Made by a program: the position numbers and the translations under genes. 64,000 bases of DNA from an uncultured Actinomycetes bacterium (GTDB taxonomy: Bacteria; Actinomycetota; UBA4738; HRBIN12): assembly GCA_963786805.1 (NCBI GenBank), contig CAWBAK010000004.1, forward strand, positions 101,388 through 165,387. Direction: 5' to 3'. This document shows, piece after piece, positions 1 through 64,000 of this stretch. The number at the start of each line of letters is the position of its first letter. The first letter of the stretch is position 1. The notes under the pieces are model-generated. The model saw only the letters and a list, made by a program, of their open reading frames with translations. It was not told the origin of the DNA and made no database searches.

Positions 1-1388
1 GCGCGGGACCGGCTGGACCTCCGCCAGGTGCGGCCGAGGCGGGACCGCCCGCTGGACCGCCACCGCCGGGCGCCGCTGGTGCAGGACCGCCTGCGGGACC
101 GCCACCGCCCGGTGCCGCTGGCGCAGGTCCGCCTGCCGGGCCGCCACCGCCGGGCGCCGCTGGCGCGGGACCACCTGCCGGGCCGCCACCGCCCGGTGCC
201 GCTGGTGCGGGACCACCCGCGGGACCGCCACCGCCCGGTGCCGCCGGTGCAGGTCCGCCTGCGGGACCGCCACCGCCGGGCGCCGCTGGTGCGGGACCAC
301 CCGCCGGGCCGCCACCGCCGGGCGCCGCTGGTGCAGGTCCGCCTGCCGGGACCGCCACCGCCCGGTGCCGCCGGCGCGGGTCCGCCTGCTGGGCCGCCAC
401 CGCCGGGCGCCGCTGGTGCGGGACCACCCGCGGGACCGCCACCGCCGGGTGCCGCCGGTGCGGGGCCGCCTGCTGGGCCGCCACCGCCAGGACCCGCGGG
501 AGCGGGACCACCGCCTTGGGCGCCGCGGATCGACTCGGCGACTTCACGCCCGCGCTCTGCGGCCTGCTCGCCGGCACGCTGGAGCTGACGCGCGCCGCGG
601 TCGAGCACTTCGGTCGGCTCGCCACCGGGAGGACCTGCCGCCTGCCCGGCGGCCCGTCCCAGCCGCTGCGCCGCGCGACGAGCGCCGGCGCGGCCGGCGC
701 GACGCAGCCCGTACGACGCGACGGATCCCATAACGCCGACCCCGGCCGGCACTACCGCGGCCGTCGCGAGCGTCAGCGGGACGGCGCAGAACTGCTGGAG
801 CACCACGCCCGCACCGAGCGCGGTCGTCGCACCCCCCGCGAAACCCTGCGCGATCGCCCGGGCGGAGCCGAGCCGCTTCGATCGCAGCAGCGACATCCCC
901 AGGAGGAGCACGCCGCCGGTGCCGACCGCCGCCGCTCCGCCGCCGGCTGCCGTGGTGAGAGGGTTCCGTCCTTCGATGCAGAGGTAGACGCGGCCGAAGC
1001 ACTCGCCGGCGTCGGTCTGCACCTCGGCGGTGACCTCGAATATGCCGACGCCCGCCCACGAGAACTCGTTGAGATCGACCGTCCCGGACCAGTTCCGTCC
1101 GTTCTCGCCCAGCGCCACGTTGCCGACGTTCACGCCGCCGCCCGCGATGTGCACGGTGTAGACGAGACCGGTGACCTGTCCCTCGGCGGTCCCGGCGACC
1201 TGGAGCTGTTGATCGGCGGGCACGTCGATCGCGTTGCCCGGCGTGTCGAAGCCGTCGGTCACGTCGACGCCACCGACCTGGGCCGTGCACGGACCCGTGA
1301 CCTCGGCGAACGCCTGGCCGGGGAACGCCATGACCCACCAGATGCTCATCGCCGCGGCGACGCCGAGCGCACCGAGAGCCCGTCTCAT
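1..1388 (-). CDS. Secreted or membrane protein. It has a signal peptide, a central domain, two or three predicted TM helices and a C-terminal Gly/Pro/Ala 14-aa tandem repeat region. The C-terminus runs off the window, so the CDS is partial.
   Basis: Manual minus-strand translation from ATG 1388 gives MRRALGALGVAAAMSIWWVMAFPGQAFAEVTGPCTAQVGG...LCIEGRNPLTTAAGGGAAAVGTGGVLLLGMSLL...GGGGPAGGPAPAAPGGGGPAGG. The frame stays open to position 1. It is absent from the ORF table because no stop codon lies inside the window. Confidence 0.6.
   Translation of the reverse strand, partial: MRRALGALGVAAAMSIWWVMAFPGQAFAEVTGPCTAQVGGVDVTDGFDTPGNAIDVPADQQLQVAGTAEGQVTGLVYTVHIAGGGVNVGNVALGENGRNWSGTVDLNEFSWAGVGIFEVTAEVQTDAGECFGRVYLCIEGRNPLTTAAGGGAAAVGTGGVLLLGMSLLRSKRLGSARAIAQGFAGGATTALGAGVVLQQFCAVPLTLATAAVVPAGVGVMGSVASYGLRRAGRAGARRAAQRLGRAAGQAAGPPGGEPTEVLDRGARQLQRAGEQAAERGREVAESIRGAQGGGPAPAGPGGGGPAGGPAPAAPGGGGPAGGPAPAAPGGGGPAGGPAPAAPGGGGPGRRTCTSGARRWRPGGWSRTSGARRWRSRRRTCTGGTGRWRSRGWSRTSGTGRWRPGRWSRASGARRWRPGRRTCASGTGRWRSRRRSCTSGARRWRSSGRSRLGRTWRRSSRSR
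15..520. repeat. Imperfect tandem repeat with a ~42-bp period (about 12 copies), lying inside the coding sequence and encoding 14-aa GGGGPAGGPAPAAP units on the minus strand
   Basis: The motif ccaccgcc recurs at positions 60, 102, 144, 186, 228, 270 and 312 (42-bp spacing). The minus-strand translation gives repeated GGGGPAGGPAPAAP. The unit drifts by 1 bp in places. Confidence 0.8.
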
Positions 1389-1428
1389 GACCGCGTCACG
1401 CTATGCCGGGGGCAGGAGGTTCGCAACG

Positions 1429-3646
1429 TCAACCGGCCGAACCCGCGGGTCCGACGCCACCCATCCGGCCCTCGCCGGTCACGTCGAACCGCTGGCCGAA
1501 CGCGTGTACGCCGCGCATCACGATCTTGCCGCACTGCTTCGGCACGTCGGGGTTCAGGACGAGCTTGCCGCGATCGGGCTCGATGCCGAGCATGATCCTC
1601 AGCCACAGGAACGGCGCCGCGGTCGCCCACGCCTGCGGGCTCGACGCGGTGGGATAGCGGACGGGGAAGCGGCTGTCGGTCCTCGGATAGCCGGCGAAGA
1701 CCTCGGGCAGGCGGTACTCGGTGAACGCGGCGGCCTCGAGCAGCGCGAGCGCCACCCGGTTCGCCTCGTTGCGGAACCCGTACCGGTACAGCCCGGCCGA
1801 GACGAGGCAGTTGTCGTGCGGCCAGACCGTTCCGCAGTGGTACGAGATCGGGTTGTACCCGGCGTCGTCCGGTCGAGAGCGTCCGGACGCCCCACCCCGT
1901 CCACATCGACTCGGAGAAGAGCTGCTTCACGACCGTCTTCGCACGGTCCTCCGGGACGATCCCCGACCACAAGCAGATGTCCCATGTTCGAGGTGACCGC
2001 GTCGACCTGCCGCTTCTCGCCGTCGAGCGCCTCGACGTAGTACCCGCCCCGCGCGTCGATCCAGAAGTCGGCGTTGAATCGCTCGTAGAGCTTCGAGGCC
2101 TCCTCGCGAAGCAGCGTGGCGAGTCCGGACTCTCCCCACACCGTCTCGGCGACCTCGGCGATGCGCAGCTTCGCGTCGTACACGTAGCCCTGGATCTCGG
2201 CCATCGCGATCGGACGGTTCGGGATCTGTGCCGTCCGCGAATTGCACGCCCGTCCCAGGAGTCCTTCCATCCCTGGTTGCCGAGTCCCTGGTCCGAACGC
2301 GTGTCGTACTCGACGAAGCCGTCGCCGTCCAGGTCGCCGTGCTCGGCGATCCACTCGAGCGCGCGCAGCACGTTCGGCTTCAGCTCGTGCGCGGTCACGA
2401 CGTCGTTCGTCAGGCGCCAGTACTCCGAGAACAGGATGAGGAACAGCGGCGTCGCGTCGGCCGTTCCGTAGTACGGACGGTGCGGGCGTTCGCCGAGCAC
2501 CGTCAACTCGCCGAAGCGGATCTCGTGGAGGATCTTGCCCGGCTCCTCGTCCTTGAAGTCGTTCACCTCCTTGCCCTGCAGCCCCGAGAGTGCGTACAAC
2601 GCGCCGCGCGCGAGCTCGGGGCCGACGAGCAGCGACATGTACGACGTGATCAACGTGTCCCGGCCGAAGATCGCCATGAACCACGGCAGCCCGGCCGCCG
2701 GCAGCGCGAACTCGTTCCCCTCGACCCCCGCGTACAGCCGCAGCGCGGCGAGGTCCTGCACGGACTTGCGGTAGACGAGCTTCAGCAGGTCCCACCCGGC
2801 CTCGAGCGACGGAACCTCGGCTTCCCAGCGCTCGAGCGCGGGGCTCGTGCCGCGCCACTGCTGCAGCGCCATGCTCGCGGCGCGCGTCTCCGGGGTGACC
2901 GGCTCGAGCTCGCCGGCGTTCAGCCCCACCGTCACCTGGATCCTGGTCTTCCACGTCTCGCGCGGCTCCAAGTGCACGCTCCAGAGGAGATCCTCGCCCT
3001 CCAGCGTGGCCGGCTCGGTCGAATGCACACGCGTCGCCGCGCTGAAGTCGCCGTGGTCGTACGTGTAGACGATGGTCGACTTCTCCTCATCGTGCGCGAC
3101 GCTGAACTCGCCGCGCTTGCGGAACCGCATGTCTTTGACCTCGAACAGGTCGGCGAAGTCGGCGCCGACGCTCAGCCGGACGGGGAGCGAAACCGCCTCG
3201 CTCGCGTGGTTCGTGAGCACGATCACCTCGGTGAGGCCGTTGCCGATGTAGCGGTAGCGCTGGATCGAGATCGTGTGGGGCGGGATCCCCGGCATCTCGT
3301 TATTCGTCATGAAGAACGCGGCCGAGAAGTGGTCGACGCTGTTCGAGGTGAGCACGGCCGGCCGCGTGTCGCCCACGTGCAGGACGAAGCGAGAGATGTG
3401 CCGGGTGTCCTCGTGGAACATGCCGGCGATCGAGCCGCCCATCACGTCGCCCCGGTGATCCGAGAGCATGAACGTGGAACCCTCGAGCACCTGGAGCCAC
3501 TCGACCTCGGTGCTCTCCTGCCCACCGGGGATGTTCTCGGGCGCCGGCGTCGCCTCGGGTTCTCCGGCCGAAAGGTCGGCGCCGCAATGCATGCAGAACC
3601 GAGCCTCGTCGGGCGAATGTCCTCCGCAGGTGGCACAGGCCCGCAT
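1429..3646 (-). CDS. GDE-family glycogen debranching enzyme (GDE_N and GDE_C, amylo-alpha-1,6-glucosidase-like) with an N-terminal CxxC...CxxC zinc ribbon. The reading frame changes at least three times, so this is either a pseudogene or an assembly with indels.
   Basis: ORF 1385..3646 starts MRACATCGG...CMHCGA and continues with GDE motifs (GWKDSWD, HLLWSGIVPEDRAKTV...WGVRTLS). The conserved segment IAMAEIQGYVYDAKLR lies in a second frame (ORF 1599..2954). The C-terminal PEVFAGYP...PQAWATAAPF lies in a third frame (ORF 1429..1755). Confidence 0.6.
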
Positions 3647-3708
3647 CGGCGGGAGTGTAGGCGCGGGTTGCCCGCCGCGCTAGCGACCTCGGTGGTAGAA
3701 AGGTCTCC

Positions 3709-4383
3709 ATGCACCCTTCCTCGGAGACGTCCGTGCGCGCCGCGACCGCCGCGATCGAGCTCCGAGGCGTGACGCGGCTGTTCGGCACCATCCCCGCGAT
3801 CGTGCGCGCGAACCTCCGCGTCGAGCGCGGCGAGGTCGTCGTGCTGCGCGGGCCGAACGGAGCGGGCAAGACCACGCTCCTTCGCATCGCGGCGACGGCC
3901 CTGTCCCCGACGTACGGCCGCGGGTCGATCCTGGGCTTCGACCTCGAGCGCGAGCGCGAGGAGATCCGCCTCCGGTCCGACCTCCTCTCGCACCGAACCC
4001 GGCTGTACGAGGACCTCAGCGCCGCCGAGAACCTCGCGTTCTGGTGCCGCCTCCTCGGCCTCGACGCCGCGGGGATCGATGCGGCGCTCGAGCGCGTCGG
4101 CATGCTCGAGGTCGCCGGCGAACGCGTCCGCGGGTTCTCGCAGGGGATGCGGCAACGGATCGCCGTCGCGCGAACGATCCTGCGGCGGCCGGACCTGCTC
4201 CTGCTCGACGAGCCGTACACCGGACTCGACGCCGAGGCTCGCCACGCGGTCGACGACCTGATCCGCGAGGCGGCACGCGACGGTCGTACCGTTCTCATGG
4301 CGACCCATCACCCGGCGCCCGAGGCACTCGCACATCGCGAGCTCCACGTCGACGGCGGACGGATCGTCCGGGAGGCGCCGTGA
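3709..4383 (+). CDS. ccmA: Heme exporter ATP-binding protein CcmA (ABC ATPase)
   Basis: Walker A motif GPNGAGKTT, an ABC signature, and the Walker B motif LLLLDEP. The gene is followed directly by ccmB with a GTGA start/stop overlap. Confidence 0.8.
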   Translation: MHPSSETSVRAATAAIELRGVTRLFGTIPAIVRANLRVERGEVVVLRGPNGAGKTTLLRIAATALSPTYGRGSILGFDLEREREEIRLRSDLLSHRTRLYEDLSAAENLAFWCRLLGLDAAGIDAALERVGMLEVAGERVRGFSQGMRQRIAVARTILRRPDLLLLDEPYTGLDAEARHAVDDLIREAARDGRTVLMATHHPAPEALAHRELHVDGGRIVREAP

Positions 4384-5090
4384 CCGCCCGCGCGGAGGAC
4401 GTCGCGGCCAGGAGCCCGGTCCCGTTCCTCCGACAGGCGATGGCGATCGCCGCCAAGGACCTGCGGATCGAGATCCGAGGGCGGCACGCGCTCGGGACGC
4501 TGCTCCCGTTCGCGGCCACGCTGCTCGTGTCGTTCGGGTTCGCGTTCGGTCCGGGCCGCGACATCCTCGAGCGAACCGCGCCCGGTCTGCTGTGGATGGC
4601 GATGCTCTTCGCCGCCGTGATGGCGGCGCGACGTTCGTATCAGGCCGAGACCGAGGACGACGCGCTCGAGGGATTGCTCCTCGCGCCCGTCGACAAGGCC
4701 GCCGTGTTCCTCGGCAAGGCGACCGCGGTGGCGCTCGAGCTGCTCGCGCTCGTGGTCGCCGTGCTGCTGATGGTGGTCGTGCTGTTCGACCTGTCGCCCG
4801 GGAACCCGCTCGCGCTCCTGGCGGCGTTCGCGCTCGGCACGGTGGGACTCGCCGCGGTCGGCGGGTTGTTCGGCGTCGTCGCCGAGGCCGAGCGCACGCG
4901 CGAGGCCGTGTTCCCGATGCTCGTGCTGCCGCTCGTCACGCCGGTGCTGATCGCCGGCGTGCGCGCGACCGACCTCGCGACGACGGGTCAGGCGGGCGAG
5001 GCGGCGCAATGGCTCGGGCTGCTCCTCGCGTTCGACATCGTGTTCGTGTCGGTCGGCATCCTCGTCTTCGGCCATCTGATGGAGGACTGA
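4380..5090 (+). CDS. ccmB: Heme exporter permease CcmB
   Basis: A polytopic TM protein lying between ccmA and ccmC. The GTG start at 4380 is preceded by the SD sequence ggaggcgcc and overlaps the ccmA stop codon. Confidence 0.7.
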   Translation: MTARAEDVAARSPVPFLRQAMAIAAKDLRIEIRGRHALGTLLPFAATLLVSFGFAFGPGRDILERTAPGLLWMAMLFAAVMAARRSYQAETEDDALEGLLLAPVDKAAVFLGKATAVALELLALVVAVLLMVVVLFDLSPGNPLALLAAFALGTVGLAAVGGLFGVVAEAERTREAVFPMLVLPLVTPVLIAGVRATDLATTGQAGEAAQWLGLLLAFDIVFVSVGILVFGHLMED

Positions 5091-5178
5091 GTGGACGTCG
5101 CGGCGCGCGGCCTCGGCAAGGCGACGTCCCGGAGCGGAGAGCGCGTGCTCGGCATCGCGGCGCTGGTCCGCGGTCGTC

Positions 5179-5829
5179 GTGAGCGCGACCCTCTCGCTGG
5201 TCGTCGCGCCGCCCGACGCCGTGCAGGGCGAGGTTCAGCGGTTGATGTACGTGCACGTGCCCGCCGCGTGGCTCGCGTACCTGTCGTTCTTCGTGGTGTT
5301 CGTGGCGAGCGTCGCGTACCTGAAGACGCGCCGGATCCGGTGGGACCGGATCGCCGCCGCCTCCGCCGAGATCGGCGTGCTGTTCACCGCGCTCGCGATC
5401 GCGCTCGGCGCGCTGTGGGGCAAGCCGATCTGGGGCACCTGGTGGACGTGGGACCCGAGGCTGACCACCACGGCGATGCTGCTGCTCATCTACCTGGCGT
5501 ACCTTGCGGTGCGCCGGGTCGTCGACAATCCCTCACGTCGTGCGCGCTGGGCGGCGGTGATCGGCATCGTTGGCTTCGTGGACGTGCCGATCGTGCACCT
5601 CTCGGTCGTATGGTGGCGATCGCTGCACCAGCAGGCGACGCTGCTTCGTGTCGGCGGTCCGGAGATCCACGGCTCGATGCTCGCGGCGCTGCTCGTCGGC
5701 GTCGTGGCCTTCACCCTTGTGTACGCGTATCTGATGACGCTCCGCCTCCGCGTCGGCCGTCTCGAGGAGCGCGCGGTGCGCGAAGCGCTCTCGCCGCAGG
5801 TCGGCGAGCTCGAGGAGGCCGACGTCTGA
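5179..5829 (+). CDS. ccmC: Heme exporter protein CcmC
   Basis: The conserved segment RLMYVHVPAAW and a Trp-rich WGTWWTWDPRL loop are present. The start is a GTG at 5179, and there is no canonical in-frame start upstream back to the stop codon at 5077. Confidence 0.75.
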   Translation: MSATLSLVVAPPDAVQGEVQRLMYVHVPAAWLAYLSFFVVFVASVAYLKTRRIRWDRIAAASAEIGVLFTALAIALGALWGKPIWGTWWTWDPRLTTTAMLLLIYLAYLAVRRVVDNPSRRARWAAVIGIVGFVDVPIVHLSVVWWRSLHQQATLLRVGGPEIHGSMLAALLVGVVAFTLVYAYLMTLRLRVGRLEERAVREALSPQVGELEEADV

Positions 5830-5972
5830 TGGACGAGAACGTCGGCTACGTCGTCGCCGGCTACGCGATCACGGCGGTCGCGCTCGGCGGGTACGTCCTC
5901 AGACTCTTCGCCCGCGCTCGCGAGGCACATCGCCGCGCTGAGGCGGTTGCCGCCCGCCACGGTCGCAGATAA
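5829..5972 (+). CDS. ccmD: Small single-TM protein CcmD (47 aa)
   Basis: The ATG at 5829 overlaps the ccmC TGA (TGATG). The product MDENVGYVVAGYAITAVALGGYVLRLFARAREAHRRAEAVAARHGRR has a hydrophobic helix followed by a basic tail, as expected for CcmD. It is not listed as a separate entry in the ORF table. Confidence 0.6.
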   Translation: MDENVGYVVAGYAITAVALGGYVLRLFARAREAHRRAEAVAARHGRR

Positions 5973-6180
5973 GAAGCACCCACCCGCACGCCCTGAAGTC
6001 AGTCCGTCAGGGAGAGTCCAGCACGGAACGAGCCGCTGCCTCCTGTCGAGAACCAAGCTCGTCACACGGATGCCGAGGACTCATCCAAGAGGTCGTCGAG
6101 CTCCGAATCATCTCGCTCGTGACTCTGTCGTCGCCGTCATCGATGTCGCGCATCACGTGCTCCGAGCTCTCTGGGAACGA

Positions 6181-8755
6181 CTATGGCACCTGGACTGGGT
6201 CGCTGCTGTTGCCCGGGATGTCCGAGACCACCATCTGCTTCAGCAGGATCTTCGACGACAACCCGTTCGGGTAGAAGCCGTCGAGCGCGCGGAGGAAGTA
6301 CGGCGGCAGGTGCCGCAGGTGCATCACGACGTTCACCGTGACCTCCTGTCCACCGAACTGGCTCACGTCGAACAGATAGACGAAGGTGCGCTCGCGGTCG
6401 TCGTCGCCCTTCGTGTTGAACCGGTCGTCGTAGGGCTTCAGGGCGCCCATCGCCTGCTGGTCGGCGACGCGGATCTGGTTCTTCACGATGTCGGGTTGCA
6501 ACGACTGGTACGGCACCTCGATGAACGTTCCGTCGTCGTCGGGATCCCCGTCGGTCAGGATCTTCTGGAAGTTCGCGAGCCACGGGTCGCAGTCGTCGAG
6601 CGGGCTCGGCGTGAAGATCTGCACGGTCGAGTTCAACTCGGTGCCGAAGCGATCGGCGACCTCGATCGGGTCGCACGGCTTGAGGTCCTCCCTGGGGTTC
6701 GCGATCGTGCCCGACGAGCACGGCGACGCGATCCCGTTCGGGATCCGGCAGCTTCGTGGCCGGGTCGATCGGCGTGAGGCAGACCTCCTCCCCGTCCGCG
6801 GTCGTCGCCGACACCTCCAGCCACCACTGGCGCGCGAACGCGAACCCCGTCGGGAAGTCGTGACCGATGAACCCGGTCCGCACGGTGACCTCGGCGGGAA
6901 GGATGTCCGCCGACACGTCTCGTACGCGAACCTCGGCCTGGATCGTGACGCCCGAGTTGATGAGGCCCTCTCGCAGACCGAGCACCTCCGCCGTCGCGTC
7001 TCCCCCACCGACGCCGAGCCCCGCGTAGTGCCCCGGCTCGAGGTCGTAGTCCACGCCGATGAACGCGTGCGAGTGCAGCGTCCGATCGGGAAGGTCGAGG
7101 TTCCCCGGCGCGTCGTCGACCGCCGGCCCGGTGCTGGAGAGCATGTGGCACGTCGCGCACGGGACGCCGCCCTGGTCGTTGGCGAGATAGTCCTCCCACT
7201 CGTCGAACGTGGTCTGGAGCACGAGATCCTCGATGAGGCCGCTCCCGTCGACGTCGATCGCGTCGGCGATGCCGTCCTCGTCCCGGTCCACCTCGACGAG
7301 CTCGTTCTCGTCGAGCTTGCCGTCGCCGTCCTCGTCGTTCCCGCTCTCGTCCGCCTCCTCATCGCCGAACGGCGAGAAGCCGTCGCCCTCGATGTCGGCC
7401 TTCACGTTGTGGCACGAGCCGCACAGCTGGAAGGTGTTGAGCTCGTTCGTCATGAACCCCTGCGCGGTCTGATGGTCGGGAACCGGGAGCGGCGGATCGC
7501 CGCCGAGCGGCGGCCCGAACACCGTGCCGAAGTCGCGGTCGCCGGCTCGGCCGACCGGGAAGTCGTCCTGGCCGCCGCGGAGCTCGCCGGGGATCTCGCT
7601 CACGGAGTGGCAGGTCCAGCACGTGATCCCCTCGGAGACCACCGGGGCGCCGCCTTCCCCGGGGAGCGGGAAGGTGTCGTTCGGGGTGATCTGCATCCCG
7701 ATCGGCGCATGGCAGTTCGTGCAGAGCGCCCCGATGTTCGGGTCGATCTGGAGCGCGAGCGCGGTCTGCGCGACCGTCGTCGGACTGGTCTGCGCGACCG
7801 AGTGGACCGCGAGGTTCCACTCGCGAACGATGTCGCTGTGGCAGTCGGCGCACTGGCCCGAGTCGGGGAACGCCTGCGCCTCTTCGGCGAAGACCTTGTT
7901 GTCGATCCCGAGGACGTCTGCGACGTGGATCGCGATCGCCGCGCCGAGCGCGACCGCGAGCGGCAGATGCAGGAGCTTCCAGCCCTGCAGCATGCGGTGG
8001 TACCGCTCCTGCTTGGGCTCGCGGCCTTTGTAGCGCTCGAGCCGTTCGGCCAGCGCCCGGAGCTCCTGCCACGAGGCCTGCTCCTGGACCGCGAGCGTCG
8101 CGGCTCGCCCGTCGAGCTCGGCGACCTTGGTCTTGCCTCGCAAGAGCTCGTCGGCCAGACGCCGAAGCTCGTCGGAGGCCCCGGCGAGCGTCTTCTCGAT
8201 CTCGACCTCGATCTGCTCGCGGCGCGACCGAGTGTCCTTGAGCGAGAGGTTGCCCACCTTGCCGGGGATCCCGCGCGGAACCGTGACGTAGACGATGCGC
8301 CACGCGATGCCCGACACGACGAGGACGACCAGGATCGCGAGCGTGATCTTGCCGGTCGTGATCCGAGAGTTGATCGGATAGAGCCACCAGTGCACGACGA
8401 TCGCGAACGTCGCCACGAGGCCGAGCCAGACGTGCGCCTTGAGCCAGGTCATCATCGTGCCGGGCAGGTGCTCCTGCAGCACGCGCCGGCGTTTGCGCGC
8501 CGAGTAGAACGCGGTGAGGAGCATCAGCACGACGGCGATGAGCCCGGTTCCGGCGAGGAGCAGGAACGCGGCGCCCGCGTCTCCGCCGTCGTCCTGCGCC
8601 GTCTTCAGCATCGACAGGGCGAGCGCGACGATCGCTCCGCCGATCAGGCCGGCGAGGATCATCCACGGCCAGGGGCGCTCCAGCAGCTTCCTCGGCCGCT
8701 CGGGCTGCACGCCCGGCCTGGCGCGAGGACCCTTCGGCTTGGTTGCCTTGCTCAC
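6181..8755 (-). CDS. Membrane-anchored pentaheme c-type cytochrome. N-terminal TM helices and a coiled-coil region are followed by five CxxCH motifs and Asp-rich Ca-binding-like repeats. There is one apparent frameshift near 6700-6740.
   Basis: Heme-binding motifs CADCH, CTNCH, CWTCH, CGSCH and CATCH. Asp-rich repeats include DEDGDGKLDENELVEVDRDEDGIADAIDVDGSG and DGDPDDDGTF. The probable start is GTG 8755 (VSKATKPKG...), which overlaps the upstream gene's stop codon (GTGA). The C-terminal 150 aa continue in the frame of ORF 6181..7362 (NSTVQIFTPSPLDDCDPW...SSDPVQVP), whereas the original frame runs on into Arg-rich nonsense. Confidence 0.7.
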
Positions 8756-10529
8756 GCCCCGCTCTTCTTCATCTCGAGCCCGATGAGGACGTCGTTGCGA
8801 CCGAACACCTCGACGGGGTCGACGCGCATCGCCGCGCCGACCGGGCAGGCGTGCACGCAGGCGTAGTAGTCGTAGCCGGCGCACAGGTCGCACTTCACGG
8901 CGAGCTTCTGCTTGATGCCCTCGGTCGGATCGGCCTTCGCGTCGCGCTTGCGCGGGATGATCTTCGAGAGGATCCCCTTCGCGCGCTCGTCCTCGATGTC
9001 GTGCATCTGGATGTTGTCGTACGGGCAGCGCTCGGCGCACGCGCCGCACCCGATGCAGTTGTCCGGGACGATGCGGATCTCGCCGTCGGGCTCGCGGACG
9101 ATGCCGTTCACCGAGCAGAGCAGGCAGACCGGATCCTCGCAGTGACGGCAGGCCGAGGGGAACAGCAGGTTGCCGAGCTGCAGCCCGCTTCGCTCCAGGC
9201 GCGAGTACCCATGGCGGCGCCCGCAGGCGTCGACGCAGTTGTCGCAGTCGATGCAGATCGCGGTGTCGATCAGCAGGACCTCGTGACCCTGCATGACGCC
9301 GCGGTCCAGGAGGCCCTCGAGCGACATCATCTGCGAGCTGGCGCGGTCCTTCGGCGGCGGCCGCAGCGCCGAGCCGCCCATCTGCAGCAGGCCCTCCTCG
9401 GCGCGCGTGGCCTCGTCGATCAGCGTGCGCCGCAGCTCCGGGCTCTTCTCGAGGAGGGCGACCACGACCGCCCCGGGGATCGTCACGACCTCCGAGCGCG
9501 TGTTCGCGCTCACCGTGGCCGACTGGAGCTGGTTGAACAGCAGCGCCACGCCGCCGAACGCGTCGCCCGAGCGGAAGTACTGCAGGACGCGCTCCTCGGC
9601 GCCGAACGTGCGGGCGACGCGCAGGAACCCCGACCGCACCAGGTGCAGGTCGCCCGGCTGGTCGCCCTCGCGGAACACGACCTCGCCGGGCATGAGCACC
9701 CGGAACTGCGCGCGGTCGAGCAGCTCTCCGACGGCGTCGTCCGGCAGTCCGGCCAGGAGCGGCGCCGTCCGCGCGTGCGTCCAGACGGCCTTGCGACGGT
9801 ACAGCTCGTCCATCGTGCTCTTGAATCTGGCCGCCTCCCGCATCAGGCGGAACACCGTGGCCTTGGGGAACTCGAGGACCGTGGCGGAGTGCACCGCGGT
9901 GATCGTGAACGGTTCCTCCTGGTTGCCCATCACGGCCATCTCGCCGTGGAACGATCCCGGGCCGAGCAGCAGGATCCGCGCCGCCTCGCCGAGCCCCAAC
10001 GACGCGACCTGCTCGACGTTGCCGTCGACGATGACGAACATCCGCTCGTGGAACTCGCCCTCACGGACGAGGACCTCGCCTGGATCGAGGCGGCGCATCG
10101 TCGTCGACAGGAGCGCGCGTCGGATCGCCGGCTCCTCTACGCCCTCGAACAGCGGCAGCGTGGTCAGGTGGCTCGCCAGCGCGTGGAGCGTCCAGCCGGA
10201 CCCCGAGATGTTCGGCCCGACCTGCAGGGGCATCTCGCGGTCGGGCGCGACCTCCTCGACCTTCATCTTGTTGTAGAGCACGATGTCGGCGCGGTGCAGG
10301 TCGGCCGGACAGACCGGCACGCACTGCTGGCACTGGGTGCACGCCTGCACGAACTCGATCACGCTCGCCGAGACGATCCGCTCGTCGAGCACCGCGTGGT
10401 TCAGCTCGGCGATCGTCACGTGTCGCGCTTCGGGAAGCGGGCACGCGAGCAGGCAGTCGTTGCAGCCGATGCAGGCCATGATCTCCCGCTCTGCCTCGTT
10501 GCGGAGTGAGTCGAGGAAGTCGACCTGCA
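8752..10529 (-). CDS. Iron-sulfur protein with two N-terminal [4Fe-4S] motifs, two cyclic-nucleotide-binding (Crp-like) domains and a C-terminal multi-cluster ferredoxin domain
   Basis: Cys motifs CIGCNDCLLACP and CTQCQQCVPVCP; two cNMP-binding domains (FGEMAV..., FGGVALL...); then CIDCDNCVDAC, CRHCEDPVCLLC, CIGCGACAERCP and CDLCAGYDYYACVHACP. The ATG at 10529 (MQVDFLDSL) is preceded by the SD sequence ggaggcgcc and overlaps the upstream stop codon (TGATG). Confidence 0.7.
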
Positions 10530-11789
10530 TCAGGGCGCCTCCTCGAAGCGCATCGTGACCTCGCCGAATCGGACCTCGGCGCCGGGCTCGAGGGCCTGCT
10601 CGCGGTTGGCCTCGAGCACCCGACCGTTCACGGCCGTGCCGTTCGTGCTGCCGAGGTCGGTCACGCTCCACCCGGTACCGCGCGGCTCGAGCTTCGCGTG
10701 ACGCCAGCTCACGGTGCCCTCGGAGATCGAGATGTTCGCGTCGGGATCGCGGCCGACGACGACCTCGGCCGCCGCGAGCGCGAAGGTCTGCTCGGCGAGC
10801 GGCCCCGACTCGATGCGGAGCCGGAACGCCTTCGGCGCCGCCGGCTCGGGGACGGCGACCGGTGGAGGCTGAGGAGCGGTGACCGGCGGGGGTTGCGGGG
10901 TCGCGACCGGCTCGGGGGTCACCGGCGGCGGCTGGGGTGTCACGACCGGCTCGGGAACGACCGGCGCGGGAGTGGCGACGGGAGCGGGAGCGACCGCGGG
11001 CGGGGCTTCGGCGACGCGGCCTCCGACCGAGCGGAACGTGAGGTCGGTCTCGCCGACGTGCACGACGTCGCCGTCGCGAAGCGGGTGCGGCGTCGTCACG
11101 AGCTGCGCGTTCACCCAGGTCCCGTTCCGGCTCCCCAGGTCGCGCAGGTACAGCGCGCCCTCGTGAAGCGTGATCTGCGCGTGCGTGTAGGAGACGGCCG
11201 GATCGTCGATGGACACCTCGGCCTCGGGGTCACGCCCGAGCGAGATCTGCGAGCCGAGGAGCTCGTACCGGCGGCCACCGCCTTCCAGCGCGCCCGAGAT
11301 CCCCGTCCCGGGGATGCCGGTCTCCTCCAGCGACTCGGGGCGCACGAACAGTCCGGAGACGGCCGGACCGACCGGCGAGGGCGGGATCTCCGGCGCCGGC
11401 TCGGCCGAGACCGATGGCGCAGGCGTGGGCGCTGGCACGGGCGCCGGTTGCGGCTGCGCGAACGCGATCTTCGTGCTGCCGACCCGGATCGTGTCGCCGT
11501 CGGCCAGGGTCGTCGGCGCCGTGATCTGCTGCTCGTTCACGAACGTGCCGTTGCGGCTCCCCGCGTCGGCGACCGCGTAGACCTCACCGATCAGGCGCAC
11601 CTCGGCGTGCGCTCCCGAGACCATCGTGTCGGCGAGCACCAGGTCCATCTCGGGGCGCCGGCCGATCCGCGTGAGCGCGCCGAGCTCGATCGACTGGCCG
11701 CCCTCGACCGACAGCGTCGCGTTCGGACCGGCCTCGCCGCCGGTGGCCGCCGACGGCGGATCGAGGACGGCGACCGGTGACGCGGCCAT
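10530..11789 (-). CDS. Protein with three FHA domains separated by Pro/Ala/Val-rich linkers
   Basis: Three segments have the FHA signature (...IGRRPEMDLVLADTMVSGAHAEV...GSRNGTFVNEQ; ...LGRDPEAEVSIDDPAVSYTHAQI...GSRNGTWVNAQ; ...VGRDPDANISISEGTVSWRHAKL...GSTNGTAVNGR). The start is ambiguous between 11789, 11831 and 11969; 11789 avoids overlap with the upstream gene. Confidence 0.65.
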   Translation of the reverse strand: MAASPVAVLDPPSAATGGEAGPNATLSVEGGQSIELGALTRIGRRPEMDLVLADTMVSGAHAEVRLIGEVYAVADAGSRNGTFVNEQQITAPTTLADGDTIRVGSTKIAFAQPQPAPVPAPTPAPSVSAEPAPEIPPSPVGPAVSGLFVRPESLEETGIPGTGISGALEGGGRRYELLGSQISLGRDPEAEVSIDDPAVSYTHAQITLHEGALYLRDLGSRNGTWVNAQLVTTPHPLRDGDVVHVGETDLTFRSVGGRVAEAPPAVAPAPVATPAPVVPEPVVTPQPPPVTPEPVATPQPPPVTAPQPPPVAVPEPAAPKAFRLRIESGPLAEQTFALAAAEVVVGRDPDANISISEGTVSWRHAKLEPRGTGWSVTDLGSTNGTAVNGRVLEANREQALEPGAEVRFGEVTMRFEEAP

Positions 11790-11796
11790 CGCGGCC

Positions 11797-13224
11797 TCAG
11801 GGGGCGCGGGCAGCAGTGCCGGAGCGGCCATCGCGGCGACGGGTTGCGCGACCGCACGCGTGAGCGGCGAGACCGCGGCCGGCGAGCGGAGCAGCCGCGA
11901 GTACGTCGGCACCGCGCCGCCGAGCGCGATGCCGCGCGTCGCCTGCATCTCTCCGCGCGTCGCCGCCATCCACGCCGGGAGGTCGAACGCCGGGATCGAG
12001 CAGCCGGTCGCCGACGGCGGAGATGTCCGTCTGGTCCTCGATGAGCTTCTTCAGGCGCAGGCCGTGGCGGCGAACCTGCTCGGAACGGTGCCCGAGGAGG
12101 ATCGCGCCGACGAGATGACCGTCGTTCAGCACCAGCTTGCGGTACGCGATCGTTCCCTTGCCGCGCGGGAGGTCCGCGATGACGCGATCGCCCTCGCGCT
12201 CGATCGTGCGACCGAGCCCGGCGAAGTCGAGGTCGTACAGACGCGTCGCGTTGTACATCACGCCGACGTCGTACGAGACGTTCCCGCCGGCCATGTTCGT
12301 CCCTGCCACGCGGCCCTGCAGCCGCGCCGGCTCCCACAGACCGAGACCGCGCTTGTCGCCGACCTGCGGGTCGTAGACCTCGGCGACGTCCCCGGCCGCG
12401 TAGACGTCCGGCAGGTTCGTCCGCATCCGGTCGTCCACCGGGATCCCGCGGTTGACCGCGACGCCGGAGTCCTGCAGGAACCCCGTGTTCGTGCGGATGC
12501 CGATGGCCGCGCAGACGAGCTGCGTCCGCACCTTCTGGCCGCTGTTCTTGAGCTTGACCTCGTGGACGTGTCCGTGCCGGTCGCCGATCACCTCGGCGAT
12601 CTCCTCGTCCATCCGAAGGTCGCACCCGAACGCACGCAGTCGCGACGCGACGAGGTCCGAGCCCGTCTTGTCCAGGACGCCCGCCATGAACTCGCGCCCG
12701 CGCAGGATGTAGGTGAGGTCCGCGCCGCGCGCGCGCAACGCCTGCGCCCACTCGAGCGCGAGCGGCCCGCCCCCCACGACCACCGCCCGCTTCACCCGTC
12801 CGGACCGCAGGTCCTCCATGAACGTGCGCGCGTCCTGCATCGTGCGCATCGTCATCACGCCCTTGAGCTCGGCGCCGGGGAAGGGCGGCGGGTTCGGCGC
12901 CGATCCCGACGCGATGCACAGGCGGTCGTACGAAACGGGAACACCACCGCTCGCGAGGACGACCCGGCGGTTCGTCGTGTCGATCGCCGCGACCTGCGCG
13001 AGCAGGCGGCCGATCGAGTTCCGCGCGTAGAAGTCCGGCGGAACGGCGAACAGTTGGTCCTCGCGGAGCTCGCCGATCAGGTAGTTCGTGAGCGCCGCTC
13101 GGTAGTACGCGGCGTTCGGGTCGTCGGCGATGATCGTGATGCGGCCGTCGTGATCGCGGCGGCGGATGTACTGCGCGGTGGTCGTGCCGGCCGCACCGTC
13201 ACCGATGATGACGTACTCGGTCAC
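11797..13224 (-). CDS. FAD-dependent pyridine nucleotide-disulfide oxidoreductase (NAD(P)H:acceptor reductase family)
   Basis: N-terminal GxGxxG (VIIGDGAAGTT) and a second dinucleotide fold (VVVGGGPLALEWA), plus the AAGD motif. The GTG start at 13224 is preceded by the SD sequence gagggggag. The Arg-rich C-terminal ~70 aa look unlike protein, so the true end may lie elsewhere, possibly through another indel. Confidence 0.65.
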   Translation of the reverse strand: MTEYVIIGDGAAGTTTAQYIRRRDHDGRITIIADDPNAAYYRAALTNYLIGELREDQLFAVPPDFYARNSIGRLLAQVAAIDTTNRRVVLASGGVPVSYDRLCIASGSAPNPPPFPGAELKGVMTMRTMQDARTFMEDLRSGRVKRAVVVGGGPLALEWAQALRARGADLTYILRGREFMAGVLDKTGSDLVASRLRAFGCDLRMDEEIAEVIGDRHGHVHEVKLKNSGQKVRTQLVCAAIGIRTNTGFLQDSGVAVNRGIPVDDRMRTNLPDVYAAGDVAEVYDPQVGDKRGLGLWEPARLQGRVAGTNMAGGNVSYDVGVMYNATRLYDLDFAGLGRTIEREGDRVIADLPRGKGTIAYRKLVLNDGHLVGAILLGHRSEQVRRHGLRLKKLIEDQTDISAVGDRLLDPGVRPPGVDGGDARRDAGDARHRARRRGADVLAAAPLAGRGLAAHACGRATRRRDGRSGTAARAP

Positions 13225-13336
13225 GCACTCCCCCTCGGCCGCCGCGTCGAGCGCCCCGTGCGCCGACCGCGCGAGTTTCCTCCTTCCGTGCCCGGTCGAG
13301 CAAGCCAGCCCGGCCCTGCACGGAGCGCGAAGGGCC

Positions 13337-14243
13337 CTAGGGCTCGGTGGAGGGCTCGGCCATCGCCGCTTCTGCCTCGGCGATGAGCTGCTGCGCGGTC
13401 CCCCGCTCCTGCCCGAACGGCGCGGCCGCCAGGTACGCCTCGAAGGCCTCGATCGCCTCCTCGGGCCGGTCGAGCCCCCGGAGCAGGATCGCCCCGCGGA
13501 TGAACAGGGCTTCCGGGTACCCGGGCGCGGTCTCGAGCGCCCGGTCGACCGACGCGAGCGCCTCCTCGGGCTGGTGGGCCGCGTACAGGATCAGGCCGAT
13601 GTGCGCGTGCGCCTCGGCGTCGTCGGGATCGAGCTCGAGCGCGACCGCGTACTCCTCGAGGGCTTCCTCGACCCGGTCCGCGTCGAGGTACCGGTGCGCG
13701 AGGTCGAGCCGCGCCGCGAGGTCGTTCGGATGGTCGCGGACCCGCTGCTCGAAGAACGCGAACGGGTCATCGGAGGCGGCCGGCGCCGCGTCGAGGGCCG
13801 CCGGCTCGGCTTCGCGCAGCAGCCCGGTGACCGCGACGGCGACCACGGTGGATGCGAGGAGGATCGCGACCGCCCACGGCGGCACCCGCCTCGTCGTCCT
13901 TCCCGGTTGGTCCGGGGGCCCGACCTGCAAAGCGACGGCGCCGCCATCCGTCGCGACGGCCGGGCGCGGCGAGCGCCGTCCGTCGATCGCGCGAAGGAGC
14001 CGGGCGATGCGACTTTCCGTATCGCCGCGGAGCCTGTGGTAGTCGGCGTCCTCGAGCACGCCCGGAGGAGTGCGCCTCCTCGAGGTCGGCGAGCGAGCGG
14101 AGCAGTGCGACACGCCGGTCCTCCAGCGGATCGGCGAGCGGCTCGATCGGGACGGGATCTCGGCGCCGGAACCCCGCGGTGACGCCCGCGGCGGCGACGG
14201 CGGCGAGCGCGGCGACGGCCAGGGCCGCGACGAACGGGTTCAC
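13337..14243 (-). CDS. TPR-repeat cytochrome c biogenesis accessory protein (CcmI/CycH/NrfG-like) with two TM helices. There is an apparent frameshift near 14050-14075.
   Basis: The N-terminus, a TM helix and DRRVALLRSLADLEE lie in ORF 13767..14243. The sequence continues in ORF 13337..14113 (LEDADYHRLRGDTESRIARLL..., a second TM helix, then the TPR-like EALEEYAVALELDPDDAEAHAHIGLILY...). The junction contains an odd local palindrome, ctcgagcacgcccggaggagtgcgcctcctcgag. Confidence 0.55.
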
Positions 14244-14692
14244 GCGCCTTCCTCAAGGGAACGGAGGTCGACGTCGATGCGGCGCCGCTCGGCGTCCGAC
14301 ACTTCCGTCGGCTCGGCGCGCGGCCGGCGACGGACGACCAACGCCCACGCACCGATGCCGAGCGCCACTGCGGCGACGGGGATCGCGAACGGCAGGAGGC
14401 TCCTCGGCTCGAGCAGCACCCACTCCCCGTACCTCGCGACGAAGAACGCGCGCACCTCGTCTTCGGTCCGGCCCGCGCGGAGCTGGCCCTCGACCTCGGC
14501 GCGCATCTCGCCGGCCAGACGCGAGGGCGAGTCCGCGACGGACAGGTTCTGGCAGACGGGGCAGCGCAGGCCCGCCGAGATCGCCTGCGCACGGTCCTCG
14601 ATCGACGCCGGCTCCCCGCCGCCGCGAGCGAGCAGCGCCGCCGCCACGATCACCACCGCCGCACCGGCCACGAGCAGCCATGTCCGCTTCAT
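14240..14692 (-). CDS. ccmH: Cytochrome c-type biogenesis protein CcmH (CxxC heme-handling protein)
   Basis: A signal/TM anchor followed by LRCPVCQN (the CcmH CxxC motif) and a second C-terminal TM helix. The start overlaps the ccmG stop (ATGA), and the stop overlaps the CcmI-like start. Confidence 0.75.
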   Translation of the reverse strand: MKRTWLLVAGAAVVIVAAALLARGGGEPASIEDRAQAISAGLRCPVCQNLSVADSPSRLAGEMRAEVEGQLRAGRTEDEVRAFFVARYGEWVLLEPRSLLPFAIPVAAVALGIGAWALVVRRRPRAEPTEVSDAERRRIDVDLRSLEEGA

Positions 14693-15276
14693 GCGGACAC
14701 CTCGGTTCGCAGCGCGCGGTCGATCTCCTCGGTGAGCCACGAGTACGTGACCTCGCCGATGGTCTTCGCGGCGATCGTGCCGTCGGGGCCGATCACGAAC
14801 GTCTCCGGCACGCCGAACACGCCGTACGCGATCGCGGTCCGCGACCCCGGATCCATGACGAGCGGCCAGTCGCCCTCCTTCTCGCTCGCGTACTGCAGGG
14901 CGGTGCCCTCCCCGTCCTCGAAGACCACGCCGACGAAGACCACCCCGCGCTCGCGGTATCGCTCCCACGCAGCGACGAGCGCGTCGTGCTCCGCGTGGCA
15001 CTCGAGGCACCACGACGCCCAGAAGTTCACGACGAAGACCTGGCCCTCGGTCGGCCCCGAGATGTCGCCCTGCCCGCCGAGCTCCGGAAGCGCGAACACT
15101 GGTGCGCGGTCGGAGATCAGCTCGCTCGGCAGCTCGCGCGGATCGCGTCCGAGCCCGGAGGCGAGCAGGATCGCGAACGCGATGACCGGCACGAGGGTCA
15201 GCACGATCACCCGCCCGCGCGAACGCCGCGGACTGGGTTCCTCCTCCTCGCGCTCGAGGAGATCGACGTCGCTCAC
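14689..15276 (-). CDS. ccmG: Thiol:disulfide interchange protein CcmG/DsbE (thioredoxin fold)
   Basis: WCxxC active site (FWASWCLECHAEH) and a TM anchor. The GTG start at 15276 is preceded by the SD sequence gaggagg and overlaps the ccmF stop (GTGA). Confidence 0.75.
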   Translation of the reverse strand: MSDVDLLEREEEEPSPRRSRGRVIVLTLVPVIAFAILLASGLGRDPRELPSELISDRAPVFALPELGGQGDISGPTEGQVFVVNFWASWCLECHAEHDALVAAWERYRERGVVFVGVVFEDGEGTALQYASEKEGDWPLVMDPGSRTAIAYGVFGVPETFVIGPDGTIAAKTIGEVTYSWLTEEIDRALRTEVSA

Positions 15277-17291
15277 ACGCGCACCTCCTCGCGCGTCTCC
15301 GCGACCTCGGCCGGAACCGACCTGCGCCTCGGAGGCGATCGGGACGGCCAGGCGGCAACGAGCCCTCCGAACGCGATCACGAACCCGCCCACCCACAGCA
15401 GCCCGATCCCGGGGTTCACGAAGAACCGGAGCGACGCGGCCGGACCCTCCGCATCGACCGAGACGAGCGATGCGTAGAGGTCTCGCATCCCGTTCCACGG
15501 CGTGCCGACCCGGATCGACGGCGTTCCGATGGGCTCCGACGAGCCCGGATAGAGGTTCAGCGAGGGCTGGAGCCTCGCGACCTCCTCGCCGGTCTCGGCG
15601 TCGAACGCGGTGATCCGGGCGACGATCACGCGCCGGTGCGCCTCCTCGCGAACGTTCAGGTCGTCGAGCCGGAGCTCGTAGCCCTCGACGCGGGCGCGAT
15701 CGCCGACGCCGAGCGTGAGCTCGCCCGAGGCATCGCCGAGCGCGGCCCACGACACCCCGACGAGCGCGACCAGGATCCCGAGGTGCGCGACGAGGCCTCC
15801 GTACAGCCTTCGGTTCCGCGTGATCGCGGCGCGCGTCGCGACGCCCCACGACGTGGCGTGCGCGCGGCGTTGAGCGCGAACCCCGCGGACCATCTCGGCG
15901 ATCGTCGCCGTCCCGACGAACGCCGCGAGCCCGAACACCACGATCGCCGCCGTGCCGGCTCCGGCGAGCGCGAACACCACGGCGACCGCCGCCGCCGCCC
16001 ACGCCGGCACCTGCAACCGCCGCGCGACCGCCGACAGCGACGCCGCGCGCCACGGCAGGAGCGGCCCGATCCCCATGAGGAACAGCAGGAGCAGCGCGAC
16101 CGGGAGCGTGTTGCGGTTGAAGAACGGTCCGCCGACGGAGACCTTCTCGCCGGTCAGCGCCTCCACGATCAGCGGATAGATCGTCCCGACCAGGACGGTG
16201 AACGTGACCGCCAGCAGCAGGACGTTGTTGCCGAGGAACACGCTCTCGCGCGACAGCGGCGTGTCGAGCGTCGACTCGGCCCGCAGCGCGTCGCGCCGCC
16301 AGGCGATCAGCCCGAAGCCGCCGACGAGCACGAGCGTGAGGAACGCCAGGTACATCGGCCCGACGATCGACTGCGCGAACGTGTGGACCGAGGACAGGAT
16401 GCTCCCCCGCGTGAGGAACGTCCCGAGCACCGTCAGCGAGAACGTGCCGATCACGAGCGCGAGGTTCCAGACCTTCAGCATCCCGCGGCGTTCCTGCACC
16501 ATCACCGAATGCAGGAACGCGGTCGCCGTGAGCCACGGGAGCAGCGCGACGTTCTCGACCGGGTCCCACGCCCAGTAGCCGCCCCACCCGAGCACCCCGT
16601 AGGACCAGAGCGCGCCGAGCGTGAGCCCCACCGCCAGGAACGTCCACGCGGCGAGCGTCCACCGCCGCGTGATCCGGATCCAGTCATCGCTCACGCGTCC
16701 GGTGATCAGTCCCGCGATCGCGAACGCGAACGGCACGGTGAACCCGATGAACCCCAGATAGAGGAACGGCGGATGCGCCGCCATCAACGGATGGTTCTGC
16801 AGCAGCGGCAGTGGCCCGTTCCCGTCGGCCGGCGCCGAGGCGAGCGTCGCGAACGGCGTCGTCGGCCCGAGGACGAGCAGCAGGTAGAACGCGACGACCC
16901 CGTACATCGCCGCGAGCGCCCACCCGAACGTCTCGGGGCGCCGCGCGCGGAACCGGAACGCGACCGCGGCGAGGTACCCGCCGAGGACGAGGTTCCACAG
17001 GAGGAGCGAGCCCTCGTCGGCCGACCACAGCGCAAGGACCTTGAAGAACGTCGGCGTCGCGATGCTCGAGTTCGAGGCGACGTAGCGGACCGAGAAGTCG
17101 TTCGTCAGCAGGGCGACGAGCATCGCCACGTTCGCGACGAGGACGAGCGCGAGCACCGAGTAGGCCGTCGTGCGCGCGCTCTCGAGCATCGACGCGTTCC
17201 GCCGGCGAACGCCCATGACCGCGACGGCGCCCCCGTACAGCGCGAGCGCGAACGCGATCGCGAGCGAGACCGTCCCGACGAACGCGGCCAC
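15273..17291 (-). CDS. ccmF: Cytochrome c-type biogenesis protein CcmF (heme lyase subunit)
   Basis: A 672-aa polytopic membrane protein with the WGGYWAWDPVEN WWD motif and a CcmF-type C-terminal domain. The frame is intact. Confidence 0.85.
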   Translation of the reverse strand: MAAFVGTVSLAIAFALALYGGAVAVMGVRRRNASMLESARTTAYSVLALVLVANVAMLVALLTNDFSVRYVASNSSIATPTFFKVLALWSADEGSLLLWNLVLGGYLAAVAFRFRARRPETFGWALAAMYGVVAFYLLLVLGPTTPFATLASAPADGNGPLPLLQNHPLMAAHPPFLYLGFIGFTVPFAFAIAGLITGRVSDDWIRITRRWTLAAWTFLAVGLTLGALWSYGVLGWGGYWAWDPVENVALLPWLTATAFLHSVMVQERRGMLKVWNLALVIGTFSLTVLGTFLTRGSILSSVHTFAQSIVGPMYLAFLTLVLVGGFGLIAWRRDALRAESTLDTPLSRESVFLGNNVLLLAVTFTVLVGTIYPLIVEALTGEKVSVGGPFFNRNTLPVALLLLFLMGIGPLLPWRAASLSAVARRLQVPAWAAAAVAVVFALAGAGTAAIVVFGLAAFVGTATIAEMVRGVRAQRRAHATSWGVATRAAITRNRRLYGGLVAHLGILVALVGVSWAALGDASGELTLGVGDRARVEGYELRLDDLNVREEAHRRVIVARITAFDAETGEEVARLQPSLNLYPGSSEPIGTPSIRVGTPWNGMRDLYASLVSVDAEGPAASLRFFVNPGIGLLWVGGFVIAFGGLVAAWPSRSPPRRRSVPAEVAETREEVRV

Positions 17292-17292
17292 C

Positions 17293-17699
17293 TCAGCCGA
17301 CCTGCGCGGGGGAAGGCGTCTCGCCGGCCGCCGGCGGCCGGTACTCCTCGCCGTGCTTCACGAGCATCGTGTCGAGTGGAACGCGCCGTCCGCGCCATAG
17401 GTGCCTTCGAGGACCACGCCCGTCCCGTCCTGGAACAGCCCGGGCGTCGCGCCATCGTGGACGACCGTCATCCGCGTCGTGCCGTCGGTGACCACGAAGT
17501 TCACGATGCCGGAGAGGGTGTGCACCGATCCCGGCACCACCTGCCCGCCGAGCCGCAGCTGCTCGCCGGGTGCCGGTTGCTGTTGCAGCAGCTCGGTCGG
17601 CGTCACGTAGTAGACGAGGTTCCCCGAGAGCGCCCTGGTCCCGACCCACGCCAGGCTTCCGGCGATGAGGACGAGCAGCACCACGACCCGGAGGCGCAT
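17293..17699 (-). CDS. ccmE: Heme chaperone CcmE. A 1-nt frame change near 17385 moves the conserved C-terminal tail into another frame.
   Basis: MRLRVVVLLVLIAGSLAWVG (TM anchor)...GGQVVPGSV...VVHDGATPGLFQDG... lies in ORF 17358..17786. The conserved tail MLVKHGEEYRPP (compare LAKHDENYTPPE) is found only in ORF 17293..17649, which ends immediately before the ccmF start. Confidence 0.65.
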
Positions 17700-17845
17700 G
17701 GCCCCGACCCTATCGCGGGGCTTCGAGAACCGTCGAGGCAGCCCGAGCGCGGGTAGCGGGTCAAGCTGAGCCGCTAACCGCGTCAACTTCTGGCGCTGGT
17801 GGGTTCACACTGTCAGGGTGGCCGACCTGCCGGTAATGGGCTGCC

Positions 17846-17868
17846 CCGGAGCCGCGATGCCGCGGAAG
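17846..17868. terminator. Perfect 9-bp stem with a GGAA loop (cgatgccgc-ggaa-gcggcatcg) between the GntR-family gene and ccmE. This is a candidate factor-independent terminator with no U-tract.
   Basis: The inverted repeat is read directly from the sequence. It lies downstream of the 3' end of the minus-strand regulator gene. Confidence 0.3.
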
Positions 17869-17953
17869 CGGCATCGAAGGCTGAGAGGCAGGAAGTAGAC
17901 CCGGGCGGCCCGCCACATCAGATCCAAGCTGACCCACTGCCGAGCGCGTTCGG

Positions 17954-19441
17954 TCAGACGACGATGCGGACGGCGCGTGGTGCTTGGGTCGAGTCCCGCT
18001 CGTACTCCTCCCAGGCCCGGGCGAGGCGCTCGACGCCCTCGCGCATCGGGTCGGGCTCGAGCACGAACGGCAGACGAACGCGATCCGGGAAGTTGCCGTC
18101 GACCGAGGTCATCGGTCCGGGCACGACAGTCACGCCGTGACGAGTGGCGACGTGCGAGAACGCGGTCGCATCGGCATCGGCGAGCCGGACCCAGAGGCAT
18201 AGGCCACCAGCCGGCGCGTCCCAGGTCCACGCGGGGAGGTGCTCGCGGAGGAGGCCCTCGAGCGTCTCCTTGCGCTCTTGGAGCAGCGCTCGGCGCTCGA
18301 CGAGGATCTCGTCCAGGTCCTCGAGCAGGGGCAGCGCAAGGATCTGGCTGACGGTCGACGTCCCGTGGTCAGTCACGAGCTTCATCCGCGCGAGCCGCTG
18401 AACGATCGGCGCCGGCGCGCGGATCCATCCGATCCGAAGGCCGCCCCACAGGATCTTGGAGAGCGAGCCGATCGACAGGACGGGCACGTCGCCCTGGAAC
18501 GCGCCGATCGGCGGCGGCGGGTCACCGCCGAGCGTGAGGTCGGCGACCGTGAGGTCCTCGACGATCGGCACCTGGAGCTCCTGCGCGAGCTCGGCCACCT
18601 CGCGCCGCTCGCGCTCGGGCATCAGCGTGCCGGTCGGGTTGTGGAACGTCGGCATGAGGTAGGCGAGCCGAGGCGAGGTCGCGACGATCGCGTCGCGCAG
18701 GCGTTCGGGCCGCAGGCCTTGCACGCCGATCGGCACCGAGACCAGGCGCGCACCCGAGGCCGTGAACATGTCGATCGCGGTCAGGTACGTGGGGTCCTCG
18801 ACGAGCGCGACGTCGCCGGGCCGCGCGTAGAGCGCGGCGGCGAGACCGACCGCCTGTTGCGCGCCGGTCGTGACGATGACCTCGTCCGTCGTCGTCGGCA
18901 TGCGCCAGCGCCGGGTGAGGTGGTCGGCGATCGCGGCGCGGAGCGGCGCGTGCCCGATCGCCTCGTAGCCGATCCCGTCGCGCGCGGCGCGGTCAATCTC
19001 CTCGAGCGCGCGCGACATGCCGGGCCGCGAGAACAGGTCGCCCGCGGCCAGCGCCGCGCAGGTGAACTCGATCCCCTCGCCGGGTCCCTCGATCAGTGCC
19101 CGGAACGACGTCGTCGCCCGCCCGACGAACCCGGCACGGTCCTCGCCGAAGCGCACGACCGACGCGTGCCGGCGGACCCACGTCCCGCTCCCCTGCCGGC
19201 TCTCGAGCCAGCCCTCCTCGCGGAGGAGGTCGTACGCGGCGACCACCGTGCTCCGGCTGACGGAGAGCTCGGCGGCGAGCGCTCGCTCGGTCGGCAGGCG
19301 GGTCCCGCTCGGCATCTCGGCGCGGCGGATCGCGCCGCGGATCGACTCGGCCAGGCGCCGGTACAGCGGGCCCGGCCCGTTCGCCGTCCACCCCGCGAGC
19401 GAGGGTCCGAGGCCGGTGCCCGGGAGCTGCGCCGTCGCCAT
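17954..19441 (-). CDS. MocR/GabR-type regulator: a GntR-family wHTH domain fused to a fold-type I aminotransferase-like domain
   Basis: N-terminal HTH (LPTERALAAELSVSRSTVVAAYDLL) and a C-terminal PLP-aminotransferase-like domain containing SLSKILWGGLRIGW. Confidence 0.8.
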   Translation of the reverse strand: MATAQLPGTGLGPSLAGWTANGPGPLYRRLAESIRGAIRRAEMPSGTRLPTERALAAELSVSRSTVVAAYDLLREEGWLESRQGSGTWVRRHASVVRFGEDRAGFVGRATTSFRALIEGPGEGIEFTCAALAAGDLFSRPGMSRALEEIDRAARDGIGYEAIGHAPLRAAIADHLTRRWRMPTTTDEVIVTTGAQQAVGLAAALYARPGDVALVEDPTYLTAIDMFTASGARLVSVPIGVQGLRPERLRDAIVATSPRLAYLMPTFHNPTGTLMPERERREVAELAQELQVPIVEDLTVADLTLGGDPPPPIGAFQGDVPVLSIGSLSKILWGGLRIGWIRAPAPIVQRLARMKLVTDHGTSTVSQILALPLLEDLDEILVERRALLQERKETLEGLLREHLPAWTWDAPAGGLCLWVRLADADATAFSHVATRHGVTVVPGPMTSVDGNFPDRVRLPFVLEPDPMREGVERLARAWEEYERDSTQAPRAVRIVV

Positions 19442-19563
19442 CTTCGATCCAATCTGGCCGGATTGGCCGTGGAGTGGTCCGGTCTGCGCGGCCGATTATC
19501 GAACCGGCAGGCACGAACGGCGCAACCCGGATTGGCCGGGGATTGGACTCGGGTTCGGAGGCC
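19442..19563. promoter_or_regulatory. Divergent intergenic region between the MocR-type regulator and azlCD, carrying three or four GGATTGG direct repeats (CCGGATTGGCC twice)
   Basis: CCGGATTGGCC occurs at 19457-19467 and 19526-19536, GGGGATTGGAC at 19537-19547, and CCGATTATCG at about 19491. MocR regulators typically bind direct repeats. Confidence 0.4.
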
Positions 19564-20220
19564 GTGATCGAGACCAAGAGCTACCGGGACGGGGCGCGGG
19601 CCGTCGGGCCGTTCGCGATCGCCGTCGCGGGGTTCGGGATCTCGTTCGGCGTCCTCGCGCGGGCGGCGGGCTTCGGCTGGCTCGCGCCGATCGTGATGTC
19701 GGCCACGACGTTCGCCGGGTCCGCGCAGTTCGCCGCCGTGTCGGTGATCGGCGACGGCGGAACGGTGGCGGCCGCCGTCACCGCGGCGCTCCTGCTGAAC
19801 GCCCGGTACGGCCCGATCGGCGTCTCGGTCGCGCCGTACCTCACCGGGCCGGCGTGGTGGCGCTTCGTCCGCGCGCAGCTCGTCGTCGACGAGTCGTGGG
19901 CGCTCGCCGCCGAGGGGGACGGACGTTTCGACCCGCGCGTGCTGGTCGGCTCCGGGCTCGTGCTCTATTGCGGCTGGGTCGGAGGAACCGCGATCGGGTC
20001 GATCGGCGGCGAGGCGCTCGGCGACCCGGCGACGATCGGTCTCGACGCCGCGTTCCCGGCGTTGTTCCTCGCGCTGCTCGTTCCGCAGTTGAAGGGACGG
20101 AGGCGGCTTCAGGCCGCGGTGCTCGGTGCGGCGATCGCGCTCGTGCTCACGCCGTTCGCCCCGGCGGGCGTGCCGATCATCGCGGCTGCGGTGGTGTGTC
20201 TGATGGGGCTTCGCAAGTGA
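19564..20220 (+). CDS. azlC: AzlC-family branched-chain amino acid exporter permease
   Basis: Membrane protein with the typical AzlC hydrophobic profile. The GTG at 19564 is preceded by ggagg and is followed by azlD, with which it overlaps. Confidence 0.7.
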   Translation: MIETKSYRDGARAVGPFAIAVAGFGISFGVLARAAGFGWLAPIVMSATTFAGSAQFAAVSVIGDGGTVAAAVTAALLLNARYGPIGVSVAPYLTGPAWWRFVRAQLVVDESWALAAEGDGRFDPRVLVGSGLVLYCGWVGGTAIGSIGGEALGDPATIGLDAAFPALFLALLVPQLKGRRRLQAAVLGAAIALVLTPFAPAGVPIIAAAVVCLMGLRK

Positions 20221-20525
20221 GCGCGACCTGGCTCGTCGTCGTCCTGGTCGGGGCCGGAACGATCGCCATCAAGGCGGCGGGACCGGTGCTGCTCGGCGGC
20301 CGGCCGCTGCCGGAGCGCTTCACCGGCGTCGTCGAACTCCTCGCGCCGGCGGTTCTCGGCGCGCTCGTCGCAGTGCAGACGTTCGGCGCGAGTCAGTCGC
20401 TCGTGGTCGACGAACGGTTGATCGGCGTCGCAGCCGCCGGGATCGCGCTTTGGAGGAAGGCGCCACTGCTGGTCGTCGTGGTCATCGCCGCCGCGGCAAC
20501 TGCCACCGCTCGCGCGATCCTCTAG
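20217..20525 (+). CDS. azlD: AzlD-family small membrane protein (102 aa)
   Basis: The product begins VSATWLVVVLVGAGTIAIKAAGPVLLGG.... The GTG overlaps the azlC TGA. This ORF is not present in the ORF table. Confidence 0.6.
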   Translation: MSATWLVVVLVGAGTIAIKAAGPVLLGGRPLPERFTGVVELLAPAVLGALVAVQTFGASQSLVVDERLIGVAAAGIALWRKAPLLVVVVIAAAATATARAIL

Positions 20526-20526
20526 G

Positions 20527-20600
<74 letters not shown>

Positions 20601-20654
20601 GTGGCTCCAGGGGAGCCTAGCAGCGGGGTCGGATCGTCCCGAGCAACCTCGGCT

Positions 20655-21209
20655 CTAACTCGACTTCTGGCCCGTCCGCAGGTCCATCCAGTTCGTCTCG
20701 ATCGTCGAGTAGCGCTGCCATGCGGCGGCCCAGCCCTGGTCGTTCCTGGGGAAACGCTCGAGCGGTTGCTGCGGTGCGTTCCGGTCCCAGATCCCGAAGT
20801 AGTCCGGGCCGTACCCGAGGAGATACCGCCCGCCGGTGTGCGTGAACTCGATCTTCGCGTCGGCTGCCGGAGCGGCTGCGGCCTGCGCGGCGGGTGCCGC
20901 CTGCGCGGCCGGCTGAGCCACGGGAGCCGCTTGGACCACCGCCGGCGCGGGCTGAGCTTCCGGCGCCGGGGCAGCAGGTCTGGCCTCGGCCGGCGGCACC
21001 GGGCCGGGCTTGGGCTCGACCGGCATCGGCTGAACGATCGTGGCCTGCGGCACCGGCTTCACCACGTCCTTGGAACGGCCCTTCGCGTCCCCCTTCGGCG
21101 GTCCGTCTTCCGCGCCCGCCGGGGGGGTGTCGACGAGCCACATCAGGCAGTAGCGGCACCGGATCGCCGCGTCCTTGATCTCTTCCGCGCAGTAAGGACA
21201 GGTCTTCAT
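20655..21209 (-). CDS. Hypothetical protein with an N-terminal zinc ribbon (CxxC...CxxC), a long Pro/Ala-rich linker and a conserved C-terminal domain
   Basis: MKTCPYCAEEIKDAAIRCRYC..., then PAPEAQPAPAVVQAAP..., then FTHTGGRYLLGYGPDYFGIWDR. The N-terminus is paralogous to the gene at 49662. Confidence 0.55.
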   Translation of the reverse strand: MKTCPYCAEEIKDAAIRCRYCLMWLVDTPPAGAEDGPPKGDAKGRSKDVVKPVPQATIVQPMPVEPKPGPVPPAEARPAAPAPEAQPAPAVVQAAPVAQPAAQAAPAAQAAAAPAADAKIEFTHTGGRYLLGYGPDYFGIWDRNAPQQPLERFPRNDQGWAAAWQRYSTIETNWMDLRTGQKSS

Positions 21210-21276
21210 CGAGCGACTCCTTCGCAGATGGCGGGGGAAAGCCTACCCCCGCGCACTTCGCGGAGGGAAACCGGCC

Positions 21277-22527
21277 TCAGCCGCCCTTGACGACCTCGCC
21301 GCCCTTCATCACGAAGGCGACGTCGGTGAACAGGTCCAGGTCCTCGAGCGGGTCGCCCTCGATCGCGATCAGGTCGGCGAACCTGCCGGGCTCGATCGCC
21401 CCGACGCGGTCCTGCCACCCCATCAGCTCGGCGGCGACGACCGTCGCGCTCTGCACCGCCTGCATCGGCTTCATCCCGAACTTGACCATGTACGCGAGCT
21501 GCTTCCCGCTCATGCCGTGCGGGTAGACGCCGCTGTCCGTCCCGTACGCGATCTTCACGCCGGCTTCGACGGACTTGGCGAAGCCCTGCCGCTGCGCGTC
21601 GGTCGTCTCGTCGTTCTTGCGCAGGACGTCCGCCGACCAGCCGTGCTCCCGGCCCTGCTGCGCGATCCAGTCGCCGTTCCACACGTCGGCGACGAGGTAG
21701 GTGCCGGCCTCGGCCATCATCGCGATCGCCTCGTCGTCCATGAGCGAGCCGTGCTCGATCGAGCGCACGCCGGCGCGAACCGCGCGCTTGATCCCCTCGG
21801 CGCCGTGTGCGTGCGCGGCGACGTGGGTTCCGTAGAGCGCCGCCTCCTCCACGCCGGCGCGGAGCTCGGCCTCGCTGAACTCGGGAGCGCCGGGGGTCGT
21901 GCCCTCGGTCAGGACCGCGCCCGTCGCGAGCATCTTGATGAGATCGGCACCGCCGTGAAGGATCCGCCGGACGGCGTCGCGCACCTCATCGGCGGAGCTC
22001 GAGACGCCGAAGCGGAGATCGCGCGGGACGGCCGCGTCGACGTCTGGTGCCAAGCCCGGTCACGTCACCGGCACCGCTCGGGCAGGTGACGTACGCGCCC
22101 ACGCACATCATCCGCGGGCCGAGGACGTCGCCCCGGTCGATCGCCTCGCGGAGCGCCACGTCGACGAATGCGCGGAACGTCCCGACGTCGCGCACGGTCG
22201 TGAACCCGGCGAGGATCGTTTCCCGAGCGTTCCCCACGCCAGAGAGCGCCTCCTGGGCCGCGCTCCGCTGCACGAGCGCCGCGTAGCCGTGGCCGCTCTC
22301 GACCTCGCCGATCAGGTGCGCGTGACAGTCGATCAGGCCGGGCAGACACGGTGTAGGCGGAGAGGTCGCGGACGCCCTCGGGATACGTCGCCACTCTCGG
22401 GCTCGACCGACTCGATGCGGTCGCCGCGGATCGTGATGAGCTGCGCGTGACGGACCTCGCCGGCGACGACGTCGATGAAGCGGCCCGCGCGGATGTACGT
22501 GCGTTCGTTCGTCATGCCGCGGAGCAT
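21277..22527 (-). pseudogene. Amidohydrolase-family gene (metal-dependent hydrolase, TIM barrel) split over four reading frames
   Basis: The N-terminus YIRAGRFIDVVAGEVRHAQLITIRGDRIESV is in ORF 22333..22527. The metal-binding PGLIDCHAHLIGE...FTTVRDVG is in the frame of ORF 21986..24073. The C-terminal half, HGSLMDDEAI...GTDSGVYPHG, is in ORF 21277..22053. At least three frame changes are needed to join them. Confidence 0.55.
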
Positions 22528-22548
22528 AGCGGGAGGTCAGGCAGCGGG

Positions 22549-24073
22549 TCAGTTTCGGCTGAGCCGGAACGAGGGATCGGCAGTGAGCTCGGCGACGTCC
22601 ATCTGCGCCTTCTGCAGCCTCCCGCTGTAGTCCCAGTTCATCGCCTGCCAGCTCGTGAACTGGTCGAGCACCCACACGCCCGATTGGCGCGAGCCGTTCC
22701 CGCTCCGGCCGTTGCCGCCGAACGGAAGGTGCGCCTCGGCGCCGGTCGTCGAGTTGTTCACGCTGATCATCCCGGCCGAGATGCGCTCGCGGAACCGGAA
22801 CACGCTCTTCGGGTCGTTCGTGTAGATCGATGCCGACAGCCCGTACCCGTGGCCGTTCGCGAGCGCGATCGCCTCGTCGAAGTCGTCGAACGTGGCCACC
22901 CCGACGATCGGGCCGAACGTCTCCTGCTTGTAGAGGTCGTCGTCCATCGTCACGCCGTCGACGATCGTCGGGTGCACGAACAGGCCGGCCTCCGGATCGC
23001 CGACGAACCCCTTCCGCGGGTTCTCTCGGCGTGATCCGCCCCGTCCCCGTCGAGCCGCGCACGACGTGGTGCGGCTGGATCCAGTCGAGCCAGCCGAGGA
23101 ACCGCTCGCAGAACCGGCCGCTCATCATCGGGCCGTAGAGCACGTCCTCGAACGGGTCGCCGATCGGCGCGTTCTCGACCGCCTCGGCGAACCGCGACAC
23201 GAACTCGTCGTGGACCGAAGAGTGCACGATCGCCGTTCCGAGCGAGGTGCACCGCTGCCCCGCCGTGCCGAACCCGCTGAACATGGCGCCCTCGGCGGCG
23301 AGCTCGAGGTCTGCGTCGGGCATCACGACGAGCGGGTTCTTCCCGCCGAGCTCGAGGCACGCCGACTGCAGATGCCGTCCGGTGAGCTCGCCGATCGTGC
23401 GGCCGACCTCGGTCGAGCCGGTGAACCCGACCTTGTCGACGAGCCCCTCGGCGAGCGCGCGCTCGAGTCCCTCGAACGCCGTCGGCCCATCGGCGAGCAC
23501 CATGTTGAACACGCCCGGCGGGAACCCCGCGTGCACGAAGAGCTGCGCGAGCGCCTCGGACGTGGCCGGCGCGTACTCGGCGGGCTTCCACACGACCGCG
23601 TTCCCGCACAGGAGCGCCGGCACGAGGTACCACGACGGCACCGCGACCGGGAAGTTCCCGGCGGTCACGATCGCCGCGACGCCGACCGGGTTCCGGAACG
23701 TGAACAGCTGCTTGTCGGGAAGCTCGCTCGGCACCGTCATGCCGTAGAGGCGACGGCCCTCGCTCACGAAGAAGTTGCAGGTGTCGATGACCTCCTGCAC
23801 CGAGCCGCGCGACTCGCGGATCGGCTTGCCGATCTCGCGCGTGATGATCCGCGCGAGCGCCTCGGCGTTGTCCTCGACGAGCCGGCCGAGCTGCTGGATC
23901 GCGCGCCCGCGCACAGGCGAGGGCACGCGCGCCCACGCGATCTGCGCCTCTCGCGCGGCGCCGACAGGCCTCGACGAACGTCGTCGCGTCCCCAGCCGAG
24001 CCGACGCGACGGTCTCGTCCAGATGCGCGGGTTGGGGATCTCGAGCGTTCCGCCCGGCGCGTCGTCGCGCCAC
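22549..24073 (-). CDS. Aldehyde dehydrogenase family protein with an apparent frameshift near 23010-23030
   Basis: N-terminal and catalytic portions (FTGSTEVG, ELGGKNP, GQRCTS) are in ORF 21986..24073. The C-terminal EETFGPIVGV...GYGLSASIYT is in ORF 22549..22977. Confidence 0.6.
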
Positions 24074-24143
24074 GTGCCGCGGATCAGCGAGGAGACGGTT
24101 CGTGCCATGCGGCGCAATCCTACGGCCCGGGCCGTGAACGCGG

Positions 24144-26264
24144 TCAGGCGGGTTCGTCGTACCGCAGGAGCACGAACGAGTGGGCGACGAGGTTCACGGC
24201 CTCGCTGCGGACGACGCGCTGGCCCGGCTGCGCGGTGTTGATCAGCATCCGCCAGGTGCCCTGCTCGTCCTCGATGCGCGGGAGCGTGAACTGGCGCGAG
24301 CGCGATCCCCCGTTCAGCAGCATCAGGACGGTCCGGCCGAAGACCGGGCGGCCGCGCTCGTCGACCTCGTCGGTCGCGCGGCCGTGGAGCAGCATCCCGA
24401 GCACGTGGTTCTCGGGGTCGGACCAGTCCTCGTCGGTCATCTCGCCGCCGTCGGGCCGCAGCCACGAGAGGTCCTTGGCCTGCCCCTCACCGATCGGCTT
24501 GCCGGTGAGGAACGTGCGGCGGCGGAGCACCGGGTTCGACCGGCGGATCTCGAGGACCTGGCGGGTGAACTCGAGCAGGTCTCGGTCGTTCTGGTCGAGG
24601 TCCCAGTCGATCCACGAGATCTCGTTGTCCTGCGCGTACGCGTTGTTGTTCCCCTGCTGCGTCCGGCCCATCTCGTCGCCGGCGACGAGCATCGGCACGC
24701 CCTGGGAGAAGACGAGCGTCGCGATGAGGTTCCGCTTCATCCGCTCGCGCATCGCGCGGACCCGGGCCGACCCGGTCGGGCCCTCGGCGCCCCAGTTGCG
24801 GCTCCAGTTCTCGTCGGTCCCGTCCTGGTTGTCCTCGGCGTTCGCCTCGTTCCGCTTGTTCTCGTACGAGACGAGGTCGTTCAGCGTGAAGCCGTCGTGG
24901 GCCGTGACGAAGTTGATGCTCGCGTACGTCCGGCGACCGCTCGCCGCGTACAGGTCGCTCGAGCCCGACAGCCGCGAGGCGAGCTCGGGCACCTGGCCGG
25001 GATCGCTGCGCCAGAAGCGGCGGACGGCGTCGCGGTACTTGCCGTTCCACTCGGCCCACCCGGTCGGGAAGTTCCCCACCTGGTAGCCGCCCTCGCCGAG
25101 GTCCCACGGCTCGGCGATCAGCTTGACCCGCGAGATCACGGGGTCCTGCCCGATGATGTCGAAGAACGTGCCGAGGCGGTTCATCTCGTAGAGCTCGCGC
25201 GCGAGGACCGGCGCGAGGTCGAACCGGAACCCGTCGACGTGCATCTCGGTGATCCAGTACCGCAGGCTGTCCGTGATCATCTGCATCGTCCGCGGGTGCG
25301 TCATGTTCAGGCTGTTGCCGGTGCCGGTGAAGTCCACGTAGTGGCGGCGGTCGTCCCGGATCGAGCCGGTAGTACGCGGCGTTGTCGATCCCGCGGAGCG
25401 AGAGCGTCGGCCCGAGGTGGTTGCCCTCGCCGGTGTGGTTGTAGACGACGTCGAGGATCACCTCGATCCCGGCCTTGTGCAGCGCCTTGACCATCGACTT
25501 GAACTCGTCCACCTGCTGCCCGACGCCGCCGGTCGCGTACGCCGACGTGGGGCGCGAAGAACGCGATCGAGTTGTAGCCCCAGTAGTTCGACAGGCCGCG
25601 CTCGAACAGGCGGCGGTCGTTCACGAACTGGTGCACCGGAAGCAGTTCGACGGCGGTGACCCCCAGCGACTGCAGGTGGTCCAGCACCGGGTCGCGAGGC
25701 CAGGGCCAGGTACGTGCCTCGGACCTCCGGCGGCACCGCGGGGTGGCGGACCGTCATGCCCCTCACGTGCATCTCGTAGATCACGGTTCGGTTCCACGGC
25801 GTTCCCGGGTTGCGGTCGTCGCCCCACGTGAACGCCGTGTCGACGACGACGCTCTTCGGCACGTGGCGGGCGCTGTCGCGGTCGTCGAACGAGAGGTCCT
25901 CGTCGGGATCGCCGATCGTGTAGCCGTACAGCGCGTCGTCCCACCGGATCTGGCCGCTGATCGCCTTCGCGTACGGGCAGATCAAGAGCTTGTTCGGGTT
26001 GAACCGGTGTCCCTCGCGCGGCTCGTAGGGACCGTGCACGCGGAACCCGTACATCGTCCCCGGCCGCGCGTCGGGCAGGTACGCGTGCCAGACGAGGTCG
26101 GTGCGTTCGCGAAGGGGGATCCGCGCGGTCTCGGTGGCGTCCAAAGCGCGCTCGAACAGGCAGAGCTCGACCGCCGTGGCGTGCTCGGAGAACAGCGCGA
26201 AGTTCACGCCCTCCCCGTCCCACGTCGCGCCGAGCGGTGACGGAGATCCGGGCCAGACCCGCAA
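24144..26264 (-). CDS. glgX: Glycogen debranching enzyme GlgX (GH13). Apparent frameshifts near 25330 and 25500. The start is a TTG 2 nt after a TGA, which is in frame only if one C of the CCCCC run is removed.
   Basis: N-terminus [27 protein letters not shown]...VIYEMHVRG. The middle sections [20 protein letters not shown] and [14 protein letters not shown] lie in different frames (ORFs 25307..25687 and 24487..25512). The C-terminal 397 aa are in ORF 24144..25337. Confidence 0.7.
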
Positions 26265-26266
26265 GC

Positions 26267-28171
26267 TCAGCGCGTCCTCGGGGGTGAGGAAGACCGCGGC
26301 GAGCGGCGGAAGGACGAGCGCCAGCGAGTGCTCCCGTCCGTGCATCGCCACCGCCTCCGCCTCCACCCCTCCGTAGTTGCCCTGCCCGCTGCCGCCGTAG
26401 ATCTCGGCGTCGGTGTTCAGCAGCTCGCGCCACCGCCCCGCCGCCGGGACGCCGACGCGGTAGCGGTGGCGCGGGACCGGCGTGAAGTTGGCGACGAACA
26501 ATACCGGAGCACCGCCGGGCCCCTTCCGGAGGAACGACAGCACGCTCGCGGCGCGATCGGACGCGTCGATCCACTCGAACCCGTCCGGGCTGGCGTCGAG
26601 CTCGTGCAGCGCCGGCTGGCGCTCGTAGAGCGCGCCGAGGTCGGCGACGACCCGGCGGATGCCCTCGTGCGCCGGGTACTTCAGCAGCTCCCAGTCGAGC
26701 GCGGACTCGTGGTTCCACTCGCTCCACTGCGCGAGCTCGGCGCCCATGAACAGCAGCTTCTTCCCGGGCTGCGCGAACTGGTACGCGTACAGCAGGCGCA
26801 GGTTCGCGAACTTCTGCCACTCGTCGCCCGGCATCTTCGCGATGAGCGAGCCCTTCCCGTGCACGACCTCGTCGTGCGAGAGCGGCAACAGGAAGTTCTC
26901 GTCGAACGCGTACAGCATCCGGAACGTGATCGTGTCGTGCTGGAACGGCCGGTAGACGGGGTCCTTCGACACGTACTGCAGCGTGTCGTGCATCCAGCCC
27001 ATGTCCCACTTGAAGCCGAACCCGAGCCCGCCGGCGTCCACCGGGCGCGACACGCCCGGCCACGAGGTCGACTCCTCGGCGTAGGTCTGCACGTCGGGGT
27101 AGGTCCCGTAGATCGCGGTGTTCATGTTGCGCAGGAACTCGACCGCCCGCAGGTTCTCGCGGCCGCCGAGCTCGTTCGGGATCCACTCGCCCGGCCTTGC
27201 GCGAGTAGTCGAGGTAGAGCATCGAGGCGACCGCGTCCACGCGCAGCCCGTCGGCGTGGTACCGCTCGAGCCAGTGCATCGCGCTCGAGAGCAGGAAGCT
27301 GCGGACCTCGTTGCGGCCGTAGTTGAAGATGTAGCTTCCCCAGTCGGGGTGATAGCCCTGCCGCGGGTCGGCGTGCTCGTACAGGTGCGTCCCATCGAAG
27401 TACGCGAGGCCGTGCTCGTCCGAGGCGAAGTGCGAGGGCACCCAGTCCAGGATCACGCCGATCCCCTCGTTGTGGAGCAGGTCGATCATCGCCATGAGGT
27501 CCTGCGGCGTCCCGTACCGGCTCGTCGGCGCGAAGTAGCCGGTCGACTGGTAGCCCCACGAGCCGTAGAAGGGGTGCTCCATCACCGGCAGCAGCTCGAC
27601 GTGAGTGAAGTTCAGCGCCTTGAGGTGCTCGGCCAAGCGCGGGGCGATGTCGCGGTACCCGGGCATGCGGCCCTCGTCCCGCATCCACGAGCCGAGGTGC
27701 ATCTCGTAGACGTTGATCGGCGCGTCGTGCGCGTTCGGCCGCGCGCGCGAGCCCATCCACTCGCCGTCGCCCCAGTCGTACGAGGTGTCCCACACGACGC
27801 TCGCGGTCTTCGGGCGGGACCTCCCACCACGCGGCGAACGGGTCGCCCTTGTCCACGCGGTACCCCGTGCCGCGCGCGACGATGTGGAACTTGTAGACGG
27901 CGCCCGAGCCGATGCCCGGGACGAAGCCCTCCCAGATCCCGCTCGAGGCGCGCGGCTGGAGCGGGTCCGCCTCGCGGCTCCAACCGTTGAAGTCGCCCAT
28001 CACCGAGACCGACTCGGCGTTCGGCGCCCAGACGGCGAAGTGCGTTCCCGCCTCGCCGCCGGACTCCATCGGGTGCGCGCCCAGGCGCTCGTACAGCCGC
28101 GCGTGCGTGCCCTCGTTGAACAGGAAGATGTCGTCGTCGGTGAGCAGCGAGACGTCGTGCCGAACGCTCAC
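26267..28171 (-). CDS. glgB: 1,4-alpha-glucan branching enzyme GlgB (CBM48 plus GH13). Apparent frameshifts near 27800 and 27170; in the sequence as given its stop is missing.
   Basis: The N-terminal CBM48 region ([20 protein letters not shown]) is in ORF 27122..28171. The catalytic region ([29 protein letters not shown]) is in ORF 25621..27795. The C-terminus, running to [14 protein letters not shown], is in ORF 25458..27395. The junction sequence gccgggcgagtgg has an extra G in a G-run. Confidence 0.7.
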
Positions 28172-28190
28172 CGTTGCACGTCCCGAACCC

Positions 28191-31528
<3,338 letters not shown>

Positions 31529-31532
<4 letters not shown>

Positions 31533-33541
31533 ACCGGCACCGCCTGCTTCGCGCGGGTCGCCGCGGCCGCGGACCCGCTCCGGCGAGGCCCGACGCGGAA
31601 CACATGGGCCGGCTCGCCGGCGGCCGGGTCGAGCTGCACGAAGTTCGAGGCCCCGCGCCAGGTGTAGACGGCGCCGGTGAGCAGGTCCTCCACCTCGTAC
31701 GCCTCGGCCGCGCCGAAGCCCAGCTCGTCGAGCGCCAGATCGGTCCACCCCGACCGGGCGTGCTTCGGATCCAGGTTCGCGATCACGACGATCACGTTCG
31801 TGCGGTCCTCGGTCCGCTTGCTGTACGCGATCATCTGGTCGTTGCCGATCCCGTGGAACCGCAGCGACCGCATGTCCTGCAGCGCCGGATTCTCGCGCCG
31901 GATCCGGTTCACCTTCGCGACGAGCGGCGCGAGCGACTCCGCGCGCTCAAGGTCCCAGTGGCGGATCTCGTACTTCTCCGAGTTCAGGTACTCCTCGGAA
32001 CCGGGCTGGATCGGCGCGTGCTCCATCAGTTCGAACGCCGGCCCGTAGATCCCGTAGTTGGAGGCGAGCGTGGCCGCGAGCACCAGCCGGACCGCGAAGG
32101 CCGGACGCCCGCCCGTCTGCAGGTACTCGTGCAGGATGTCCGGCGTGTTGGGCCAGAAGTTCGGCCGGAAGAACTCGACGGCGCCGGTGCGAGTGAGCTC
32201 GGTCAGGTAGTCCGTCAGGTCCTGCTTCGTGTTCTTCCACGTGAAGTACGTGTAGGACTGCGTGAAGCCGAGCTTGGCCAGCCGGTACATCACCTTGGGC
32301 CGCGTGAACGCCTCGGCGAGGAAGATCGCGCCGGGGTACTCGGCGCGCACCTCGGCGATCACCCACTCCCAGAACGGGAACGGCTTCGTGTGCGGATTGT
32401 CGACGCGGAACATCCGCACGTCGCGCTCGCACCAGAACAGGAAGACGTCGCGGAGCGCTTCCCAGAGCGCCTGCCGGTCCTTCGCATCCTTGGCCTCGAA
32501 ATCGAGCGGGTAGATGTCCTGATAGACCTTCGGCGGGTTCTCGGCGTGCTGGATCGAGCCGTCCGGCCGGTGCTTGAACCACTCAGGATGCTCGCGCACC
32601 CACGGGTGCTCCGGCGTGCACTGGAACGCGATGTCGAGCGCGACCTCGATGTCGCGCTCAGCGGCGGCGGCGATCAGGCGCGCGAAGTCCTCGAGCGTGC
32701 CGAGGTCGGGATGGATCGCCGTGTGGCCTCCCTCGGCCGCTCCGATCGCCCACGGGCTGCCGGGGTCTCCCGGCTTGGAGGTCGGCGCGTTGTTCTTGCC
32801 CTTGCGCCGCTCGTGCGCGATCGGATGGATCGGCGGCAGGTAGAGCACGTCGAACCCGAGCTCCTGTACGTACGGCAGGCGCGCGATCACGTCGTCGAAC
32901 GTGCCGTGGCCTCCCGGCTCCGGCGAGGCCGAGCGCGGGAAAAGCTCGTACCACGAGCTGAAGCGCGCCTTCGGCCGGTCCACGTTGACGCGGAGCTCGC
33001 GCTCGAAGGCTCCCTGGGTCCGCCGGTCGGAGTAGGCGGAGGCCAGCTCGCGGAGACCCTCGTCGAACGCGACGCGAAGCCCGGCGGTCTCGTCCTTCCC
33101 GCCGAGCGTCTTCGCGGCCACGCGCAGGCGCTCGCGGTCGTCGCCCTCTGCGCGCCGAGCGGCCGCCTTCATGAGCTCGGCGCCGACGAGCAGGTCCACC
33201 GCGACGTCCACGCCGGCGTCCACCTTCTTGCGGAGGTCCCGGCGCCAGGTCTCGAACCGGTCGATCCAGCCAACCACGGTGTAGGCGTGCTCGACGATCT
33301 CGGCGACGTCGAAGCACCCCCGCCACCGGTCGTTCCCGGCGTCGGTCATCCGGACCTCTCGCCACTCCCCGTCGCTCGAGGAGCGGAACCGCAGGGCCGC
33401 CGCCACCATGTCGTGTCCGTCGGCGAACACGTCCGCCTCGATCCAGACGTCCTCGCCCACCACGCGCTTGATCGGGAACCGCCCCGCGTCGAGCTCGGGC
33501 CACACGCCCTCGACGACCACGCGCACGGCCGAGGCCGGCAC
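31529..33541 (-). CDS. glgE: Alpha-1,4-glucan:maltose-1-phosphate maltosyltransferase GlgE
   Basis: 670 aa with GlgE-type motifs (SWYELFPRS, FRVDNPHTKPFPFWEW, YLNSEKYE). The frame is intact. Confidence 0.8.
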
Positions 33542-33760
33542 GCGCCCGCGCGCCGCGCGGGACCCGTCGGCGTTCGTGGTTGCGATCCCTCACCTCCGGG
33601 GAAGTCCAGCGGTGCAACGGTCGGCCGAGCTTGCGGTTCGACCCTACCGCGCTCCGCGCACGAGCATCCAGGGTTCGGACCGGCGAAATGGCCGCCGACC
33701 TGTGGATCCTCACCCGCCCGTGGCGAAAGCCAACGGCCGGCGCGGTATCTTCGAGGTCGA

Positions 33761-33836
33761 GCGCCGGTAGCTCAGTGGACAGAGCGGCTGCCTTCTAAGC
33801 AGCGGGTCGGAGGTTCGAGTCCTCCCCGGCGCACCA
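33761..33836 (+). tRNA. tRNA-Arg (anticodon TCT), 76 nt with the CCA end encoded
   Basis: GCGCCGGTAGCTCAGTGGACAGAGCGGCTGCCTTCTAAGCAGCGGGTCGGAGGTTCGAGTCCTCCCCGGCGCACCA. The acceptor stem is GCGCCGG/CCGGCGC, the anticodon loop is CTTCTAA and the T-loop is TTCGAGT. Confidence 0.85.
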
Positions 33837-33877
33837 CCAGGTGAGATGTCAATGGGGATGGCGATCGGACGCGAACC

Positions 33878-34747
33878 ATGACCTATGAGATCAACAACGG
33901 ATGGATCATCGGTGAGCTTCCGGGACCGAACAGGTCGCTCGTCCCGGTGAAGCACTTCCCACAGGGACCATACGAACGGAGACTGCGGAAGAACCCGCTG
34001 CTCTGTCTCCACACGACTGAGACGGACGGCTACGTGGAGAACCTTCGCTTCCCGAGCGAATTCCAGGTCGGCGAGGAGCTCATCGGCCAACATCGGCCGC
34101 TGTGGGCAAGAGGCTCGGCGGTGGACGAACATGACCATGATCTCCTCCAGATCGAGATCGTTGAGTTCTCGAGGCTCGATCCGTGGCTGCCGAAGCCGTC
34201 GAGCCTCAACCCACTGGTCGCGCTCATGGCCCTCCTCCATCGTCGTGGCTTCGTCGCAAGGTCACTGCAGCGCCCCGACCGGTGGCCCGTTCGACTCGAT
34301 CGACTTCCAGCAGCTGTGGACACGTACTACCGTCGCCACGAGGTCTGGGACGATCCGAATGTGTACGGTCACGTCGAGATTCCCGGCGACGAGCACTGGG
34401 ACCCCGGTTCGCTCGACCATCCGGCTCTGTTCTCGATGGTCCGCGACGTTCTCGCTCCGAAGGAGGTCGATGGAGAGGTGATCACCGACAACCAGCTCGA
34501 AGGGATCCAGTTCGCGAACGGGATGCGGCGGTACCTCGACAGCCCGGAGAACGAGCCTGCGGAGCCGGGACCAAACCGCCAGGGATTCCGGTTCGCGCGG
34601 CGGATCACGACGCACATCGATGGTGAGACGCCGGTGACGGGATTCGAGCCGACGAGATCATCGACGGAGGGCATGAACCTGTCGTCCGAAGAGAAGCACG
34701 CGGGACCAGAAGAGGAGGAGGCCGAGCGCCGCAGGCTCGGGGAGTAA
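33878..34747 (+). CDS. Hypothetical protein, possibly a PGRP/amidase_2-like N-acetylmuramoyl-L-alanine amidase. It sits in a lower-GC segment directly after tRNA-Arg.
   Basis: LCLHTTETDGY resembles the amidase_2 start (I-H-H-T-A...), and YGHVEIPGDEHWDPG resembles the Zn-ligand region. Local GC is visibly lower (~58-60%) than the surrounding ~70%. The assignment is weak. Confidence 0.35.
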   Translation: MTYEINNGWIIGELPGPNRSLVPVKHFPQGPYERRLRKNPLLCLHTTETDGYVENLRFPSEFQVGEELIGQHRPLWARGSAVDEHDHDLLQIEIVEFSRLDPWLPKPSSLNPLVALMALLHRRGFVARSLQRPDRWPVRLDRLPAAVDTYYRRHEVWDDPNVYGHVEIPGDEHWDPGSLDHPALFSMVRDVLAPKEVDGEVITDNQLEGIQFANGMRRYLDSPENEPAEPGPNRQGFRFARRITTHIDGETPVTGFEPTRSSTEGMNLSSEEKHAGPEEEEAERRRLGE

Positions 34748-34935
34748 CCAGGCGGGCTGCTTACCGTCGTGATCACTCAGATGAGAACTTCCCGCACAGC
34801 GCTCGTCGGGTGGATAACCATCCGACTTGTTCCTGTGCTTGGGGCTTCGACCACGACATCGGTGGTTGCGACACCCTTCCTCCTCCGGCGGACGCCCGGT
34901 TGCGGGGTCGGTCCCGTCCAGAGAAGGATGCGAGG

Positions 34936-36273
34936 GTGGAGACCCCGGAGACGCGCTATTCGAGAAGCGCAGACGGCATCCATATCGCGTACCAGGTGCT
35001 CGGTGATGGCGATCTCGATCTCGTCGTCTCGCCGGGATACGTGTCGCACCTGGAGCACTCGTGGGAAGACCCGCAGATGGCTCGGTTCCTTCGACGGCTG
35101 GCCTCGTTCAGCCGCCTGATCGTCTTCGACAAGAGAGGGACAGGGATGTCGGATCGCCCGGCCAACGAGGATGCTCCGCTGCTCGAGGACCGGGTCAACG
35201 ACATCGCCACCTTGATGGACACGGTGGGGTCGGAACGGGCCGCGATGATGGGCCTCTCGGAGACCGGCGCGGTGGCCCTCCTGTTCGCTGCAACGTACCC
35301 GGAAAGAACAAGCGCGGTCGTGGCCTACGGCACGTTCGCCGGCGGGGGTAACACGGCTCCGACCTACCCATGGGCGCCCGATCCAGGGCAGGCCGAATGG
35401 CTCGAGGACATCGAGCGGCACTGGGGCCGTGGCGTGCTCTTCCTGGATGAATTCGCCGGTTCCTTGCAGGATGACACTCACTACCGGGAGTGGTTCGCCA
35501 AGCTCGAGCGACTCTCGGCCAGCCCGGGCGCCGCCGTGGCGATCGCACGGATGGTGATGCAGATGGACGTGCGCGACGTCCTGCCCACGATCCGCGTCCC
35601 GACGCTGGTGTTGCATAAGCGCGACGACCAGGCCGTTCCTTTCGAGGAAGGGAAGTACATCGCGGACCACATCCCGGGTGCGAAGTTCGTCGAGCTCCCG
35701 GGGTCCGACCACTGGCCGTGGATCGGACACGAGGAAGCCGTCGAGGAGATCCAGGAGTTCCTCACGGGGATGCGCGATAGCGCCGAGTCGAGCCGAGCGG
35801 TGACGACGGTCATGTTCGTCGACATCGTCGATTCGACCAAGCGCGCCGCAGAGCTCGGAGACCGGCGATGGGTCGGCCTGCTCGAGCGCTTCTACGCGGT
35901 CGTCCGGCGAGAGCTGGACCGATCTCGTGGGCGAGAGATCGATACGGCCGGTGACGGATTCTTCGTGACGTTCGACGGTCCTGCTCGAGCCATACGATCT
36001 GCGACCGCGCTCGTCGACAGGGTCGAGGAGCTCGGGCTCCCGATCCGTATCGGCATCCACACCGGAGAGTGCGAACGGATGGCGGACAAGGTCGGTGGTC
36101 TCGGGGTCGTCATCGGAGCACGGGTCGGCGCGCTGGCGGGGCCTGGAGAGATCCTGGTGTCACGGACCGTGCAGGACCTCGTCGTCGGCTCGGGGTTGAC
36201 CTTCGAGGACGCCGGCGAGCACGAGCTGAAAGGCGTCCCCGACCGCTGGCACCTGTATCGAGTGGTGAAGTAG
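34936..36273 (+). CDS. Alpha/beta-hydrolase fold domain fused to a class III adenylyl/guanylyl cyclase catalytic domain
   Basis: Hydrolase core (LVVSPGYVSHLE, GLSETG nucleophile elbow, a His near the C-terminus of the domain). Cyclase domain: TVMFVDIVDSTKRAAELGD...DTAGDGFFVTF...IGIHTGE. The start is ambiguous between GTG 34936 and the table's 34810. Confidence 0.7.
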   Translation: METPETRYSRSADGIHIAYQVLGDGDLDLVVSPGYVSHLEHSWEDPQMARFLRRLASFSRLIVFDKRGTGMSDRPANEDAPLLEDRVNDIATLMDTVGSERAAMMGLSETGAVALLFAATYPERTSAVVAYGTFAGGGNTAPTYPWAPDPGQAEWLEDIERHWGRGVLFLDEFAGSLQDDTHYREWFAKLERLSASPGAAVAIARMVMQMDVRDVLPTIRVPTLVLHKRDDQAVPFEEGKYIADHIPGAKFVELPGSDHWPWIGHEEAVEEIQEFLTGMRDSAESSRAVTTVMFVDIVDSTKRAAELGDRRWVGLLERFYAVVRRELDRSRGREIDTAGDGFFVTFDGPARAIRSATALVDRVEELGLPIRIGIHTGECERMADKVGGLGVVIGARVGALAGPGEILVSRTVQDLVVGSGLTFEDAGEHELKGVPDRWHLYRVVK

Positions 36274-36361
36274 GTCTTTGTTCGGAACGAGGCTAGCGAC
36301 CAAGCTGCAGTTTCATACGCTTCAAGGCTTCCTCACCAGACGGCGATGAAGCGAGCGCTTC

Positions 36362-36730
36362 TCATGAGAGAGGAGCGAGCACGCAGAACTCGTTCCCCTC
36401 TGGATCCGCCATGACGACCCACGACACGTCCTCGGATTGGCCGATGTCGGCGCGACTGGCTCCGAGCTTGATCAACCGGCGAACCTGAGCCTCCTGGTCG
36501 GCGGGCCTGAGGTCGAAGTGCAGACGGTTCTTCACCGTCTTGCGATCGGGAACCTTGACGAACAGGATGTCCGGGGCGACATCGACCTCCGGGCTTCCTT
36601 CCGGCGGTTCGACACACCACTCGGTCGCGCTCTCATACGTGATCCGCCATCCGAGCGCCTGTGACCAGAAGCGCGCGAGGCGTTCACAGTCGTCGGCGTC
36701 GACCACCACGCATTGGATCCGGATGTCCAC
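36362..36730 (-). CDS. VOC-family (glyoxalase/bleomycin-resistance fold) protein
   Basis: 122 aa with a typical VOC pattern (DADDCERLARFWSQALGW...NRLHFDL...DPEGNEFCV). Confidence 0.65.
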   Translation of the reverse strand: MDIRIQCVVVDADDCERLARFWSQALGWRITYESATEWCVEPPEGSPEVDVAPDILFVKVPDRKTVKNRLHFDLRPADQEAQVRRLIKLGASRADIGQSEDVSWVVMADPEGNEFCVLAPLS

Positions 36731-36748
36731 GCGTGAACCGTATCAGCG

Positions 36749-36916
36749 CTACCTGCCGCGTCTGCGGAGCATCAGCACCACGACGATGACGATGATGATG
36801 ACCACGACGAGCGAACCTCCAGTCAAGAGGTTGTCGTTGCCGCCGTTGCCTTCGTCTTCACATGCCGCCAGGAGCGCCGCGGCGAGCGCGAGCGGTGCGA
36901 ATACCTTCGCCTTCAT
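36749..36916 (-). CDS. Small ORF (55 aa): a lipoprotein-type signal peptide with a lipobox (LLAAC), an acidic Gly/Asn-rich segment, then a C-terminal Val/Ile-rich TM helix with an RRRGR tail
   Basis: Manual translation gives MKAKVFAPLALAAALLAACEDEGNGGNDNLLTGGSLVVVIIIVIVVVLMLRRRGR. A strong SD (gagggaggcaacc) precedes the ATG. The ORF is below the size cutoff of the ORF table. Confidence 0.45.
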   Translation of the reverse strand: MKAKVFAPLALAAALLAACEDEGNGGNDNLLTGGSLVVVIIIVIVVVLMLRRRGR

Positions 36917-37005
36917 GGTTGCCTCCCTCTAGTGAGAGCAACTCATACCCGCCTGCGGGCCGTTTCAGGCGTCGAGCCCACCGATTCAAGAGGGAGATGT
37001 AGAGA

Positions 37006-37037
37006 GCCCCGTGACGGCGAACCGCCACGGGGCTCCT
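37006..37037. other. Perfect 10-bp inverted repeat (gagccccgtg...cacggggctc) with a 12-nt loop, in the intergenic space between two small minus-strand ORFs
   Basis: Read directly from the sequence. It is a possible terminator or regulatory hairpin. Confidence 0.3.
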
Positions 37038-37054
37038 GCTGGGGAGCCCTTCCT

Positions 37055-37354
37055 TCACGAGGAAGCAGGGAAACTCAGCGGTCGAACGCTACTCCGACGA
37101 GTCCGGTACGTCGAATCGGCCGGTGCTAGGCCATGTTCGGGGCGAGCGGCATGGGCGGCGGCCGCAGCATCGCGCGAGCTGACCACGCTCCGCGCACGGT
37201 TCAGGGATGCGCTGGTCTCTCTTCCTCCTTCGGGAGGTGGCGGTCGGGGCTCGACGAACCACAGCTCGACGGAGCGAACGGAGTCCGGGTTCTTGTGCAG
37301 GAGGAACCCGAGATCCGTCGCCGGGACGTGCGTCGTGCTGATCGTGAGGAGCAT
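37055..37354 (-). CDS. Hypothetical short ORF (99 aa). The first ~45 aa look protein-like and the rest is low-complexity, so it may be a gene remnant.
   Basis: MLLTISTTHVPATDLGFLLHKNPDSVRSVELWFVEP..., with no recognisable family. Confidence 0.2.
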   Translation of the reverse strand: MLLTISTTHVPATDLGFLLHKNPDSVRSVELWFVEPRPPPPEGGRETSASLNRARSVVSSRDAAAAAHAARPEHGLAPADSTYRTRRSSVRPLSFPASS

Positions 37355-37628
37355 CAGACCTTCCCGCTGCCGTAAGTCACCGAGTATCCCAAGCGCCCGA
37401 TGCTCGAGATGAGAGGAAACTCACCGGTGCGAGCTCGCTCGTTCAGACGGGCACGAGACCGGCGAGCTCACCCCAGGTCCGTGTCCGGTTATGTGCTCTG
37501 AAGCGTATCGACGCGGCTCCCCCGTTGCTCCGTGCTGCAACCAAAAGGAATGCTTCTTCAAGCATGCGGAGGTCGCTGCGGGGGTAACGACTTACGTGGA
37601 TCTCCGCATCAGGGGAAGGGAGACAGCG

Positions 37629-38489
37629 ATGCCACCTCGGCTCCGTTCGAGCATCTCTCGGATCATCGGCTGCACGATCGCCCTGCTCGTCGTCGTCGTG
37701 CCGCTTCAAGCCCTGGCGGACGAGCCGTTGATCGGAGGGGCTGAAGCGGCCCTGCCCACTGCCGGAGTCGTCACCGAGGTCGTCGAAACCGTGGAAGTGA
37801 TCGAGGAGGTCGAGCCGCCGGCAGAGGTCGTCGAGGAAGTCGAGCCGGTGGCAGAGGTCGCCGCCGAGGTTGAGCAGACGGCCGGAGGAGCGGTGGAGAG
37901 CGTCGGCGATGCGGCGGCCGAGGTGGTCAACGAGGCTCCGACCGTCGAGGAGGCCCAAGGAGCGGCCGGCAACGCCTCGGGGCAGGTCCAGGGAAACGCC
38001 GGCGCGGTGGTGAACAACGCATCCGCGAGCGGCGGATCGGCCGCGGATGCGACCGCCGGATCGGGCGGATCGGCGGACACCGGAGCTTCTCCCGGGGCCG
38101 GCAAGCACGCGGAACATGGCGCCCAGCCGACGGATGAGCGGATCACGGTCGCGTCGACGGGATCGACATGGCGACGGACGCATTTCGCCCGACTGGGTGT
38201 GGTCGTGCCCGCCGCTTCGTTCCTGTACCAGCCGTTGACGCTTCAAGGGAGCCCGGCCGATGAGCCCGAAGTCGACCCATGCGAAGACGATCCGGGGCTG
38301 GCGTGTCTGGGTCTCCTGTTCGGCATCGGCGAGTTCGCCGAGGCCGGCGGTGACGTCCTCGGTCTCTTCCTCGCCGCGACTGGCGTCGTTCTGCGTGGCC
38401 TGATCGTCCTCGCATTCGCCCTGCTGCTCGCCGGAGTCGTCGCTCTTTCGATCGCGCCGAGGCGCGCGACGCCTCGCGGGACGGGCTGA
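37629..38489 (+). CDS. Secreted acidic low-complexity protein with EV-rich repeats (EVVEEVEP) and a C-terminal TM anchor
   Basis: Signal peptide MPPRLRSSISRIIGCTIALLVVVVPLQALA, then VVTEVVETVEVIEEVEPPAEVVEEVEPVAEVAAEVEQ..., then a C-terminal hydrophobic stretch. The RBS is gggaagggag. Confidence 0.55.
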   Translation: MPPRLRSSISRIIGCTIALLVVVVPLQALADEPLIGGAEAALPTAGVVTEVVETVEVIEEVEPPAEVVEEVEPVAEVAAEVEQTAGGAVESVGDAAAEVVNEAPTVEEAQGAAGNASGQVQGNAGAVVNNASASGGSAADATAGSGGSADTGASPGAGKHAEHGAQPTDERITVASTGSTWRRTHFARLGVVVPAASFLYQPLTLQGSPADEPEVDPCEDDPGLACLGLLFGIGEFAEAGGDVLGLFLAATGVVLRGLIVLAFALLLAGVVALSIAPRRATPRGTG

Positions 38490-38502
38490 CCCTGGAGCCG
38501 GG

Positions 38503-39135
38503 TTGGCGAACGCCGGTCAGAACGCCTCGGCGAGGCGCCGGTCTCATCCGGCTCGAGATTGGCTGGGCGACCCCTACCGCGATCGCGCGCACTGGTACTT
38601 CCTCGTCTGCTTGATCGTCACCGCGACGTTGCTCTTCGTTGCGGAGCGCAACGATCGGCCTTCCGGCTCTACGGATGAGGCGCCGGGCGCAGGATCACTC
38701 GCGCGCGGGCTCGTCGAGTATGAGAACCGGACGGGGGGATATCGGTTCATCTACCCCCAGACCTGGGATCTGCGAAACGACGGTCGCTTCACGCAAGTCA
38801 CGAGCCCGGATGGAACGATCGACCTTTCGTTCCAACCGCGTCCGAACGGTACACAGGGGCTCTCTGCAAGCCCGCTGCTTCGGCCCTCCGACCCCGAACA
38901 CTCTCACGAGCGCCTGATCGGATCGCGATGGGAGCTGATCGGAGGCTCGCTCTCGCTCCTCGTCGGCGGCACCGCGACCGACACATCCGGTCGCCGGGTG
39001 CGTTTCCTCCAGATCTCGGTGGGCGCCGAGCCGCGGGACTACTCCATCACCATCGTCGTGCCGTTCAAGTCCGATCCCGAAGAGGTCCTCCCTCTGGTCG
39101 AGGAGATCGTCTCTACCTTCGACACCATCGAGTAG
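38503..39135 (+). CDS. Hypothetical membrane-anchored protein
   Basis: A TM helix (HWYFLVCLIVTATLLFVA) is followed by a soluble domain. The start is a TTG or GTG and is uncertain. Confidence 0.4.
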   Translation: MANAGQNASARRRSHPARDWLGDPYRDRAHWYFLVCLIVTATLLFVAERNDRPSGSTDEAPGAGSLARGLVEYENRTGGYRFIYPQTWDLRNDGRFTQVTSPDGTIDLSFQPRPNGTQGLSASPLLRPSDPEHSHERLIGSRWELIGGSLSLLVGGTATDTSGRRVRFLQISVGAEPRDYSITIVVPFKSDPEEVLPLVEEIVSTFDTIE

Positions 39136-39157
39136 CCATGCTGGGAGGGGCGATCCG

Positions 39158-40078
39158 CTAGTCGGCGATCTGCCAGGCATCGGACTCGGCGGCCTGCCCG
39201 CAGCTGAAGTGGTCGTACAGGATCGTGTTTCCGCGGGGCCTCACCTGAACGTGAGTCCTTCCGATGTCGTCCCCGTTCGGGAGGCGCCACAACTCCGCGC
39301 GGGACCCATCGAGGCGTTCGCGGATCAGCCTCACGCGGTTGCCACATCCGCTCCGCGCCCGCGCGTAGTACACCGTCCCCTCGAGATCGACCGAAGGCGC
39401 GTGGTACCGAAGGTGGCCCGGGTTGGCGATCGTTTCCGACTCGCCGGTCGGGATGTGGTACCGGACGATGTTGCACTCGGACTTCGAAGGACACCGGTAC
39501 CAGACCGCCCACGCCCCGCTCACTTGGCCCGGCGCGAGGAATCTGTTCACTCCCCGTATCTTGGCGAGTCGTTTCGCCACGCCGGTCGACAGGTCGAACA
39601 GGATGATGCGTCTCGTGGTGTTCTCCTGAAGACGACCGAAGAGCAGCCATCGCCCGGAGGTGCTCGGCCAGTACTCCCAGTGCTCGGTGTTGATGCCTGA
39701 AGGAGGTTTGCTCCGCTCGCCGGTGGACAGATCGAAGAACCGCAGCCCGGACCGCCCGCGTTCGAACTGTTGGTAGACGAGTCGGTCGCCCTCGATGTCG
39801 CCATTGGCCCCGTTCGTGCCCGGAGGATTGACGCGCGTTTGCGAGCCGGTGTCCACCGAGCGGGCGATCACGTCGTAGTGCCGCGGACGCTTCCTCGTGT
39901 TCTGCTGCCATGCGAGCCAGCCGCTTCCTCGGACCGGTTGGAACTCGCCGACCCTCGGCCGGCCGAGGATGACCTCCGGAGTGCCGGCGTGCGCAGAGGG
40001 CGCGTCCACGAGACACAGCAGGATGACCGCGAGTGCCAGCGACACCGACGAGATCCACCGCCGCGGGTACCTCGACAT
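39158..40078 (-). CDS. Secreted hypothetical protein, possibly a beta-propeller or TolB-like fold
   Basis: Signal peptide MSRYPRRWISSVSLALAVILLCLVDAPSAHA, with the SD gggagg upstream of ATG 40078. Repeated motifs of the form W-x-G/YY... suggest propeller blades. Confidence 0.45.
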   Translation of the reverse strand: MSRYPRRWISSVSLALAVILLCLVDAPSAHAGTPEVILGRPRVGEFQPVRGSGWLAWQQNTRKRPRHYDVIARSVDTGSQTRVNPPGTNGANGDIEGDRLVYQQFERGRSGLRFFDLSTGERSKPPSGINTEHWEYWPSTSGRWLLFGRLQENTTRRIILFDLSTGVAKRLAKIRGVNRFLAPGQVSGAWAVWYRCPSKSECNIVRYHIPTGESETIANPGHLRYHAPSVDLEGTVYYARARSGCGNRVRLIRERLDGSRAELWRLPNGDDIGRTHVQVRPRGNTILYDHFSCGQAAESDAWQIAD

Positions 40079-40129
40079 CGCGGTCCCTCCCCACCTGCTC
40101 ATCCCACGATACCGCGCGAGTTTCGGCAG

Positions 40130-40789
40130 TCAGCCGGGCACCGCGAGACGCGCTCGACGCCGGATCGTCACGTCGCGGACCTCCGTCACCAGGGCGGCGA
40201 CGGTGAGCGCGATCCCGGCGCCGAGGAGCGTGCCCGCCACGACGTCGGAGAACCAGTGGGCGTTCAGGTACACCCTCGACAGGGCCATCGCGAACGAGAA
40301 CAACGCGGCATACACCTCCCACCGCCTCCGGTGGGGGCCGGCAGGCAGGAGCACCAGCACGAGCGCGATCGCCGTCGCGGCGGTGGCCACGGCGTGTCCC
40401 GACGGGAAGGAGAACCCTCTCGTGTCGACGAGCGCGCCCGGTGGCCGAGGCCGTGCGTACCAGGCCTTGAACACCAGCAGCGCCACCTCCGCGACGAGCC
40501 AGATCAGCAGCCACGTCGCGAGCGCGCGCCAACGGCGCCGCACCGCGAGGAACACGGCCACCACGGTGCGGAGCGGGATCAGGACCCATCCACCGCCGAG
40601 CACGTTGAGCACCCTGGCGAGGACCGTGAGCGGGGCGTTCCGGATGTCGTCCGCGCCGCGATACACGACGTCGTCCACGGCCTGCACCGACGGCCTCGTC
40701 GCGTCGAACCCGACGAGCACGAACACCAACACAGTGACGAAGAGCAACCCCGCCGCGTAGAGCAGCGCTCGTCGATGGTTCGTCAGCAC
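40130..40789 (-). CDS. PAP2-superfamily phosphatase (phosphatidic acid phosphatase type 2-like)
   Basis: Motifs K..(6)..RP-like (YARPRPP), SFPSGH and SRV(Y)LNAHWFSDV are present. The start is uncertain (GTG 40789). Confidence 0.65.
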   Translation of the reverse strand: MLTNHRRALLYAAGLLFVTVLVFVLVGFDATRPSVQAVDDVVYRGADDIRNAPLTVLARVLNVLGGGWVLIPLRTVVAVFLAVRRRWRALATWLLIWLVAEVALLVFKAWYARPRPPGALVDTRGFSFPSGHAVATAATAIALVLVLLPAGPHRRRWEVYAALFSFAMALSRVYLNAHWFSDVVAGTLLGAGIALTVAALVTEVRDVTIRRRARLAVPG

Positions 40790-40802
40790 GGTTGGGCTTC
40801 GC

Positions 40803-41390
40803 TCATCCGGGGCAGGGGCTCGCTCCGAATCCGCAGAGCTCGAGGCCCACGGTCTCGCGCATCCGCTCCACCAGCGGGAGGCGCGGGCGGAAGCTGAGGG
40901 CATCGTCGATGTCGACGGCAAGCGCGGGCGAGGCGTTCGGGTTGAACGCGAAGCGGTAGGTCACACAGCCGCCTTCGAACAGGTAGTAGCGGTTCGCCGC
41001 GAACCGCGGCGGCAGGCTGATCGGCTCCTCGAACCGGCGCGTCCCGGTCTCGTCGAGTCCCCGGACGCGACCTCGATCGCCTCGGACACGTCGCAGGTCT
41101 CGGTCAAGGGATACCCGGACCGCCTGGAACCCTGCCCGGTCCGAGTCGAGCCAGAAGCTCGCGCTGCCGTTCTCGATGTCCGATCCGCCGAAGATCCACC
41201 CGACGGGGAACTCCTCGATGCAGGGCAACAGGCTCGCGGTCGGGACGGCCTGCGCCGCGAGGATCATGCTCGGGTCACCCAACTCGCAGGTGACCTGATG
41301 GAACTGGCGCGACTCACACGCGGGAAGCACCGCGAGCGCGACTACGATCGCCGCGCACCACGACGCCCGCCGGCTCCAGCCGCGGATCAC
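40803..41390 (-). CDS. Putative lipoprotein or secreted protein (195 aa)
   Basis: The product begins VIRGWSRRASWCAAIVVALAVLPACESRQ.... The GTG at 41390 overlaps the upstream stop (GTGA). The upstream part of ORF 40803..42842 is Arg-rich antisense noise. Confidence 0.5.
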   Translation of the reverse strand: MIRGWSRRASWCAAIVVALAVLPACESRQFHQVTCELGDPSMILAAQAVPTASLLPCIEEFPVGWIFGGSDIENGSASFWLDSDRAGFQAVRVSLDRDLRRVRGDRGRVRGLDETGTRRFEEPISLPPRFAANRYYLFEGGCVTYRFAFNPNASPALAVDIDDALSFRPRLPLVERMRETVGLELCGFGASPCPG

Positions 41391-43081
41391 GTGAACACGC
41401 TCCAGTTGCTCACCAACAACAGGAGCGACAGCAGGGACAGGAGCAGGACCATCACCGTGAGCCCGACCCTGCGGAAGCTCCATCGTTGGATCGGGATCGG
41501 CTCCCGCTCGGGAGCCAGGGCTCGGAACTCGGACACGAGGTCGCGGCCGTCCTTCTTCATCTCGGTCCGGAGCTGCGTCGGGCTCGCGATCCCGCGCGTG
41601 GCGGCGAACGCCTCCGCGATCTCGTCCGGCGTGAAGTATTCGAGCGCCGCCTCGTACACGCGGGCGGCGTCGGACTTGAGCGCGAGGACGAGCATCATGT
41701 TCGCAAGGTCGACCGCCTGGCGCCACGGCGAAGGACGGACCTGCACGAAGAACACGTCGATCAGCAGGACCTCGCCGTCGCGAACCATCAGGTTCGCCGG
41801 CTTGATGTCGCGATGCGCGAGTCCCGCGTCCCACAGGTCGCGGATGAGCTTCAGGCCGCCGTGGATCACTCCATCGTCGACCTCGGCCTCGCTGATCTCG
41901 ACCGCACCCTTGAAGAACTCGGTCACGATCATGTACTCGCGCTCGGGCGTGATCTCGACGATGCCGTAGGGCTTGGCGGTCGGGATGCCGGCGTCCTCGA
42001 GCAGGCGCAGCGTGTAGTCCTCGTACTCGACGAAACGGCGGACCGATTGGAACGGGGCCTCGTCCTCCAGCGCCCCGTACAGGATGGTCCGGCCGAGCTT
42101 GTACCAGCGGTCGGCGCGCACGTGGTTCTTCGCGTACAGCTTCGCGAAGACGTACCGCTCCGGCTCGGTCTCGGTCGCGGCGACGCGCAGGCGAAGGGGC
42201 GTCGAGCCGCCCGAGCCCTCCAGACCCACGGGCTTGGCCTCGAGCACGGTCAGCCCGAGCTGGTCGCCGACCGCCTTCTCGATCGCCTCCCCGCGGCGAC
42301 CGCCGACGTCCAGGTGCGCGGACTTGCCGCGCCGGTACGTCACCGGGAACACCTCGTTCGGCGTGAACCACCGGAAGGCGACGAGCGCGACGGCGACGCC
42401 GAAGATCGCCGCGAAACCGGCGTCGGTCGGGCGGTCCACCGCGAGGTACAGGCGCGCACCGACGAGCGCGAGGATCAACCCGCCGATGACCCACTTGGCG
42501 AGTTCTCGGGGCCGCCCGGGGATCACGAGCGAATAGATCATCCCGACGAGCGTTCCCGCGAACGCCGCGACCGGCTGCGACGGCATCGCGAAGCCCTCCC
42601 AGTCGCCGAGGATCAGGATGCCGAGCGGACGGGGTCGCGCGAGCGAGATCGCGATCTCGTGCGTGAGGATCTCGAGCGCCAGGATGCTTCCGAGGAACAC
42701 GAAGAGGTGACGCCAGCGCTTGAACACGACGAGCCCGAGGATCGTGCCCCACCGCAGCACGCGGACCGTCCAATCCGACCCGAGCACACTCACTCCCGAG
42801 GCGAGATCGGTGAGCCAGCCCGTTCGCAGCGTCGCGAGCCACCGGAGCCGCGCGGTGTCGAACCGGTCGAAGATGCCCAGCAGGTTGTCGAACAGGAGCA
42901 CGCCGAGCAGGACCGAAAGGAAATACCCAGTCATGATCAGCCAGAACTTCCCGCTTCGGCCGAGCTCGCGCGGGAGCGGGGGCGCCTCCCCGGAGGGCCG
43001 TCGATGCGGGCCGCCGGAACGATCTCGAGGATGCCGTGCTTCGGCGGCGCTCGTCGCCGGAGTGTGTTCGGTCGTGTCCAT
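41387..43081 (-). CDS. Membrane protein with an N-terminal polytopic domain (degenerate PAP2-like) fused to a C-terminal protein-kinase-like domain (Kdo/RIO-like)
   Basis: About six TM helices, then LAHRDIKPANLMVRDGEVLLIDVFF (catalytic-loop-like). The ATG at 43081 has a strong SD (aggagg). Confidence 0.6.
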   Translation of the reverse strand: MDTTEHTPATSAAEARHPRDRSGGPHRRPSGEAPPLPRELGRSGKFWLIMTGYFLSVLLGVLLFDNLLGIFDRFDTARLRWLATLRTGWLTDLASGVSVLGSDWTVRVLRWGTILGLVVFKRWRHLFVFLGSILALEILTHEIAISLARPRPLGILILGDWEGFAMPSQPVAAFAGTLVGMIYSLVIPGRPRELAKWVIGGLILALVGARLYLAVDRPTDAGFAAIFGVAVALVAFRWFTPNEVFPVTYRRGKSAHLDVGGRRGEAIEKAVGDQLGLTVLEAKPVGLEGSGGSTPLRLRVAATETEPERYVFAKLYAKNHVRADRWYKLGRTILYGALEDEAPFQSVRRFVEYEDYTLRLLEDAGIPTAKPYGIVEITPEREYMIVTEFFKGAVEISEAEVDDGVIHGGLKLIRDLWDAGLAHRDIKPANLMVRDGEVLLIDVFFVQVRPSPWRQAVDLANMMLVLALKSDAARVYEAALEYFTPDEIAEAFAATRGIASPTQLRTEMKKDGRDLVSEFRALAPEREPIPIQRWSFRRVGLTVMVLLLSLLSLLLLVSNWSVFT

Positions 43082-43106
43082 CGATCCTCCTGGGACTCGG
43101 CCGATG

Positions 43107-44064
43107 CTAGTCGTTCGGCCCGGAAAGGCCGTGCTCGGCCAGCCAGGCCGTCGCGACCTCACGCGGCGACTGTCCCTCGGCGACGCGCGCGTTCAGCTCC
43201 CGGAGGTCTCCGGTGGTCAGCAGCGCAGAGACCGAATCGACCAACCGAACGAACGCGTCCCCGTGCGCCTCGACGACCTCCTCCCGGACGACCGGGGTCA
43301 CGTTCTCGGCGGGCTGAAGGCCCAGGTCGTCGTAGAGCAGGACGAAGTCGTACAGGTCGATCGCCGCGTCGGTCGTGAAGAGCAGGGCCACGTCCACCGT
43401 GCCCGATCGCAGGGCGGTGACCGAGACCGGACCGCCGGCATCCAGCGTCTGGAACGATCCGAACTCCAGGCCGTACACGTCCTCCAGACCCCCGAGGCAG
43501 AGCGGGCGCTCCGGACACTCCGGAGGGCCACCGAACGCAAGCTCGGGAGCTTCGGGCACGAGCTGGCTGATCGAGCGAAGGCCGTACCGATCCGCCGTCT
43601 CGCTGGTCACCGCGAAGCCGTTCTGGTCCTGGGCCGGAGCCGGCGAGAGGACCGCCACGCCGCGCTCCGCGAACACTTGTTCCAGCCGGTCGTGCGTCAG
43701 CGCCTCGTCGGAGGTGGCGAAGCCCTCGCCGCGCGTCAGGAACTCGAGCGCCGAGCCCGAGTACTCCGGAACGAACTCGACGAGTCCGCGCTCCAGCGAA
43801 GGTTCGACGAGCTCGCGCGCGCCGAGCCCGAGCTGGCGCTGTCACCGCGAACCCCTCACCCTCGAGGGCCTGCGCGTAGATCTCCCCGACGAGCACGCTC
43901 TCGGGGAAGTTGAACGACGCGACGGTGATCGCATCGTCGTCGAGCGCCGTCGTGGTGGCCGGCGGCACGCCCCGCCCGCACGCGGCGGCGAGGAGCAGCG
44001 CGGCGGCGAGGATCATCGCGGAACCGGGAACGACGCGGTTGCGCTCGGGAGCGCGGACGCGCAT
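43107..44064 (-). CDS. Glycine betaine/choline-type ABC substrate-binding protein (OpuAC-like lipoprotein) with an apparent frameshift near 43830
   Basis: The N-terminus has a lipobox (MILAAALLLAAACG). The C-terminal half is in ORF 43107..43676 (VTALRSGTVDVALLFTTDAAI...). Confidence 0.55.
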
Positions 44065-45011
44065 CAGCCGGTCGAGGCCGGCACGCGCTCCGCTTCCTGT
44101 TCGCGGCGCCAGCCCGTGTTCGCGCGCCACCACAGGTAGGTGAAGCCGCCGAGGGGGATCTGCACGACGTACGTCAGGACCCGGAACAGCAGCACCGCCG
44201 CGACGACCTGCGGCTCGTTCCCGCCGGCCGCCACCAGCCCGCCGATGTAGCCGAGCTCGACGACGCCGAGCCCACCGGGCGTGATCGGAAGGGCGCCGAG
44301 CAGCCGCCCGAACGCGTACACGGCCAGGACCTGGAGCGTCGAGACCTCGGCCTCGGAGATCCCCACGTGTCGGAGGGCGAGCAGCAGCACGAGCCACAGC
44401 GCCAGATGCGACATCACCGTCGTGACCGTGATGGCGAGCCATCGCTTCTCGACGAGCTCGATCGTGCGCCTGCGGAACGCGACGGCCTGCTCTCCCCAGG
44501 TCGTGATCGGCTTCTTCCCGAAGGGGCGAAGCACGGCCGAAACGAACCGCCCCAGGCCGTCGCCGATCCGCCGCGCGAGCTCCTGCTTCCACAGCGCGAG
44601 AGCGAACAACCCCACGGCGACGGCGAGGACGGCGAGCCCGATCAACGCGGCCGCGACGAGCGCACCGGTTGCCTGGCCGGTGATCGCGAGCAGCGCGAGC
44701 GCCACGATCGGCAGCCCGAGCTTGAGGAAGACGTTCCAGATGCCGGTCACGCCCACGTAGAGCGCGATCGCGTGGTTCCCGAAACCCCAGGACCGCAAGA
44801 TCGTGTAGCTGAGGCCGACGGCAACCGCTCCGCCGGCCGGCAGGAGGTTCGCGACCGAGGTCGTCGTCTGCGTGACGACGGCGGACTGCGTGAGCTTCAA
44901 GCCCGGAAGCGCCGCCATGTTCGCGAGCCAGTAGGTGAACAGGTTGAACACCATGGCGGCGGCGATCGTCGACAACTCGATCGGGGTGAGCGAGGAGATC
45001 GTCGCCCACAC
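44064..45011 (-). CDS. Flippase-like TM domain protein (lysylphosphatidylglycerol synthase TM-region family, TIGR00374/UPF0104). The N-terminus probably extends upstream.
   Basis: The ORF is a polytopic membrane protein. The in-frame upstream sequence encodes a basic stretch plus a TM helix (RRKRIRRIGGAVLSLVIVVAIFAFAIPRIADYSE) with no canonical start codon, which suggests another indel. Confidence 0.5.
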   Translation of the reverse strand: MWATISSLTPIELSTIAAAMVFNLFTYWLANMAALPGLKLTQSAVVTQTTTSVANLLPAGGAVAVGLSYTILRSWGFGNHAIALYVGVTGIWNVFLKLGLPIVALALLAITGQATGALVAAALIGLAVLAVAVGLFALALWKQELARRIGDGLGRFVSAVLRPFGKKPITTWGEQAVAFRRRTIELVEKRWLAITVTTVMSHLALWLVLLLALRHVGISEAEVSTLQVLAVYAFGRLLGALPITPGGLGVVELGYIGGLVAAGGNEPQVVAAVLLFRVLTYVVQIPLGGFTYLWWRANTGWRREQEAERVPASTG

Positions 45012-45230
45012 CTCCGAGTAGTCGGCGATCCGAGGGATCGCGAACGCGAAGATCGCGACGACGATGACCAGCGACAGGACCGCGCCGCCGATCCGCCGGA
45101 TGCGCTTGCGCCGCGCAGCGTCGGCGTCCGTACGCTCCGCGGCGTCAGCGGTCGTGCTCGGTGCGTGGTCGGTCTGAGTGCTCGGGCTCGGTCACGGTGC
45201 GGCGAGCCTAGCACCCAGGTGTTCGGGCGC

Positions 45231-45578
45231 TTATCCGTCGCCTTCCTCGGTGTCGCCGTCCTCATCGACGCCGCCGGCTCCGTCGTCATCTGCGGCGCTG
45301 CCGATGACCTCGAAGTTCGCGTTCAGGTTGACCTCGACCTGACTGCCGTCGGCGAGGCGCACCTCGACCGAGTACGCGGCGCCGTCGTCGCCGATCTCGG
45401 ACTCGGTGACGGTTCCACCCCCGGTGTGCTCGAGGGCCACCGCGGTCGCCTGCTCGAGGTCGCTTCCCGTCAGCGGTTGGTCGTCGTCCCCCATCGTGGC
45501 GACGCCGATCCCGGTGCCGATGCCGATCACGGCCACCCCGGCAAGTGCTCCGACGATCACCTTGCTTCTCGTCTTCAT
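45231..45578 (-). CDS. PepSY-domain protein (secreted or membrane-anchored)
   Basis: MKTRSKVIVGALAGVAVIGIG...GGTVTESEIGDDGAAYSVEVRLADGSQVEVNLNANFEV. There is a strong SD (ggaggagg). Confidence 0.65.
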   Translation of the reverse strand: MKTRSKVIVGALAGVAVIGIGTGIGVATMGDDDQPLTGSDLEQATAVALEHTGGGTVTESEIGDDGAAYSVEVRLADGSQVEVNLNANFEVIGSAADDDGAGGVDEDGDTEEGDG

Positions 45579-45690
45579 CGTTGCCTCCTCCTGCGGCGGC
45601 CCGGACGCGATCTGCGGGTCGGCCCGCCACACCCGGACAGGATGCGTTCCCGAAGCTGAGGCTGGGCTGAACGACCCTGAACGAGCGGGA

Positions 45691-47031
45691 TCAGCCCGTC
45701 CGCGCCGGGAAGCGGAGCTCGAAACGGGCGCCTCCGAGTTGGCTCTCGGTCACGACGACCGTGGCGCCGTGCGCGAGCGCGATCTCCCGGACGATCGCCA
45801 GGCCGAGCCCGCTGCCGCCCGAGTCCCGGTCGCGCGCCTCCTCCAGCCGCACGAACCGCTCGAAGATCCGGTCGCGCTCATCCGGCGCGATCCCGGTCCC
45901 GTCGTCGTCGACGGTGAGCACCACCTCGCCGTCGGCCTGGCGGAGGGAGAGCGCGACCGCACGGCGCGCGTGCCGCCCGGCGTTCTCGAGGAGGTTGCGC
46001 ACCAACCGCTCGAGCTGCGCTCGGTCACCTTCGACCCGGCCGCCCGAGACGTTCGAGGGGTCGACGTGCAGATCCGACGCCGAGCCGTTCAGACGCGATG
46101 CCTCCGCGAGCACGAGGTCGTCGAGGTCGACCGGCTCGCTTCGGCTGCTCAACGTCCCCTCGTCCGCCCGCGTCAAGAGAAGCAGGTCCTCCACGAGACG
46201 CTGGAGGCGCAGGTCTTCCTCGAGCACGACCTCGGCGAGCTCCGGGGTCCCGATCCGATCCGGATGGGCCATCGCGATCTCGGCGTGCTCGCGGATCGTC
46301 GCCACCGGCGAGCGCAGCTCGTGCGACGCGTCGGAGACGAACCGGCGCTGGCGCGCCTGGCCCTCCTCGAGCCTGCCGAGCATGCGGTTCATCGTCCGCG
46401 CGAGGCGCGAGATCTCGTCCTTCCCGGCGCGGTGCGGCACCCGGCGATGCAGCTCGCGGCTCGAGATCGCCTCGACCTCGCTCCGGATCGATTCGACCGG
46501 CGCGAGGGCGCGTCCGACGACGAGCCAGGTGACGACGCCGACCACGAGCAGGAGCAGCGGGATCCCCCCGGCGAGGAGGCCGGCCGTGGCGACGGTCGAC
46601 TCGGTGACGGTTTCGAGGCTCATCCCGACGATCACCGTCACGGGACCGCTCGAGCCGATGGCCGAGGTCGCCACGACCAGGAACGGTTCGCCCTCGTCGA
46701 CCGGCCCCGGATCGAGCCGCCGCGTCTCGCCGGGCGCCAAACGAACGACCGGAGCCGGCCCGGACAGGTTGGCGCTCGACGCCACCACGTCGCCCTGCGC
46801 GTCGAGGGCCTGCGCGAACTCCTCCTCCTGGTCGCCGATCGGGATCGGCTCGCCCGGCGGCGGCGAGCGCAGGAAGTCGGCGACCGTCGCGGCTCGCACG
46901 AGCGCGGCCGTGCGGACGTCGTCGGTCAGCGATCGGCGGAGCAGGCTCACCATGAGCACCGACCCGATCAGCAGGGCCACGCCCACGACGACGACCGCGA
47001 GCGCGGTCGTCCGCACGCGCACGCTACCCAC
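45691..47031 (-). CDS. Sensor histidine kinase (HAMP, HisKA and HATPase_c domains)
   Basis: Two TM helices, the H-box (SHELRSPVATI), and the N, G1 and G2 boxes (DDDGTGIAPDE...GGSGLGLAIV). The GTG start overlaps the end of the response-regulator gene. Confidence 0.8.
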   Translation of the reverse strand: MGSVRVRTTALAVVVVGVALLIGSVLMVSLLRRSLTDDVRTAALVRAATVADFLRSPPPGEPIPIGDQEEEFAQALDAQGDVVASSANLSGPAPVVRLAPGETRRLDPGPVDEGEPFLVVATSAIGSSGPVTVIVGMSLETVTESTVATAGLLAGGIPLLLLVVGVVTWLVVGRALAPVESIRSEVEAISSRELHRRVPHRAGKDEISRLARTMNRMLGRLEEGQARQRRFVSDASHELRSPVATIREHAEIAMAHPDRIGTPELAEVVLEEDLRLQRLVEDLLLLTRADEGTLSSRSEPVDLDDLVLAEASRLNGSASDLHVDPSNVSGGRVEGDRAQLERLVRNLLENAGRHARRAVALSLRQADGEVVLTVDDDGTGIAPDERDRIFERFVRLEEARDRDSGGSGLGLAIVREIALAHGATVVVTESQLGGARFELRFPARTG

Positions 47032-47701
47032 CGTCGGCCGCCAGTCGGTAGCCGGAACCCCGCACGGTCTGGATCGCGTTGCGTTCGAAGGGGCGGTCGA
47101 TCTTGTTCCGGAGGTGCGCGACGTACACCTCGACGATGTTCGGGTCGCCCTCGAAGTCGTAGTCCCACACGTGCTGGAGGATGTCGAGCTTGGACAGGAC
47201 CTCTCCCTTGCGCCGCAGGAGGAACTCGATGACGGAGGACTCTCGTGCGGTCAGGTCGAGCTCGACGTCTCCCCTCCAGCCTCGGCGGGCTCCGGGGTCG
47301 AACCGAAGGTCCCCGGCCTGCAGGACCGCCGGGCGTTCGGCGGCTCCCCGCCGCATCAGGGCGCGGAGCCGCGCCACCAGCACGACGTAGGAGAACGGCT
47401 TGGTGAGGTAGTCGTCCGCGCCGGTGTCGAGGGCCTCGGCCTCGTCGAACTCGCCGTCCTTGGCGGTGAGCATCAGGATCGGCGTCCAGATCCCCTCGTC
47501 GCGGAGCGTGGCGCAGACCTTGAAGCCGTTCACGCCCGGCAGCAGGATGTCCAGGACGACCGCGTCGTAGGGGTGCTCGCGCGCCATCCACAGGCCGTCG
47601 TTCCCGTTCAGGGCGACGTCGGTCGCGAACCCCTCGGCCTCCAGGCCGCGCTTGAGCCCTGCGGCGAGCCGCTTCTCGTCCTCGACGACCAGGACCCGCA
47701 C
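47024..47701 (-). CDS. OmpR-family response regulator
   Basis: REC domain (MRVLVVEDE...D...LTAK) plus a winged-helix domain (VEVYVAHLRNKI). The start is a GTG. Confidence 0.85.
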   Translation of the reverse strand: MRVLVVEDEKRLAAGLKRGLEAEGFATDVALNGNDGLWMAREHPYDAVVLDILLPGVNGFKVCATLRDEGIWTPILMLTAKDGEFDEAEALDTGADDYLTKPFSYVVLVARLRALMRRGAAERPAVLQAGDLRFDPGARRGWRGDVELDLTARESSVIEFLLRRKGEVLSKLDILQHVWDYDFEGDPNIVEVYVAHLRNKIDRPFERNAIQTVRGSGYRLAADGG

Positions 47702-47841
47702 CGTCGGCCTCGTTCCTCTCCCCGGCCGGCCATCTTCTCAGGGGTTCCTGAAAGCCGCCTGAACGCCGGCGCGCTTCCTTCAGCCCGGGTTCAGCGACGG
47801 TGGGACATCCTCGGATGACCAAGACACCGAGGAGGTGCGAC

Positions 47842-48582
47842 ATGAACCGAAGGCTCGCCGCACTCGGCATCGCGACCGGGCTCGCGCTCGGAACGTTGCC
47901 GGCCGGGATCGCCGGCGCAGGCTCGTGCAACGCCCCGCTGCCGCAGGGGAGCGAAACGGTCACGCTCGACCCGGCCGACTTCGTGGACCGGATCGACAAT
48001 CCCTTCTTCCCGATGGCGCCAGGAACCCGATGGGTGTACCGGGAGTTCGACCTCGAGGCGTCGCAGCGCGTCGTGGTGACCGTCCTTTCGCGCACGAAGG
48101 ACATCTCCGGCATCCAGGCGACGGTCGTGCACGACGTCGTGTCCGAGCGCGGCGAGCTCATCGAGAACACCTTCGACTGGTACGCGCAGGATTCCTGCGG
48201 GAACGTCTGGTACCTGGGTGAGAACACGAAGGAGTACGAGAACGGCGAGGTCGTCACCACGGCGGGATCGTGGGAGCACGGCGTCGACGGCGCCATGGCG
48301 GGTGTCATCATGCCCGCCGACCCGCAGGTCGGCCTGGCCTACCGGCAGGAGTACTACGCCGGAGAGGCCGAGGACGCCGGCGAGGTCATGAGCCTGGACG
48401 AGCAGGCACAGGTGCCGTTCGGCCACTTCCGCGACGTCCTGCTGACGAAGGACTTCACGCCGCTGCACCGGCGGGTCCTCGAGTACAAGATGTACGCGAG
48501 AGGCATCGGGCCGGTCCTGGTGCTGGGTGTGTCGGGCGGTTCGGACCGCGAGGAGCTGCTCCGCTTCCGCGCGCCGTCGTAG
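47842..48582 (+). CDS. Secreted hypothetical protein
   Basis: Signal peptide MNRRLAALGIATGLALGTLPAGIAGA, with the SD ggagg upstream. Confidence 0.5.
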   Translation: MNRRLAALGIATGLALGTLPAGIAGAGSCNAPLPQGSETVTLDPADFVDRIDNPFFPMAPGTRWVYREFDLEASQRVVVTVLSRTKDISGIQATVVHDVVSERGELIENTFDWYAQDSCGNVWYLGENTKEYENGEVVTTAGSWEHGVDGAMAGVIMPADPQVGLAYRQEYYAGEAEDAGEVMSLDEQAQVPFGHFRDVLLTKDFTPLHRRVLEYKMYARGIGPVLVLGVSGGSDREELLRFRAPS

Positions 48583-48588
48583 AGACCG

Positions 48589-49242
48589 CTACCGTCCGTT
48601 CGCCGAGAAGTGCTGGTAGTCCTGGGCCGAGCTCCAGGTCCCGCCCCACTCCCAGCCGATCCGGTGGAAGGCGCGCCAGACGACGTCGCGCTCGAAGATC
48701 ATCCCCGGCCGGACGTCCGAGCGGTCGGCGTAGGGTTCGCCGTTCGGCGGCGAGACGTAGGACCCGTCGACGTACGGGTTCTCGACCGGGTTGACGTCGA
48801 TCGCGCGTCCGTACGCGTGTTGCGACCACACGGTCGTTCCCGCCACGTAGCGGCAGTTGAACGCCGAGGTGTTGTCGTGCCGCATCGACTCCCGGTCGTC
48901 GGCGTCGTACCGGTCGACGAGGCGCAGGCGGCGGATCGGGAACTCGCGCCGGTAGAGGCGGCGGAACACCTCGACGATCTCGTCGGCCCAGCGCCGGTGC
49001 ACGACCAAGCGGCCGCGGTGCGCCTCCCCATCGAACCCGAGATACGTGAGACGCACGAGTCGCAGGGCCTTCAGGCCGACCGGACACCCCTCGTGCCACG
49101 AGCTCCCCGTCATCAGCTCCTGCGTCTCGCGGTCCAGTCGAGAGATCGACGCCGCGAAGGGCTCGCCTCCACCGGCCCCGACATCAGCAGGAACCCCGAC
49201 GACGGCGACCACGATCGCGACGACGAGCAGCGAACGGCGCAC
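48589..49242 (-). CDS. M15-family peptidase (VanY/D-Ala-D-Ala carboxypeptidase-like, zinc-dependent)
   Basis: N-terminal TM/signal region, then HxxxxxD...H motifs (SQHAYGRAIDVNP...DYQHF). Confidence 0.55.
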   Translation of the reverse strand: MRRSLLVVAIVVAVVGVPADVGAGGGEPFAASISRLDRETQELMTGSSWHEGCPVGLKALRLVRLTYLGFDGEAHRGRLVVHRRWADEIVEVFRRLYRREFPIRRLRLVDRYDADDRESMRHDNTSAFNCRYVAGTTVWSQHAYGRAIDVNPVENPYVDGSYVSPPNGEPYADRSDVRPGMIFERDVVWRAFHRIGWEWGGTWSSAQDYQHFSANGR

Positions 49243-49244
49243 GT

Positions 49245-49553
49245 CTAGGCGGTGGCCGCGGCCTGTTCGATCCGCCAGAGCCCGACCTCGTCCAGCCTCG
49301 TCATCACTAGGACCCGCATGACCGGAGGGGAGGGCTCGCGGAGCACGAGCGCCCGTCCTCGCATCGACAGGCCGAGCTTGACCAGACTTCGGACGCCGGA
49401 GCTGTCGAGGAACCGGACGCGGGACAGGTCCAGCACGAGCGCCCCGCTCCCCACGATGACGCGCTGAACGGCCTCGTCGAACCGGTCGGAGGTCGTCCGA
49501 TCGAGGTCGCCGGCCACCCACAGCTCCTGGGGTGAGACCTCCTCGATCTCCAT
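49245..49553 (-). CDS. STAS-domain protein (anti-sigma-factor antagonist, SpoIIAA-like)
   Basis: MEIEEVSPQELWVAGDLDRTTSDRF...LVLDLSRVRFLDSSGVRSLV. Confidence 0.6.
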   Translation of the reverse strand: MEIEEVSPQELWVAGDLDRTTSDRFDEAVQRVIVGSGALVLDLSRVRFLDSSGVRSLVKLGLSMRGRALVLREPSPPVMRVLVMTRLDEVGLWRIEQAAATA

Positions 49554-49661
49554 GGACACCTGCCTGGTCACCCCTCCACCCTCTCGCTCCCTCGTTCTCT
49601 CGGTCAAGGGACCCTTTTCACCCATCTCAAGTGGGGGTTCCACCGAGTCGAAACCCTAGGG

Positions 49662-50489
49662 GTGAAGTCCTGTCCTTTCTGCGCGGCCGAGCTTCGCGAC
49701 TCGGTCATCCGGTGCACACGGTGCCGTCGGTCACTCGACGGGACGGCCGATCCCGAGCACGACTCGGCGCCGGCGGCATCGTCGTCGTCGCCGGTCGCGA
49801 CGCGCGTCGAGCCTCGGGCGCCGGCCGCAAGCCCGACGCCGTGGGTTACGGAGGCCTGGGCCTCCCCCTCCACGAGGGCGCCGATGGAGTACGACCCTGG
49901 GTTCGACGTCGGCGCCATGCGCGCCCTGCCGCGGGAGCGACGCCAGTCGGCCCGTCCCGACTTCGTCCTGCTCCTCGCGTCGGTTGCGGCCTGCGCCGCC
50001 GCCTATCTCGCGTGGAAGTCCGTCCCGCTCCCCTGGGTCGAGCTCGTGATCACCGACACGAGGGACCTCGATCCCGTGCTCGTCGGGAACGTCGCGCTCC
50101 GCGGTGAGCTCGCCCTGGTCGGGACGATCGGGCTGGCACTCGCCGGGGTCCTCGGGACCCTCGGGGTGACCTGGCTGTTCTACGGGATCGACCGCGGGTC
50201 CAACGTTCCATGGTTCGTGAACCCCGCCATCGCGATCGCCGCCACGTTGATCGGGATCGGCGGTGCGATCTTGTCGTCCACGGTCTGGTTCGTGTGGAAG
50301 GACGCGGCGATCGAACGCTCGCGCGCCGTGGGACTGTCGCCCGAGAAGCTCAAGGAACTCTTGGACCTGCAGCCGCCGCCCTTCGTCGAGATCCAGCGAC
50401 AGGCGGGTCTGATGCGGTTCGGCGGGGTGATGCTCGTCGGTTTCCTCGCTGCCTGCGCGGCGATGTGGTCCACCCGTCGTCGCGGCTAG
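49662..50489 (+). CDS. Membrane protein with an N-terminal zinc ribbon, paralogous at the N-terminus to the gene at 20655..21209
   Basis: VKSCPFCAAELRDSVIRCTRC..., a Pro/Ser/Ala-rich linker, then four TM helices. Confidence 0.5.
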   Translation: MKSCPFCAAELRDSVIRCTRCRRSLDGTADPEHDSAPAASSSSPVATRVEPRAPAASPTPWVTEAWASPSTRAPMEYDPGFDVGAMRALPRERRQSARPDFVLLLASVAACAAAYLAWKSVPLPWVELVITDTRDLDPVLVGNVALRGELALVGTIGLALAGVLGTLGVTWLFYGIDRGSNVPWFVNPAIAIAATLIGIGGAILSSTVWFVWKDAAIERSRAVGLSPEKLKELLDLQPPPFVEIQRQAGLMRFGGVMLVGFLAACAAMWSTRRRG

Positions 50490-50756
50490 TCAGAACTTCG
50501 GGAACGGGTGGCCATACCCCTCGACGCGCTTGGCCAACGCTCCGCTCCCGTACCCCCAGCGACGAGGAAGGTCGCCCTTCTTGTCGCACTTGTCGCAGGT
50601 GAACGCCGCCCACCTCTTGTTCACCGTCTGCACGAAGTGGCAGTGCGGGCATTCGAAGAAGGCGATCTCGCCGTAGCACGTGAAGCACTGATACTCCGCG
50701 GCGTCGTCGCCGACCAGCTGCGGCGAGTGACACCAGGGACAGGTCAGGTACGCCAT
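50490..50756 (-). CDS. Small Cys-rich protein (88 aa) with four CxxC pairs, forming two zinc-ribbon-like units
   Basis: MAYLTCPWCHSPQLVGDDAAEYQCFTCYGEIAFFECPHCHFVQTVNKRWAAFTCDKCDKKGD.... Its ATG lies 1 nt after the purE stop codon. Confidence 0.5.
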   Translation of the reverse strand: MAYLTCPWCHSPQLVGDDAAEYQCFTCYGEIAFFECPHCHFVQTVNKRWAAFTCDKCDKKGDLPRRWGYGSGALAKRVEGYGHPFPKF

Positions 50757-50757
50757 G

Positions 50758-51250
50758 TCAGGCCGACGGGTCCGGGTTGAGGAGGATCTGCTCGGCCTGC
50801 GCCGCGCGATGCTTCGTCACGGCCTCGCGGAGCTCGCGCCGCGAGCCGGCCAGGACCTGGGTCGCGAGGATCGCGGCGTTCACCGCGCCCGCCTTCCCGA
50901 CGGCGAGGACGCCGACCGGGACGCCACCGGGCATCTGCACCATCGAGAGCAGCGAGTCCAGGCCGCCGAGGAGCTTGGACTCCATCGGCACGCCGAGTAC
51001 GGGAAGAGTCGTCTGGGCGGCGACCACGCCGGGAAGCGCAGCGGCCATGCCCGCCGCCGCGATGAAGACCTCGACGCCTCTGGACTCCGCATCGCGGATC
51101 CACGACGGAGAGCTCCTCGGGGGTCCGATGCGCCGAGAGCACCCGGGTCTCGAACGGCACGCCGAGCGAACGCAGCTGGTCGGCGCAGTGCTGCATCGTC
51201 TCCCAGTCGGATGCGGACCCCATCACGACGCCCACGAGCGGCTCGGCCAT
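50758..51250 (-). CDS. purE: N5-carboxyaminoimidazole ribonucleotide mutase PurE, with an apparent frameshift at a GGGGG run near 51100
   Basis: The N-terminus MAEPLVGVVMGSASDWETM...RVLSAHRTPE is in ORF 50744..51250. The C-terminus LPGVVAAQTTLPVLGVPMES...GAVNAAILA is in ORF 50758..51048. Confidence 0.65.
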
Positions 51251-51285
51251 GGGCGCAGTCTAGAGCCTGCCGCGAACGGCCGCGG

Positions 51286-52699
51286 CTACGCGGACGCGAT
51301 CCGCTCGCCCAGCTCCGCGGCGATCTCGACGAGGGCGAGCACGTCCTCCTCGGTCGTTCGGAAGTTCACGAAGCACGGCCGCAGGTAGACCTCGTCGTCG
51401 ATCAGCGCGCTCGCGATCCACACGCGGCCGTCCGCCTGCAGCATGTCCGCAAGACGCTGGTTGTGCGCGTTCAGGTCGGTGACGCCGGGCGGGACGTGGC
51501 GGAACGGGACGATCGACAGCACCGGCTCGGCCGAGCGCTTCGAAGTCCGGCCGGGCCTCGACCGTCTCCCACAGCAGGTGCGCCTCGCGCAGGTTGCGCT
51601 CGATCGCCTCGCCGAACGCCCGCGCGCCGTGCGCCCGCATCGCGAGCCAGAACTTGAGCGCGCGGAACGGGCGCGAGTACTCGAACGTGATGTCGACGGC
51701 ATGCAGCTCGTGACGCTGGTGCGGCAGGTACCCCTGCTCGTGCGCGAAGGACGCGGCGAGGTCCTCCTGGTTCCGAACCAACACCACGCCGCACGCCTTC
51801 GGCAGGTACAGCCACTTGTGCGCGTCCACCGAGACCGAGCGCGCGCGCTCGAAACCGCGGAAGAGCTCGGGGCGGACCGCCGCGGCCGGGATCCCGTACG
51901 CGCCGTCGACGTGCATCCAAACCCCGCGCTCCTCGCAGATGTCGGCGATCGCCTCGAGCGGGTCGATCGCTCCCGTCAGCGTGGTCCCGGCCGTCGCGAC
52001 CACCGCCACCGGCGTGATGCCCTCGGCGCGATCGCGGTCGATGGCCTCGGCGAGCAACTCGGGCACGAGTCCCCGGTCCGGCCCGAGCGGGATCGCTCGG
52101 AGGTGGCGGGAACCGATCCCCAGCATCTCGATGGCGCGCGTGATCGAGTAATGGACCTCCTCGGAGCAGTACACGGCCGGTCGCGCGCCCTCCAGCCCGT
52201 CGAGCCGGCTTCCGGGCAGCGCGTGCTCGCGCGCCGCCGCGAGGGCGGAGGTGTTCGAGATCGTCCCGCCGCTCGTGAACGCGCCGGCGCAGGTAGCCGG
52301 GTATCCCACGAACTCGGCCGCCCAGCGCACGGCCTGCCGCTCGATCTCGGTCGCGGCGCCCGCGTCGACCGCGAGGTTGATGTCGTACGTGTGCGCGAGG
52401 AGATCGCCGATCGCGCCGATCTCGAGGCCGCTCGAGCCGATGAACGCGAAGTACCGCGGCCGAGGCTGCGCGATCGACTCGTCGAGGATCCGCGCGGTGT
52501 CGTCGAGCGCCTCGTGGACGGGAGCGGGATCGTGCGGGAGCCCGGCGCGGAGCAGCGCGCGCACGCGCTCGTCGAGCTGGGGTTCCTCGGGACGGAAACG
52601 GTCGAACGAACGCCACGCCTCGGTGACGAGCTTGACGGCGTGCTCGAGCGCCTCCTCGCGCGACGCGTCGAGCCGGAGCGGCCGTTCCAGGTCGGTCAC
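51286..52699 (-). CDS. PLP-dependent group II amino-acid decarboxylase, with an apparent frameshift near 51530
   Basis: The motif SVDAHKWLYLPKACG contains the PLP-binding Lys. The C-terminal 60 aa are in ORF 51286..51702. Confidence 0.6.
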
Positions 52700-52840
52700 A
52701 CCGCCGATGCTACCTTCGGCAACTCGCCGAGCGCCGCGCGTTCCCCCCGCTTCTCACACATGACGCGATCCGTACCTACGGATCGGCGGCGAACCACGTT
52801 TGCCGCGCGATCCCCGCGTACGATTCGATCGATGGCCGAC

Positions 52841-53030
52841 GATGCGATCCTCGAAGAGCTTCGGCTCGTCGATCGATTCGGCTCGGGAGCAGTTCGCGGC
52901 CGACCCCGGAGAAGAAACAGCCGATCGGCTGGCGCGAGGGGTCGCACAGAGCCTGTCGTCCGAGGCGAGAGAGCAAGCCACCTACTTCGCGGTCCGTCGG
53001 TGGCTCCTGGAGGGTCGCGCGATCGGCTAG
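52841..53030 (+). CDS. Small conserved hypothetical protein (~63 aa), paralogous to the gene at 54303..54494. It carries a 1-nt frame change near 52880.
   Basis: MADDAILEELRLV is in frame 1. The frame of ORF 52800..53030 then reads IDSAREQFAADPGEETADRLARGVAQSLSSEAREQATYFAVRRWLLEGRAIG. This aligns along its whole length with MTDDAIQDELRLAIDEARQQLADEPGTADRLAQQIVESLSPAAKERAAYHAIRRWLLEGRPVG. Confidence 0.45.
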
Positions 53031-54178
53031 CCCGATGGGCCCCACAGCCGATCTGCCACGTCCGCGACGAGCTCGAGCTTGCGCCATTGCGTCTCCTCGT
53101 CGATCTCGTTGCCGACCATCACGCTCGCGAACCCGCATTGCGGGCTGATCGCGAAGCGCTCCATGTCGCCGCCGAGGAATGACGCCGCATGTTCCATCCG
53201 CCGCAGCAGCTCGTCCCCGTCCTCGAGCACCGGGGTCTTCGTCGACACGATGCCCATGACCATGACGGCGCCTTCGCGCAGGAACCGCACGGGCTCGAAG
53301 CCGCCGTCCCGCCCGAGGTCGTCCCACTCGACGAGGAACGCGTCGTACGGCAACTGACCGAAGACGCGATCGGCGACGTGATCGAGCGAGCCTTCACACA
53401 TCCACGACGAGCGGTAGTTCCCGCGGCAGATGTGGAGCGCGACCGTCACGTCGTCCGGTATGTCCTCCAGAACGGCGATGTCCGCGGCGATAGCGGAGTC
53501 CAGCAGCGTGTCGACGTCGTGACCGTGATCCTCGAACCGCGCGACCCACGCCGGGTCGACCAGGTATGGGTAGAGCGGGAAGTCGAACTGGATCTGTGTA
53601 GACCCCGCTTTGATCGCGTCCGCGACGAGGCCGCGCTCGATCTCGATCGCGTGGGCGACGAACTCCTCGAGAGAGCTGTATCCGGAGGTGACGCCCGGCT
53701 TGAAGGAGAACGGGTGACCGAAGATGGACGGTGCGGGGAAGGTCACCTTGAAGGGGTGACCGCCGGCCACCTCGGCCATGAAGGCGGCCTCCCGGGTTGC
53801 CGGCGAGTCGACCGGCTTCAGGCGATCCACGATCTCGTGGACCGCGAGCGGCATGTCCTCGCCGTCCGCGTTGCGGAAATGCACCACGTTGTCCGTGCGG
53901 AACCCCTCGACCGCGTCGTAGAAGGAGTTGAGGAACATCCACCGCCGGAACTCCCCATCGGTCACGACGTCGAGGCCGATGTCGATCTGTCGCTGCACCG
54001 CGTCGCGGATCGCGTCGTCCTCGATGTGGGTCAGCGAGCTCCGGTCCTTCGCACGCTCCTCGTTCAGGACGGCAGAGTGGCCCTCCTCGTAGAAGGCCTC
54101 GACCGCCCGACGGAGCGTGGGCGGGCGAAGGAGTGAGCCGACGACCTCGGCGCGTGCGGGACGTCGTGGAGGGATCAC
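53027..54178 (-). CDS. Cobalamin-independent methionine synthase (MetE) C-terminal-domain-like protein (UROD/MetE fold)
   Basis: VVGSLLRPPTL...GLDVVTDGEFRR...HICRGN.... The start is probably GTG 54178, but this is uncertain. Confidence 0.6.
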   Translation of the reverse strand: MIPPRRPARAEVVGSLLRPPTLRRAVEAFYEEGHSAVLNEERAKDRSSLTHIEDDAIRDAVQRQIDIGLDVVTDGEFRRWMFLNSFYDAVEGFRTDNVVHFRNADGEDMPLAVHEIVDRLKPVDSPATREAAFMAEVAGGHPFKVTFPAPSIFGHPFSFKPGVTSGYSSLEEFVAHAIEIERGLVADAIKAGSTQIQFDFPLYPYLVDPAWVARFEDHGHDVDTLLDSAIAADIAVLEDIPDDVTVALHICRGNYRSSWMCEGSLDHVADRVFGQLPYDAFLVEWDDLGRDGGFEPVRFLREGAVMVMGIVSTKTPVLEDGDELLRRMEHAASFLGGDMERFAISPQCGFASVMVGNEIDEETQWRKLELVADVADRLWGPSG

Positions 54179-54302
54179 GCGCGGCAGACTACCGCCGTCA
54201 TCACGCCGGCGAAGGAACCCGATCGACGGGGCGGGATCGCGAGATCCTTGAGAACGCGGTCTGCATCGTGAGCGAGCAGTCGCCAGGGACTGCCCCGAGT
54301 CG

Positions 54303-54494
54303 CTATCCGACCGGACGGCCCTCCAAGAGCCACCTTCGGATCGCGTGGTAGGCGGCTCTCTCCTTCGCCGCAGGCGACAGGCTCTCGACGATCTGTTGCG
54401 CAAGCCGGTCCGCGGTTCCGGGTTCATCCGCGAGCTGCTGCCGAGCTTCATCGATCGCGAGCCGAAGTTCATCCTGGATGGCGTCGTCGGTCAT
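54303..54494 (-). CDS. Small conserved hypothetical protein (63 aa), paralogous to the gene at 52841..53030
   Basis: MTDDAIQDELRLAIDEARQQLADEPGTADRLAQQIVESLSPAAKERAAYHAIRRWLLEGRPVG. The frame is intact. Confidence 0.5.
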   Translation of the reverse strand: MTDDAIQDELRLAIDEARQQLADEPGTADRLAQQIVESLSPAAKERAAYHAIRRWLLEGRPVG

Positions 54495-54641
54495 CGACCG
54501 AAGCGTACGCGGAGAGTGGTTGCTCATTCGCCAAACTATGGCTACGAATGATGTCGTCTGTGAGAAGTGCGGGGACCGAGCGCTCCGCGAGAGCAAGGCT
54601 TTCCAGGCGGTACTGCGTCACCAAACCGGCGGCCGGACCCG

Positions 54642-55322
54642 TCAGCTCGGCTGCGCTGGATCGGTGAACCGTGCCGGCTTGTGGCTGCCGTCACAGAACG
54701 GCTTGTTCTGCGAGTGCCCGCACCGACAGAGTGTCTGTCGGTTGCGCACCTCGTACGGCGCACCGTCCTCCGAGACGATCGGGATGCCGCCGCGCACCCA
54801 GTACGACGCGTTCGGTTCGACGCCGATCGACGGCTCGAGCGCCGGCTCCACCGTCGTGCCCGGATCGACGGACTCCGCATACGTCAGCCGCCCTGACGGA
54901 CAGCGGTGGACCATCGCCACGAATTGCGCGCGCGCATCCTCGTCGTCGGCGTCGCCCGCGAGCTCCCAGACATCGGTCCGCCGGTTCCTGCAGAAGCCGG
55001 CTGTCGTGCAGAGCGAGCCATCGTCGTACAGGATGACGCCGTTCCCCTCCCATGGTGAACGGCGCGCCGCCGTGGGCCCACGGTCGGCGGTCTCTGCGCC
55101 TACGAACGAGATGCGTTCGCACGCGTGGTCGCAGAATGGCTTCTCTGCCGATTCGCCGCACCGACACAGCTCGTAGCTCTCGGCCACGGCGAAGTCCGGT
55201 CCTTCGTCCCAGTCGATGGGCTCGCCTTGCTCGGTCTTGACGATCGCCGTTCGAAGCAGGCGAACACCGCCCTCGACTCGGTAGGGACCCTTCCCCACGA
55301 CGACGATCCTCATCCGCGACAC
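54642..55322 (-). CDS. Protein with two CDGSH-type iron-sulfur domains
   Basis: CRCGESAEKPFCDHAC and CRCGHSQNKPFCDGSH. Confidence 0.7.
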   Translation of the reverse strand: MSRMRIVVVGKGPYRVEGGVRLLRTAIVKTEQGEPIDWDEGPDFAVAESYELCRCGESAEKPFCDHACERISFVGAETADRGPTAARRSPWEGNGVILYDDGSLCTTAGFCRNRRTDVWELAGDADDEDARAQFVAMVHRCPSGRLTYAESVDPGTTVEPALEPSIGVEPNASYWVRGGIPIVSEDGAPYEVRNRQTLCRCGHSQNKPFCDGSHKPARFTDPAQPS

Positions 55323-55336
55323 GACGGCCTTCGACG

Positions 55337-55846
55337 CTAGGACGTGGGGGGGACTTCGACGACGCGGCCGGTCTCTGCGCCGAAGTCCCAGAGGTCGATC
55401 CCCGGCGGTTCGATGCCGAGCGCCGTGAGCGCGGTGCAGATCTGGCTCCGATGATCGGTTCCGTGGTGCACGACCTGCGCGAGCCGGATGCCGGTCGCGG
55501 CGTGGGTCTCGGTTCCGTCGTCGTTGCGCCCGATGAGGGTGGCGTCCGGATCGGGATCCTGCGTCAAGATCTGCGACCAGAGGGCGCCGTGGCGTTCCAT
55601 CGCGGCCCTGAGCGCAGGCAGGTCCAGGTGATCCTCGTCGATGCGATGCGAGTCATCACCGGTCACCCGGAACAGGTACCAGGCGTCGGACCCGACGAGG
55701 TGACGCTGCGTGTCGAGGATGGAGCCATAGGTCCCGGGGACGGTGGTCCCCAGCTGCTCCGAGCTGAGCTCGAGGCATACATCGAGCAACCGCAGCGACG
55801 CCCACACGTGGTGCGCGAACGCATCATCGAGCAGGGACTTGTTCAT
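55337..55846 (-). CDS. DinB-family (DinB_2/MDMPI_N-like) metal-dependent protein
   Basis: A four-helix-bundle His pattern: HHVWASLRLL...TQRHLVGSDAWYL...VVHHGTDHRSQ. Confidence 0.55.
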   Translation of the reverse strand: MNKSLLDDAFAHHVWASLRLLDVCLELSSEQLGTTVPGTYGSILDTQRHLVGSDAWYLFRVTGDDSHRIDEDHLDLPALRAAMERHGALWSQILTQDPDPDATLIGRNDDGTETHAATGIRLAQVVHHGTDHRSQICTALTALGIEPPGIDLWDFGAETGRVVEVPPTS

Positions 55847-55943
55847 CCGGTGACCGTAACAGACTCGTGGAGCGCGCTCCCAGGGCCTCGCGCACCCAAC
55901 ACCGGCGGCCGTGCTCTGCCGATCCTGGCGCTGATCGGTGAGC

Positions 55944-56303
55944 CTAGGTTGCGGGCTTGGCGTAGTCGGCGATCTCCTTTGAGAAGTCCACGCCCACATA
56001 CGGCTCGTCGCCGATGACCCACGCATCGTGCCCTGGCTGGATCTCGTTCGCATCGCCGGGACCGACCTCGAACTCCGATCCGTCGTTCATCGCGACGTGG
56101 AGCCGACCAGAGATGCCGTACCCGGTGTGATGCACCATGCACGAGTCGGTCCCGACGATCGGCTTCACGTCGTTCGACCACCGCCAGCCCGGCTCGAACC
56201 TCGCCCGCCCGATCGTGACCGAGCCGACCTTCACAACCTGGATCATCCCGTGCTCGAACTTCCGCGTCTCGCCGGCTTCCACATTCATGACCTCGCCTGC
56301 CAT
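55944..56303 (-). CDS. Cupin-domain protein
   Basis: A small beta-barrel pattern, with HHTGYGISGRLHV...G...EFEVGPGD. Confidence 0.45.
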   Translation of the reverse strand: MAGEVMNVEAGETRKFEHGMIQVVKVGSVTIGRARFEPGWRWSNDVKPIVGTDSCMVHHTGYGISGRLHVAMNDGSEFEVGPGDANEIQPGHDAWVIGDEPYVGVDFSKEIADYAKPAT

Positions 56304-56386
56304 CAACGCCCTCCCATCGTTTCGTCCTGTCAAGCGTCACCGAACGGCGACACACGCAGCGTACTTGGTATGCGGTCCGGTCGCTG

Positions 56387-57565
56387 TCAGGGCGGATCCC
56401 AGCGCACCCAGGTGGAGTCGGGGGCGCGGAACTCCCAGCCGGACAGCGTGGCCGGCCGCTCGGGGTCGAGCCGGAGGTTCGGGAGCCGATCGAGCAGGGT
56501 CTCGAGCGACACGCGCGCGAGGTGGCGGCCGAACCACGCCCCGAGACAGAAGTGCGTCCCGACCGCGAAGGCGAGATGCGCGCCCTCCTTGCGATGGATG
56601 TCGAACCGGTCCGGATCGGTGAACCGGCGCGGATCGCGGTTCGCCGACGAGAGCACCGCGCCGATCAACGCTTCCTGCTCGAGCGTCACGCCGGCGAGCT
56701 CGGTTTCCTGCGTCGTCTGCCGGGTCGAGGTTCCGACCGGGCCCGCCCATCGAAGGGTCTCCTCGACCGCGTGCTTGATCAAGGAGCGGTCGGCGCGGAC
56801 CTCCTCGAGCTGCTCGGGATGCGAACCGAGCGCGATCATCGCGAGTGCGATCAGGTCGCGCGGCTCCTGCAGACCCCCGGAGAGCATGAGCTTGGTGTTC
56901 GCGACGATCTCGTCGCGGGTCATCGTCTCGTCCGTCCGGTCGTGATGCAGCATCCACGACAGGACCGAGCCGTCCGGCTGCTGTTGGAGGCGATCCAGGA
57001 CGTGCTCGATCGCCTCGCCGAGCGCGCCGCTCGCCTCGTCGGCGGGAGCCTGCTTCGCCGGGTCGCCCTCGAAGTTCGCGAGCCCGGGCATCAGGCCCAC
57101 GTTCCACCGCAGGAGGTCCTCCCACGGGACCTCGTCCAGGCCGAGCATGAACCGGAGCGACCGCACGCTCATCGGGTCGGCGAACTCCTGGAACAGGTCG
57201 CACTCCCCGCGCGACTCGAATCCGTCGACCAGCTCGTGCGCGAGCTTGGGGATCATCCCCTGCGTGCGCTCCTCGACGTCGCGAGGGCGGAACGGCGGCT
57301 CGACGATCGTGCGGACCCGCCGTTGGTCCGGCCCTTCCGAGCCGAGCATGTTGACGCCCATCGTCCGATTCAGCGTCGAGGGCTCGGTCGCCCCGGTGAA
57401 CACCTCGGGGTTGAGATCGACGAAGCGGACGTCCTCGTACCGCGTGACGAGCCAGAGCTGCACGGCGGGAACCCAGCTCACCGGCTCCTGCTCGCGGAGC
57501 CGCTCGTACGCGGGGTACGGATCGCGTTCGAGCTCTTCGAGCGTGACCTGCTCGCCGACGGTCAT
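56387..57565 (-). CDS. Cytochrome P450
   Basis: Heme-binding loop FAVGTHFCLGAWFG, ExxR (ETLRW) and the I-helix GG..E. The start is ATG 57565. Confidence 0.85.
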   Translation of the reverse strand: MTVGEQVTLEELERDPYPAYERLREQEPVSWVPAVQLWLVTRYEDVRFVDLNPEVFTGATEPSTLNRTMGVNMLGSEGPDQRRVRTIVEPPFRPRDVEERTQGMIPKLAHELVDGFESRGECDLFQEFADPMSVRSLRFMLGLDEVPWEDLLRWNVGLMPGLANFEGDPAKQAPADEASGALGEAIEHVLDRLQQQPDGSVLSWMLHHDRTDETMTRDEIVANTKLMLSGGLQEPRDLIALAMIALGSHPEQLEEVRADRSLIKHAVEETLRWAGPVGTSTRQTTQETELAGVTLEQEALIGAVLSSANRDPRRFTDPDRFDIHRKEGAHLAFAVGTHFCLGAWFGRHLARVSLETLLDRLPNLRLDPERPATLSGWEFRAPDSTWVRWDPP

Positions 57566-57657
57566 CGGTGGTGCTGTTCTCCTTCCGCACACTCGCGGCG
57601 CTCCAGGCGGTTGGGTATCTTGCGCCCGAACGAACGAGGCGGGCAAGGCGGAGGCGC

Positions 57658-58458
57658 ATGAGACTCGAAGGCAAGGTCGCGATCGTCAGCGGTGGCGGAA
57701 CCGGCATCGGCGCTGCGACGGCGCGTCGGTTCGCAGCGCAAGGCGCGAAGGTCGTCGTCACCGGCCGCCGTCCGGAGCCGCTCGAGGCCATCGCGGCCGA
57801 GACGCAGGGACTCGCCGTTCCCGGTGACGTCACCGATCCGAATCACGCGGTCGAAGCCGTGCGCGCCGCCGTCGACGCGTTCGGCGGCCTCGACGTCGTC
57901 GTTGCGAACGCGGGCGTGGGGTTCGGCGGCTCGGCGGCCGAGGTCGACGACGAGCGATGGCAGCGCACCCTCGACGTGAACGTGAACGGCGTACTCTTCC
58001 TCGTGCGCGCCGCGCTCCCCCAACTCCTCTCGCGCGGCGCCGGCTCGATCGTGATCGTCTCGAGCGTCTCCGGACTCCAGAGCGTGTCGAACTCGGTGGC
58101 GTACGACACCTCGAAGACTGCCGTGCTCGGGCTGATGCGTTCGGTGGCGGTCGAGTACGGGCCGAGCGGCATCCGTGCGAACGCCGTGTGCCCGGGCTGG
58201 GTCGTCACGCCGATGGGCGACGAGTCGATGGACGACCTCGCCGCCCAACGGGGGATCACTCGCGAGGAGGCGTACCGGCTCGCCACGGCGCCGGTGCCCC
58301 TGCGCCGCCCCGGAACGGCGGACGAGATCGCCTCGTGCTGTTTGTTCCTCGCGAGCGACGAGTCCTCGATCGTGACCGGCACCCTGCTGGTCGCCGACGG
58401 TGGCGGGACGGCGGTCGACATCGCCTCGATCGCGTTCGACGAGAGCCAGGGTTCCTGA
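57658..58458 (+). CDS. Short-chain dehydrogenase/reductase (SDR)
   Basis: TGGGTGIG Rossmann motif, NAG and YDTSK catalytic motifs. The SD ggagg precedes ATG 57658. The gene is divergent from the P450 gene across a 92-bp shared region. Confidence 0.85.
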   Translation: MRLEGKVAIVSGGGTGIGAATARRFAAQGAKVVVTGRRPEPLEAIAAETQGLAVPGDVTDPNHAVEAVRAAVDAFGGLDVVVANAGVGFGGSAAEVDDERWQRTLDVNVNGVLFLVRAALPQLLSRGAGSIVIVSSVSGLQSVSNSVAYDTSKTAVLGLMRSVAVEYGPSGIRANAVCPGWVVTPMGDESMDDLAAQRGITREEAYRLATAPVPLRRPGTADEIASCCLFLASDESSIVTGTLLVADGGGTAVDIASIAFDESQGS

Positions 58459-58462
58459 CCGC

Positions 58463-59406
58463 TCACATCGCGGCGACGCGGTCGACGACCTCGCGACAGA
58501 ACGTCGGGAACTCGTCCCGCCGGTCGATGAACTGCGATGGCTTGATGCAGATCGTCGTGAACCCGCGTTCGAGCTGAGCTGGGATCGACGCGAGCGCCTC
58601 GCCCAGGTCGGCCGTGGACGTGGCATCGGGAAAGCGTCCTCGGGTTCCACCGACCATCTCGAGCTCGGACACATCCCGGCCCGCGTCGGCCATCCCGCGG
58701 CGGAGCCGCTCGAGATCCTCGTCCGTGGGCGAGCCGAGCGGGTTGAACCCGCTTCCGTACTCGACGATCCGACGGAGGAGCCGGTCGTGCAGTCGCTGTC
58801 CTCCGAACCACAGCGCGGGCCCCTCCGGACGGAACGGCTTCGGCTCGAGGGAGACTCCGAGAACCGGTAGTGCCGGCCCTCGAACGACGCGGGCGAGTCT
58901 CGCCACAGCGCGCGCCAGGCCTCGAGATGCTCGTCGAGGAGGTCGCCGCGCCGCTCGAACGGCACGCCGAGCGCGTCGTACTCGGCGCGGTGCCAGCTCA
59001 CGGTCGGCTGGACGACCAGGCGCCCTTCGGAGAGAAGGTCCAGCGTCGCGAGCTGCTTCGCGAGCAGGACCGGATGGCGGAGCGGCGCGATGATCGAGCT
59101 CGCGACGAGCCGCAGCCGGGTGGTCGCCGAGGCGACCGCGCTCAACAGGACGAGCGCGTCGGGCCACGGGGTCGCGGGATCCTGGTTGCCCGGCAGCGCG
59201 TAGTCGCGAGGGTTCTCCGGAACGCCCTCCGCGTCCGAACCCCGGCCGAGCGCGACGTGCTCGCTCACCATCACCGCGTCGAAGCCGGCCGCCTCGGCCT
59301 CGGCCGCCATCGCGACGAGCGAGCGGAGATCGCTCGGAGGGACGAGCGTGTGGTTCTCGCTCAGGATGAGGACGAGGCGGGGCTCCGCCCCGCCTCGTCC
59401 CGCCAC
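58463..59406 (-). CDS. LLM-class flavin-dependent oxidoreductase (luciferase-like monooxygenase), with an apparent frameshift near 58870
   Basis: The N-terminal half LVLILSENHTLVPPSD...AAGFDAVMVSEH...RLRLVASSII is in the frame of ORF 57562..60564. The C-terminal half is in ORF 58463..59167. Confidence 0.55.
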
Positions 59407-60902
59407 CGTCGAGCGCCTAGCGCCGAGTGGAGGTCCGACAGAGCCCGGCTCGCGGGCTCGCGACCCCTGACCGCGACCATGTAGAGGAGCCCGAGCGCGA
59501 ACCAGATCACGGCCGCCCACGGCGCGAGCAGGATCGGGCTCGTCACCTTGTAGAACGATCCGAAGATCCCTGCCGCCGTGATCGCGGTGCCCAAGATCGC
59601 GGCGAGGACCAGCCCCGTCCGGCCCTCGTCGTCGCCCACGCCGCGAAGAGCTCCGATCGACATCAGGAGATACACGACCAGGAGCGCGAACCCGCCGAAG
59701 GTGGAACACCACACGAAGACCGAGAAGTAGTGCGGGAGCCCTGGCAGCGCGAGCAGCGACTCGTTGAACTCGGACACGGCGATGAGGATCGCCTGGATCG
59801 CGATCAGCAGCACGATCGCCCCCACCGGCGTCCCGTACTTGCGTGAAACGGCCGCGAGGCCGCCCGGAAGCCGGCGATCGCGAGCCATCGCGAACACCCC
59901 GCGGGTCGAGGCCACCGCCGCGCCGACGTACACCGCGAGCATGTCGAGGAACACGACGACCAACAGGACCTTCAGCCAGAAGTCGGATCCCGACGGGCTC
60001 CCCGGCGCGCCGAGCGCGAACAGCGGCGCCCCCGCGACGTCGGGGCTCGTGATGACGGCGAGGTCGAACCCGAACCCCGCGACCTCCACGTAGGCCGCGA
60101 TCAGGTAGAAGATCGAGACGATCATGACCGCGCCGAGCACCGCACGCGGGATCGAACGCTTCGGCTCCGCGGTCTCCTCGGCCAGGTTCGCCGCCGTCTC
60201 GAACCCGACGAAGATCAGGACGCCGTACAGGACGCCGAACAAGATCCCGCTGAACCCGCCGGACGGCGATGGGTCGAAGGCCTTCGCGATGTCGTTGCCA
60301 CTGCCGAGGTCCCCGATCACCGTGACGAAGAAGATCAGGACCACGGCGATCGAGATCAGGGCGAGCGTGAGCTGAACGCGCGTCGAGATCTGCACGCCGA
60401 AGAACAGGACGGCGAACAGCCCGAGCGCGAAGATCGAATCCCACAGCCAGATCGGCAGGTCGAGGTCGATCTCGAGGACCGGCAGCAGGTTGTCGTGCAC
60501 GTATCCGCCCAACAGGACACCGAGCCCGGTCGTGAGGATGATCGTGCCGCCGTAGTAGAGCCACCCGGAGGCGGCTCCGATCGTCTTGCCGAGCCCGTTC
60601 GAGACGTAGTCGTAGAGCGAGCCGGCGGCATGGATCCGCTTCGCGTACTGCGCCACGATCCAGCCGAGCGCGAAGACACCCACCGCCGCCAGGAGCACGG
60701 CGAGGGGCGCGGAGGTTCCGGCGCCCCGCCCCGCCGCGTTCACGCCGATGATCAGCGGGATGATGAACGCCGCGCTGAAGACCGGACCCATGAAGCCGAC
60801 GGACTGCGCGAGCACGTCGACCAGCTTCAGCTTCTTCCCGCCGAGACGCTCGTACCCCTCGGTCGCCGAGTGCGTCTCCGACATCGTGTGTTGCTCTGTC
60901 AC
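59361..60902 (-). CDS. APC-family amino acid/polyamine permease
   Basis: 12-TM profile. The GTG start is preceded by the SD gaggagg. The C-terminal ~40 aa may be affected by the overlap with the LLM gene or by a frame error. Confidence 0.7.
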   Translation of the reverse strand: MTEQHTMSETHSATEGYERLGGKKLKLVDVLAQSVGFMGPVFSAAFIIPLIIGVNAAGRGAGTSAPLAVLLAAVGVFALGWIVAQYAKRIHAAGSLYDYVSNGLGKTIGAASGWLYYGGTIILTTGLGVLLGGYVHDNLLPVLEIDLDLPIWLWDSIFALGLFAVLFFGVQISTRVQLTLALISIAVVLIFFVTVIGDLGSGNDIAKAFDPSPSGGFSGILFGVLYGVLIFVGFETAANLAEETAEPKRSIPRAVLGAVMIVSIFYLIAAYVEVAGFGFDLAVITSPDVAGAPLFALGAPGSPSGSDFWLKVLLVVVFLDMLAVYVGAAVASTRGVFAMARDRRLPGGLAAVSRKYGTPVGAIVLLIAIQAILIAVSEFNESLLALPGLPHYFSVFVWCSTFGGFALLVVYLLMSIGALRGVGDDEGRTGLVLAAILGTAITAAGIFGSFYKVTSPILLAPWAAVIWFALGLLYMVAVRGREPASRALSDLHSALGARRWRDEAGRSPASSSS

Positions 60903-60951
60903 GACTCCCCCCTCCTCGTCGTGCGTTGGTCGATTCTTACCTTTGTGCGAG

Positions 60952-61836
60952 CTACCCGGTCCAGCCGGCGAGCGGCCGTTCGAACCACACGTGCACCTGC
61001 CCCGTCCCGACCGAGGCCTCGTACTCGCTGAACCGCTCCCCCGGAGCCGTGCACGAGCGCCCGCCGATGGCCGAGGCCATCATCAGGTAATGACCGAAAT
61101 GCCCCTCCGGGTAGGCCTTGCGGTACTCGGGCATGTTGTCGATCACGCCTGCATGGTCGCCCTTCTCCATCATGTCGAGGACCTTCATGTCGGCCTCGTA
61201 GTACTTGTGGTCGTAGATGTTGTCCGGCGCCTTCTGGCTCTCGCGCTGCCGCAGGTCCTTGAAGTTGAAGAACCGGTGCGTCATGCCGCCCGACGCAAGC
61301 AGAACCACGCGCCGGTCGCTCTCCCGAACCGCGTCCCCGATCAGCTCGCCGAACCGCAGGAAGTCCTCGGTGTCGCAGCACTGGTTGAGCGCGACGCTCA
61401 GCCACGCGGTGTCCGGGTCGCCGAGGAACGTCCAGATGTTGACCGTGCCGTAGAAGAGCGGCAGGTACGGGTCGTCGTTCGCCAGGATCCAGATGTCGTC
61501 GCGCCCGTCGGCCTGCGCCGCGATGAGCTTGGCGAGCTCGGGATCGCCCGGCATGTCGTACGGGATCTGCTTCATCCCGCGCGGGAGCTCGTGACTGGTG
61601 AACTTGCCCTGCCGCCGGTCGTGCGACGTGACGATGTGCTCGAACGTCGACTCCCAGTGCGTGTCGAACACGATCACGGCGTCCGGCTTCAGGCGATCGA
61701 GCACCTCGGACTTCAGACGGTGCAGGCCCGGGACGAGGGTGATCTCCTTGCCCTCGTTGATCTCGAGCCGGACCTCCTCCGGCAGCATGATCGTGGGGAC
61801 GTGCGCGACGAGCCCCGCACCGACGATCTCACCCAT
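60952..61836 (-). CDS. Class III extradiol ring-cleavage dioxygenase (LigB family)
   Basis: MGEIVGAGLVAHVPTIM...VIVFDTHW...ASGGMTHRF. The SD aaggagg precedes ATG 61836. The upstream remainder of ORF 60952..63825 is antisense noise. Confidence 0.7.
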   Translation of the reverse strand: MGEIVGAGLVAHVPTIMLPEEVRLEINEGKEITLVPGLHRLKSEVLDRLKPDAVIVFDTHWESTFEHIVTSHDRRQGKFTSHELPRGMKQIPYDMPGDPELAKLIAAQADGRDDIWILANDDPYLPLFYGTVNIWTFLGDPDTAWLSVALNQCCDTEDFLRFGELIGDAVRESDRRVVLLASGGMTHRFFNFKDLRQRESQKAPDNIYDHKYYEADMKVLDMMEKGDHAGVIDNMPEYRKAYPEGHFGHYLMMASAIGGRSCTAPGERFSEYEASVGTGQVHVWFERPLAGWTG

Positions 61837-61853
61837 CAGCCATCCTCCTTGCG

Positions 61854-63311
61854 CTACGTGACGTCTTCCCAGGGAGCCATACAGACGTTCTTCACGTCCG
61901 CGTAGAAGTCGAACGAGTACACGCCGCCCTCGCGCCCGACACCGGATGACCTCGCGCCGCCGAACGGCGCACGCAGGTCGCGCACGAAGAAGCAGTTCAC
62001 CCAGACCGTCCCCGCCACCAGTTTCGAACTGACGCGCTCGGCGCGGTCGCGGTCGCCGGTGTACACGATCGCGGCGAGCCCGTACTCGGTCTCGTTCGCG
62101 AGCGCGATCGCCTCGTCCTCGCTCTCGAACGTCTGCAGCGTGAGGACGGGCCCGAAGACCTCCTTCCGGAGGACCTCGGCCCCCGCGGGCACATCGGTGA
62201 ACAGCGTGGGCCGGTAGTACAGGCCGCCGAGCTCTTCGTTCGGGCCGCCGCCGAGGATCGCCTTGGCGCCCTCGGCCTTCGCGCGCTGCACGAACCCGTC
62301 CACGCGCTCGAAGTGCTGGCGCGTGATCTGCGGCCCGAGATCCGTCGCCTCCTCGCGCGGGTCGCCCTGCACGATCGCGCCCGCCGCTTCCAGGAAGCGG
62401 TCGAGGAACGCGTCGTGCATCGAACGCTCGACGATCAGCCGCGTCCCGGCCAGGCAGACCTGTCCTGCGTTGTCGTACTGGTTCACGGCCTGCTTCACGA
62501 CGGCATCCAGGTCGGCGTCGGCGAACGCGACGAACGGCGCCTTGCCGCCGAGCTCGAGCGAGGCCGGAGTCAGGTTCGCCGCCGCGGCCTGCGCGACGAG
62601 CTTCCCGGTCTCGATCGACCCGGTGAACGCGATCCGGTCGACGTCGGGATGACCGGTGAGCGCGGCGCCCGCCTCCTCGCCGATGCCCTGCAGCACGTTG
62701 AACGCGCCGTCGGGCATGCCGGCCTCTCGCGTGATGTCCGCCAGCATCGACGCGGTGAGCGGTGCCCACTCGGGCGGTTTGAGGACGACCGCGTTGCCCG
62801 CCGCGAGCGCGGGCGCGACGCGCCAGGTGGCGAGCATCAGCGGCGCGTTCCACGGCGTGATCACCACGGTGACGCCCGAGGGATCCCATTCGGTGCGGCT
62901 CTCGAACCCGTTCATCTCGAAGGACTCGCCGAGCTCCATGAGCTGGTCGGCGAAGAAGCGGAAGTTCCGCGCGACCCGCGGCATGACCGAGTTCTGCATC
63001 GAGCGCAGGAGCGATCCGTTGTCGCGCGTCTCGACCGCCGCGAGCTGGGGGACCCGCTGCTCGACGAGATCGGCGATCCGGTGCAGGACCTCGGCGCGTT
63101 CCTTCGGAGAGGTTCCTCCCCACGCCTCGGCGCCCTCGCGAGCCGCGGCGACCGCGCGATCCGCGTCGGCGGCCGTGCCGCGCGAGACCTCCGCCAGAAC
63201 GGTCTCGTCGATCGGCGAGACGTCCTCGAAGGTGGCGGCCGAGGCGACGCGCTCGCCGCCGATCCAGTGCTCGGTGGCGACCTGGACGCCTTCGATCTCG
63301 GCTCCGGTCAT
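61854..63311 (-). CDS. NAD(P)-dependent aldehyde dehydrogenase (hydroxymuconic-semialdehyde dehydrogenase-like)
   Basis: 485 aa with an intact frame. Motifs FTGSIETG, ELGGKAP and catalytic Cys GQVCLAG. It is adjacent to the LigB dioxygenase gene. Confidence 0.85.
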   Translation of the reverse strand: MTGAEIEGVQVATEHWIGGERVASAATFEDVSPIDETVLAEVSRGTAADADRAVAAAREGAEAWGGTSPKERAEVLHRIADLVEQRVPQLAAVETRDNGSLLRSMQNSVMPRVARNFRFFADQLMELGESFEMNGFESRTEWDPSGVTVVITPWNAPLMLATWRVAPALAAGNAVVLKPPEWAPLTASMLADITREAGMPDGAFNVLQGIGEEAGAALTGHPDVDRIAFTGSIETGKLVAQAAAANLTPASLELGGKAPFVAFADADLDAVVKQAVNQYDNAGQVCLAGTRLIVERSMHDAFLDRFLEAAGAIVQGDPREEATDLGPQITRQHFERVDGFVQRAKAEGAKAILGGGPNEELGGLYYRPTLFTDVPAGAEVLRKEVFGPVLTLQTFESEDEAIALANETEYGLAAIVYTGDRDRAERVSSKLVAGTVWVNCFFVRDLRAPFGGARSSGVGREGGVYSFDFYADVKNVCMAPWEDVT

Positions 63312-63369
63312 TCGGTACCGAACGGTATCTGCAGGCGCCGGGGACGGTCAAGTCGCGTGCCGGTTCGGC

Positions 63370-64000
63370 GTGGTTGCCATAGCCGGCGTGCCCGACCTGC
63401 CCGTCACGCCCGCCGACATCGAAGCCGCCCGAGCGCGGATCGCCGCCCGCGTCCGCCGGACCCCCGTCCTGGAGCTCGAGCCGGGTGCCTTCGGCGTCCC
63501 GGGACGGATCGTCCTCAAGCTCGAGCTGTTGCAGCACACGGGCTCGTTCAAGGTTCGGGGTGCCTTCAACCGGATGCTCGGAGCCGAGGTGCCGGAGGCC
63601 GGAGTCATCGCCGCTTCCGGCGGGAACTTCGGGCTCGCCGTCGCGTACGCCGCGCGCGAGCTCGGCCATCGGGCCGAGGTCTTCGTCCCCGAGACCTCTC
63701 CGCCCGTCAAGGCGCAGCGGATCAAGGAGCACGGCGCGGAGGTCCGGCTCGTGCCCGGCTACTACGACGACGCTCTCGAGGCCAGCCGCGTCCGCGCCGA
63801 GGAGACGGGCGCGCTCGTCATGCACGCGTTCGACCAGCCGGAGGTGGTGGCGGGCCAGGGCACGATCGGCGCCGAGCTCTCCGAGGACGTGCCCGATGCC
63901 GATACCGTGCTCGTCGCGGTCGGCGGCGGCGGGTTGATCGGCGGCATCGCGGCCTGGTTCGAGGGCCGCACGCGCGTCGTCGGCGTGGAACCCGACCGAT
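63370..64000 (+). CDS. PLP-dependent serine/threonine dehydratase-family (fold type II) enzyme; the 3' end is truncated by the window edge
   Basis: Manual translation gives ...TPVLELEPGAFGVPGRIVLKLELLQHTGSFKVRGAFN (PLP-Lys)...GVIAASGGNFGLAVAYAA...AVGGGGLIGGIA. The start is ambiguous (GTG 63370 or 63388). It is absent from the ORF table because no stop codon lies inside the window. Confidence 0.6.
   Translation, partial: MVAIAGVPDLPVTPADIEAARARIAARVRRTPVLELEPGAFGVPGRIVLKLELLQHTGSFKVRGAFNRMLGAEVPEAGVIAASGGNFGLAVAYAARELGHRAEVFVPETSPPVKAQRIKEHGAEVRLVPGYYDDALEASRVRAEETGALVMHAFDQPEVVAGQGTIGAELSEDVPDADTVLVAVGGGGLIGGIAAWFEGRTRVVGVEPDR

Follow-up and report, generated by a model that had tools for sequence, protein, structure and literature searches.

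The closest published description of a gene set like the one analysed here is that of the ptd operon (PtdC/E/F/A), which is itself uncharacterised; the function of Ptd gene sets was called "completely unknown" in that description. In the AorABC enzyme, the polyferredoxin receives electrons from an FAD subunit (PMC10413684). Ferric-reductase-domain proteins are recognised by one HX13H motif on TM3 and another on TM5, a signature of two haems b (PMC5566968). The locus compared here with these systems lies in a window of 64,000 nucleotides from an uncultured Actinomycetes bacterium (GCA_963786805.1 CAWBAK010000004.1:101388-165387), and coordinates refer to this whole stretch of DNA.

Gene 2 (8752..10530, minus strand) encodes a 592-aa polyferredoxin with an insert of tandem cNMP-binding (CNB) domains, as determined from its ORF, translation, Pfam and NCBIfam matches, and homologs. 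Its reading frame is intact. An earlier note on this DNA correctly located the gene, but its interval (8752-10529) ended one base short, as the ATG is at 10530-10528. The ATG overlaps the TGA of upstream gene 1 by one base (TGATG), and the TGA of gene 2 (8752-8754) overlaps the GTG start of gene 3 at 8755 (GTGA); these overlapping boundaries indicate translational coupling of the three genes. The N-terminus of gene 2 has no Tat or Sec signal, and its product is cytoplasmic. Full-length homologs (n = 631) have identities of 60-99%.

Pfam models Fer4_7/9/10 match gene 2 with E ~1e-14 over two regions, residues 20-77 and 455-566. All six Cys motifs quoted in the earlier note are present in the translation: CIGCNDCLLACP (residues 20-31), CTQCQQCVPVCP (64-75), CIDCDNCVDAC (426-436), CRHCEDPVCLLC (461-472), CIGCGACAERCP (492-503), and CDLCAGYDYYACVHACP (547-563). 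They contain all 24 Cys of the protein, which is enough for six [4Fe-4S] clusters, and all 24 are invariant across 119 full-length homologs as well as 65 orthologs drawn from three phyla. The N-terminal 2x[4Fe-4S] module (10300..10479, minus strand; residues 18-77; matches to Fer4_7/10/8/17) has the ferredoxin pattern of two CxxCxxCxxxCP motifs, with a helical insert between them. Its eight Cys are invariant, and its PDB matches are of the PsaC/FwdG/HdrC type. The C-terminal 4x[4Fe-4S] module (8806..9276, minus strand; residues 419-575) is of the HycB/HydN four-cluster type, having 16 invariant Cys and aligning end to end with residues 5-172 of HycB (7z0s_B, E=5e-15). This module of 157 residues also matches HDCR HycB3/HycB4 and AorA (8c0z_C), and its NCBIfam matches are of the HydN/AegA/DmsB type. 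One deviation is seen in the HycB alignment, where the second motif is Cx2Cx4Cx2C with no Pro after it. The ORF, Pfam matches, and Cys motifs confirm the proposed ferredoxin-like protein with two cNMP domains between two-motif and four-motif Cys clusters, and the 24 invariant Cys and HycB-like module support its assignment to electron transfer, as a polyferredoxin. The insertion of a regulatory-type tandem CNB between the two-cluster and four-cluster modules is likewise supported.

Gene 1 (10530..13224, minus strand) encodes a Pyr_redox_2 NAD(P)H/FAD flavoprotein with three FHA domains (Pfam, NCBIfam). It is AorC/PadH/NirB-N-like; the flavoprotein ORF in the window matches PadH and NirB-N in NCBIfam, and the best PDB match of an ortholog from related locus L001 (80-82% identical) is AorC (8c0z_E, E=3.7e-36). 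All three FHA domains retain GR...SxxH...NG in the translation of the window. A 1-nt insertion near 11993 breaks the gene in the window into ORFs 11797..13224 and 10530..11969. In relatives it is unbroken (~870-886 aa), and it forms a single ORF in 60/60 loci.

Gene 3 (6181..8755, minus strand) encodes a 5-TM domain, five CxxCH motifs, and a C-terminal beta-sandwich, as assigned from Pfam, AF2, and orthologs; the AF2 model has a pLDDT of 88.6. It carries an HX13H motif in TM3 (H107/H121) and another in TM5 (H262/H276; L001 numbering), which is the His pattern of the ferric reductase superfamily (HX13H, or HX12-14H, on TM3 and TM5), and the two motifs are predicted to hold two haems b. The four TM His are conserved without exception in 61/61 orthologs, each of which has exactly five CxxCH motifs. 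Matches to PF01794 Ferric_reduct (E=0.0059, 17.1 bits versus a threshold of 28) and DUF4405 (23.6 bits versus 26.7) are sub-threshold. The sole significant PDB fold match of the outer domain is pentahaem c552 (5ze8; TM-score 0.61 on target), and sequence similarity to c552 is marginal (E=0.041). In the window, gene 3 is broken by a 1-nt insertion near 6743. Both partner genes of gene 2 carry frameshifts, so the window may hold either a non-functional system or sequence errors.

Gene 2 is the middle of an obligate, conserved three-gene cassette. The flavoprotein-FHA gene is upstream of it in 55/56 loci, and the TM-cytochrome gene is downstream in 55/55. MAGs of Actinomycetota, Chloroflexota, and Myxococcota carry the cassette; the lineages concerned are heterotrophs of soil and groundwater, and no cultured organism was among the 80 best genome matches. 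Some organisms have genes 1 and 2 fused (1523-1622 aa). Next downstream of shorter CNB-CNB-ferredoxin relatives there is always a 233-265 aa protein; these proteins are homologous to the TM domain of gene 3 (E 6e-24 to 5e-20) and have both HX13H motifs, so a ferredoxin and dihaem-membrane pair is the conserved core. Pkinase genes occur within 6 kb in 22 loci, representing all three phyla, and locus L090 has three in a row after the cassette. This adjacency could partly be chance, because Ser/Thr kinases are numerous in Myxococcota, though less so in Actinomycetota.

The Actinomycetota cassette sits inside a cytochrome c maturation (ccm) cluster. Upstream ccm genes assigned by Pfam (13340..17804) are on the minus strand, the same as the cassette, and include ccmE (17361..17804), ccmF (15276..17357), and a TPR (CcmI-like) gene (13340..14239), together with a ccmG/H-type region. 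Their order matches L001, and they are collinear with L009 at 92% nucleotide identity. Downstream, divergent ccm genes (Pfam; 3661..5826, plus strand) include ccmA (3661..4380) and ccmC (5080..5826), separated by a gap sized for ccmB; this ccmA/ccmC arrangement is shared with L001 and L006.

The two CNB domains of gene 2 are CNB-A (9796..10170, minus strand; residues 121-245; AF2 pLDDT ~80-95) and CNB-B (9406..9777, minus strand; residues 252-375). Pfam cNMP_binding (PF00027) matches in two stretches with E=1.8e-33 and 114.8 bits, well above the cut-off of 27.5 bits. By HMMER, AF2, and Foldseek, the pair aligns with and models as a PKA-R-like tandem; the PF00027 score, the AF2 model (unreliable at residues 385-592 of gene 2), and Foldseek matches to PKA-R/PKG tandems place both domains in the CNB fold. 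The term "Crp-type" in the earlier note was imprecise: no HTH family was found among the Pfam matches of gene 2, and in structure it is most like PKA/PKG tandems. Assignment as a Crp/Fnr transcription factor, which would have a C-terminal HTH after a single CNB domain, was considered and rejected: gene 2 has two CNBs and ends in a four-cluster ferredoxin. The NCBIfam CRP and FtrB matches cover the CNB part alone and are far below cut-off.

In canonical CNB domains, a phosphate-binding Arg of the cassette (R209/R333 in PKA RIalpha, R82 in CRP) contacts the cyclic phosphate, and the Glu of a Gly-Glu pair binds the ribose 2'-OH. The CNB-A cassette (9895..9945, minus strand; G196-A212, GEMAVMGNQEEPFTITA) retains the Gly-Glu pair G196-E197 (E in 61/65 orthologs), and the position of the Arg is occupied by E206 (ungapped) or F208 (gapped) in the HMMER alignment to PKA-R and PKG. 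E206 is present in 65/65 orthologs from three phyla, and 63/65 have F or Y at residue 208. G196, V200, and E206 are invariant in this cassette, and T209 is present in 43/65. The CNB-B cassette (9505..9555, minus strand; G326-A342, GGVALLFNQLQSATVSA) has Gly in place of Glu (G327) and Gln in place of Arg (Q336). Position 336 is R in 2/65 orthologs, and the ribose-Glu position in the 65 orthologs is A, V, L, G, or I, never E. The CNB-B cassette also differs between phyla. Neither CNB of gene 2 has the phosphate-binding Arg of a functional cAMP/cGMP receptor.

Among 150 library representatives, a canonical cassette occurs in 0/29 with the architecture of gene 2, and a canonical GE...R[ST]A occurs in one or both domains of 66/84 without the N-terminal dicluster. 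Cassettes are degenerate in 11/11 FHA-containing fusions. Judging from these sequences, the CNB module is a descendant of genuine cNMP-binding domains, still canonical in relatives, and is predicted to have lost cyclic-phosphate binding in the gene 2 clade. The Arg-to-Glu reversal at the phosphate site is conserved throughout this clade, and a cNMP_binding annotation cannot be taken as "binds cAMP."

We consider it somewhat probable (roughly 0.55) that gene 2 is the cytoplasmic Fe-S wire of a three-subunit, NOX-like transmembrane conduit, in which the CNB tandem would serve as scaffold or hinge and control would be exerted by FHA domains and kinases. The proposed pathway is drawn from homology, fusions, and synteny. 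FAD in gene 1, an AorC/PadH-type flavoprotein, would oxidise NAD(P)H, and the six [4Fe-4S] clusters of gene 2 would relay the electrons to the cytoplasmic-side haem b of gene 3. Electrons would then cross the membrane via two bis-His haems b, held by the HX13H motifs of TM3 and TM5, and be taken at the outer face by the five c-type haems and the c552-like beta-sandwich domain. An outer acceptor would be reduced, with a metal, a sulfur compound, a nitrogen oxide, or O2 as candidates. Between the two-cluster and four-cluster modules, the CNB tandem would now act as a hinge or scaffold that is either fixed or bound to a different ligand. The three FHA domains of gene 1, which bind phosphothreonine, may have taken over on/off control together with the Ser/Thr kinases often encoded adjacent to the cassette.

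A more specific version of this proposal is tentative. The cassette could encode an analogue of NADPH oxidase, split into subunits and wired by Fe-S clusters, that exports electrons and is switched by Ser/Thr phosphorylation via the FHA domains, with the CNB tandem as a mechanical hinge making or breaking the wire between its two-cluster and four-cluster halves. In relatives with canonical cassettes, this hinge could put transmembrane electron transfer directly under cAMP/cGMP gating. This version would place a respiratory-type and previously unrecognised machine in monoderm soil bacteria and Myxococcota.

Among the other explanations, the one that survives best, although we think it unlikely, is that the CNB module is a receptor for a ligand other than a cyclic nucleotide, and that binding gates the wire by moving the two-cluster and four-cluster modules with respect to each other. 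Candidate ligands would be a nucleoside, a nucleotide that is not cyclic, or a side chain supplied by a partner as an "intrinsic ligand." In favour of this reading, purifying selection on the CNB-A cassette is strong, the charge reversal at its phosphate position is conserved, and the two Fe-S modules directly flank the tandem. Foldseek matches include "cAMP-independent" Trypanosoma PKA regulatory subunits solved with inosine or guanosine, whose altered cassettes bind nucleosides. However, the sequence points to no ligand, and the CNB-B cassette varies between phyla. Against the main reading, the strong conservation of the CNB-A cassette, with E206 in all 65 orthologs, argues for a specific role still played by its pocket, so "scaffold only" may be too weak a description of the tandem.

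It is doubtful that the cassette senses redox for signalling instead of conducting electrons in bulk, with the state of its Fe-S clusters and haems read via the FHA/kinase and CNB modules. Signalling-type domains are unusually dense (three FHA and two CNB), and kinases adjoin the cassette. However, thirteen redox centres and a flavin in a continuous chain are far above sensor usage, the cassette has no obvious output domain, and cross-phylum conservation (60% for gene 2) is typical of core enzymes.

Gating of the ferredoxin by cAMP or cGMP, as proposed in the earlier note, is improbable. The note had suggested a class III cyclase-hydrolase fusion as the source of the ligand. That ORF is real (alpha/beta-hydrolase and Guanylate_cyc, E=2.8e-11; 34810..36273, plus strand), so the window does encode a class III cyclase, but its link to gene 2 lacks support: it lies 24 kb away with unrelated genes between, and no cyclase homolog was found within 6 kb at any of 79 related loci. 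In favour of gating, the CNB fold is clear, and canonical cassettes are kept in 66 of the 84 related CNB-CNB-ferredoxins without the N-terminal dicluster. The note had itself named absence of the cassette residues as the finding that would count against gating, and the Arg is lost from both CNBs and the ribose-binding Glu also from CNB-B, family-wide, with degenerate cassettes in all 29 representatives of this architecture. Least likely of all is reverse flow, in which the c-haems would oxidise an external donor and pass electrons inward to NAD(P)+ or a cytoplasmic acceptor: the cofactor chain is reversible in principle, AorABC and HDCR-type wires run both ways (PMC10413684), and the c552-like fold is described as low-potential in T. 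tepidum, but NAD(P)+ reduction is uphill from most external donors, the cassette has no energy-coupling subunit, and its hosts belong to heterotroph lineages.

If the conduit proposed as the main reading is correct, it would provide a quinone-independent electron route from cytoplasmic NAD(P)H to the cell exterior in Actinomycetota, Chloroflexota, and Myxococcota. These lineages are abundant in soil and groundwater, and their extracellular or periplasmic electron transfer is little understood. The conduit would also be a natural protein electron wire controlled post-translationally by FHA domains and kinases, and relatives with canonical cassettes would be under second-messenger control.

The CNB tandem has the same fold and CNB-A/CNB-B order as PKA/PKG regulatory tandems (Foldseek E ~1e-18), and it resembles cAMP-independent trypanosomatid PKA-R in that the canonical cassette Arg is absent from both. 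Unlike those of PKA/PKG, the CNBs of gene 2 sit within an Fe-S protein that has no kinase-inhibitor sequence, and CNB-B lacks the Glu. Gene 3 resembles NOX, FRE, STEAP, and MsrQ/YedZ in its two HX13H motifs (TM3, TM5) and in the two haems b that these are predicted to hold, which would pass electrons outward from a cytoplasmic NAD(P)H/flavin donor. It differs from ferric-reductase-domain proteins in having five TM helices and a helical cytoplasmic insert of ~100 aa, in its sub-threshold Pfam match, and in carrying a covalently fused pentahaem cytochrome on its outer face. The donor in the cassette is a separate flavoprotein acting via a six-cluster wire, whereas theirs is a fused FNR-like domain. 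The outer domain resembles Thermochromatium tepidum c552 (5ze8) in fold, but in gene 3 this pentahaem domain is fused to a membrane anchor. The related MccSep polysulfide reductase was placed beside c552 by its authors in a structure comparison of multihaem cytochromes (bioRxiv 10.1101/2025.11.18.688581); the comparison made here is between gene 3 and c552. In contrast to MccSep/c552, no Sec or CxxCK motif was found in gene 3 orthologs, and a catalytic role of the outer domain is putative.

The C-terminal 157 residues of gene 2 resemble HycB, HydN, and AorA, given their 16 Cys and end-to-end alignment with HycB. As in the NAD-linked pairs AorC-AorA and PadH-PadI, the cassette pairs a flavoprotein with a wire, here adjacent or, in some organisms, fused, and gene 1 best matches AorC and PadH. 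Unlike AorA and HycB, the gene 2 wire has a CNB tandem inserted into it, carries one more dicluster, and is partnered with a membrane cytochrome. The cassette also differs from AorABC and HycB systems in having no catalytic W, Mo, or hydrogenase subunit. An AorABC/PadEFGHI-type enzyme was rejected as an assignment: the FAD and HycB-like parts are present, and the cassette has no gene for a W-cofactor/2-oxoacid catalytic subunit. The cassette works like the electron-input half of these enzymes and is not a member of the group.

The differences from Ptd are in gene content, domain organisation, and host range. Ptd has a porin (PtdB), a tetrahaem (PtdD), and a decahaem (PtdG) protein, whereas no porin, tetrahaem, or decahaem gene was found in the window, L001, or L003; compared by published description, the cassette is therefore at best a reduced Ptd variant. 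PtdF-like and PtdA-like parts form one fused protein in the cassette (gene 3). PtdC is described as flavohaemoprotein-like, whereas gene 1 is of the Pyr_redox_2 type with three FHA domains. Compared with PtdE, gene 2 adds the N-terminal dicluster, for six clusters in total, and has degenerate cassettes. Ptd taxa are marine, whereas the cassette comes from soil and groundwater members of Actinomycetota, Chloroflexota, and Myxococcota. Both, however, combine in one cluster a flavoprotein, a CNB and Fe-S protein, an FRD-like dihaem membrane protein, and a c552-like beta-sandwich pentahaem protein, and all four Ptd-type components, as identified by comparison with the published description, are adjacent here and in 55 of 55-56 loci. 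If the proposed conduit is correct, it would suggest a concrete function for Ptd-type gene sets.

Polyferredoxins carry electrons through chains of [4Fe-4S] clusters, and the polyferredoxin gene under study (gene 2) has a tandem of cyclic nucleotide-binding domains (CNB-A and CNB-B) inserted in its product. The open reading frame lies on the minus strand, from an ATG at 10530 to a TGA at 8752-8754, and encodes 592 aa; the earlier note, which had placed it at 8752-10529, ended one base short. Pfam confirmed, far beyond chance, the claimed architecture of two cNMP_binding domains (E=1.8e-33) with 4Fe-4S ferredoxin domains on either side (residues 20-77 and about 455-566). All six cysteine motifs that had been quoted were found in the translation. 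They contain all 24 cysteines of the protein, which is sufficient for six [4Fe-4S] clusters, and these cysteines are invariant (24/24) across 119 full-length homologs and across 65 orthologs from three phyla. At the N-terminus is a two-cluster ferredoxin module (dicluster) of a generic kind. HycB, a four-cluster ferredoxin (7z0s_B, E=5e-15), aligns end to end with residues 419-575; the HDCR wire subunits HycB3/HycB4 align there as well, and AorA does so less strongly. In both sequence and AF2 model, the two CNB domains look like the CNB-A/CNB-B tandem found in regulatory subunits of PKA and PKG; the model is good for residues 1-385, and pLDDT is <50 for residues 385-592 (linker and C-terminal ferredoxin).

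Database names for gene 2 are limited to "cyclic nucleotide-binding domain-containing protein" or [quoted passage not shown]. The "Crp-type" label was rejected in the sense of a Crp/Fnr-type regulator, because Pfam finds no HTH domain in gene 2. The possibility that gene 2 encodes a ferredoxin subunit exported by Tat for a periplasmic reductase was also considered and rejected; no twin-arginine or signal sequence is present at the N-terminus, and the partner flavoprotein is cytoplasmic.

Cyclic nucleotides are held by a phosphate-binding cassette, and its phosphate-binding Arg is missing from both CNB domains of gene 2; the lack of such cassette residues is what the earlier note had itself named as telling against its reading. 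The CNB-A cassette is GEMAVMGNQEEPFTITA, where the position of the phosphate-binding Arg is occupied by E206 in ungapped HMMER alignments to PKA-R and PKG, or by F208 in a gapped one. The CNB-B cassette is GGVALLFNQLQSATVSA, in which Glu is replaced by Gly and Arg by Gln. These positions were scored in the 119 close homologs and in the 65 orthologs, which come from Actinomycetota, Chloroflexota, and Myxococcota. In CNB-A, E206 never varies (65/65 orthologs), and residue 208 is F or Y. In CNB-B, none of the sequences scored has Glu at the Glu position, and two of 65 orthologs have Arg at the Arg position. The earlier proposal of an electron-transfer protein gated by cAMP or cGMP is thus supported in part: gene 2 encodes an electron-transfer protein in which a regulatory-type module is embedded, but not a canonical cAMP/cGMP receptor.

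When 1.84 billion representative proteins were searched with a profile, 868 relatives of gene 2 came back at E<=1e-30, and two CNB domains were detectable in 113 of the best 150. Among these 113, the state of the phosphate-binding cassettes splits cleanly with the N-terminal dicluster. None of the 29 relatives with the dicluster, the architecture of gene 2, has a canonical cassette, whereas among the 84 without it both cassettes are canonical in 35, one in 31, and none in 18; the canonical ones are of the type FFGEMSLISGRRRSATV / YFGEMALLTDQPRMATV. Because of this split, the CNB domains of gene 2 are, as judged from sequence, descended from genuine cyclic nucleotide receptors whose canonical binding determinants were lost in the dicluster clade. 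In CNB-A, the Glu that invariably stands in place of the Arg suggests that a different function has been retained. Foldseek matches of the CNB tandem include the cAMP-independent PKA-R of trypanosomes, in structures with inosine or guanosine, which sets a precedent for altered cassettes that bind non-cyclic ligands.

Gene 2 overlaps both of its neighbors, with TGATG upstream and GTGA downstream, which implies that genes 1, 2, and 3 are translationally coupled. Gene 1 (10530..13224, minus strand) encodes a Pyr_redox_2 flavoprotein fused to three FHA domains; in 60/60 loci it forms one fused ORF. Its NCBIfam matches are NirB-N (1.8e-60) and PadH (1.6e-57), and an ortholog from a related locus (80-82% identical) has AorC as its top PDB match (8c0z_E, 3.7e-36). 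AorC is an FAD/NAD subunit, and it supplies electrons to the polyferredoxin AorA (PMC10413684). The phosphothreonine-binding residues (GR...SxxH...NG) are kept in all three FHA domains.

Gene 3 (6181..8755, minus strand) encodes a membrane cytochrome of about 860-890 aa with five TM helices. Two HX13H motifs lie on TM3 and TM5, and their four His are conserved without exception (61/61 orthologs); each ortholog has exactly five CxxCH motifs. A pair of HX13H motifs so placed, on TM3 and TM5, marks ferric-reductase domains with two haems b (PMC5566968); scores against Pfam Ferric_reduct and DUF4405 are under threshold. The C-terminal beta-sandwich and haem domain has a sole significant PDB fold match, pentahaem cytochrome c552 of T. 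tepidum.

Relatives of gene 2 are encoded in 104 of 185,579 species genomes scanned, and the best 80 were retained. These 80 are all MAGs. Most belong to Actinomycetota, Chloroflexota (chiefly Anaerolineales), or Myxococcota (chiefly Polyangiaceae); a few are labeled Pseudomonadota, delta/Deltaproteobacteria, or unclassified. The flavoprotein-FHA gene is directly upstream of gene 2 in 55 of the 56 loci with sufficient sequence, and the TM-cytochrome gene is directly downstream in 55/55. Genes 1, 2, and 3 are a conserved, obligate cassette. In Actinomycetota, including the window, it is embedded in cytochrome c maturation genes, with ccmE, ccmF, ccmG, ccmH, and a TPR gene on one side (13340..17804, minus strand) and ccmC, ccmB, and ccmA on the other (3661..5826, plus strand). 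This is a complete system I split around the cassette, which suggests that the pentahaem protein is a principal Ccm client in these Actinomycetota.

The reading frames of genes 1 and 3 in the window are each broken by one single-base insertion relative to two independent close relatives apiece; the close relatives are intact, and so is gene 2. The insertion in gene 1 is near 11993 (window GATCCCGG; GATCC-GG in L005 and L009, two related loci), and that in gene 3 is near 6743 (window GGATCCCG; GGA-CCCG in L009 and L006, a third locus). Both lie inside the heptamer GATCCCG, of which the window has 66 copies. They may be systematic base-calling errors at a GATC-containing motif, or real inactivating mutations that led to pseudogenes. 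Elsewhere on the minus strand (28191..33589, 41387..43841, and 45231..47737), several long ORFs, running from stop to stop on the same strand and high in GC3, overlap one another by 60-400 nt. They may reflect more frameshifts of this kind or mere upstream ORF extensions in DNA of 70% GC.

Gene 2 is probably, from its homologies and gene context, the Fe-S wire of a conserved NOX-like transmembrane electron-transfer cassette. The observed side of this mechanism comprises cofactor-binding residues, homologies, gene fusions, synteny, and topology logic. NAD(P)H would reduce the FAD of gene 1, and the six clusters of gene 2 would relay the electrons to gene 3. There they would be carried across the membrane from the inner to the outer haem b and would reach an acceptor at the outer face by way of the five c-haems. 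The c-haem part of gene 3 is placed outside because c-haems require the outer face; positive charge is found on the N-terminus and the TM2-3 loop (YSARKRRR). We infer that the three proteins form a complex, and also which way the electrons flow, what accepts them, and what the CNB tandem does. Positioned exactly between the two-cluster and four-cluster modules, the tandem would be well placed as a hinge between them.

Fusions of these components occur in nature. In some organisms genes 1 and 2 are joined in single chains of 1523-1622 aa (P0253 and P0255 among the library representatives) with Pyr_redox_2, three or four FHA domains, Fer4, CNB, and Fer4, and the cytochrome gene is next. A separate large group (P0290, P0299, and P0334; ~800-1110 aa) combines a TrxR-like flavoprotein, two canonical CNB domains, and a HycB-like ferredoxin; these are candidates for truly cyclic nucleotide-regulated redox proteins. 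More distant CNB-CNB-ferredoxins of about 470 aa come from Latescibacterota, Gemmatimonadota, and Planctomycetota MAGs, according to cluster members and the L091 record. Both phosphate-binding cassettes are canonical in two representatives, P0275 and P0279; in P0284, from whose cluster L088 and L089 come, only one of them is. A protein of 233-265 aa is always encoded next downstream (L088:5882-8113; L089; L091:9001-11202; L092:3692-5835), and it is homologous (E 6e-24 to 5e-20) to the TM domain of gene 3, including both HX13H motifs. Because these short relatives always carry the gene 3-like protein, the ferredoxin and dihaem-membrane pair is the ancient core. Small c-type cytochrome genes are found close by.

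A fusion of an alpha/beta-hydrolase with a class III cyclase, which had been proposed to supply the ligand of gene 2, does exist in the window (34810..36273, plus strand; Guanylate_cyc E=2.8e-11). A tie to gene 2 was rejected, because tblastn with the window cyclase and hydrolase domains gave no homolog within 6 kb of the related loci (0/79). The commonest neighbors outside the cassette are Ser/Thr kinase genes (22/79 loci, all three phyla), and in Chloroflexota they often follow gene 3 directly on the same strand. Kinase genes adjoin the cassette in L020, L022, L030, L031, L032, L034, L052, and L053, and three stand in a row behind it in L090 (3137-16005), a locus separate from the 79. Some neighboring kinases carry PD40 or CBM9 extracellular domains. 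Phosphate-binding cassettes are degenerate in all 11 long fusions with FHA domains and the N-terminal dicluster; two more FHA-positive long representatives, in which the dicluster was not detected, have zero and one canonical cassettes. Flavoprotein-CNB-ferredoxin fusions without FHA mostly keep canonical cassettes. In the dicluster clade, cyclic nucleotide control may thus have been replaced by phosphothreonine/FHA control. In the window, an ORF that lies about 31 kb away from the cassette has an HRDIKPAN motif, like that of a kinase catalytic loop, at ~41815 (minus strand).

Full-text literature searches gave no specific account of the gene 2 architecture or the cassette apart from one preprint. 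Among published descriptions, that of the ptdABCDEFG operon comes closest; the operon's function is stated there to be completely unknown (bioRxiv 10.1101/2023.11.21.568154). In ptd, as here, a CNB + Fe-S protein (PtdE) is encoded together with a flavoprotein, an FRD-like dihaem membrane protein, and a c552-like pentahaem part with a beta-sandwich. The contexts of the short CNB-CNB-ferredoxins were considered as ptd operons and were not ptd-like on inspection, though the dihaem membrane partner is always present. The c552 fold class was set beside the catalytic polysulfide reductase MccSep in its authors' structural comparison (bioRxiv 10.1101/2025.11.18.688581), and the outer domain of gene 3 may by analogy therefore be catalytic; gene 3 has neither a Sec nor a CxxCK motif. 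A porin, a tetrahaem, and a decahaem protein are encoded in the ptd operon, and none of the three in the present cassette. Compared with ptd, the present cassette has PtdF-like and PtdA-like parts fused, FHA domains on the flavoprotein, and an additional dicluster and degenerate phosphate-binding cassettes in gene 2, and its taxa and habitats are different. By comparison with the published description, it is at best a reduced, rearranged ptd variant.

What the first reader, a model, noticed from the sequence alone, without database searches (positions are those of the whole stretch)
40130..47701. Envelope-remodelling operon downstream of a two-component system: PepSY, flippase-like TM protein, SBP, TM-kinase, lipoprotein and PAP2
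Eight consecutive minus-strand genes with short gaps or overlaps: OmpR-type response regulator, histidine kinase, PepSY protein, MprF-TM-like flippase-domain protein, OpuAC-like binding lipoprotein, a polytopic membrane protein fused to a protein-kinase-like domain (HRDIKPANLM), a lipoprotein, and a PAP2 lipid phosphatase. Together they suggest a regulated lipid-headgroup or lipoglycan modification and translocation system. The TM-plus-kinase-like fusion is particularly unusual.
Basis: partly seen in the sequence, partly recalled or inferred. Interest (0 to 1): 0.6.

Follow-up and report, generated by a model that had tools for sequence, protein, structure and literature searches.

The report
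Dead-phosphatase kinase, flippase, phosphatase membrane module
The eight genes are real, and five of them form an uncharacterised membrane gene module found widely in Actinobacteria, built around a kinase fused to a catalytically dead lipid phosphatase and probably handling or sensing a membrane lipid.

Summary
The eight minus-strand genes lie at 40130-47701 as described. Three of them (flippase-like gene, binding protein, lipoprotein) carry small insertions in this assembly. purE and a decarboxylase nearby do too, so these are probably assembly errors.

The membrane part of the 564-aa "TM-kinase" is a PAP2 lipid-phosphatase fold that has lost both catalytic histidines. Its kinase-like domain keeps the catalytic residues but has no activation loop.

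In 84 loci from diverse Actinomycetota, the cysteine-rich lipoprotein domain follows the kinase or is fused to it in 78 of 79 testable cases. Among 47 loci with at least 5 kb on both sides, the flippase-like gene is nearby in 35, an active PAP2 in 32, and the orphan OpuAC-type binding protein in 28. Fusions join the kinase to the lipoprotein domain, to a live PAP2, to receiver/LuxR domains and to STAND-TPR domains. A paralogue lacking the catalytic aspartate is fused to the flippase-like domain.

The two-component system and PepSY gene are a recent, lineage-specific addition (1 of 47 loci). A TTCAG-N5/6-TTCAG repeat marks their promoter regions.

My best reading, which is inferred, is a lipid-phosphate sensor kinase that controls a lipid translocator and phosphatase. 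The main rival is an enzymatic lipid-headgroup pathway. I found no published characterisation. Interest is moderate to high.

The parts
47024..47701 (-). OmpR/PhoB-type response regulator. It belongs to a lineage-specific regulatory cassette, not to the conserved module.
   Evidence: PF00072 at 92 bits and PF00486 at 85 bits. No NCBIfam equivalog reaches its cut-off. Found next to the module in only 1 of 47 loci.
45691..47031 (-). Class I sensor histidine kinase with two TM helices, an extracytoplasmic loop, and HAMP, HisKA and HATPase_c domains.
   Evidence: Its best NCBIfam subfamily is the heavy-metal sensor type, at 219.8 bits, below the 292.55 cut-off.
45231..45578 (-). Membrane-anchored PepSY protein of 115 aa, part of the cassette.
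   Evidence: NF051432 PepSY_MTB at 103.6 bits against a cut-off of 60. Pfam PepSY at 23.7 bits against 24. An ortholog is present in L003 only.
44064..45195 (-). Stand-alone PplT / LPG_synthase_TM flippase-like membrane protein. The reading frame is broken near the 5' end in this assembly.
   Evidence: PF03706 at 53.6 bits against a cut-off of 33.4. The bifunctional MprF model scores 49.6 bits against 600, so there is no synthase domain. Intact 368-aa orthologs exist in L003. Within 6 kb of the kinase in 35 of 47 loci.
43107..44064 (-). Orphan OpuAC-type substrate-binding lipoprotein. It has a +1 insertion at about 43841 in this assembly.
   Evidence: PF04069 at 125.7 bits. Intact 315- and 322-aa orthologs. 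Best solved relative is A. fulgidus ProX, E 1e-22. The pocket is altered: Y111N in 47/47, Y214E in 45/47, Y190F in 39/47. No ABC permease or ATPase genes in the gene tables.
41387..43081 (-). KinA, 564 aa. It has a cytoplasmic N-terminal RRPSGEAPPLP motif, a six-TM catalytically dead PAP2 domain, a cytoplasmic atypical kinase domain and a C-terminal TM helix.
42365..42961 (-). Pseudo-PAP2 domain (residues about 41-239). The remnants of the three PAP2 motifs read ARPRP, MPSQP and GARLYLAVDRPTD.
   Evidence: The family profile matches B. subtilis PgpB (5jki) at E 9e-15, and the fold match has TM 0.72. Both catalytic histidines are absent throughout alignment A1 and in 0 of 84 loci. The domain is 28-31% identical to the neighbouring live PAP2.
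41516..42301 (-). Atypical protein-kinase-like domain (residues about 261-522). Motifs are GSGGSTP, K314, HRDIKPAN and IDVFF, and there is no activation loop.
   Evidence: Catalytic residues are invariant or near-invariant in A1. All Pfam and NCBIfam scores are below cut-off for the window protein. RIO1 passes its threshold in some homologs. Fold hits are RIOK3, RIOK1, PRPK and generic kinases.
40803..41390 (-). Cysteine-rich extracytoplasmic lipoprotein ('Lipo'), the near-universal partner of KinA. This copy has a 16-residue frameshifted patch.
   Evidence: No Pfam or NCBIfam hit. A lipobox cysteine plus six conserved cysteines. Directly downstream of the kinase or fused to it in 78 of 79 loci. 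Fused in 38 of 150 cluster representatives. AF2 pLDDT 85, with only weak PsbP/LpqN/Apa/RseB-like fold hits.
40130..40789 (-). Catalytically intact PAP2 lipid-phosphate phosphatase, 219 aa.
   Evidence: PF01569 at 58 bits. The motifs KAWYARPRP, PSGH and SRVYLNAHWFSD are present. Within 5 kb of the kinase in 32 of 47 loci. Fused N-terminally to KinA in P0164.
45667..45681 (-). TTCAG-N5-TTCAG direct repeat, 89-103 nt upstream of the pepSY start. Candidate response-regulator box.
   Evidence: Three matches in 64 kb against 0.05 expected. Conserved in L003, with a change in the spacer.
47748..47763 (-). TTCAG-N6-TTCAG direct repeat, 47-62 nt upstream of the response-regulator start.
   Evidence: It lies in a 20-nt block that is identical in L003, within a region that is 84% identical overall.
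47779..47794 (+). TTCAG-N6-TTCAG direct repeat, 48-63 nt upstream of the divergent 246-aa gene.
   Evidence: The half-sites are conserved while the spacer varies.
47842..48582 (+). Divergent 246-aa secreted protein with no known family. It is probably part of the same inserted regulatory cassette.
   Evidence: No Pfam or NCBIfam hit. The L003 ortholog is 77% identical. It shares the intergenic region that carries two repeat boxes.

Best explanation
**What the conserved unit is.** It is a five-part membrane module: KinA, Lipo, a PplT-type lipid translocator, one or more active PAP2 lipid-phosphate phosphatases, and an orphan binding protein.

**Proposed mechanism (inferred).**
- KinA is a receptor-like kinase. 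Its dead PAP2 domain is a paralogue of the neighbouring live enzyme and faces the outer leaflet. In the window's subfamily it still has the phosphate-contacting arginines but neither catalytic histidine. I propose that it binds, without hydrolysing, the same phosphorylated lipid that the live PAP2 processes.
- The disulfide-rich Lipo domain is tethered at the outer face, and the binding protein probably sits there too. Together with the dead PAP2 domain they would form the sensing surface.
- Occupancy would be passed to the cytoplasmic kinase domain. This domain is catalytically competent but has no activation loop, like RIO and Bud32 kinases.
- The kinase domain would then control the PplT translocator by phosphorylation or an ATP-dependent switch. 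In many genomes the translocator is fused to a KinA paralogue that has lost the catalytic aspartate, giving an active-kinase/pseudokinase pair.
- The net function would be homeostasis or recycling of a lipid phosphate. A polyprenyl (pyro)phosphate is the leading candidate.

**The local addition.** In the window's lineage a cassette of four genes (246-aa secreted protein, OmpR-type regulator, histidine kinase, PepSY) was inserted upstream. It probably drives or modulates transcription through TTCAG-N5/6-TTCAG boxes.

**Shown versus inferred.** Shown here: domain identities, loss of catalytic residues, linkage, fusions and the repeat motif. Inferred: topology, the ligand, the kinase substrate and the direction of control.
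For: **Linkage**
- Lipo follows KinA or is fused to it in 78 of 79 loci.
- Among 47 well-flanked loci, Flip is nearby in 35, PAP2 in 32 and OpuAC in 28. All four are present in 24.
- The gene tables of L001, L002 and L085-L087 show the same pattern.

**Fusions**
- KinA-Lipo in 38 of 150 cluster representatives.
- PAP2-KinA-Lipo in 2.
- REC(-LuxR)-KinA in 2.
- STAND-TPR-KinA in 4 or more.
- A KinA-like paralogue fused to PplT in 17 of 84 loci.

**The PAP2 domain is dead.** PSGH has become PSxP, and the motif-3 histidine has mostly become aspartate, throughout A1 and in 0 of 84 loci. The fold is retained, and the domain is 28-31% identical to the adjacent live PAP2.

**The kinase looks competent.** The G-loop, K314, HRDxKxxN and D442 are conserved. 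The HRDxKxxN form is the one typical of Ser/Thr protein kinases (general knowledge).

**The flippase-fused paralogue looks inactive.** Its catalytic loop reads AHR[S/G/A/H]LxxxN, while the lysine and the DFG aspartate are kept.

**Signalling-type partners recur.** These include REC/LuxR and STAND-TPR fusions, and a HisKA_3 kinase inserted into the module in L087.

**Lipo is extracytoplasmic.** It has six conserved cysteines and a lipobox, or else is placed after the C-terminal TM helix.

**The binding protein has no transporter genes nearby** and carries a conserved pocket that is not the betaine type.

**Regulator boxes.** Three matches against 0.05 expected, all flanking the two-component system, and conserved in L003.

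**Precedent.** M. tuberculosis MviN is a flippase carrying a regulatory pseudokinase domain (PMC12599244).
Against: - No experiment exists on any member of the family.
- The kinase has no activation loop or obvious protein-substrate groove. That is as compatible with a small-molecule or lipid kinase, or a pure ATPase, as with a protein kinase.
- Marginal Kdo/WaaP and APH matches occur.
- Known fusion partners of PplT domains are mostly lipid-modifying enzymes (preprint 10.1101/2022.03.11.483950).
- The remnants of the PAP2 active site are not strictly conserved in the most distant family members, which weakens the ligand-binding argument.
- Nine of 47 loci contain only KinA-Lipo, with no flippase, PAP2 or binding protein nearby. 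KinA-Lipo can therefore act without them, or with partners encoded elsewhere.
- The 84/84 count for HRDxKxxN is circular, because the loci were retrieved with that pattern.
- The lipid identity is a guess. The only pointers to undecaprenyl diphosphate are automatic annotation and a 40-bit SepP match against a cut-off of 250.
Confidence: 0.42

Rival explanations
1. Enzymatic lipid-headgroup pathway, which is essentially the first reader's idea. The kinase domain phosphorylates a membrane lipid or lipid-linked sugar at the inner leaflet. PplT flips the product. At the outer face the live PAP2 removes or transfers the phosphate, helped by Lipo and the binding protein. The dead PAP2 domain and the pseudokinase paralogue would act as substrate-holding adaptors.
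For: - The MprF precedent of an enzyme paired with a PplT flippase, and the list of PplT fusion partners, which is dominated by lipid-modifying enzymes (10.1101/2022.03.11.483950).
- HexSDF is a two-component-regulated glycolipid operon with a stand-alone MprF-like flippase (PMC10128005).
- The kinase lacks an activation loop, as sugar and small-molecule kinases do.
- Marginal Kdo/WaaP and APH hits.
- A phosphatase is co-conserved with the kinase.
Against: - It does not explain the fusions to receiver/LuxR and STAND-TPR domains.
- It does not explain why the domain fused to the flippase has lost the catalytic aspartate.
- It does not explain KinA-Lipo loci that lack a flippase or PAP2 nearby.
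- The HRDxKxxN loop is the protein Ser/Thr kinase form.
- No glycosyltransferase or other headgroup-building enzyme is conserved in the neighbourhood.
Confidence: 0.3
2. ATP-powered lipid translocation. The RIO/Bud32-like domain acts as an ATPase switch rather than a kinase and drives conformational cycling of the PplT translocator. In fused proteins it would act on the PplT domain in the same chain; in genomes like this one it would act on a separately encoded PplT.
For: - The best fold matches include RIOK3, RIOK1 and PRPK/Bud32, which act mainly as ATPases (general knowledge).
- There is no substrate-binding activation segment.
- Kinase-like and PplT domains are directly fused.
- PPK2 lies next to the flippase gene in L002 and L085.
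Against: - The domain actually fused to PplT has lost the catalytic aspartate and its G-loop. It is therefore the least likely of the two to hydrolyse ATP.
- MprF-type flippases are not known to need ATP.
- RIO-specific motifs are absent.
Confidence: 0.08
3. In this particular genome the cluster is decaying. The flippase-like gene, the binding protein and the lipoprotein would be true pseudogenes, so the system would be non-functional here whatever it does elsewhere.
For: There are frame disruptions in three of the eight genes, and a near-invariant cysteine is lost in the lipoprotein.
Against: - The same kind of +1 insertion hits purE and a PLP-decarboxylase within 12 kb.
- All the disruptions are insertions, which looks like a systematic assembly or polishing error.
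- Codon-position GC in the disrupted genes is still that of coding sequence.
- Relatives 86-93% identical are intact.
Confidence: 0.12
4. The genes are chance neighbours with no functional coupling.
For: Only that no transcript data exist and that the two-component system is not conserved with the rest.
Against: - Co-occurrence across classes of Actinomycetota, at 51-75% kinase identity.
- Translational coupling, with overlapping stop and start codons.
- Several independent domain fusions.
Confidence: 0.03

Closest known systems
M. tuberculosis MviN/MurJ (Rv3910), a lipid II flippase with a cytoplasmic pseudokinase domain (ActPs3 family; PMC12599244)
   Same: It is an actinobacterial polytopic lipid translocator fused to a kinase-like domain that has lost catalytic residues. 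In MviN that domain has a regulatory role and is controlled by an active kinase.
   Different: - The translocator here is PplT/LPG_synthase_TM, not MOP/MurJ.
- The pseudokinase here keeps the lysine and the DFG aspartate and loses only the HRD aspartate and the G-loop. ActPs3 has all motifs degraded.
- The presumed active partner (KinA) is itself fused to a dead PAP2 domain, unlike PknB with its PASTA domains.
- The kinase domains are not close in sequence.
MprF, and the PplT family described by the Peschel laboratory (10.1101/2022.03.11.483950)
   Same: The flippase-like protein is a PF03706 member (53.6 bits). That preprint already notes that several Actinobacteria have a protein-kinase domain fused N-terminally to PplT.
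   Different: There is no aminoacyl-PG synthase domain (bifunctional MprF model 49.6 bits against 600). The preprint does not describe the dead-PAP2 kinase, Lipo, PAP2 or binding-protein partners, or the loss of the catalytic aspartate.
C. difficile HexRK-HexSDF (PMC10128005)
   Same: A two-component system sits next to an operon that remodels membrane lipids and includes a stand-alone MprF-like flippase. The phenotype is envelope-antibiotic resistance.
   Different: The Hex operon encodes a glycosyltransferase and a deacetylase. It has no kinase, PAP2, binding protein or Lipo. Here the link to the two-component system is recent and untested.
Membrane PAP2 phosphatases: B. subtilis PgpB/YodM (5jki), BcrC, SepP
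   Same: The stand-alone 219-aa protein has all three catalytic motifs. The KinA N-terminal domain has the same fold (E 9e-15, TM 0.72).
   Different: The KinA domain lacks both catalytic histidines. The substrate of the live enzyme is unknown, and every equivalog score is far below its cut-off.
RIO, Bud32 and Kdo/WaaP atypical kinases
   Same: All have a small kinase fold without an activation loop. Foldseek finds RIOK3, RIOK1 and PRPK. Some homologs pass Pfam's RIO1 threshold.
   Different: - The P-loop reads GSGGST, not STGKEA.
- The catalytic loop reads HRDIKPAN, not HxDLSxxN.
- There is no RIO N-terminal helix or wHTH domain.
- There is no KEOPS partner.
- The protein is membrane-embedded.
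- The Bud32 model scores 20.8 bits against a cut-off of 125. The automatic 'Bud32' names are misannotations.
OpuAC/ProX compatible-solute binding proteins (A. fulgidus ProX, 1sw2)
   Same: The fold and family are the same (PF04069, E 1e-22). The arginine that binds the carboxylate and one box tyrosine are retained.
   Different: Two of the four box tyrosines are replaced (N and E) and a third becomes F, consistently across 47 orthologs. No ABC transporter genes lie nearby.

Membership tests
OmpR/PhoB response regulators | Receiver domain plus a winged-helix Trans_reg_C domain | tested here: met
   PF00072 at 92.3 bits and PF00486 at 85.5 bits.
Named response-regulator equivalogs (CopR, MtrA, CseB, PhoB and others) | Score above the NCBIfam equivalog cut-off | tested here: not met
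   The best score is 220.6 bits against 279.2 (cztR_silR_copR). All others are below their cut-offs.
Class I histidine kinase | HAMP, HisKA and HATPase_c domains | tested here: met
PepSY | Match to a PepSY domain model | tested here: met
   NF051432 at 103.6 bits against 60. The Pfam score is marginal, 23.7 against 24.
PplT / LPG_synthase_TM (PF03706) | Match above the Pfam gathering score | tested here: met
   53.6 bits against 33.4.
PplT / LPG_synthase_TM (PF03706) | Lipid translocation activity | not testable with these tools
   This needs a biochemical flipping assay.
MprF (bifunctional) | C-terminal aminoacyl-PG synthase domain | tested here: not met
   The protein is only about 375 aa. 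NF033480 scores 49.6 bits against 600 and covers only the flippase part.
OpuAC-type substrate-binding protein | PF04069 match and a lipoprotein signal | tested here: met
   125.7 bits. A lipobox (LAAACG) is present in the N-terminal part.
Glycine-betaine or choline binding proteins | Aromatic box for the quaternary ammonium group (Y63, Y111, Y190, Y214 in AfProX) | tested here: not met
   Y111 is N in 47/47, Y214 is E in 45/47, Y190 is F in 39/47, and only Y63 is kept. The residue numbering of the box comes from my own knowledge of the AfProX structure.
ABC importer system | Adjacent permease and ATPase genes | tested here: not met
   None appear in the gene tables of seven loci or in the window region.
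PAP2 phosphatase (the stand-alone 219-aa protein) | The motifs KX6RP, PSGH and SRX5HX3D | tested here: met
   KAWYARPRP, PSGH and SRVYLNAHWFSD are present. PF01569 scores 58 bits.
Undecaprenyl-diphosphatase (SepP, BcrC, PgpB equivalogs) | Score above the equivalog cut-off | tested here: not met
   SepP scores 40.3 bits against 250, and PgpB 37.6 against 261. The JGI names are automatic.
PAP2 phosphatase (the KinA N-terminal domain) | PAP2 fold | tested here: met
   The family profile matches 5jki at E 9e-15. Foldseek gives TM 0.72 and rmsd 3.9.
PAP2 phosphatase (the KinA N-terminal domain) | Catalytic histidines of motifs 2 and 3 | tested here: not met
   The motifs read MPSQP and AVDRPTD. Both histidines are absent across A1 and in 0 of 84 loci.
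Protein-kinase-like superfamily (the KinA C-terminal domain) | G-loop, beta3 lysine, catalytic HxD...N loop and metal-binding aspartate | tested here: met
   GSGGST, K314, HRDIKPAN and D442 are conserved in A1. The AF2 model matches the kinase fold.
Hanks-type Ser/Thr protein kinases (PF00069) | Gathering score reached, and an activation segment with an APE motif | tested here: not met
   17.7 bits against 31.7. Only about 8 residues separate IDVFF from the next helix.
RIO kinases | PF01163 above threshold plus RIO-specific motifs (STGKEA, HxDLSxxN, IDxxQ) and an N-terminal RIO helix or wHTH | tested here: not met
   There is no RIO1 hit for the window protein. A few homologs score 23-28 bits against 22. 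The motifs differ. The motif definitions come from my own knowledge.
Bud32/KEOPS | Equivalog score and a Kae1 partner | tested here: not met
   20.8 bits against 125. No Kae1 or TsaD gene lies in the neighbourhood.
Kdo/WaaP LPS kinases (PF06293) | Gathering score | tested here: inconclusive
   16.1 bits for the window protein and up to 21.0 in homologs, against a gathering score of 21.3.
PsbP/Mog1/LpqN-like fold (the Lipo domain) | Significant structural match | tested here: inconclusive

The most novel reading that the evidence does not exclude
This is a previously unrecognised class of bacterial transmembrane receptor kinase. A dead PAP2 phosphatase domain, with a tethered cysteine-rich ectodomain and an orphan binding protein, would read the level of a phosphorylated lipid in the outer leaflet. 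It would signal through a minimal RIO-like kinase to a pseudokinase-coupled PplT lipid translocator. That would be the first regulatory circuit described for MprF-type flippases, and a widespread actinobacterial system for lipid-carrier homeostasis.
Probability: 0.3. Interest if true: 0.8.

Novelty: new variant of a known kind. Interest (0 to 1): 0.62.

Why it matters
- **Size of the family.** It spans Acidimicrobiia and several orders of Actinomycetes, including cultivable Geodermatophilus and Blastococcus. Databases nevertheless label it 'Bud32', 'RIO1' or 'PAP2 family protein'.
- **Open questions it could address.** How PplT/MprF-type translocators are controlled is unknown. How Gram-positive bacteria sense the state of lipid-phosphate carriers is only partly understood.
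- **A testable entry point.** The module combines a dead enzyme used as a sensor, an active-kinase/pseudokinase pair, a translocator and the live enzyme. This gives a genetically compact way into both questions.
- **Possible practical relevance.** Envelope-targeting antibiotics such as bacitracin and daptomycin act on exactly these lipids.
- **Value even if the sensor model is wrong.** The enzymatic alternative would still reveal a new phosphorylated lipid pathway.

Tried and rejected
- **Bud32/KEOPS and RIO membership.** The names are suggested by JGI and NCBI, but I rejected them on scores, motifs and context.
- **MprF identity of the flippase-like gene.** Rejected, because there is no synthase domain.
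- **Glycine-betaine transporter role for the binding protein.** Rejected on pocket residues and the absence of permease genes.
- **Two-component system as part of the conserved system.** Rejected, since it accompanies the module in only 1 of 47 loci and is absent in L085.
- **Specific pseudogenisation.** Judged unlikely, because purE and a decarboxylase carry the same kind of insertion.
- **Known RNA element or leader upstream of pepSY.** No credible Rfam match (one weak sub-threshold hit to ASdes inside the SBP gene, E 0.7), and the fold z-score is -0.28.
- **Sigma-70 promoters and intrinsic terminators.** Nothing above background.
- **Known actinobacterial pseudokinase families ActPs1-3.** Their motifs and architectures do not fit.
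- **Literature searches** for PAP2-kinase fusions or a characterised member found nothing specific.
- **Technical caveats.** My locally built 'PAP2' HMM also absorbed the dead PAP2 domain. Stand-alone PAP2 calls therefore rest on non-overlap with KinA, and only about 60% of them match the strict catalytic regexes. The single OpuAC-KinA 'fusion' (P0170) starts at a contig edge and I did not count it.

Full report
**Observation.** The window is high-GC (about 70%) DNA from an uncultured member of the Actinomycetota. Eight genes lie head-to-tail on the minus strand between 40130 and 47701:
- an OmpR-type response regulator (47024-47701);
- a HAMP/HisKA/HATPase_c histidine kinase (45691-47031), overlapping the regulator by 8 nt;
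- a 115-aa membrane-anchored PepSY protein (45231-45578);
- an LPG_synthase_TM / PplT flippase-like protein (44064-~45195);
- an OpuAC-type lipoprotein (43107-44064);
- a 564-aa membrane kinase (41387-43081);
- a lipoprotein of about 195 aa (40803-41390);
- a 219-aa PAP2 phosphatase (40130-40789).

Several stop and start codons overlap (TGATG, GTGA), and the remaining gaps are 13-112 nt. The source's own gene calls agree on 564, 195 and 219 aa.

**Assembly quality.** I compared the window with two relatives, L004 (92.6% DNA identity) and L003 (86%).
- The binding-protein gene has an extra C at about 43841.
- The flippase-like gene has lost frame in its 5' tail.
- The lipoprotein gene has a +1 and a +2 insertion about 40 nt apart. 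These replace 16 residues and remove a cysteine that is conserved in every other family member examined.
- purE and a PLP-decarboxylase a few kb away carry the same kind of +1 insertion.

All five events are insertions, housekeeping genes are hit as well, and codon-position GC is still that of coding sequence. I therefore read them as assembly or polishing errors rather than decay of this cluster. Only the reads can settle this.

**The membrane kinase (KinA).** The membrane part is in fact a PAP2 domain.
- A profile of 25 diverse homologs matches B. subtilis PgpB (5jki) at E 9e-15.
- The AlphaFold model (pLDDT 81) superposes on 5jki with TM 0.72.
- The domain is 28-31% identical to the stand-alone PAP2 two genes downstream.
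- Both catalytic histidines are gone. PSGH reads MPSQP, and SRx5Hx3D reads ARLYLAVDRPTD. This holds across the alignment and in 0 of 84 retrieved loci.

The stand-alone PAP2, by contrast, has all three motifs intact.

The kinase domain keeps a G-loop (GSGGST), the beta3 lysine (K314), HRDIKPAN and the metal-binding aspartate (IDVFF). Only about eight residues separate that aspartate from the next helix, so there is no activation segment. No curated model claims the domain:
- Pkinase, Kdo, APH and Bud32 are all below cut-off for this protein.
- Some homologs just pass RIO1, APH or Pkinase.
- Foldseek returns RIOK3, RIOK1 and PRPK/Bud32 mixed with generic kinases.

I treat it as a distinct protein-kinase-like family. 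The database names 'Bud32' and 'RIO1' are misleading. A cytoplasmic N-terminal motif with consensus RRRRPSGEPPPLP is nearly invariant, and a C-terminal TM helix places the C-terminus outside the cell.

**Size and spread of the family.** The word-index search saturated at 8,000 hits. The exhaustive search found 2,008 clusters at 50% identity. A scan of one genome per species returned 80 loci. These were mostly uncultured Actinomycetota and Acidimicrobiia. They also included Blastococcus, Geodermatophilus saharensis DSM 45423, Frankiaceae, Pseudonocardiales, Jatrophihabitantaceae and Streptosporangiaceae.

**Conserved linkage.** I built HMMs for each neighbour and mapped them on 84 loci.
- The lipoprotein domain ('Lipo') lies directly downstream of KinA, or in the same reading frame, in 78 of 79 loci that have enough downstream sequence.
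- Among 47 loci with at least 5 kb on both sides, the flippase-like gene is nearby in 35, a separate PAP2 in 32, the OpuAC protein in 28, and all four in 24.
- Gene tables from independent contigs show the same thing, often between ribF and truB.
- A response regulator, histidine kinase or PepSY gene is adjacent in only one of the 47, the close relative L003.
- L085 has a kinase 84% identical to the window's and the same glgE neighbourhood, yet lacks the cassette.

The conserved unit is therefore five genes. The two-component system, the PepSY gene and the divergent 246-aa gene form a recently inserted cassette.

**Fusions.** Among the 150 best cluster representatives:
- 38 are KinA-Lipo fusions;
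- 2 are PAP2-KinA-Lipo;
- 2 carry an N-terminal receiver domain, one of them with a LuxR helix-turn-helix as well;
- at least 4 carry an N-terminal STAND NTPase plus TPR array.

In 17 of 84 loci a paralogue with the same membrane-plus-kinase layout is fused at its C-terminus to the flippase-like domain. [quoted passage not shown] In these fused paralogues the catalytic loop reads AHR[S/G/A/H]LxxxN and the G-loop is degraded, while the lysine and the DFG aspartate remain. By the usual criteria they are pseudokinases. They do not match the ActPs1-3 families reviewed in 2025.

**The accessory proteins.**
- *Lipo.* It has no Pfam or NCBIfam match. It has a lipobox cysteine plus six conserved cysteines, which fits an extracytoplasmic, disulfide-bonded domain. 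Its model (pLDDT 85) gives only weak matches to PsbP-like sandwich proteins, including mycobacterial LpqN and Apa, and RseB.
- *The binding protein.* It is closest to A. fulgidus ProX (E 1e-22). Of the four tyrosines that form the betaine box, only one is kept. The others are N (47/47), E (45/47) and F (39/47) across orthologs from the module, while the carboxylate-binding arginine is retained. No transporter genes are nearby. It probably binds a conserved but different ligand and acts as an accessory or co-sensor.

**Local regulation.** Both intergenic regions that flank the two-component genes contain TTCAG-N5/6-TTCAG direct repeats.
- One lies 89-103 nt upstream of pepSY.
- One lies 47-62 nt upstream of the regulator gene.
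- One, on the opposite strand, lies 48-63 nt upstream of the divergent 246-aa gene.

These are the only three matches in 64 kb, against 0.05 expected. The same three sites exist in L003, with conserved half-sites and variable spacers. I defined the pattern from two of the sites, so the statistic is somewhat inflated. The third site and the conservation in L003 are independent. A spacing of 10-11 bp suits an OmpR-family regulator. No terminator is detectable between pepSY and the flippase-like gene, so read-through into the module is plausible but unproven.

**Mechanism.** Two readings fit most of the data.

I favour a sensor/regulator model (confidence about 0.42). The dead PAP2 domain, together with Lipo and probably the binding protein, would report the level of an outer-leaflet phosphorylated lipid. 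That lipid would be the substrate of the neighbouring live PAP2, from which the dead domain is derived. The minimal kinase would then control the PplT translocator, directly or through its pseudokinase partner. Arguments for this model:
- the dead-enzyme domain;
- the active/inactive kinase pair;
- the fusions to receiver, LuxR and STAND-TPR domains;
- the HRDxKxxN loop typical of protein Ser/Thr kinases;
- the MviN flippase-pseudokinase precedent in mycobacteria.

A lipid or glycolipid would be phosphorylated inside the cell, flipped by PplT and processed outside by PAP2, by analogy with MprF and HexSDF. The missing activation loop, the marginal Kdo/WaaP similarity and the usual fusion partners of PplT domains all fit this. 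It explains the signalling-type fusions and the dead domain fused to the flippase less well.

A smaller possibility is an ATPase switch that powers flipping.

The lipid is unknown. Polyprenyl (pyro)phosphate is a reasonable guess, based on what membrane PAP2 enzymes usually do. It is supported only by automatic annotation and weak scores.

**Novelty and verdict.** All the domains belong to known superfamilies, and one fusion has been noted in a preprint. I found no description or experiment on any of the following:
- the dead-PAP2 kinase;
- its near-universal Lipo partner;
- the pseudokinase nature of the flippase-fused paralogue;
- the five-gene module.

I rate it a new variant of a known kind, namely a membrane translocator with a kinase-like regulator, or a receptor kinase with a dead-enzyme sensor. 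Interest is 0.62. Its interpretation is partly supported: the functional linkage and the envelope-lipid theme hold, the two-component link is local and recent, and the enzymatic mechanism is not the best-supported one.

Noticed in passing
window 51104 and 51530 (also 43841, 41107, about 41066 and about 45150): Single-base insertions relative to close relatives break purE, a PLP-dependent decarboxylase and three genes of the cluster. All are insertions, mostly of C. This suggests systematic assembly or polishing error in the 734-kb source contig.
   Followed up: partly
window 36300-40100: This roughly 3.8-kb stretch has lower GC (0.65) and is absent from L003, which has only about 600 nt between PAP2 and the guanylate cyclase gene. 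It holds a 314-aa secreted ORF with a faint beta-propeller repeat hit (39158-40102, minus strand) and two plus-strand ORFs (38503-39135 and 37491-38489). It looks like a lineage-specific insertion.
   Followed up: no
window 28194-33574: GlgE (31532-33574) and a TreS-Mak fusion (28194-31532) of the alpha-glucan pathway lie on the minus strand. The same neighbours occur in L003 and L085.
   Followed up: no
L002 14075-14935; L085 4428-5258: A PPK2 polyphosphate kinase gene lies directly next to the flippase-like gene, or overlaps it, in two independent loci.
   Followed up: no
L087 10999-13131: A 710-aa HisKA_3 (NarL-type) histidine kinase is inserted between PAP2 and the flippase-like gene. Together with the REC-LuxR-KinA fusions (P0138), this shows recurrent, non-homologous links between the module and two-component signalling.
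   Followed up: partly
window 45579-45690: The 112-nt region upstream of pepSY is 90% identical to L003, above the 86% regional mean. It has no credible Rfam match and no significant RNA fold (z -0.28).
   Followed up: yes
window 42971-43003 (KinA residues 27-37): A nearly invariant cytoplasmic N-terminal motif, with consensus RRRRPSGEPPPLP, is present. The serine position is S or T in about 80% of sequences. It could be an autophosphorylation or docking site. The AlphaFold model gives it low confidence.
   Followed up: partly
L006 (DASUQI010000025.1): This is the only locus with ample flanks in which KinA has none of Lipo, PAP2, the flippase-like gene or the binding protein nearby. Nine further loci have only KinA-Lipo fusions. 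Some genomes carry two KinA paralogues; L033 and L048, for example, come from one MAG.
   Followed up: no
window 48592-49643: A Peptidase_M15_4 gene (48592-49179, minus strand) and a STAS-domain protein (49245-49643, minus strand) flank the cassette. Both are conserved in L003.
   Followed up: no

Follow-up and report, generated by a model that had tools for sequence, protein, structure and literature searches.

A small-protein gene with a putative promoter of its own, duplicated on either side of a MetE-like gene in an uncultured actinobacterium

Two diverged copies of a small gene lie in opposite orientations around a single MetE-like gene in the DNA of an uncultured Actinomycetes bacterium (contig CAWBAK010000004.1), raising the question of whether the pair serves the gene that it brackets, marks a segment that could be flipped, or is simply where two copies came to rest. 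A preliminary description of the 64,000-nucleotide stretch analyzed here (the window) had suggested that the small proteins could be a dedicated regulator or chaperone family or, alternatively, that the arrangement could mark a former invertible or duplicated cassette. We favor, with a probability of roughly 0.65, the reading that the locus holds a paralogous, lineage-restricted accessory small-protein gene in the form of a self-contained promoter-plus-ORF module, that the inverted geometry is incidental, and that a frame error in one copy (copy A) is an artifact.

The two homologous small ORFs are both present (Table 1), and their similarity, which might have been spurious, stands up to shuffle tests. 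The proteins are identical at 41 of 65 positions (63%), with a local alignment score of 202 against 26 +/- 5 for 5000 shuffles (z=34), and the DNA units score 170 against 18.7 +/- 2.3 for shuffles (z=66). Within the coding sequences, identity is 143/195 (73%), copy B being 6 nt shorter than copy A through an in-frame indel. As had been described, copy B lies intact upstream of the MetE-like gene on the same strand, its end 124 nt from the MetE-like GTG start codon (54178), and copy A is convergent with the MetE-like gene, the two stop codons overlapping by 4 nt in ctag (53027..53030). The end of copy A was likewise placed correctly, but its start is the ATG at 52832 and not position 52841. The inverted repeat that brackets the MetE-like gene also proved to be real but longer than the ~190 bp reported, at ~290 bp (range, about 280-297 bp) once the ~100 bp upstream of the ATG is included; its arms are 73-75% identical, and the longest exact run common to both is 11 nt. 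This upstream ~100 bp is similar between the copies in its own right (z=8.1; 1 of 5000 shuffles as high), whereas the similarity ends at the stop codon and the outer flanks align at chance level (far upstream z=0.2, downstream z=2.1). A candidate extension, in which copy B would also carry the start of the decarboxylase gene, was rejected on that far-upstream value. By these alignments, a self-contained 0.3-kb module of promoter and gene has genuinely been duplicated as copies A and B. The "duplicated cassette" of the preliminary description is in this respect borne out, since the whole promoter-plus-ORF unit is repeated and each copy is a discrete ~0.3-kb indel when the window is compared with a contig of about 90% identity.

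Table 1. Positions of the features discussed, numbered from the first letter of the window (designations beginning with L are loci compared with it)
Feature	Position	Strand	Details
PLP-dependent decarboxylase gene	51260..52699	minus	Pfam PF00282, E=2.5e-57
Decarboxylase promoter-like site, TAGCAT-N7-GTG	52707..52712	minus	TAGCAT-N7-start kept in L012, L025, L026, L030, L032
Module copy A	52735..53031	plus	~97 bp upstream region plus small ORF, from inverted-repeat arms and alignments; 5' boundary uncertain by about +/-15 nt
TACGAT -10-like hexamer, copy A	52819..52824	plus	7 nt before ATG
Small ORF A	52832..53030	plus	65 aa after removal of the extra T at 52869: MADDAILEELRLAIDSAREQFAADPGEETADRLARGVAQSLSSEAREQATYFAVRRWLLEGRAIG
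Extra T breaking the copy A frame	52869	plus	Context CTCGTCGATCG; from alignment
MetE-like gene (Meth_synt_2 / PRK06520-like, 383 aa)	53027..54178	minus	PF01717, NF005085
MetE-like promoter-like site, TAGTCT-N7-GTG	54186..54191	minus	Identical in L076
Module copy B	54302..54582	minus	Upstream region plus small ORF; between the CDGSH stop (54642) and the MetE-like promoter
Small ORF B	54303..54494	minus	Intact, 63 aa: MTDDAIQDELRLAIDEARQQLADEPGTADRLAQQIVESLSPAAKERAAYHAIRRWLLEGRPVG
TACGCT -10-like hexamer, copy B	54502..54507	minus	7 nt before ATG

The frame of copy A is indeed broken by one nucleotide, through an extra T that falls just outside the interval (52870-52890) put forward earlier for resequencing. 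At this point the alignment shows CTCG-CGATCG in copy B and in each of the nine orthologous contigs, so that the extra T is found in the window only. Relative to L012, a contig with about 90% identity to the window, purE (51105) and the decarboxylase gene (a 1-nt insertion, 51533) are likewise interrupted by single-base indels, and another breaks an LLM-type oxidoreductase gene at about 58853, all three within 8 kb. Because of these similar lesions nearby, the shifted frame of copy A most likely stems from assembly or sequencing; it could be a genuine pseudogenizing mutation, and the extra T does lie outside any homopolymer. Gene calls in this assembly, including that of the housekeeping gene purE, should therefore not be taken as pseudogenes before the reads have been checked.

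Several measures bear on whether the small ORF encodes a protein. For copies A and B compared with each other, the dN/dS ratio is 0.38 (dS 0.57), and comparisons of either window copy with the A-type orthologs give 0.17-0.64; variable columns number 24, 19 and 41 of 73 at the first, second and third codon positions, an enrichment at the third; and the small gene of L009 is longer by 24 nt, again an in-frame indel. Because dN/dS values of 0.2-0.6, in-frame indels and third-position variation coincide, the small ORF is, in terms of its pattern of substitution, a real coding gene under purifying selection. GC3 is 0.75-0.76 in both copies versus 0.83-0.93 in the neighboring genes, which hints at a foreign or young origin. 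Rfam gave no match in the region, and the whole window contains only two tRNAs. A terminator-like hairpin lies antisense inside copy A (52918-52931); such hairpins numbered 2 against 0.8 +/- 1.0 expected by chance, and we do not regard it as a real signal.

An AlphaFold2 model of small protein B consists of three helices (mean pLDDT 86) and is all-helical from residue 2. The predicted protein is soluble, cysteine-free, acidic (pI 4.5-4.75, about 4.6) and hydrophilic, without a transmembrane segment (GRAVY -0.15 to -0.55; top 19-residue hydropathy <=0.35), and it carries an invariant basic amphipathic C-terminal helix, RRWLLEGR. It has no match in Pfam, NCBIfam, PHROGs, PADLOC or the PDB, the Pfam and NCBIfam searches finding no HTH, RHH or chaperone family at E<=0.05, and a Foldseek search of the model against the PDB returned nothing with E<1. 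The N-terminal beta-strand followed by two helices that defines an RHH protein is absent from the model; a noncanonical HTH is conceivable. Two resemblances, of the C terminus to Arc/RHH proteins (EGRIGA versus EGRAIG) and of ESLS to the acyl-carrier "DSL" motif, were dropped because neither the profile searches nor the predicted fold supported them. Most plausibly, the small protein would not be a catalyst but would work by binding a partner, be it a protein or a nucleic acid.

Upstream of the small gene, a -10-like hexamer (TACGAT in copy A and TACGCT in copy B) is invariant as TACGNT at a fixed distance of 7 nt from the start codon in 11/11 aligned sequences, while the spacer varies, and the window has two occurrences of the motif CCGCGTACGNTTCGNTCGATG, where 0.1 would be expected. 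Neither a Shine-Dalgarno sequence nor a conserved -35 element was found upstream of the copy A ATG. The same TAnnnT-N7-start geometry recurs at the decarboxylase and MetE-like genes. In Mycobacterium, TANNNT -10 elements are centered 7-12 bp upstream of the transcription start site, and the small gene shows the corresponding sequence signature of a leaderless gene, TANNNT ~7-12 bp before the start and no Shine-Dalgarno sequence (PMC3898074). Given this lack of a Shine-Dalgarno sequence and the hexamer 7 nt before the ATG, we infer a leaderless-type promoter at copy A. Other elements of the upstream region did not hold up. The "CTTCTCACA" block was considered as a special site, but the upstream identity between A and B (58/96) equals the synonymous-site expectation (pS 0.40), so that no extra constraint can be claimed for it, and the motif is not enriched in the window. 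Upstream of copy A there is also a palindrome, CGATCCGTA-CC-TACGGATCG (52765..52784), that is perfect in the window and semiconserved in the orthologs, 79% of cells pairing across orthologs versus 15-43% in slid controls. As an RNA hairpin or operator it was rejected, because there are no compensatory changes and shuffles match what is observed; copy B has no counterpart upstream.

The gene between the two copies contains a Meth_synt_2 domain (PF01717, E=1.4e-9, 38 bits against a cutoff of 21). Its match to NCBIfam NF005085 (E=8e-71, 239 bits) falls below the curated 313-bit cutoff, and for this reason we call it MetE-like rather than assigning it as MetE. The decarboxylase gene is co-oriented with it and divergent from copy A, which thus lies antisense between two co-oriented genes and has a divergent promoter region of 132 nt in common with the decarboxylase gene. 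In the genome loci, the order is SDR <- P450 -> MetE-like -> decarboxylase -> purE, and in many of them the P450 and MetE-like genes, and the MetE-like and decarboxylase genes, adjoin directly. Between the P450 and MetE-like genes, the window has a strain-specific insert of 2.2 kb that carries cupin, DinB and CDGSH genes as well as copy B.

The distribution of the family is narrow. It comprises 7 clusters among 5.8 billion; a search of 1.8 billion representatives gave one 50% cluster and one distant relative, P0011, three further matches being discarded as coiled-coil false positives. A scan of GTDB species representatives yielded no confirmed member, viral contigs, phages and plasmids yielded none, and a metagenome scan found again only L001. 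The small genes known are confined to one narrow group of uncultured soil-type actinobacteria. All 12 contigs with a close homolog (12/12) show it at the copy A site, in strains that share about 90% identity with the window, and the orthologs are 74-86% identical to small ORF A. Each copy is nonetheless missing from one close relative. At site A, the window has 299 nt (52719..53017) where L012 has 13 nt and no copy A; at site B, it has 414 nt (54215..54628) where L076, likewise about 90% identical to the window, has 88 nt and no copy B, the indel boundaries being fuzzy by +/-15-40 nt. Because each copy is absent from such a close contig, both are, on this comparison, dispensable indels of ~0.3 kb. 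In trees, L012 falls inside the A-bearing clade (decarboxylase) or basal to it (MetE-like 3'), and its junction is also compatible with a deletion in which both edges were kept. A and B have diverged further at synonymous sites (dS 0.57) than window copy A has from its orthologs (0.19-0.35), and yet a close relative lacks B, a combination that implies either an old duplication followed by loss or the acquisition of an already diverged copy.

On our preferred explanation, the unit of travel would be the ~0.3-kb module, made up of a promoter with a -10 element only, a start codon 7 nt beyond it (the leaderless arrangement suggested above) and an ORF of 63-65 codons. The ancestral row, as seen in relatives, would have been a tight P450 -> MetE-like -> decarboxylase -> purE series; copy A would have been inserted antisense at the MetE-like/decarboxylase junction within a narrow clade, and copy B lies in the 2.2-kb strain-specific insert. 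The inverted-repeat geometry would then be a by-product of the landing sites of the two copies and not a functional switch.

The main alternative close to the earlier proposal is that the small protein serves the P450, MetE-like and decarboxylase operon specifically, as its regulator or accessory partner; it might, for example, be an autoregulatory DNA-binding protein that acts at the shared promoter region, or help the MetE-like enzyme as an assembly or chaperone partner. We consider this unlikely. Homologs do adjoin the MetE-like gene, a point that the preliminary description had proposed to check, but the adjacency does not amount to functional linkage: because every homolog is an ortholog occupying a single site, in strains that are about 90% identical, the linkage is, judged across these loci, synteny by descent, and at the 60 genome loci whose MetE-like genes are orthologous (48-90% identical), no relative of the small protein is encoded (0/60). 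Both copies lie next to the MetE-like gene, and the 132-nt divergent region that copy A has in common with the decarboxylase gene contains the palindrome, perfect in the window and semiconserved elsewhere; the palindrome, however, lacks covariation and is missing upstream of copy B. The invariant basic C-terminal helix would suit a binding function, but matches to HTH, RHH or chaperone families or folds are lacking. Moreover, L012 and L076 retain the MetE-like gene and intact MetE-like and decarboxylase promoters without the respective module, the small gene persists in L001 where the MetE-like gene has been replaced, and P0011 has sigma factor and pilin-like genes around it, an unrelated setting. 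The same observations weigh against the regulator or chaperone role first suggested. Very improbable is a further reading, that the conserved unit is a cis-regulatory or RNA element whose ORF is incidental in GC-rich DNA. A GC3 (0.75) below that of the neighbors, a GC3 frame plot that called both regions noncoding, open antisense frames and the antisense hairpin in copy A would all fit it, but dN/dS is below 1 throughout, variation is enriched at third positions, indels are in frame, the start, stop and fixed-spacing -10 box are conserved, the helical model is confident, Rfam has no match, and the count of terminator-like hairpins is at chance.

Two further readings involve recombination. One holds that the 0.3-kb unit is a tiny mobile cassette, inserted by an unknown kind of recombination into intergenic junctions near leaderless promoters, with A and B as independent insertions, and we think it improbable. 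Homology between A and B begins and ends (about 52735-53031 and 54302-54582) at roughly the same points as the indels relative to L012 and L076, which would not be required of an arbitrary segmental duplication; both copies are polymorphic for presence among strains ~90% identical, their GC3 is below that of host genes, and they have diverged from each other (dS 0.57) further than window copy A has from its strain-level orthologs. These points have to be set against several others. Terminal inverted and direct repeats are at chance level (the end-versus-end alignment being reached by 46% of shuffles for A and 81% for B), and as a candidate target-site duplication there is just a 3-nt CTA/TAG at both edges of copy A, accounted for by the stop codon of the MetE-like gene and the -10 box of the decarboxylase gene. 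Pfam revealed no domain of a transposase, integrase or recombinase in the scanned ORFs (~34-63 kb), just two sites are known, the 12 other close-homolog contigs all having the copy at the same A site, phage, plasmid and viral collections lack copies, the indel boundaries are fuzzy, and the L012 junction is readable as a deletion, the decarboxylase tree nesting L012 within the A-bearing clade. More doubtful again is the bolder form of this idea, in which the unit would be a new miniature mobile module, without transposase, terminal repeats or attC, inserting beside leaderless promoters in Gaiellales-like actinobacteria, whose small protein might aid its spread or retention. The other reading, that the pair is a present or recent invertible switch in which the MetE-like gene is turned around when the inverted repeats recombine, is scarcely credible, and the "former invertible cassette" of the preliminary description fares no better. 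Arms of ~290 bp inverted around a 1.15-kb gene have the right geometry, but they are only 73-75% identical, and an 11-nt exact run is too short for RecA-dependent exchange. Invertase and recombinase domains are likewise absent from the ORFs scanned in ~34-63 kb (Pfam), and the MetE-like and decarboxylase genes keep the same relative orientation in every metagenome contig and Gaiellales-type genome locus that shows both. The MetE-like promoter, finally, lies inside the segment that would be flipped, so that inversion would not switch the gene.

On the preferred reading, that of an accessory module with incidental geometry, the case shows an orphan small gene spreading and being lost in a conserved operon of uncultured actinobacteria, and it cautions that a "conserved neighborhood" among near-identical strains is uninformative about function. 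If the module were mobile, it would be a new minimal type of cassette, and the locus would gain in significance if the three-helix protein bound the P450, MetE-like or decarboxylase enzymes or their promoters.

Among known systems, the phase-variation switches fim and hin likewise have inverted repeats around a segment of ~1.2 kb, but there the repeats are short and exact, whereas here they are long and ~25% diverged, no recombinase was found in the scanned ORFs, a single orientation is seen, and the promoter is not the item flipped. MITEs and other small nonautonomous insertion elements share with the module a size of ~0.3 kb, a position at intergenic junctions and indel polymorphism among strains; the module differs in having no terminal inverted repeats, no clear target-site duplication and no high copy number (two copies within 64 kb instead of many dispersed ones) and in carrying an ORF under selection. 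Integron cassettes, too, are small single-ORF units with discrete insertion, but the module ends at its stop codon without an attC, neither IntI nor attI was found nearby, and the module brings a promoter of its own and occurs in opposite orientations. Like small antitoxin and type I toxin loci, the small gene has its own promoter, is duplicated and strain-variable, and overlaps a convergent gene; unlike them, it has no partner toxin gene, neither copy having a partner ORF of the type II kind beside it, it matches no toxin-antitoxin family in Pfam, NCBIfam or PADLOC, and its product is hydrophilic and acidic rather than a hydrophobic membrane peptide. The leaderless small-protein genes of actinobacteria such as M. 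tuberculosis (PMC3898074) are a closer parallel, sharing TAnnnT 7 nt ahead of the ATG and the lack of both a Shine-Dalgarno sequence and a conserved -35, a geometry repeated here at three neighboring genes, although here leaderless expression is a prediction from sequence and the protein family is without a described relative. With strain-variable ORFan genes and local duplications, the small gene has in common a narrow taxonomic range, a low GC3, presence or absence in close strains, and paralogs that have diverged under moderate purifying selection; it stands apart from them in that the unit is unusually small and neatly bounded and its copies are inverted around one gene.

The preliminary description had placed two paired small ORFs around the MetE-like gene, and this arrangement was borne out by an ORF listing over 52500-54900, a repeat finder and alignments compared with shuffled sequences. 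Four collinear inverted-repeat segments (I1-I4; 52735-53031 and 54302-54582) with 70-83% identity were found, and the two copies scored far above shuffles both as DNA units (170 versus 18.7 ± 2.3) and as proteins (202 versus 26 ± 5, with 41 of 65 residues identical). The similarity reaches ~100 nt 5′ of the ATG, the upstream part by itself giving z = 8.1, and stops at the stop codon, with the outer flanks at chance level. With the upstream region included, the repeat is ~290 bp rather than the 190 bp first proposed, and copy A starts at 52832 rather than at 52841. Its stop codon does share 4 nt (ctag, 53027-53030) with that of the convergent MetE-like gene, as had been described, and 124 nt separate copy B from the MetE-like GTG (54178) downstream of it. 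ORF A contains a perfect palindrome of 14 nt, CAGCCGATCGGCTG, at 52918-52931 (codons T-A-D-R-L); flagged at first as a possible terminator hairpin for the MetE-like strand, it was rejected because sites of this type are as numerous as chance predicts.

Features of the small-ORF region, in window coordinates
Feature	Position	Strand	Remarks
Copy A small ORF	ATG 52832, end 53030	plus	frame shifts after codon 12
Copy B small ORF	54303..54494	minus	intact, 63 aa
MetE-like gene		minus	PF01717; NF005085-like, score under the NF005085 cutoff; co-oriented with decarboxylase
PLP decarboxylase		minus	PF00282
TAGCAT-N7-start, decarboxylase	52697-52712		kept in L012, L025, L026, L030, L032
TAGTCT-N7-GTG, MetE-like gene	54176-54191		also in L076
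TAnnnT-N7-start, copy A	52819-52834		
TAnnnT-N7-start, copy B	54492-54507		

The small ORF is a real gene, encoding a tiny, soluble three-helix protein that is under selection. A protein search returned seven clusters of 65-73 aa that are 63-74% identical to copy B, and searching 1.8 billion representatives with a profile contributed P0008 and a sole distant relative, P0011 (profile E value of 2e-4; z = 13.8 against copy B in shuffles). A comparison of A with B gives a dN/dS ratio of 0.38 (dS of 0.57), and comparing either of them with the A-type orthologs gives 0.17-0.64; by codon position, 24/19/41 of 73 columns are variable, and indels keep the reading frame (B is 6 nt shorter, contig L009 24 nt longer). 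An AlphaFold2 model has helices at residues 2-23, 25-38 and 41-58 (mean pLDDT of 86), and the protein is acidic (pI of 4.5-4.75) and hydrophilic, with no cysteine or transmembrane segment and with invariant blocks ELRLAID, TADR, SLS and RRWLLEGR. No match to it was found in Pfam, NCBIfam, PHROGs, PADLOC, PDB sequences, Foldseek-PDB or BFVD, nor was there an Rfam match in the small-ORF region. The small protein, we infer, works through binding to a partner. P0011 itself (70 aa, with 44% identity across 54 aa; L072 1492-1704) comes from a different organism, where it lies downstream of genes for a primary sigma factor and a prepilin-type N-methyl-domain protein, a context not shared with the window.

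The 1-nt frame error reported in copy A proved to be a single extra T at 52869, missing from copy B and from 9 of 9 orthologous contigs in the alignment. Relative to L012, the closest MAG, purE (51105) and the decarboxylase (51533) each carry a disruptive 1-nt insertion as well, both genes being intact in L012, and an LLM-type (luciferase-like) oxidoreductase changes frame at ~58853. Because four genes are broken within 8 kb, including housekeeping purE, the frame errors are quite probably an assembly artefact. Since the assembly seems prone to indels, genes in the window that look like pseudogenes should be treated with suspicion.

Copy A lies antisense between the MetE-like gene and the decarboxylase. 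All 12 contigs with a close homolog, which are 84-91% identical to the window, carry it at this same site, in the order decarboxylase, a gap of ~95-130 nt, small ORF and, overlapping it by 4 nt, the MetE-like gene, except that in L001/L002 the MetE-like gene is replaced 43 nt past the small ORF stop. (In this one strain the replacement, at L001 1519-2300, is a SecDF_P1_head-domain lipoprotein-like gene, and the first ~43 nt of the MetE-like 3′ end are left as a scar.) The linkage is therefore synteny by descent: homologs do adjoin the MetE-like gene outside L001/L002, but this adjacency does not stand as a functional link. MetE-like orthologs (48-90% identical) occur at 60 genome loci of uncultured Actinomycetota, Gaiellales and Thermoleophilia among them, and no relative of the small protein is encoded at any of these. 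The ancestral row in these loci is SDR, divergent from P450, MetE-like, decarboxylase and purE, with junctions that often abut; in the window, cupin, DinB, CDGSH and copy B separate the P450 from the MetE-like gene. The two junctions flanking the MetE-like gene are insertion hotspots across L013-L071: they abut in many MAGs, and in others 0.4-3 kb of unrelated cargo is present, for instance a P-type ATPase, an EamA-type permease with a glutamine amidotransferase (both in L014, 2757-5001 and 6137-7724) or a small cupin-fold-like ORF. The independent assemblies L003, L005 and L012 all end within one ~25-bp stretch in the 5′ part of the MetE-like gene (window ~54079-54103), which suggests that strain-level heterogeneity upstream fragments the assembly graph.

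Both sites also occur empty. L012, ~90% identical to the window, has 13 nt in place of 299 nt (52719-53017) at site A; its MetE-like gene lacks the usual stop and runs ~16 extra codons to a TAG within the decarboxylase TAGCAT −10 box (L012 1020-1125). At site B, L076 (89% identical) reads DinB, CDGSH, 88 nt and MetE-like where the window has 414 nt (54215-54628), and it retains the MetE-like promoter without copy B. Each copy is therefore a dispensable ~0.3-kb indel (net 286 and 326 nt), roughly equal in extent to the A/B homology unit. Because trees differ in where they place L012, the indels may be either insertions or deletions; a deletion keeping both edges is one possible reading of the L012 junction.

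Of the origins proposed earlier, a duplicated cassette is upheld, the repeat being a whole promoter-plus-ORF module and each copy a discrete ~0.3-kb indel. A former invertible cassette is not: the ORFs scanned (~34-63 kb) yielded no recombinase or transposase domain, the longest exact run common to A and B is 11 nt, and the MetE-like gene was seen in a single orientation, so that an invertible switch is very unlikely. The unit might instead be a novel mini-cassette, a minority possibility to which several observations lend weight: its homology and indel limits coincide, the GC3 of the copies is lower (0.75 versus 0.83-0.93), and A and B have diverged from each other more than copy A has from its orthologs. 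Terminal inverted or direct repeats of A and B were not above chance, and viral, phage and plasmid collections held no relatives. Elsewhere in the window, tRNA-Arg(tct) (33761-33836) precedes ~5 kb (33900-39100) with GC3 <0.8 containing unannotated ORFs, an alpha/beta-hydrolase-adenylate-cyclase fusion and a glyoxalase-like gene; this may be a tRNA-associated genomic islet, and no integrase was found among the ORFs scanned. As to function, a role in the flanking operon, such as that of a dedicated MetE-like partner, is a slim possibility; no test run favours it, and homolog linkage reflects descent. The feature is thus a duplicated, strain-variable orphan small gene, real but of an ordinary kind, and neither a switch nor a demonstrated MetE-like partner.

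The small ORFs lack a Shine-Dalgarno sequence. A TACGAT/TACGCT hexamer stands exactly 7 nt 5′ of the ATG in 11 of 11 aligned sequences, with a variable spacer, and the 21-nt motif CCGCGTACGNTTCGNTCGATG occurs at the two copies only, against 0.1 expected. Leaderless expression of the small ORFs would fit this layout. Between the divergent copy A and decarboxylase promoters lies a palindrome, CGATCCGTA-CC-TACGGATCG (52765-52784), perfect in the window and semi-conserved (imperfect) in orthologs; it shows no covariation, and the region 5′ of copy B has nothing equivalent. The TAnnnT-N7-start geometry, without a Shine-Dalgarno sequence, is shared by four adjacent genes, namely the two small ORFs, the decarboxylase and the MetE-like gene, which suggests that leaderless expression is widespread in this Gaiellales-like lineage. 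The local geometry fits that of Mycobacterium, in which the centre of a TANNNT −10 element lies 7-12 bp 5′ of the TSS and leaderless transcripts occur (PMC3898074).
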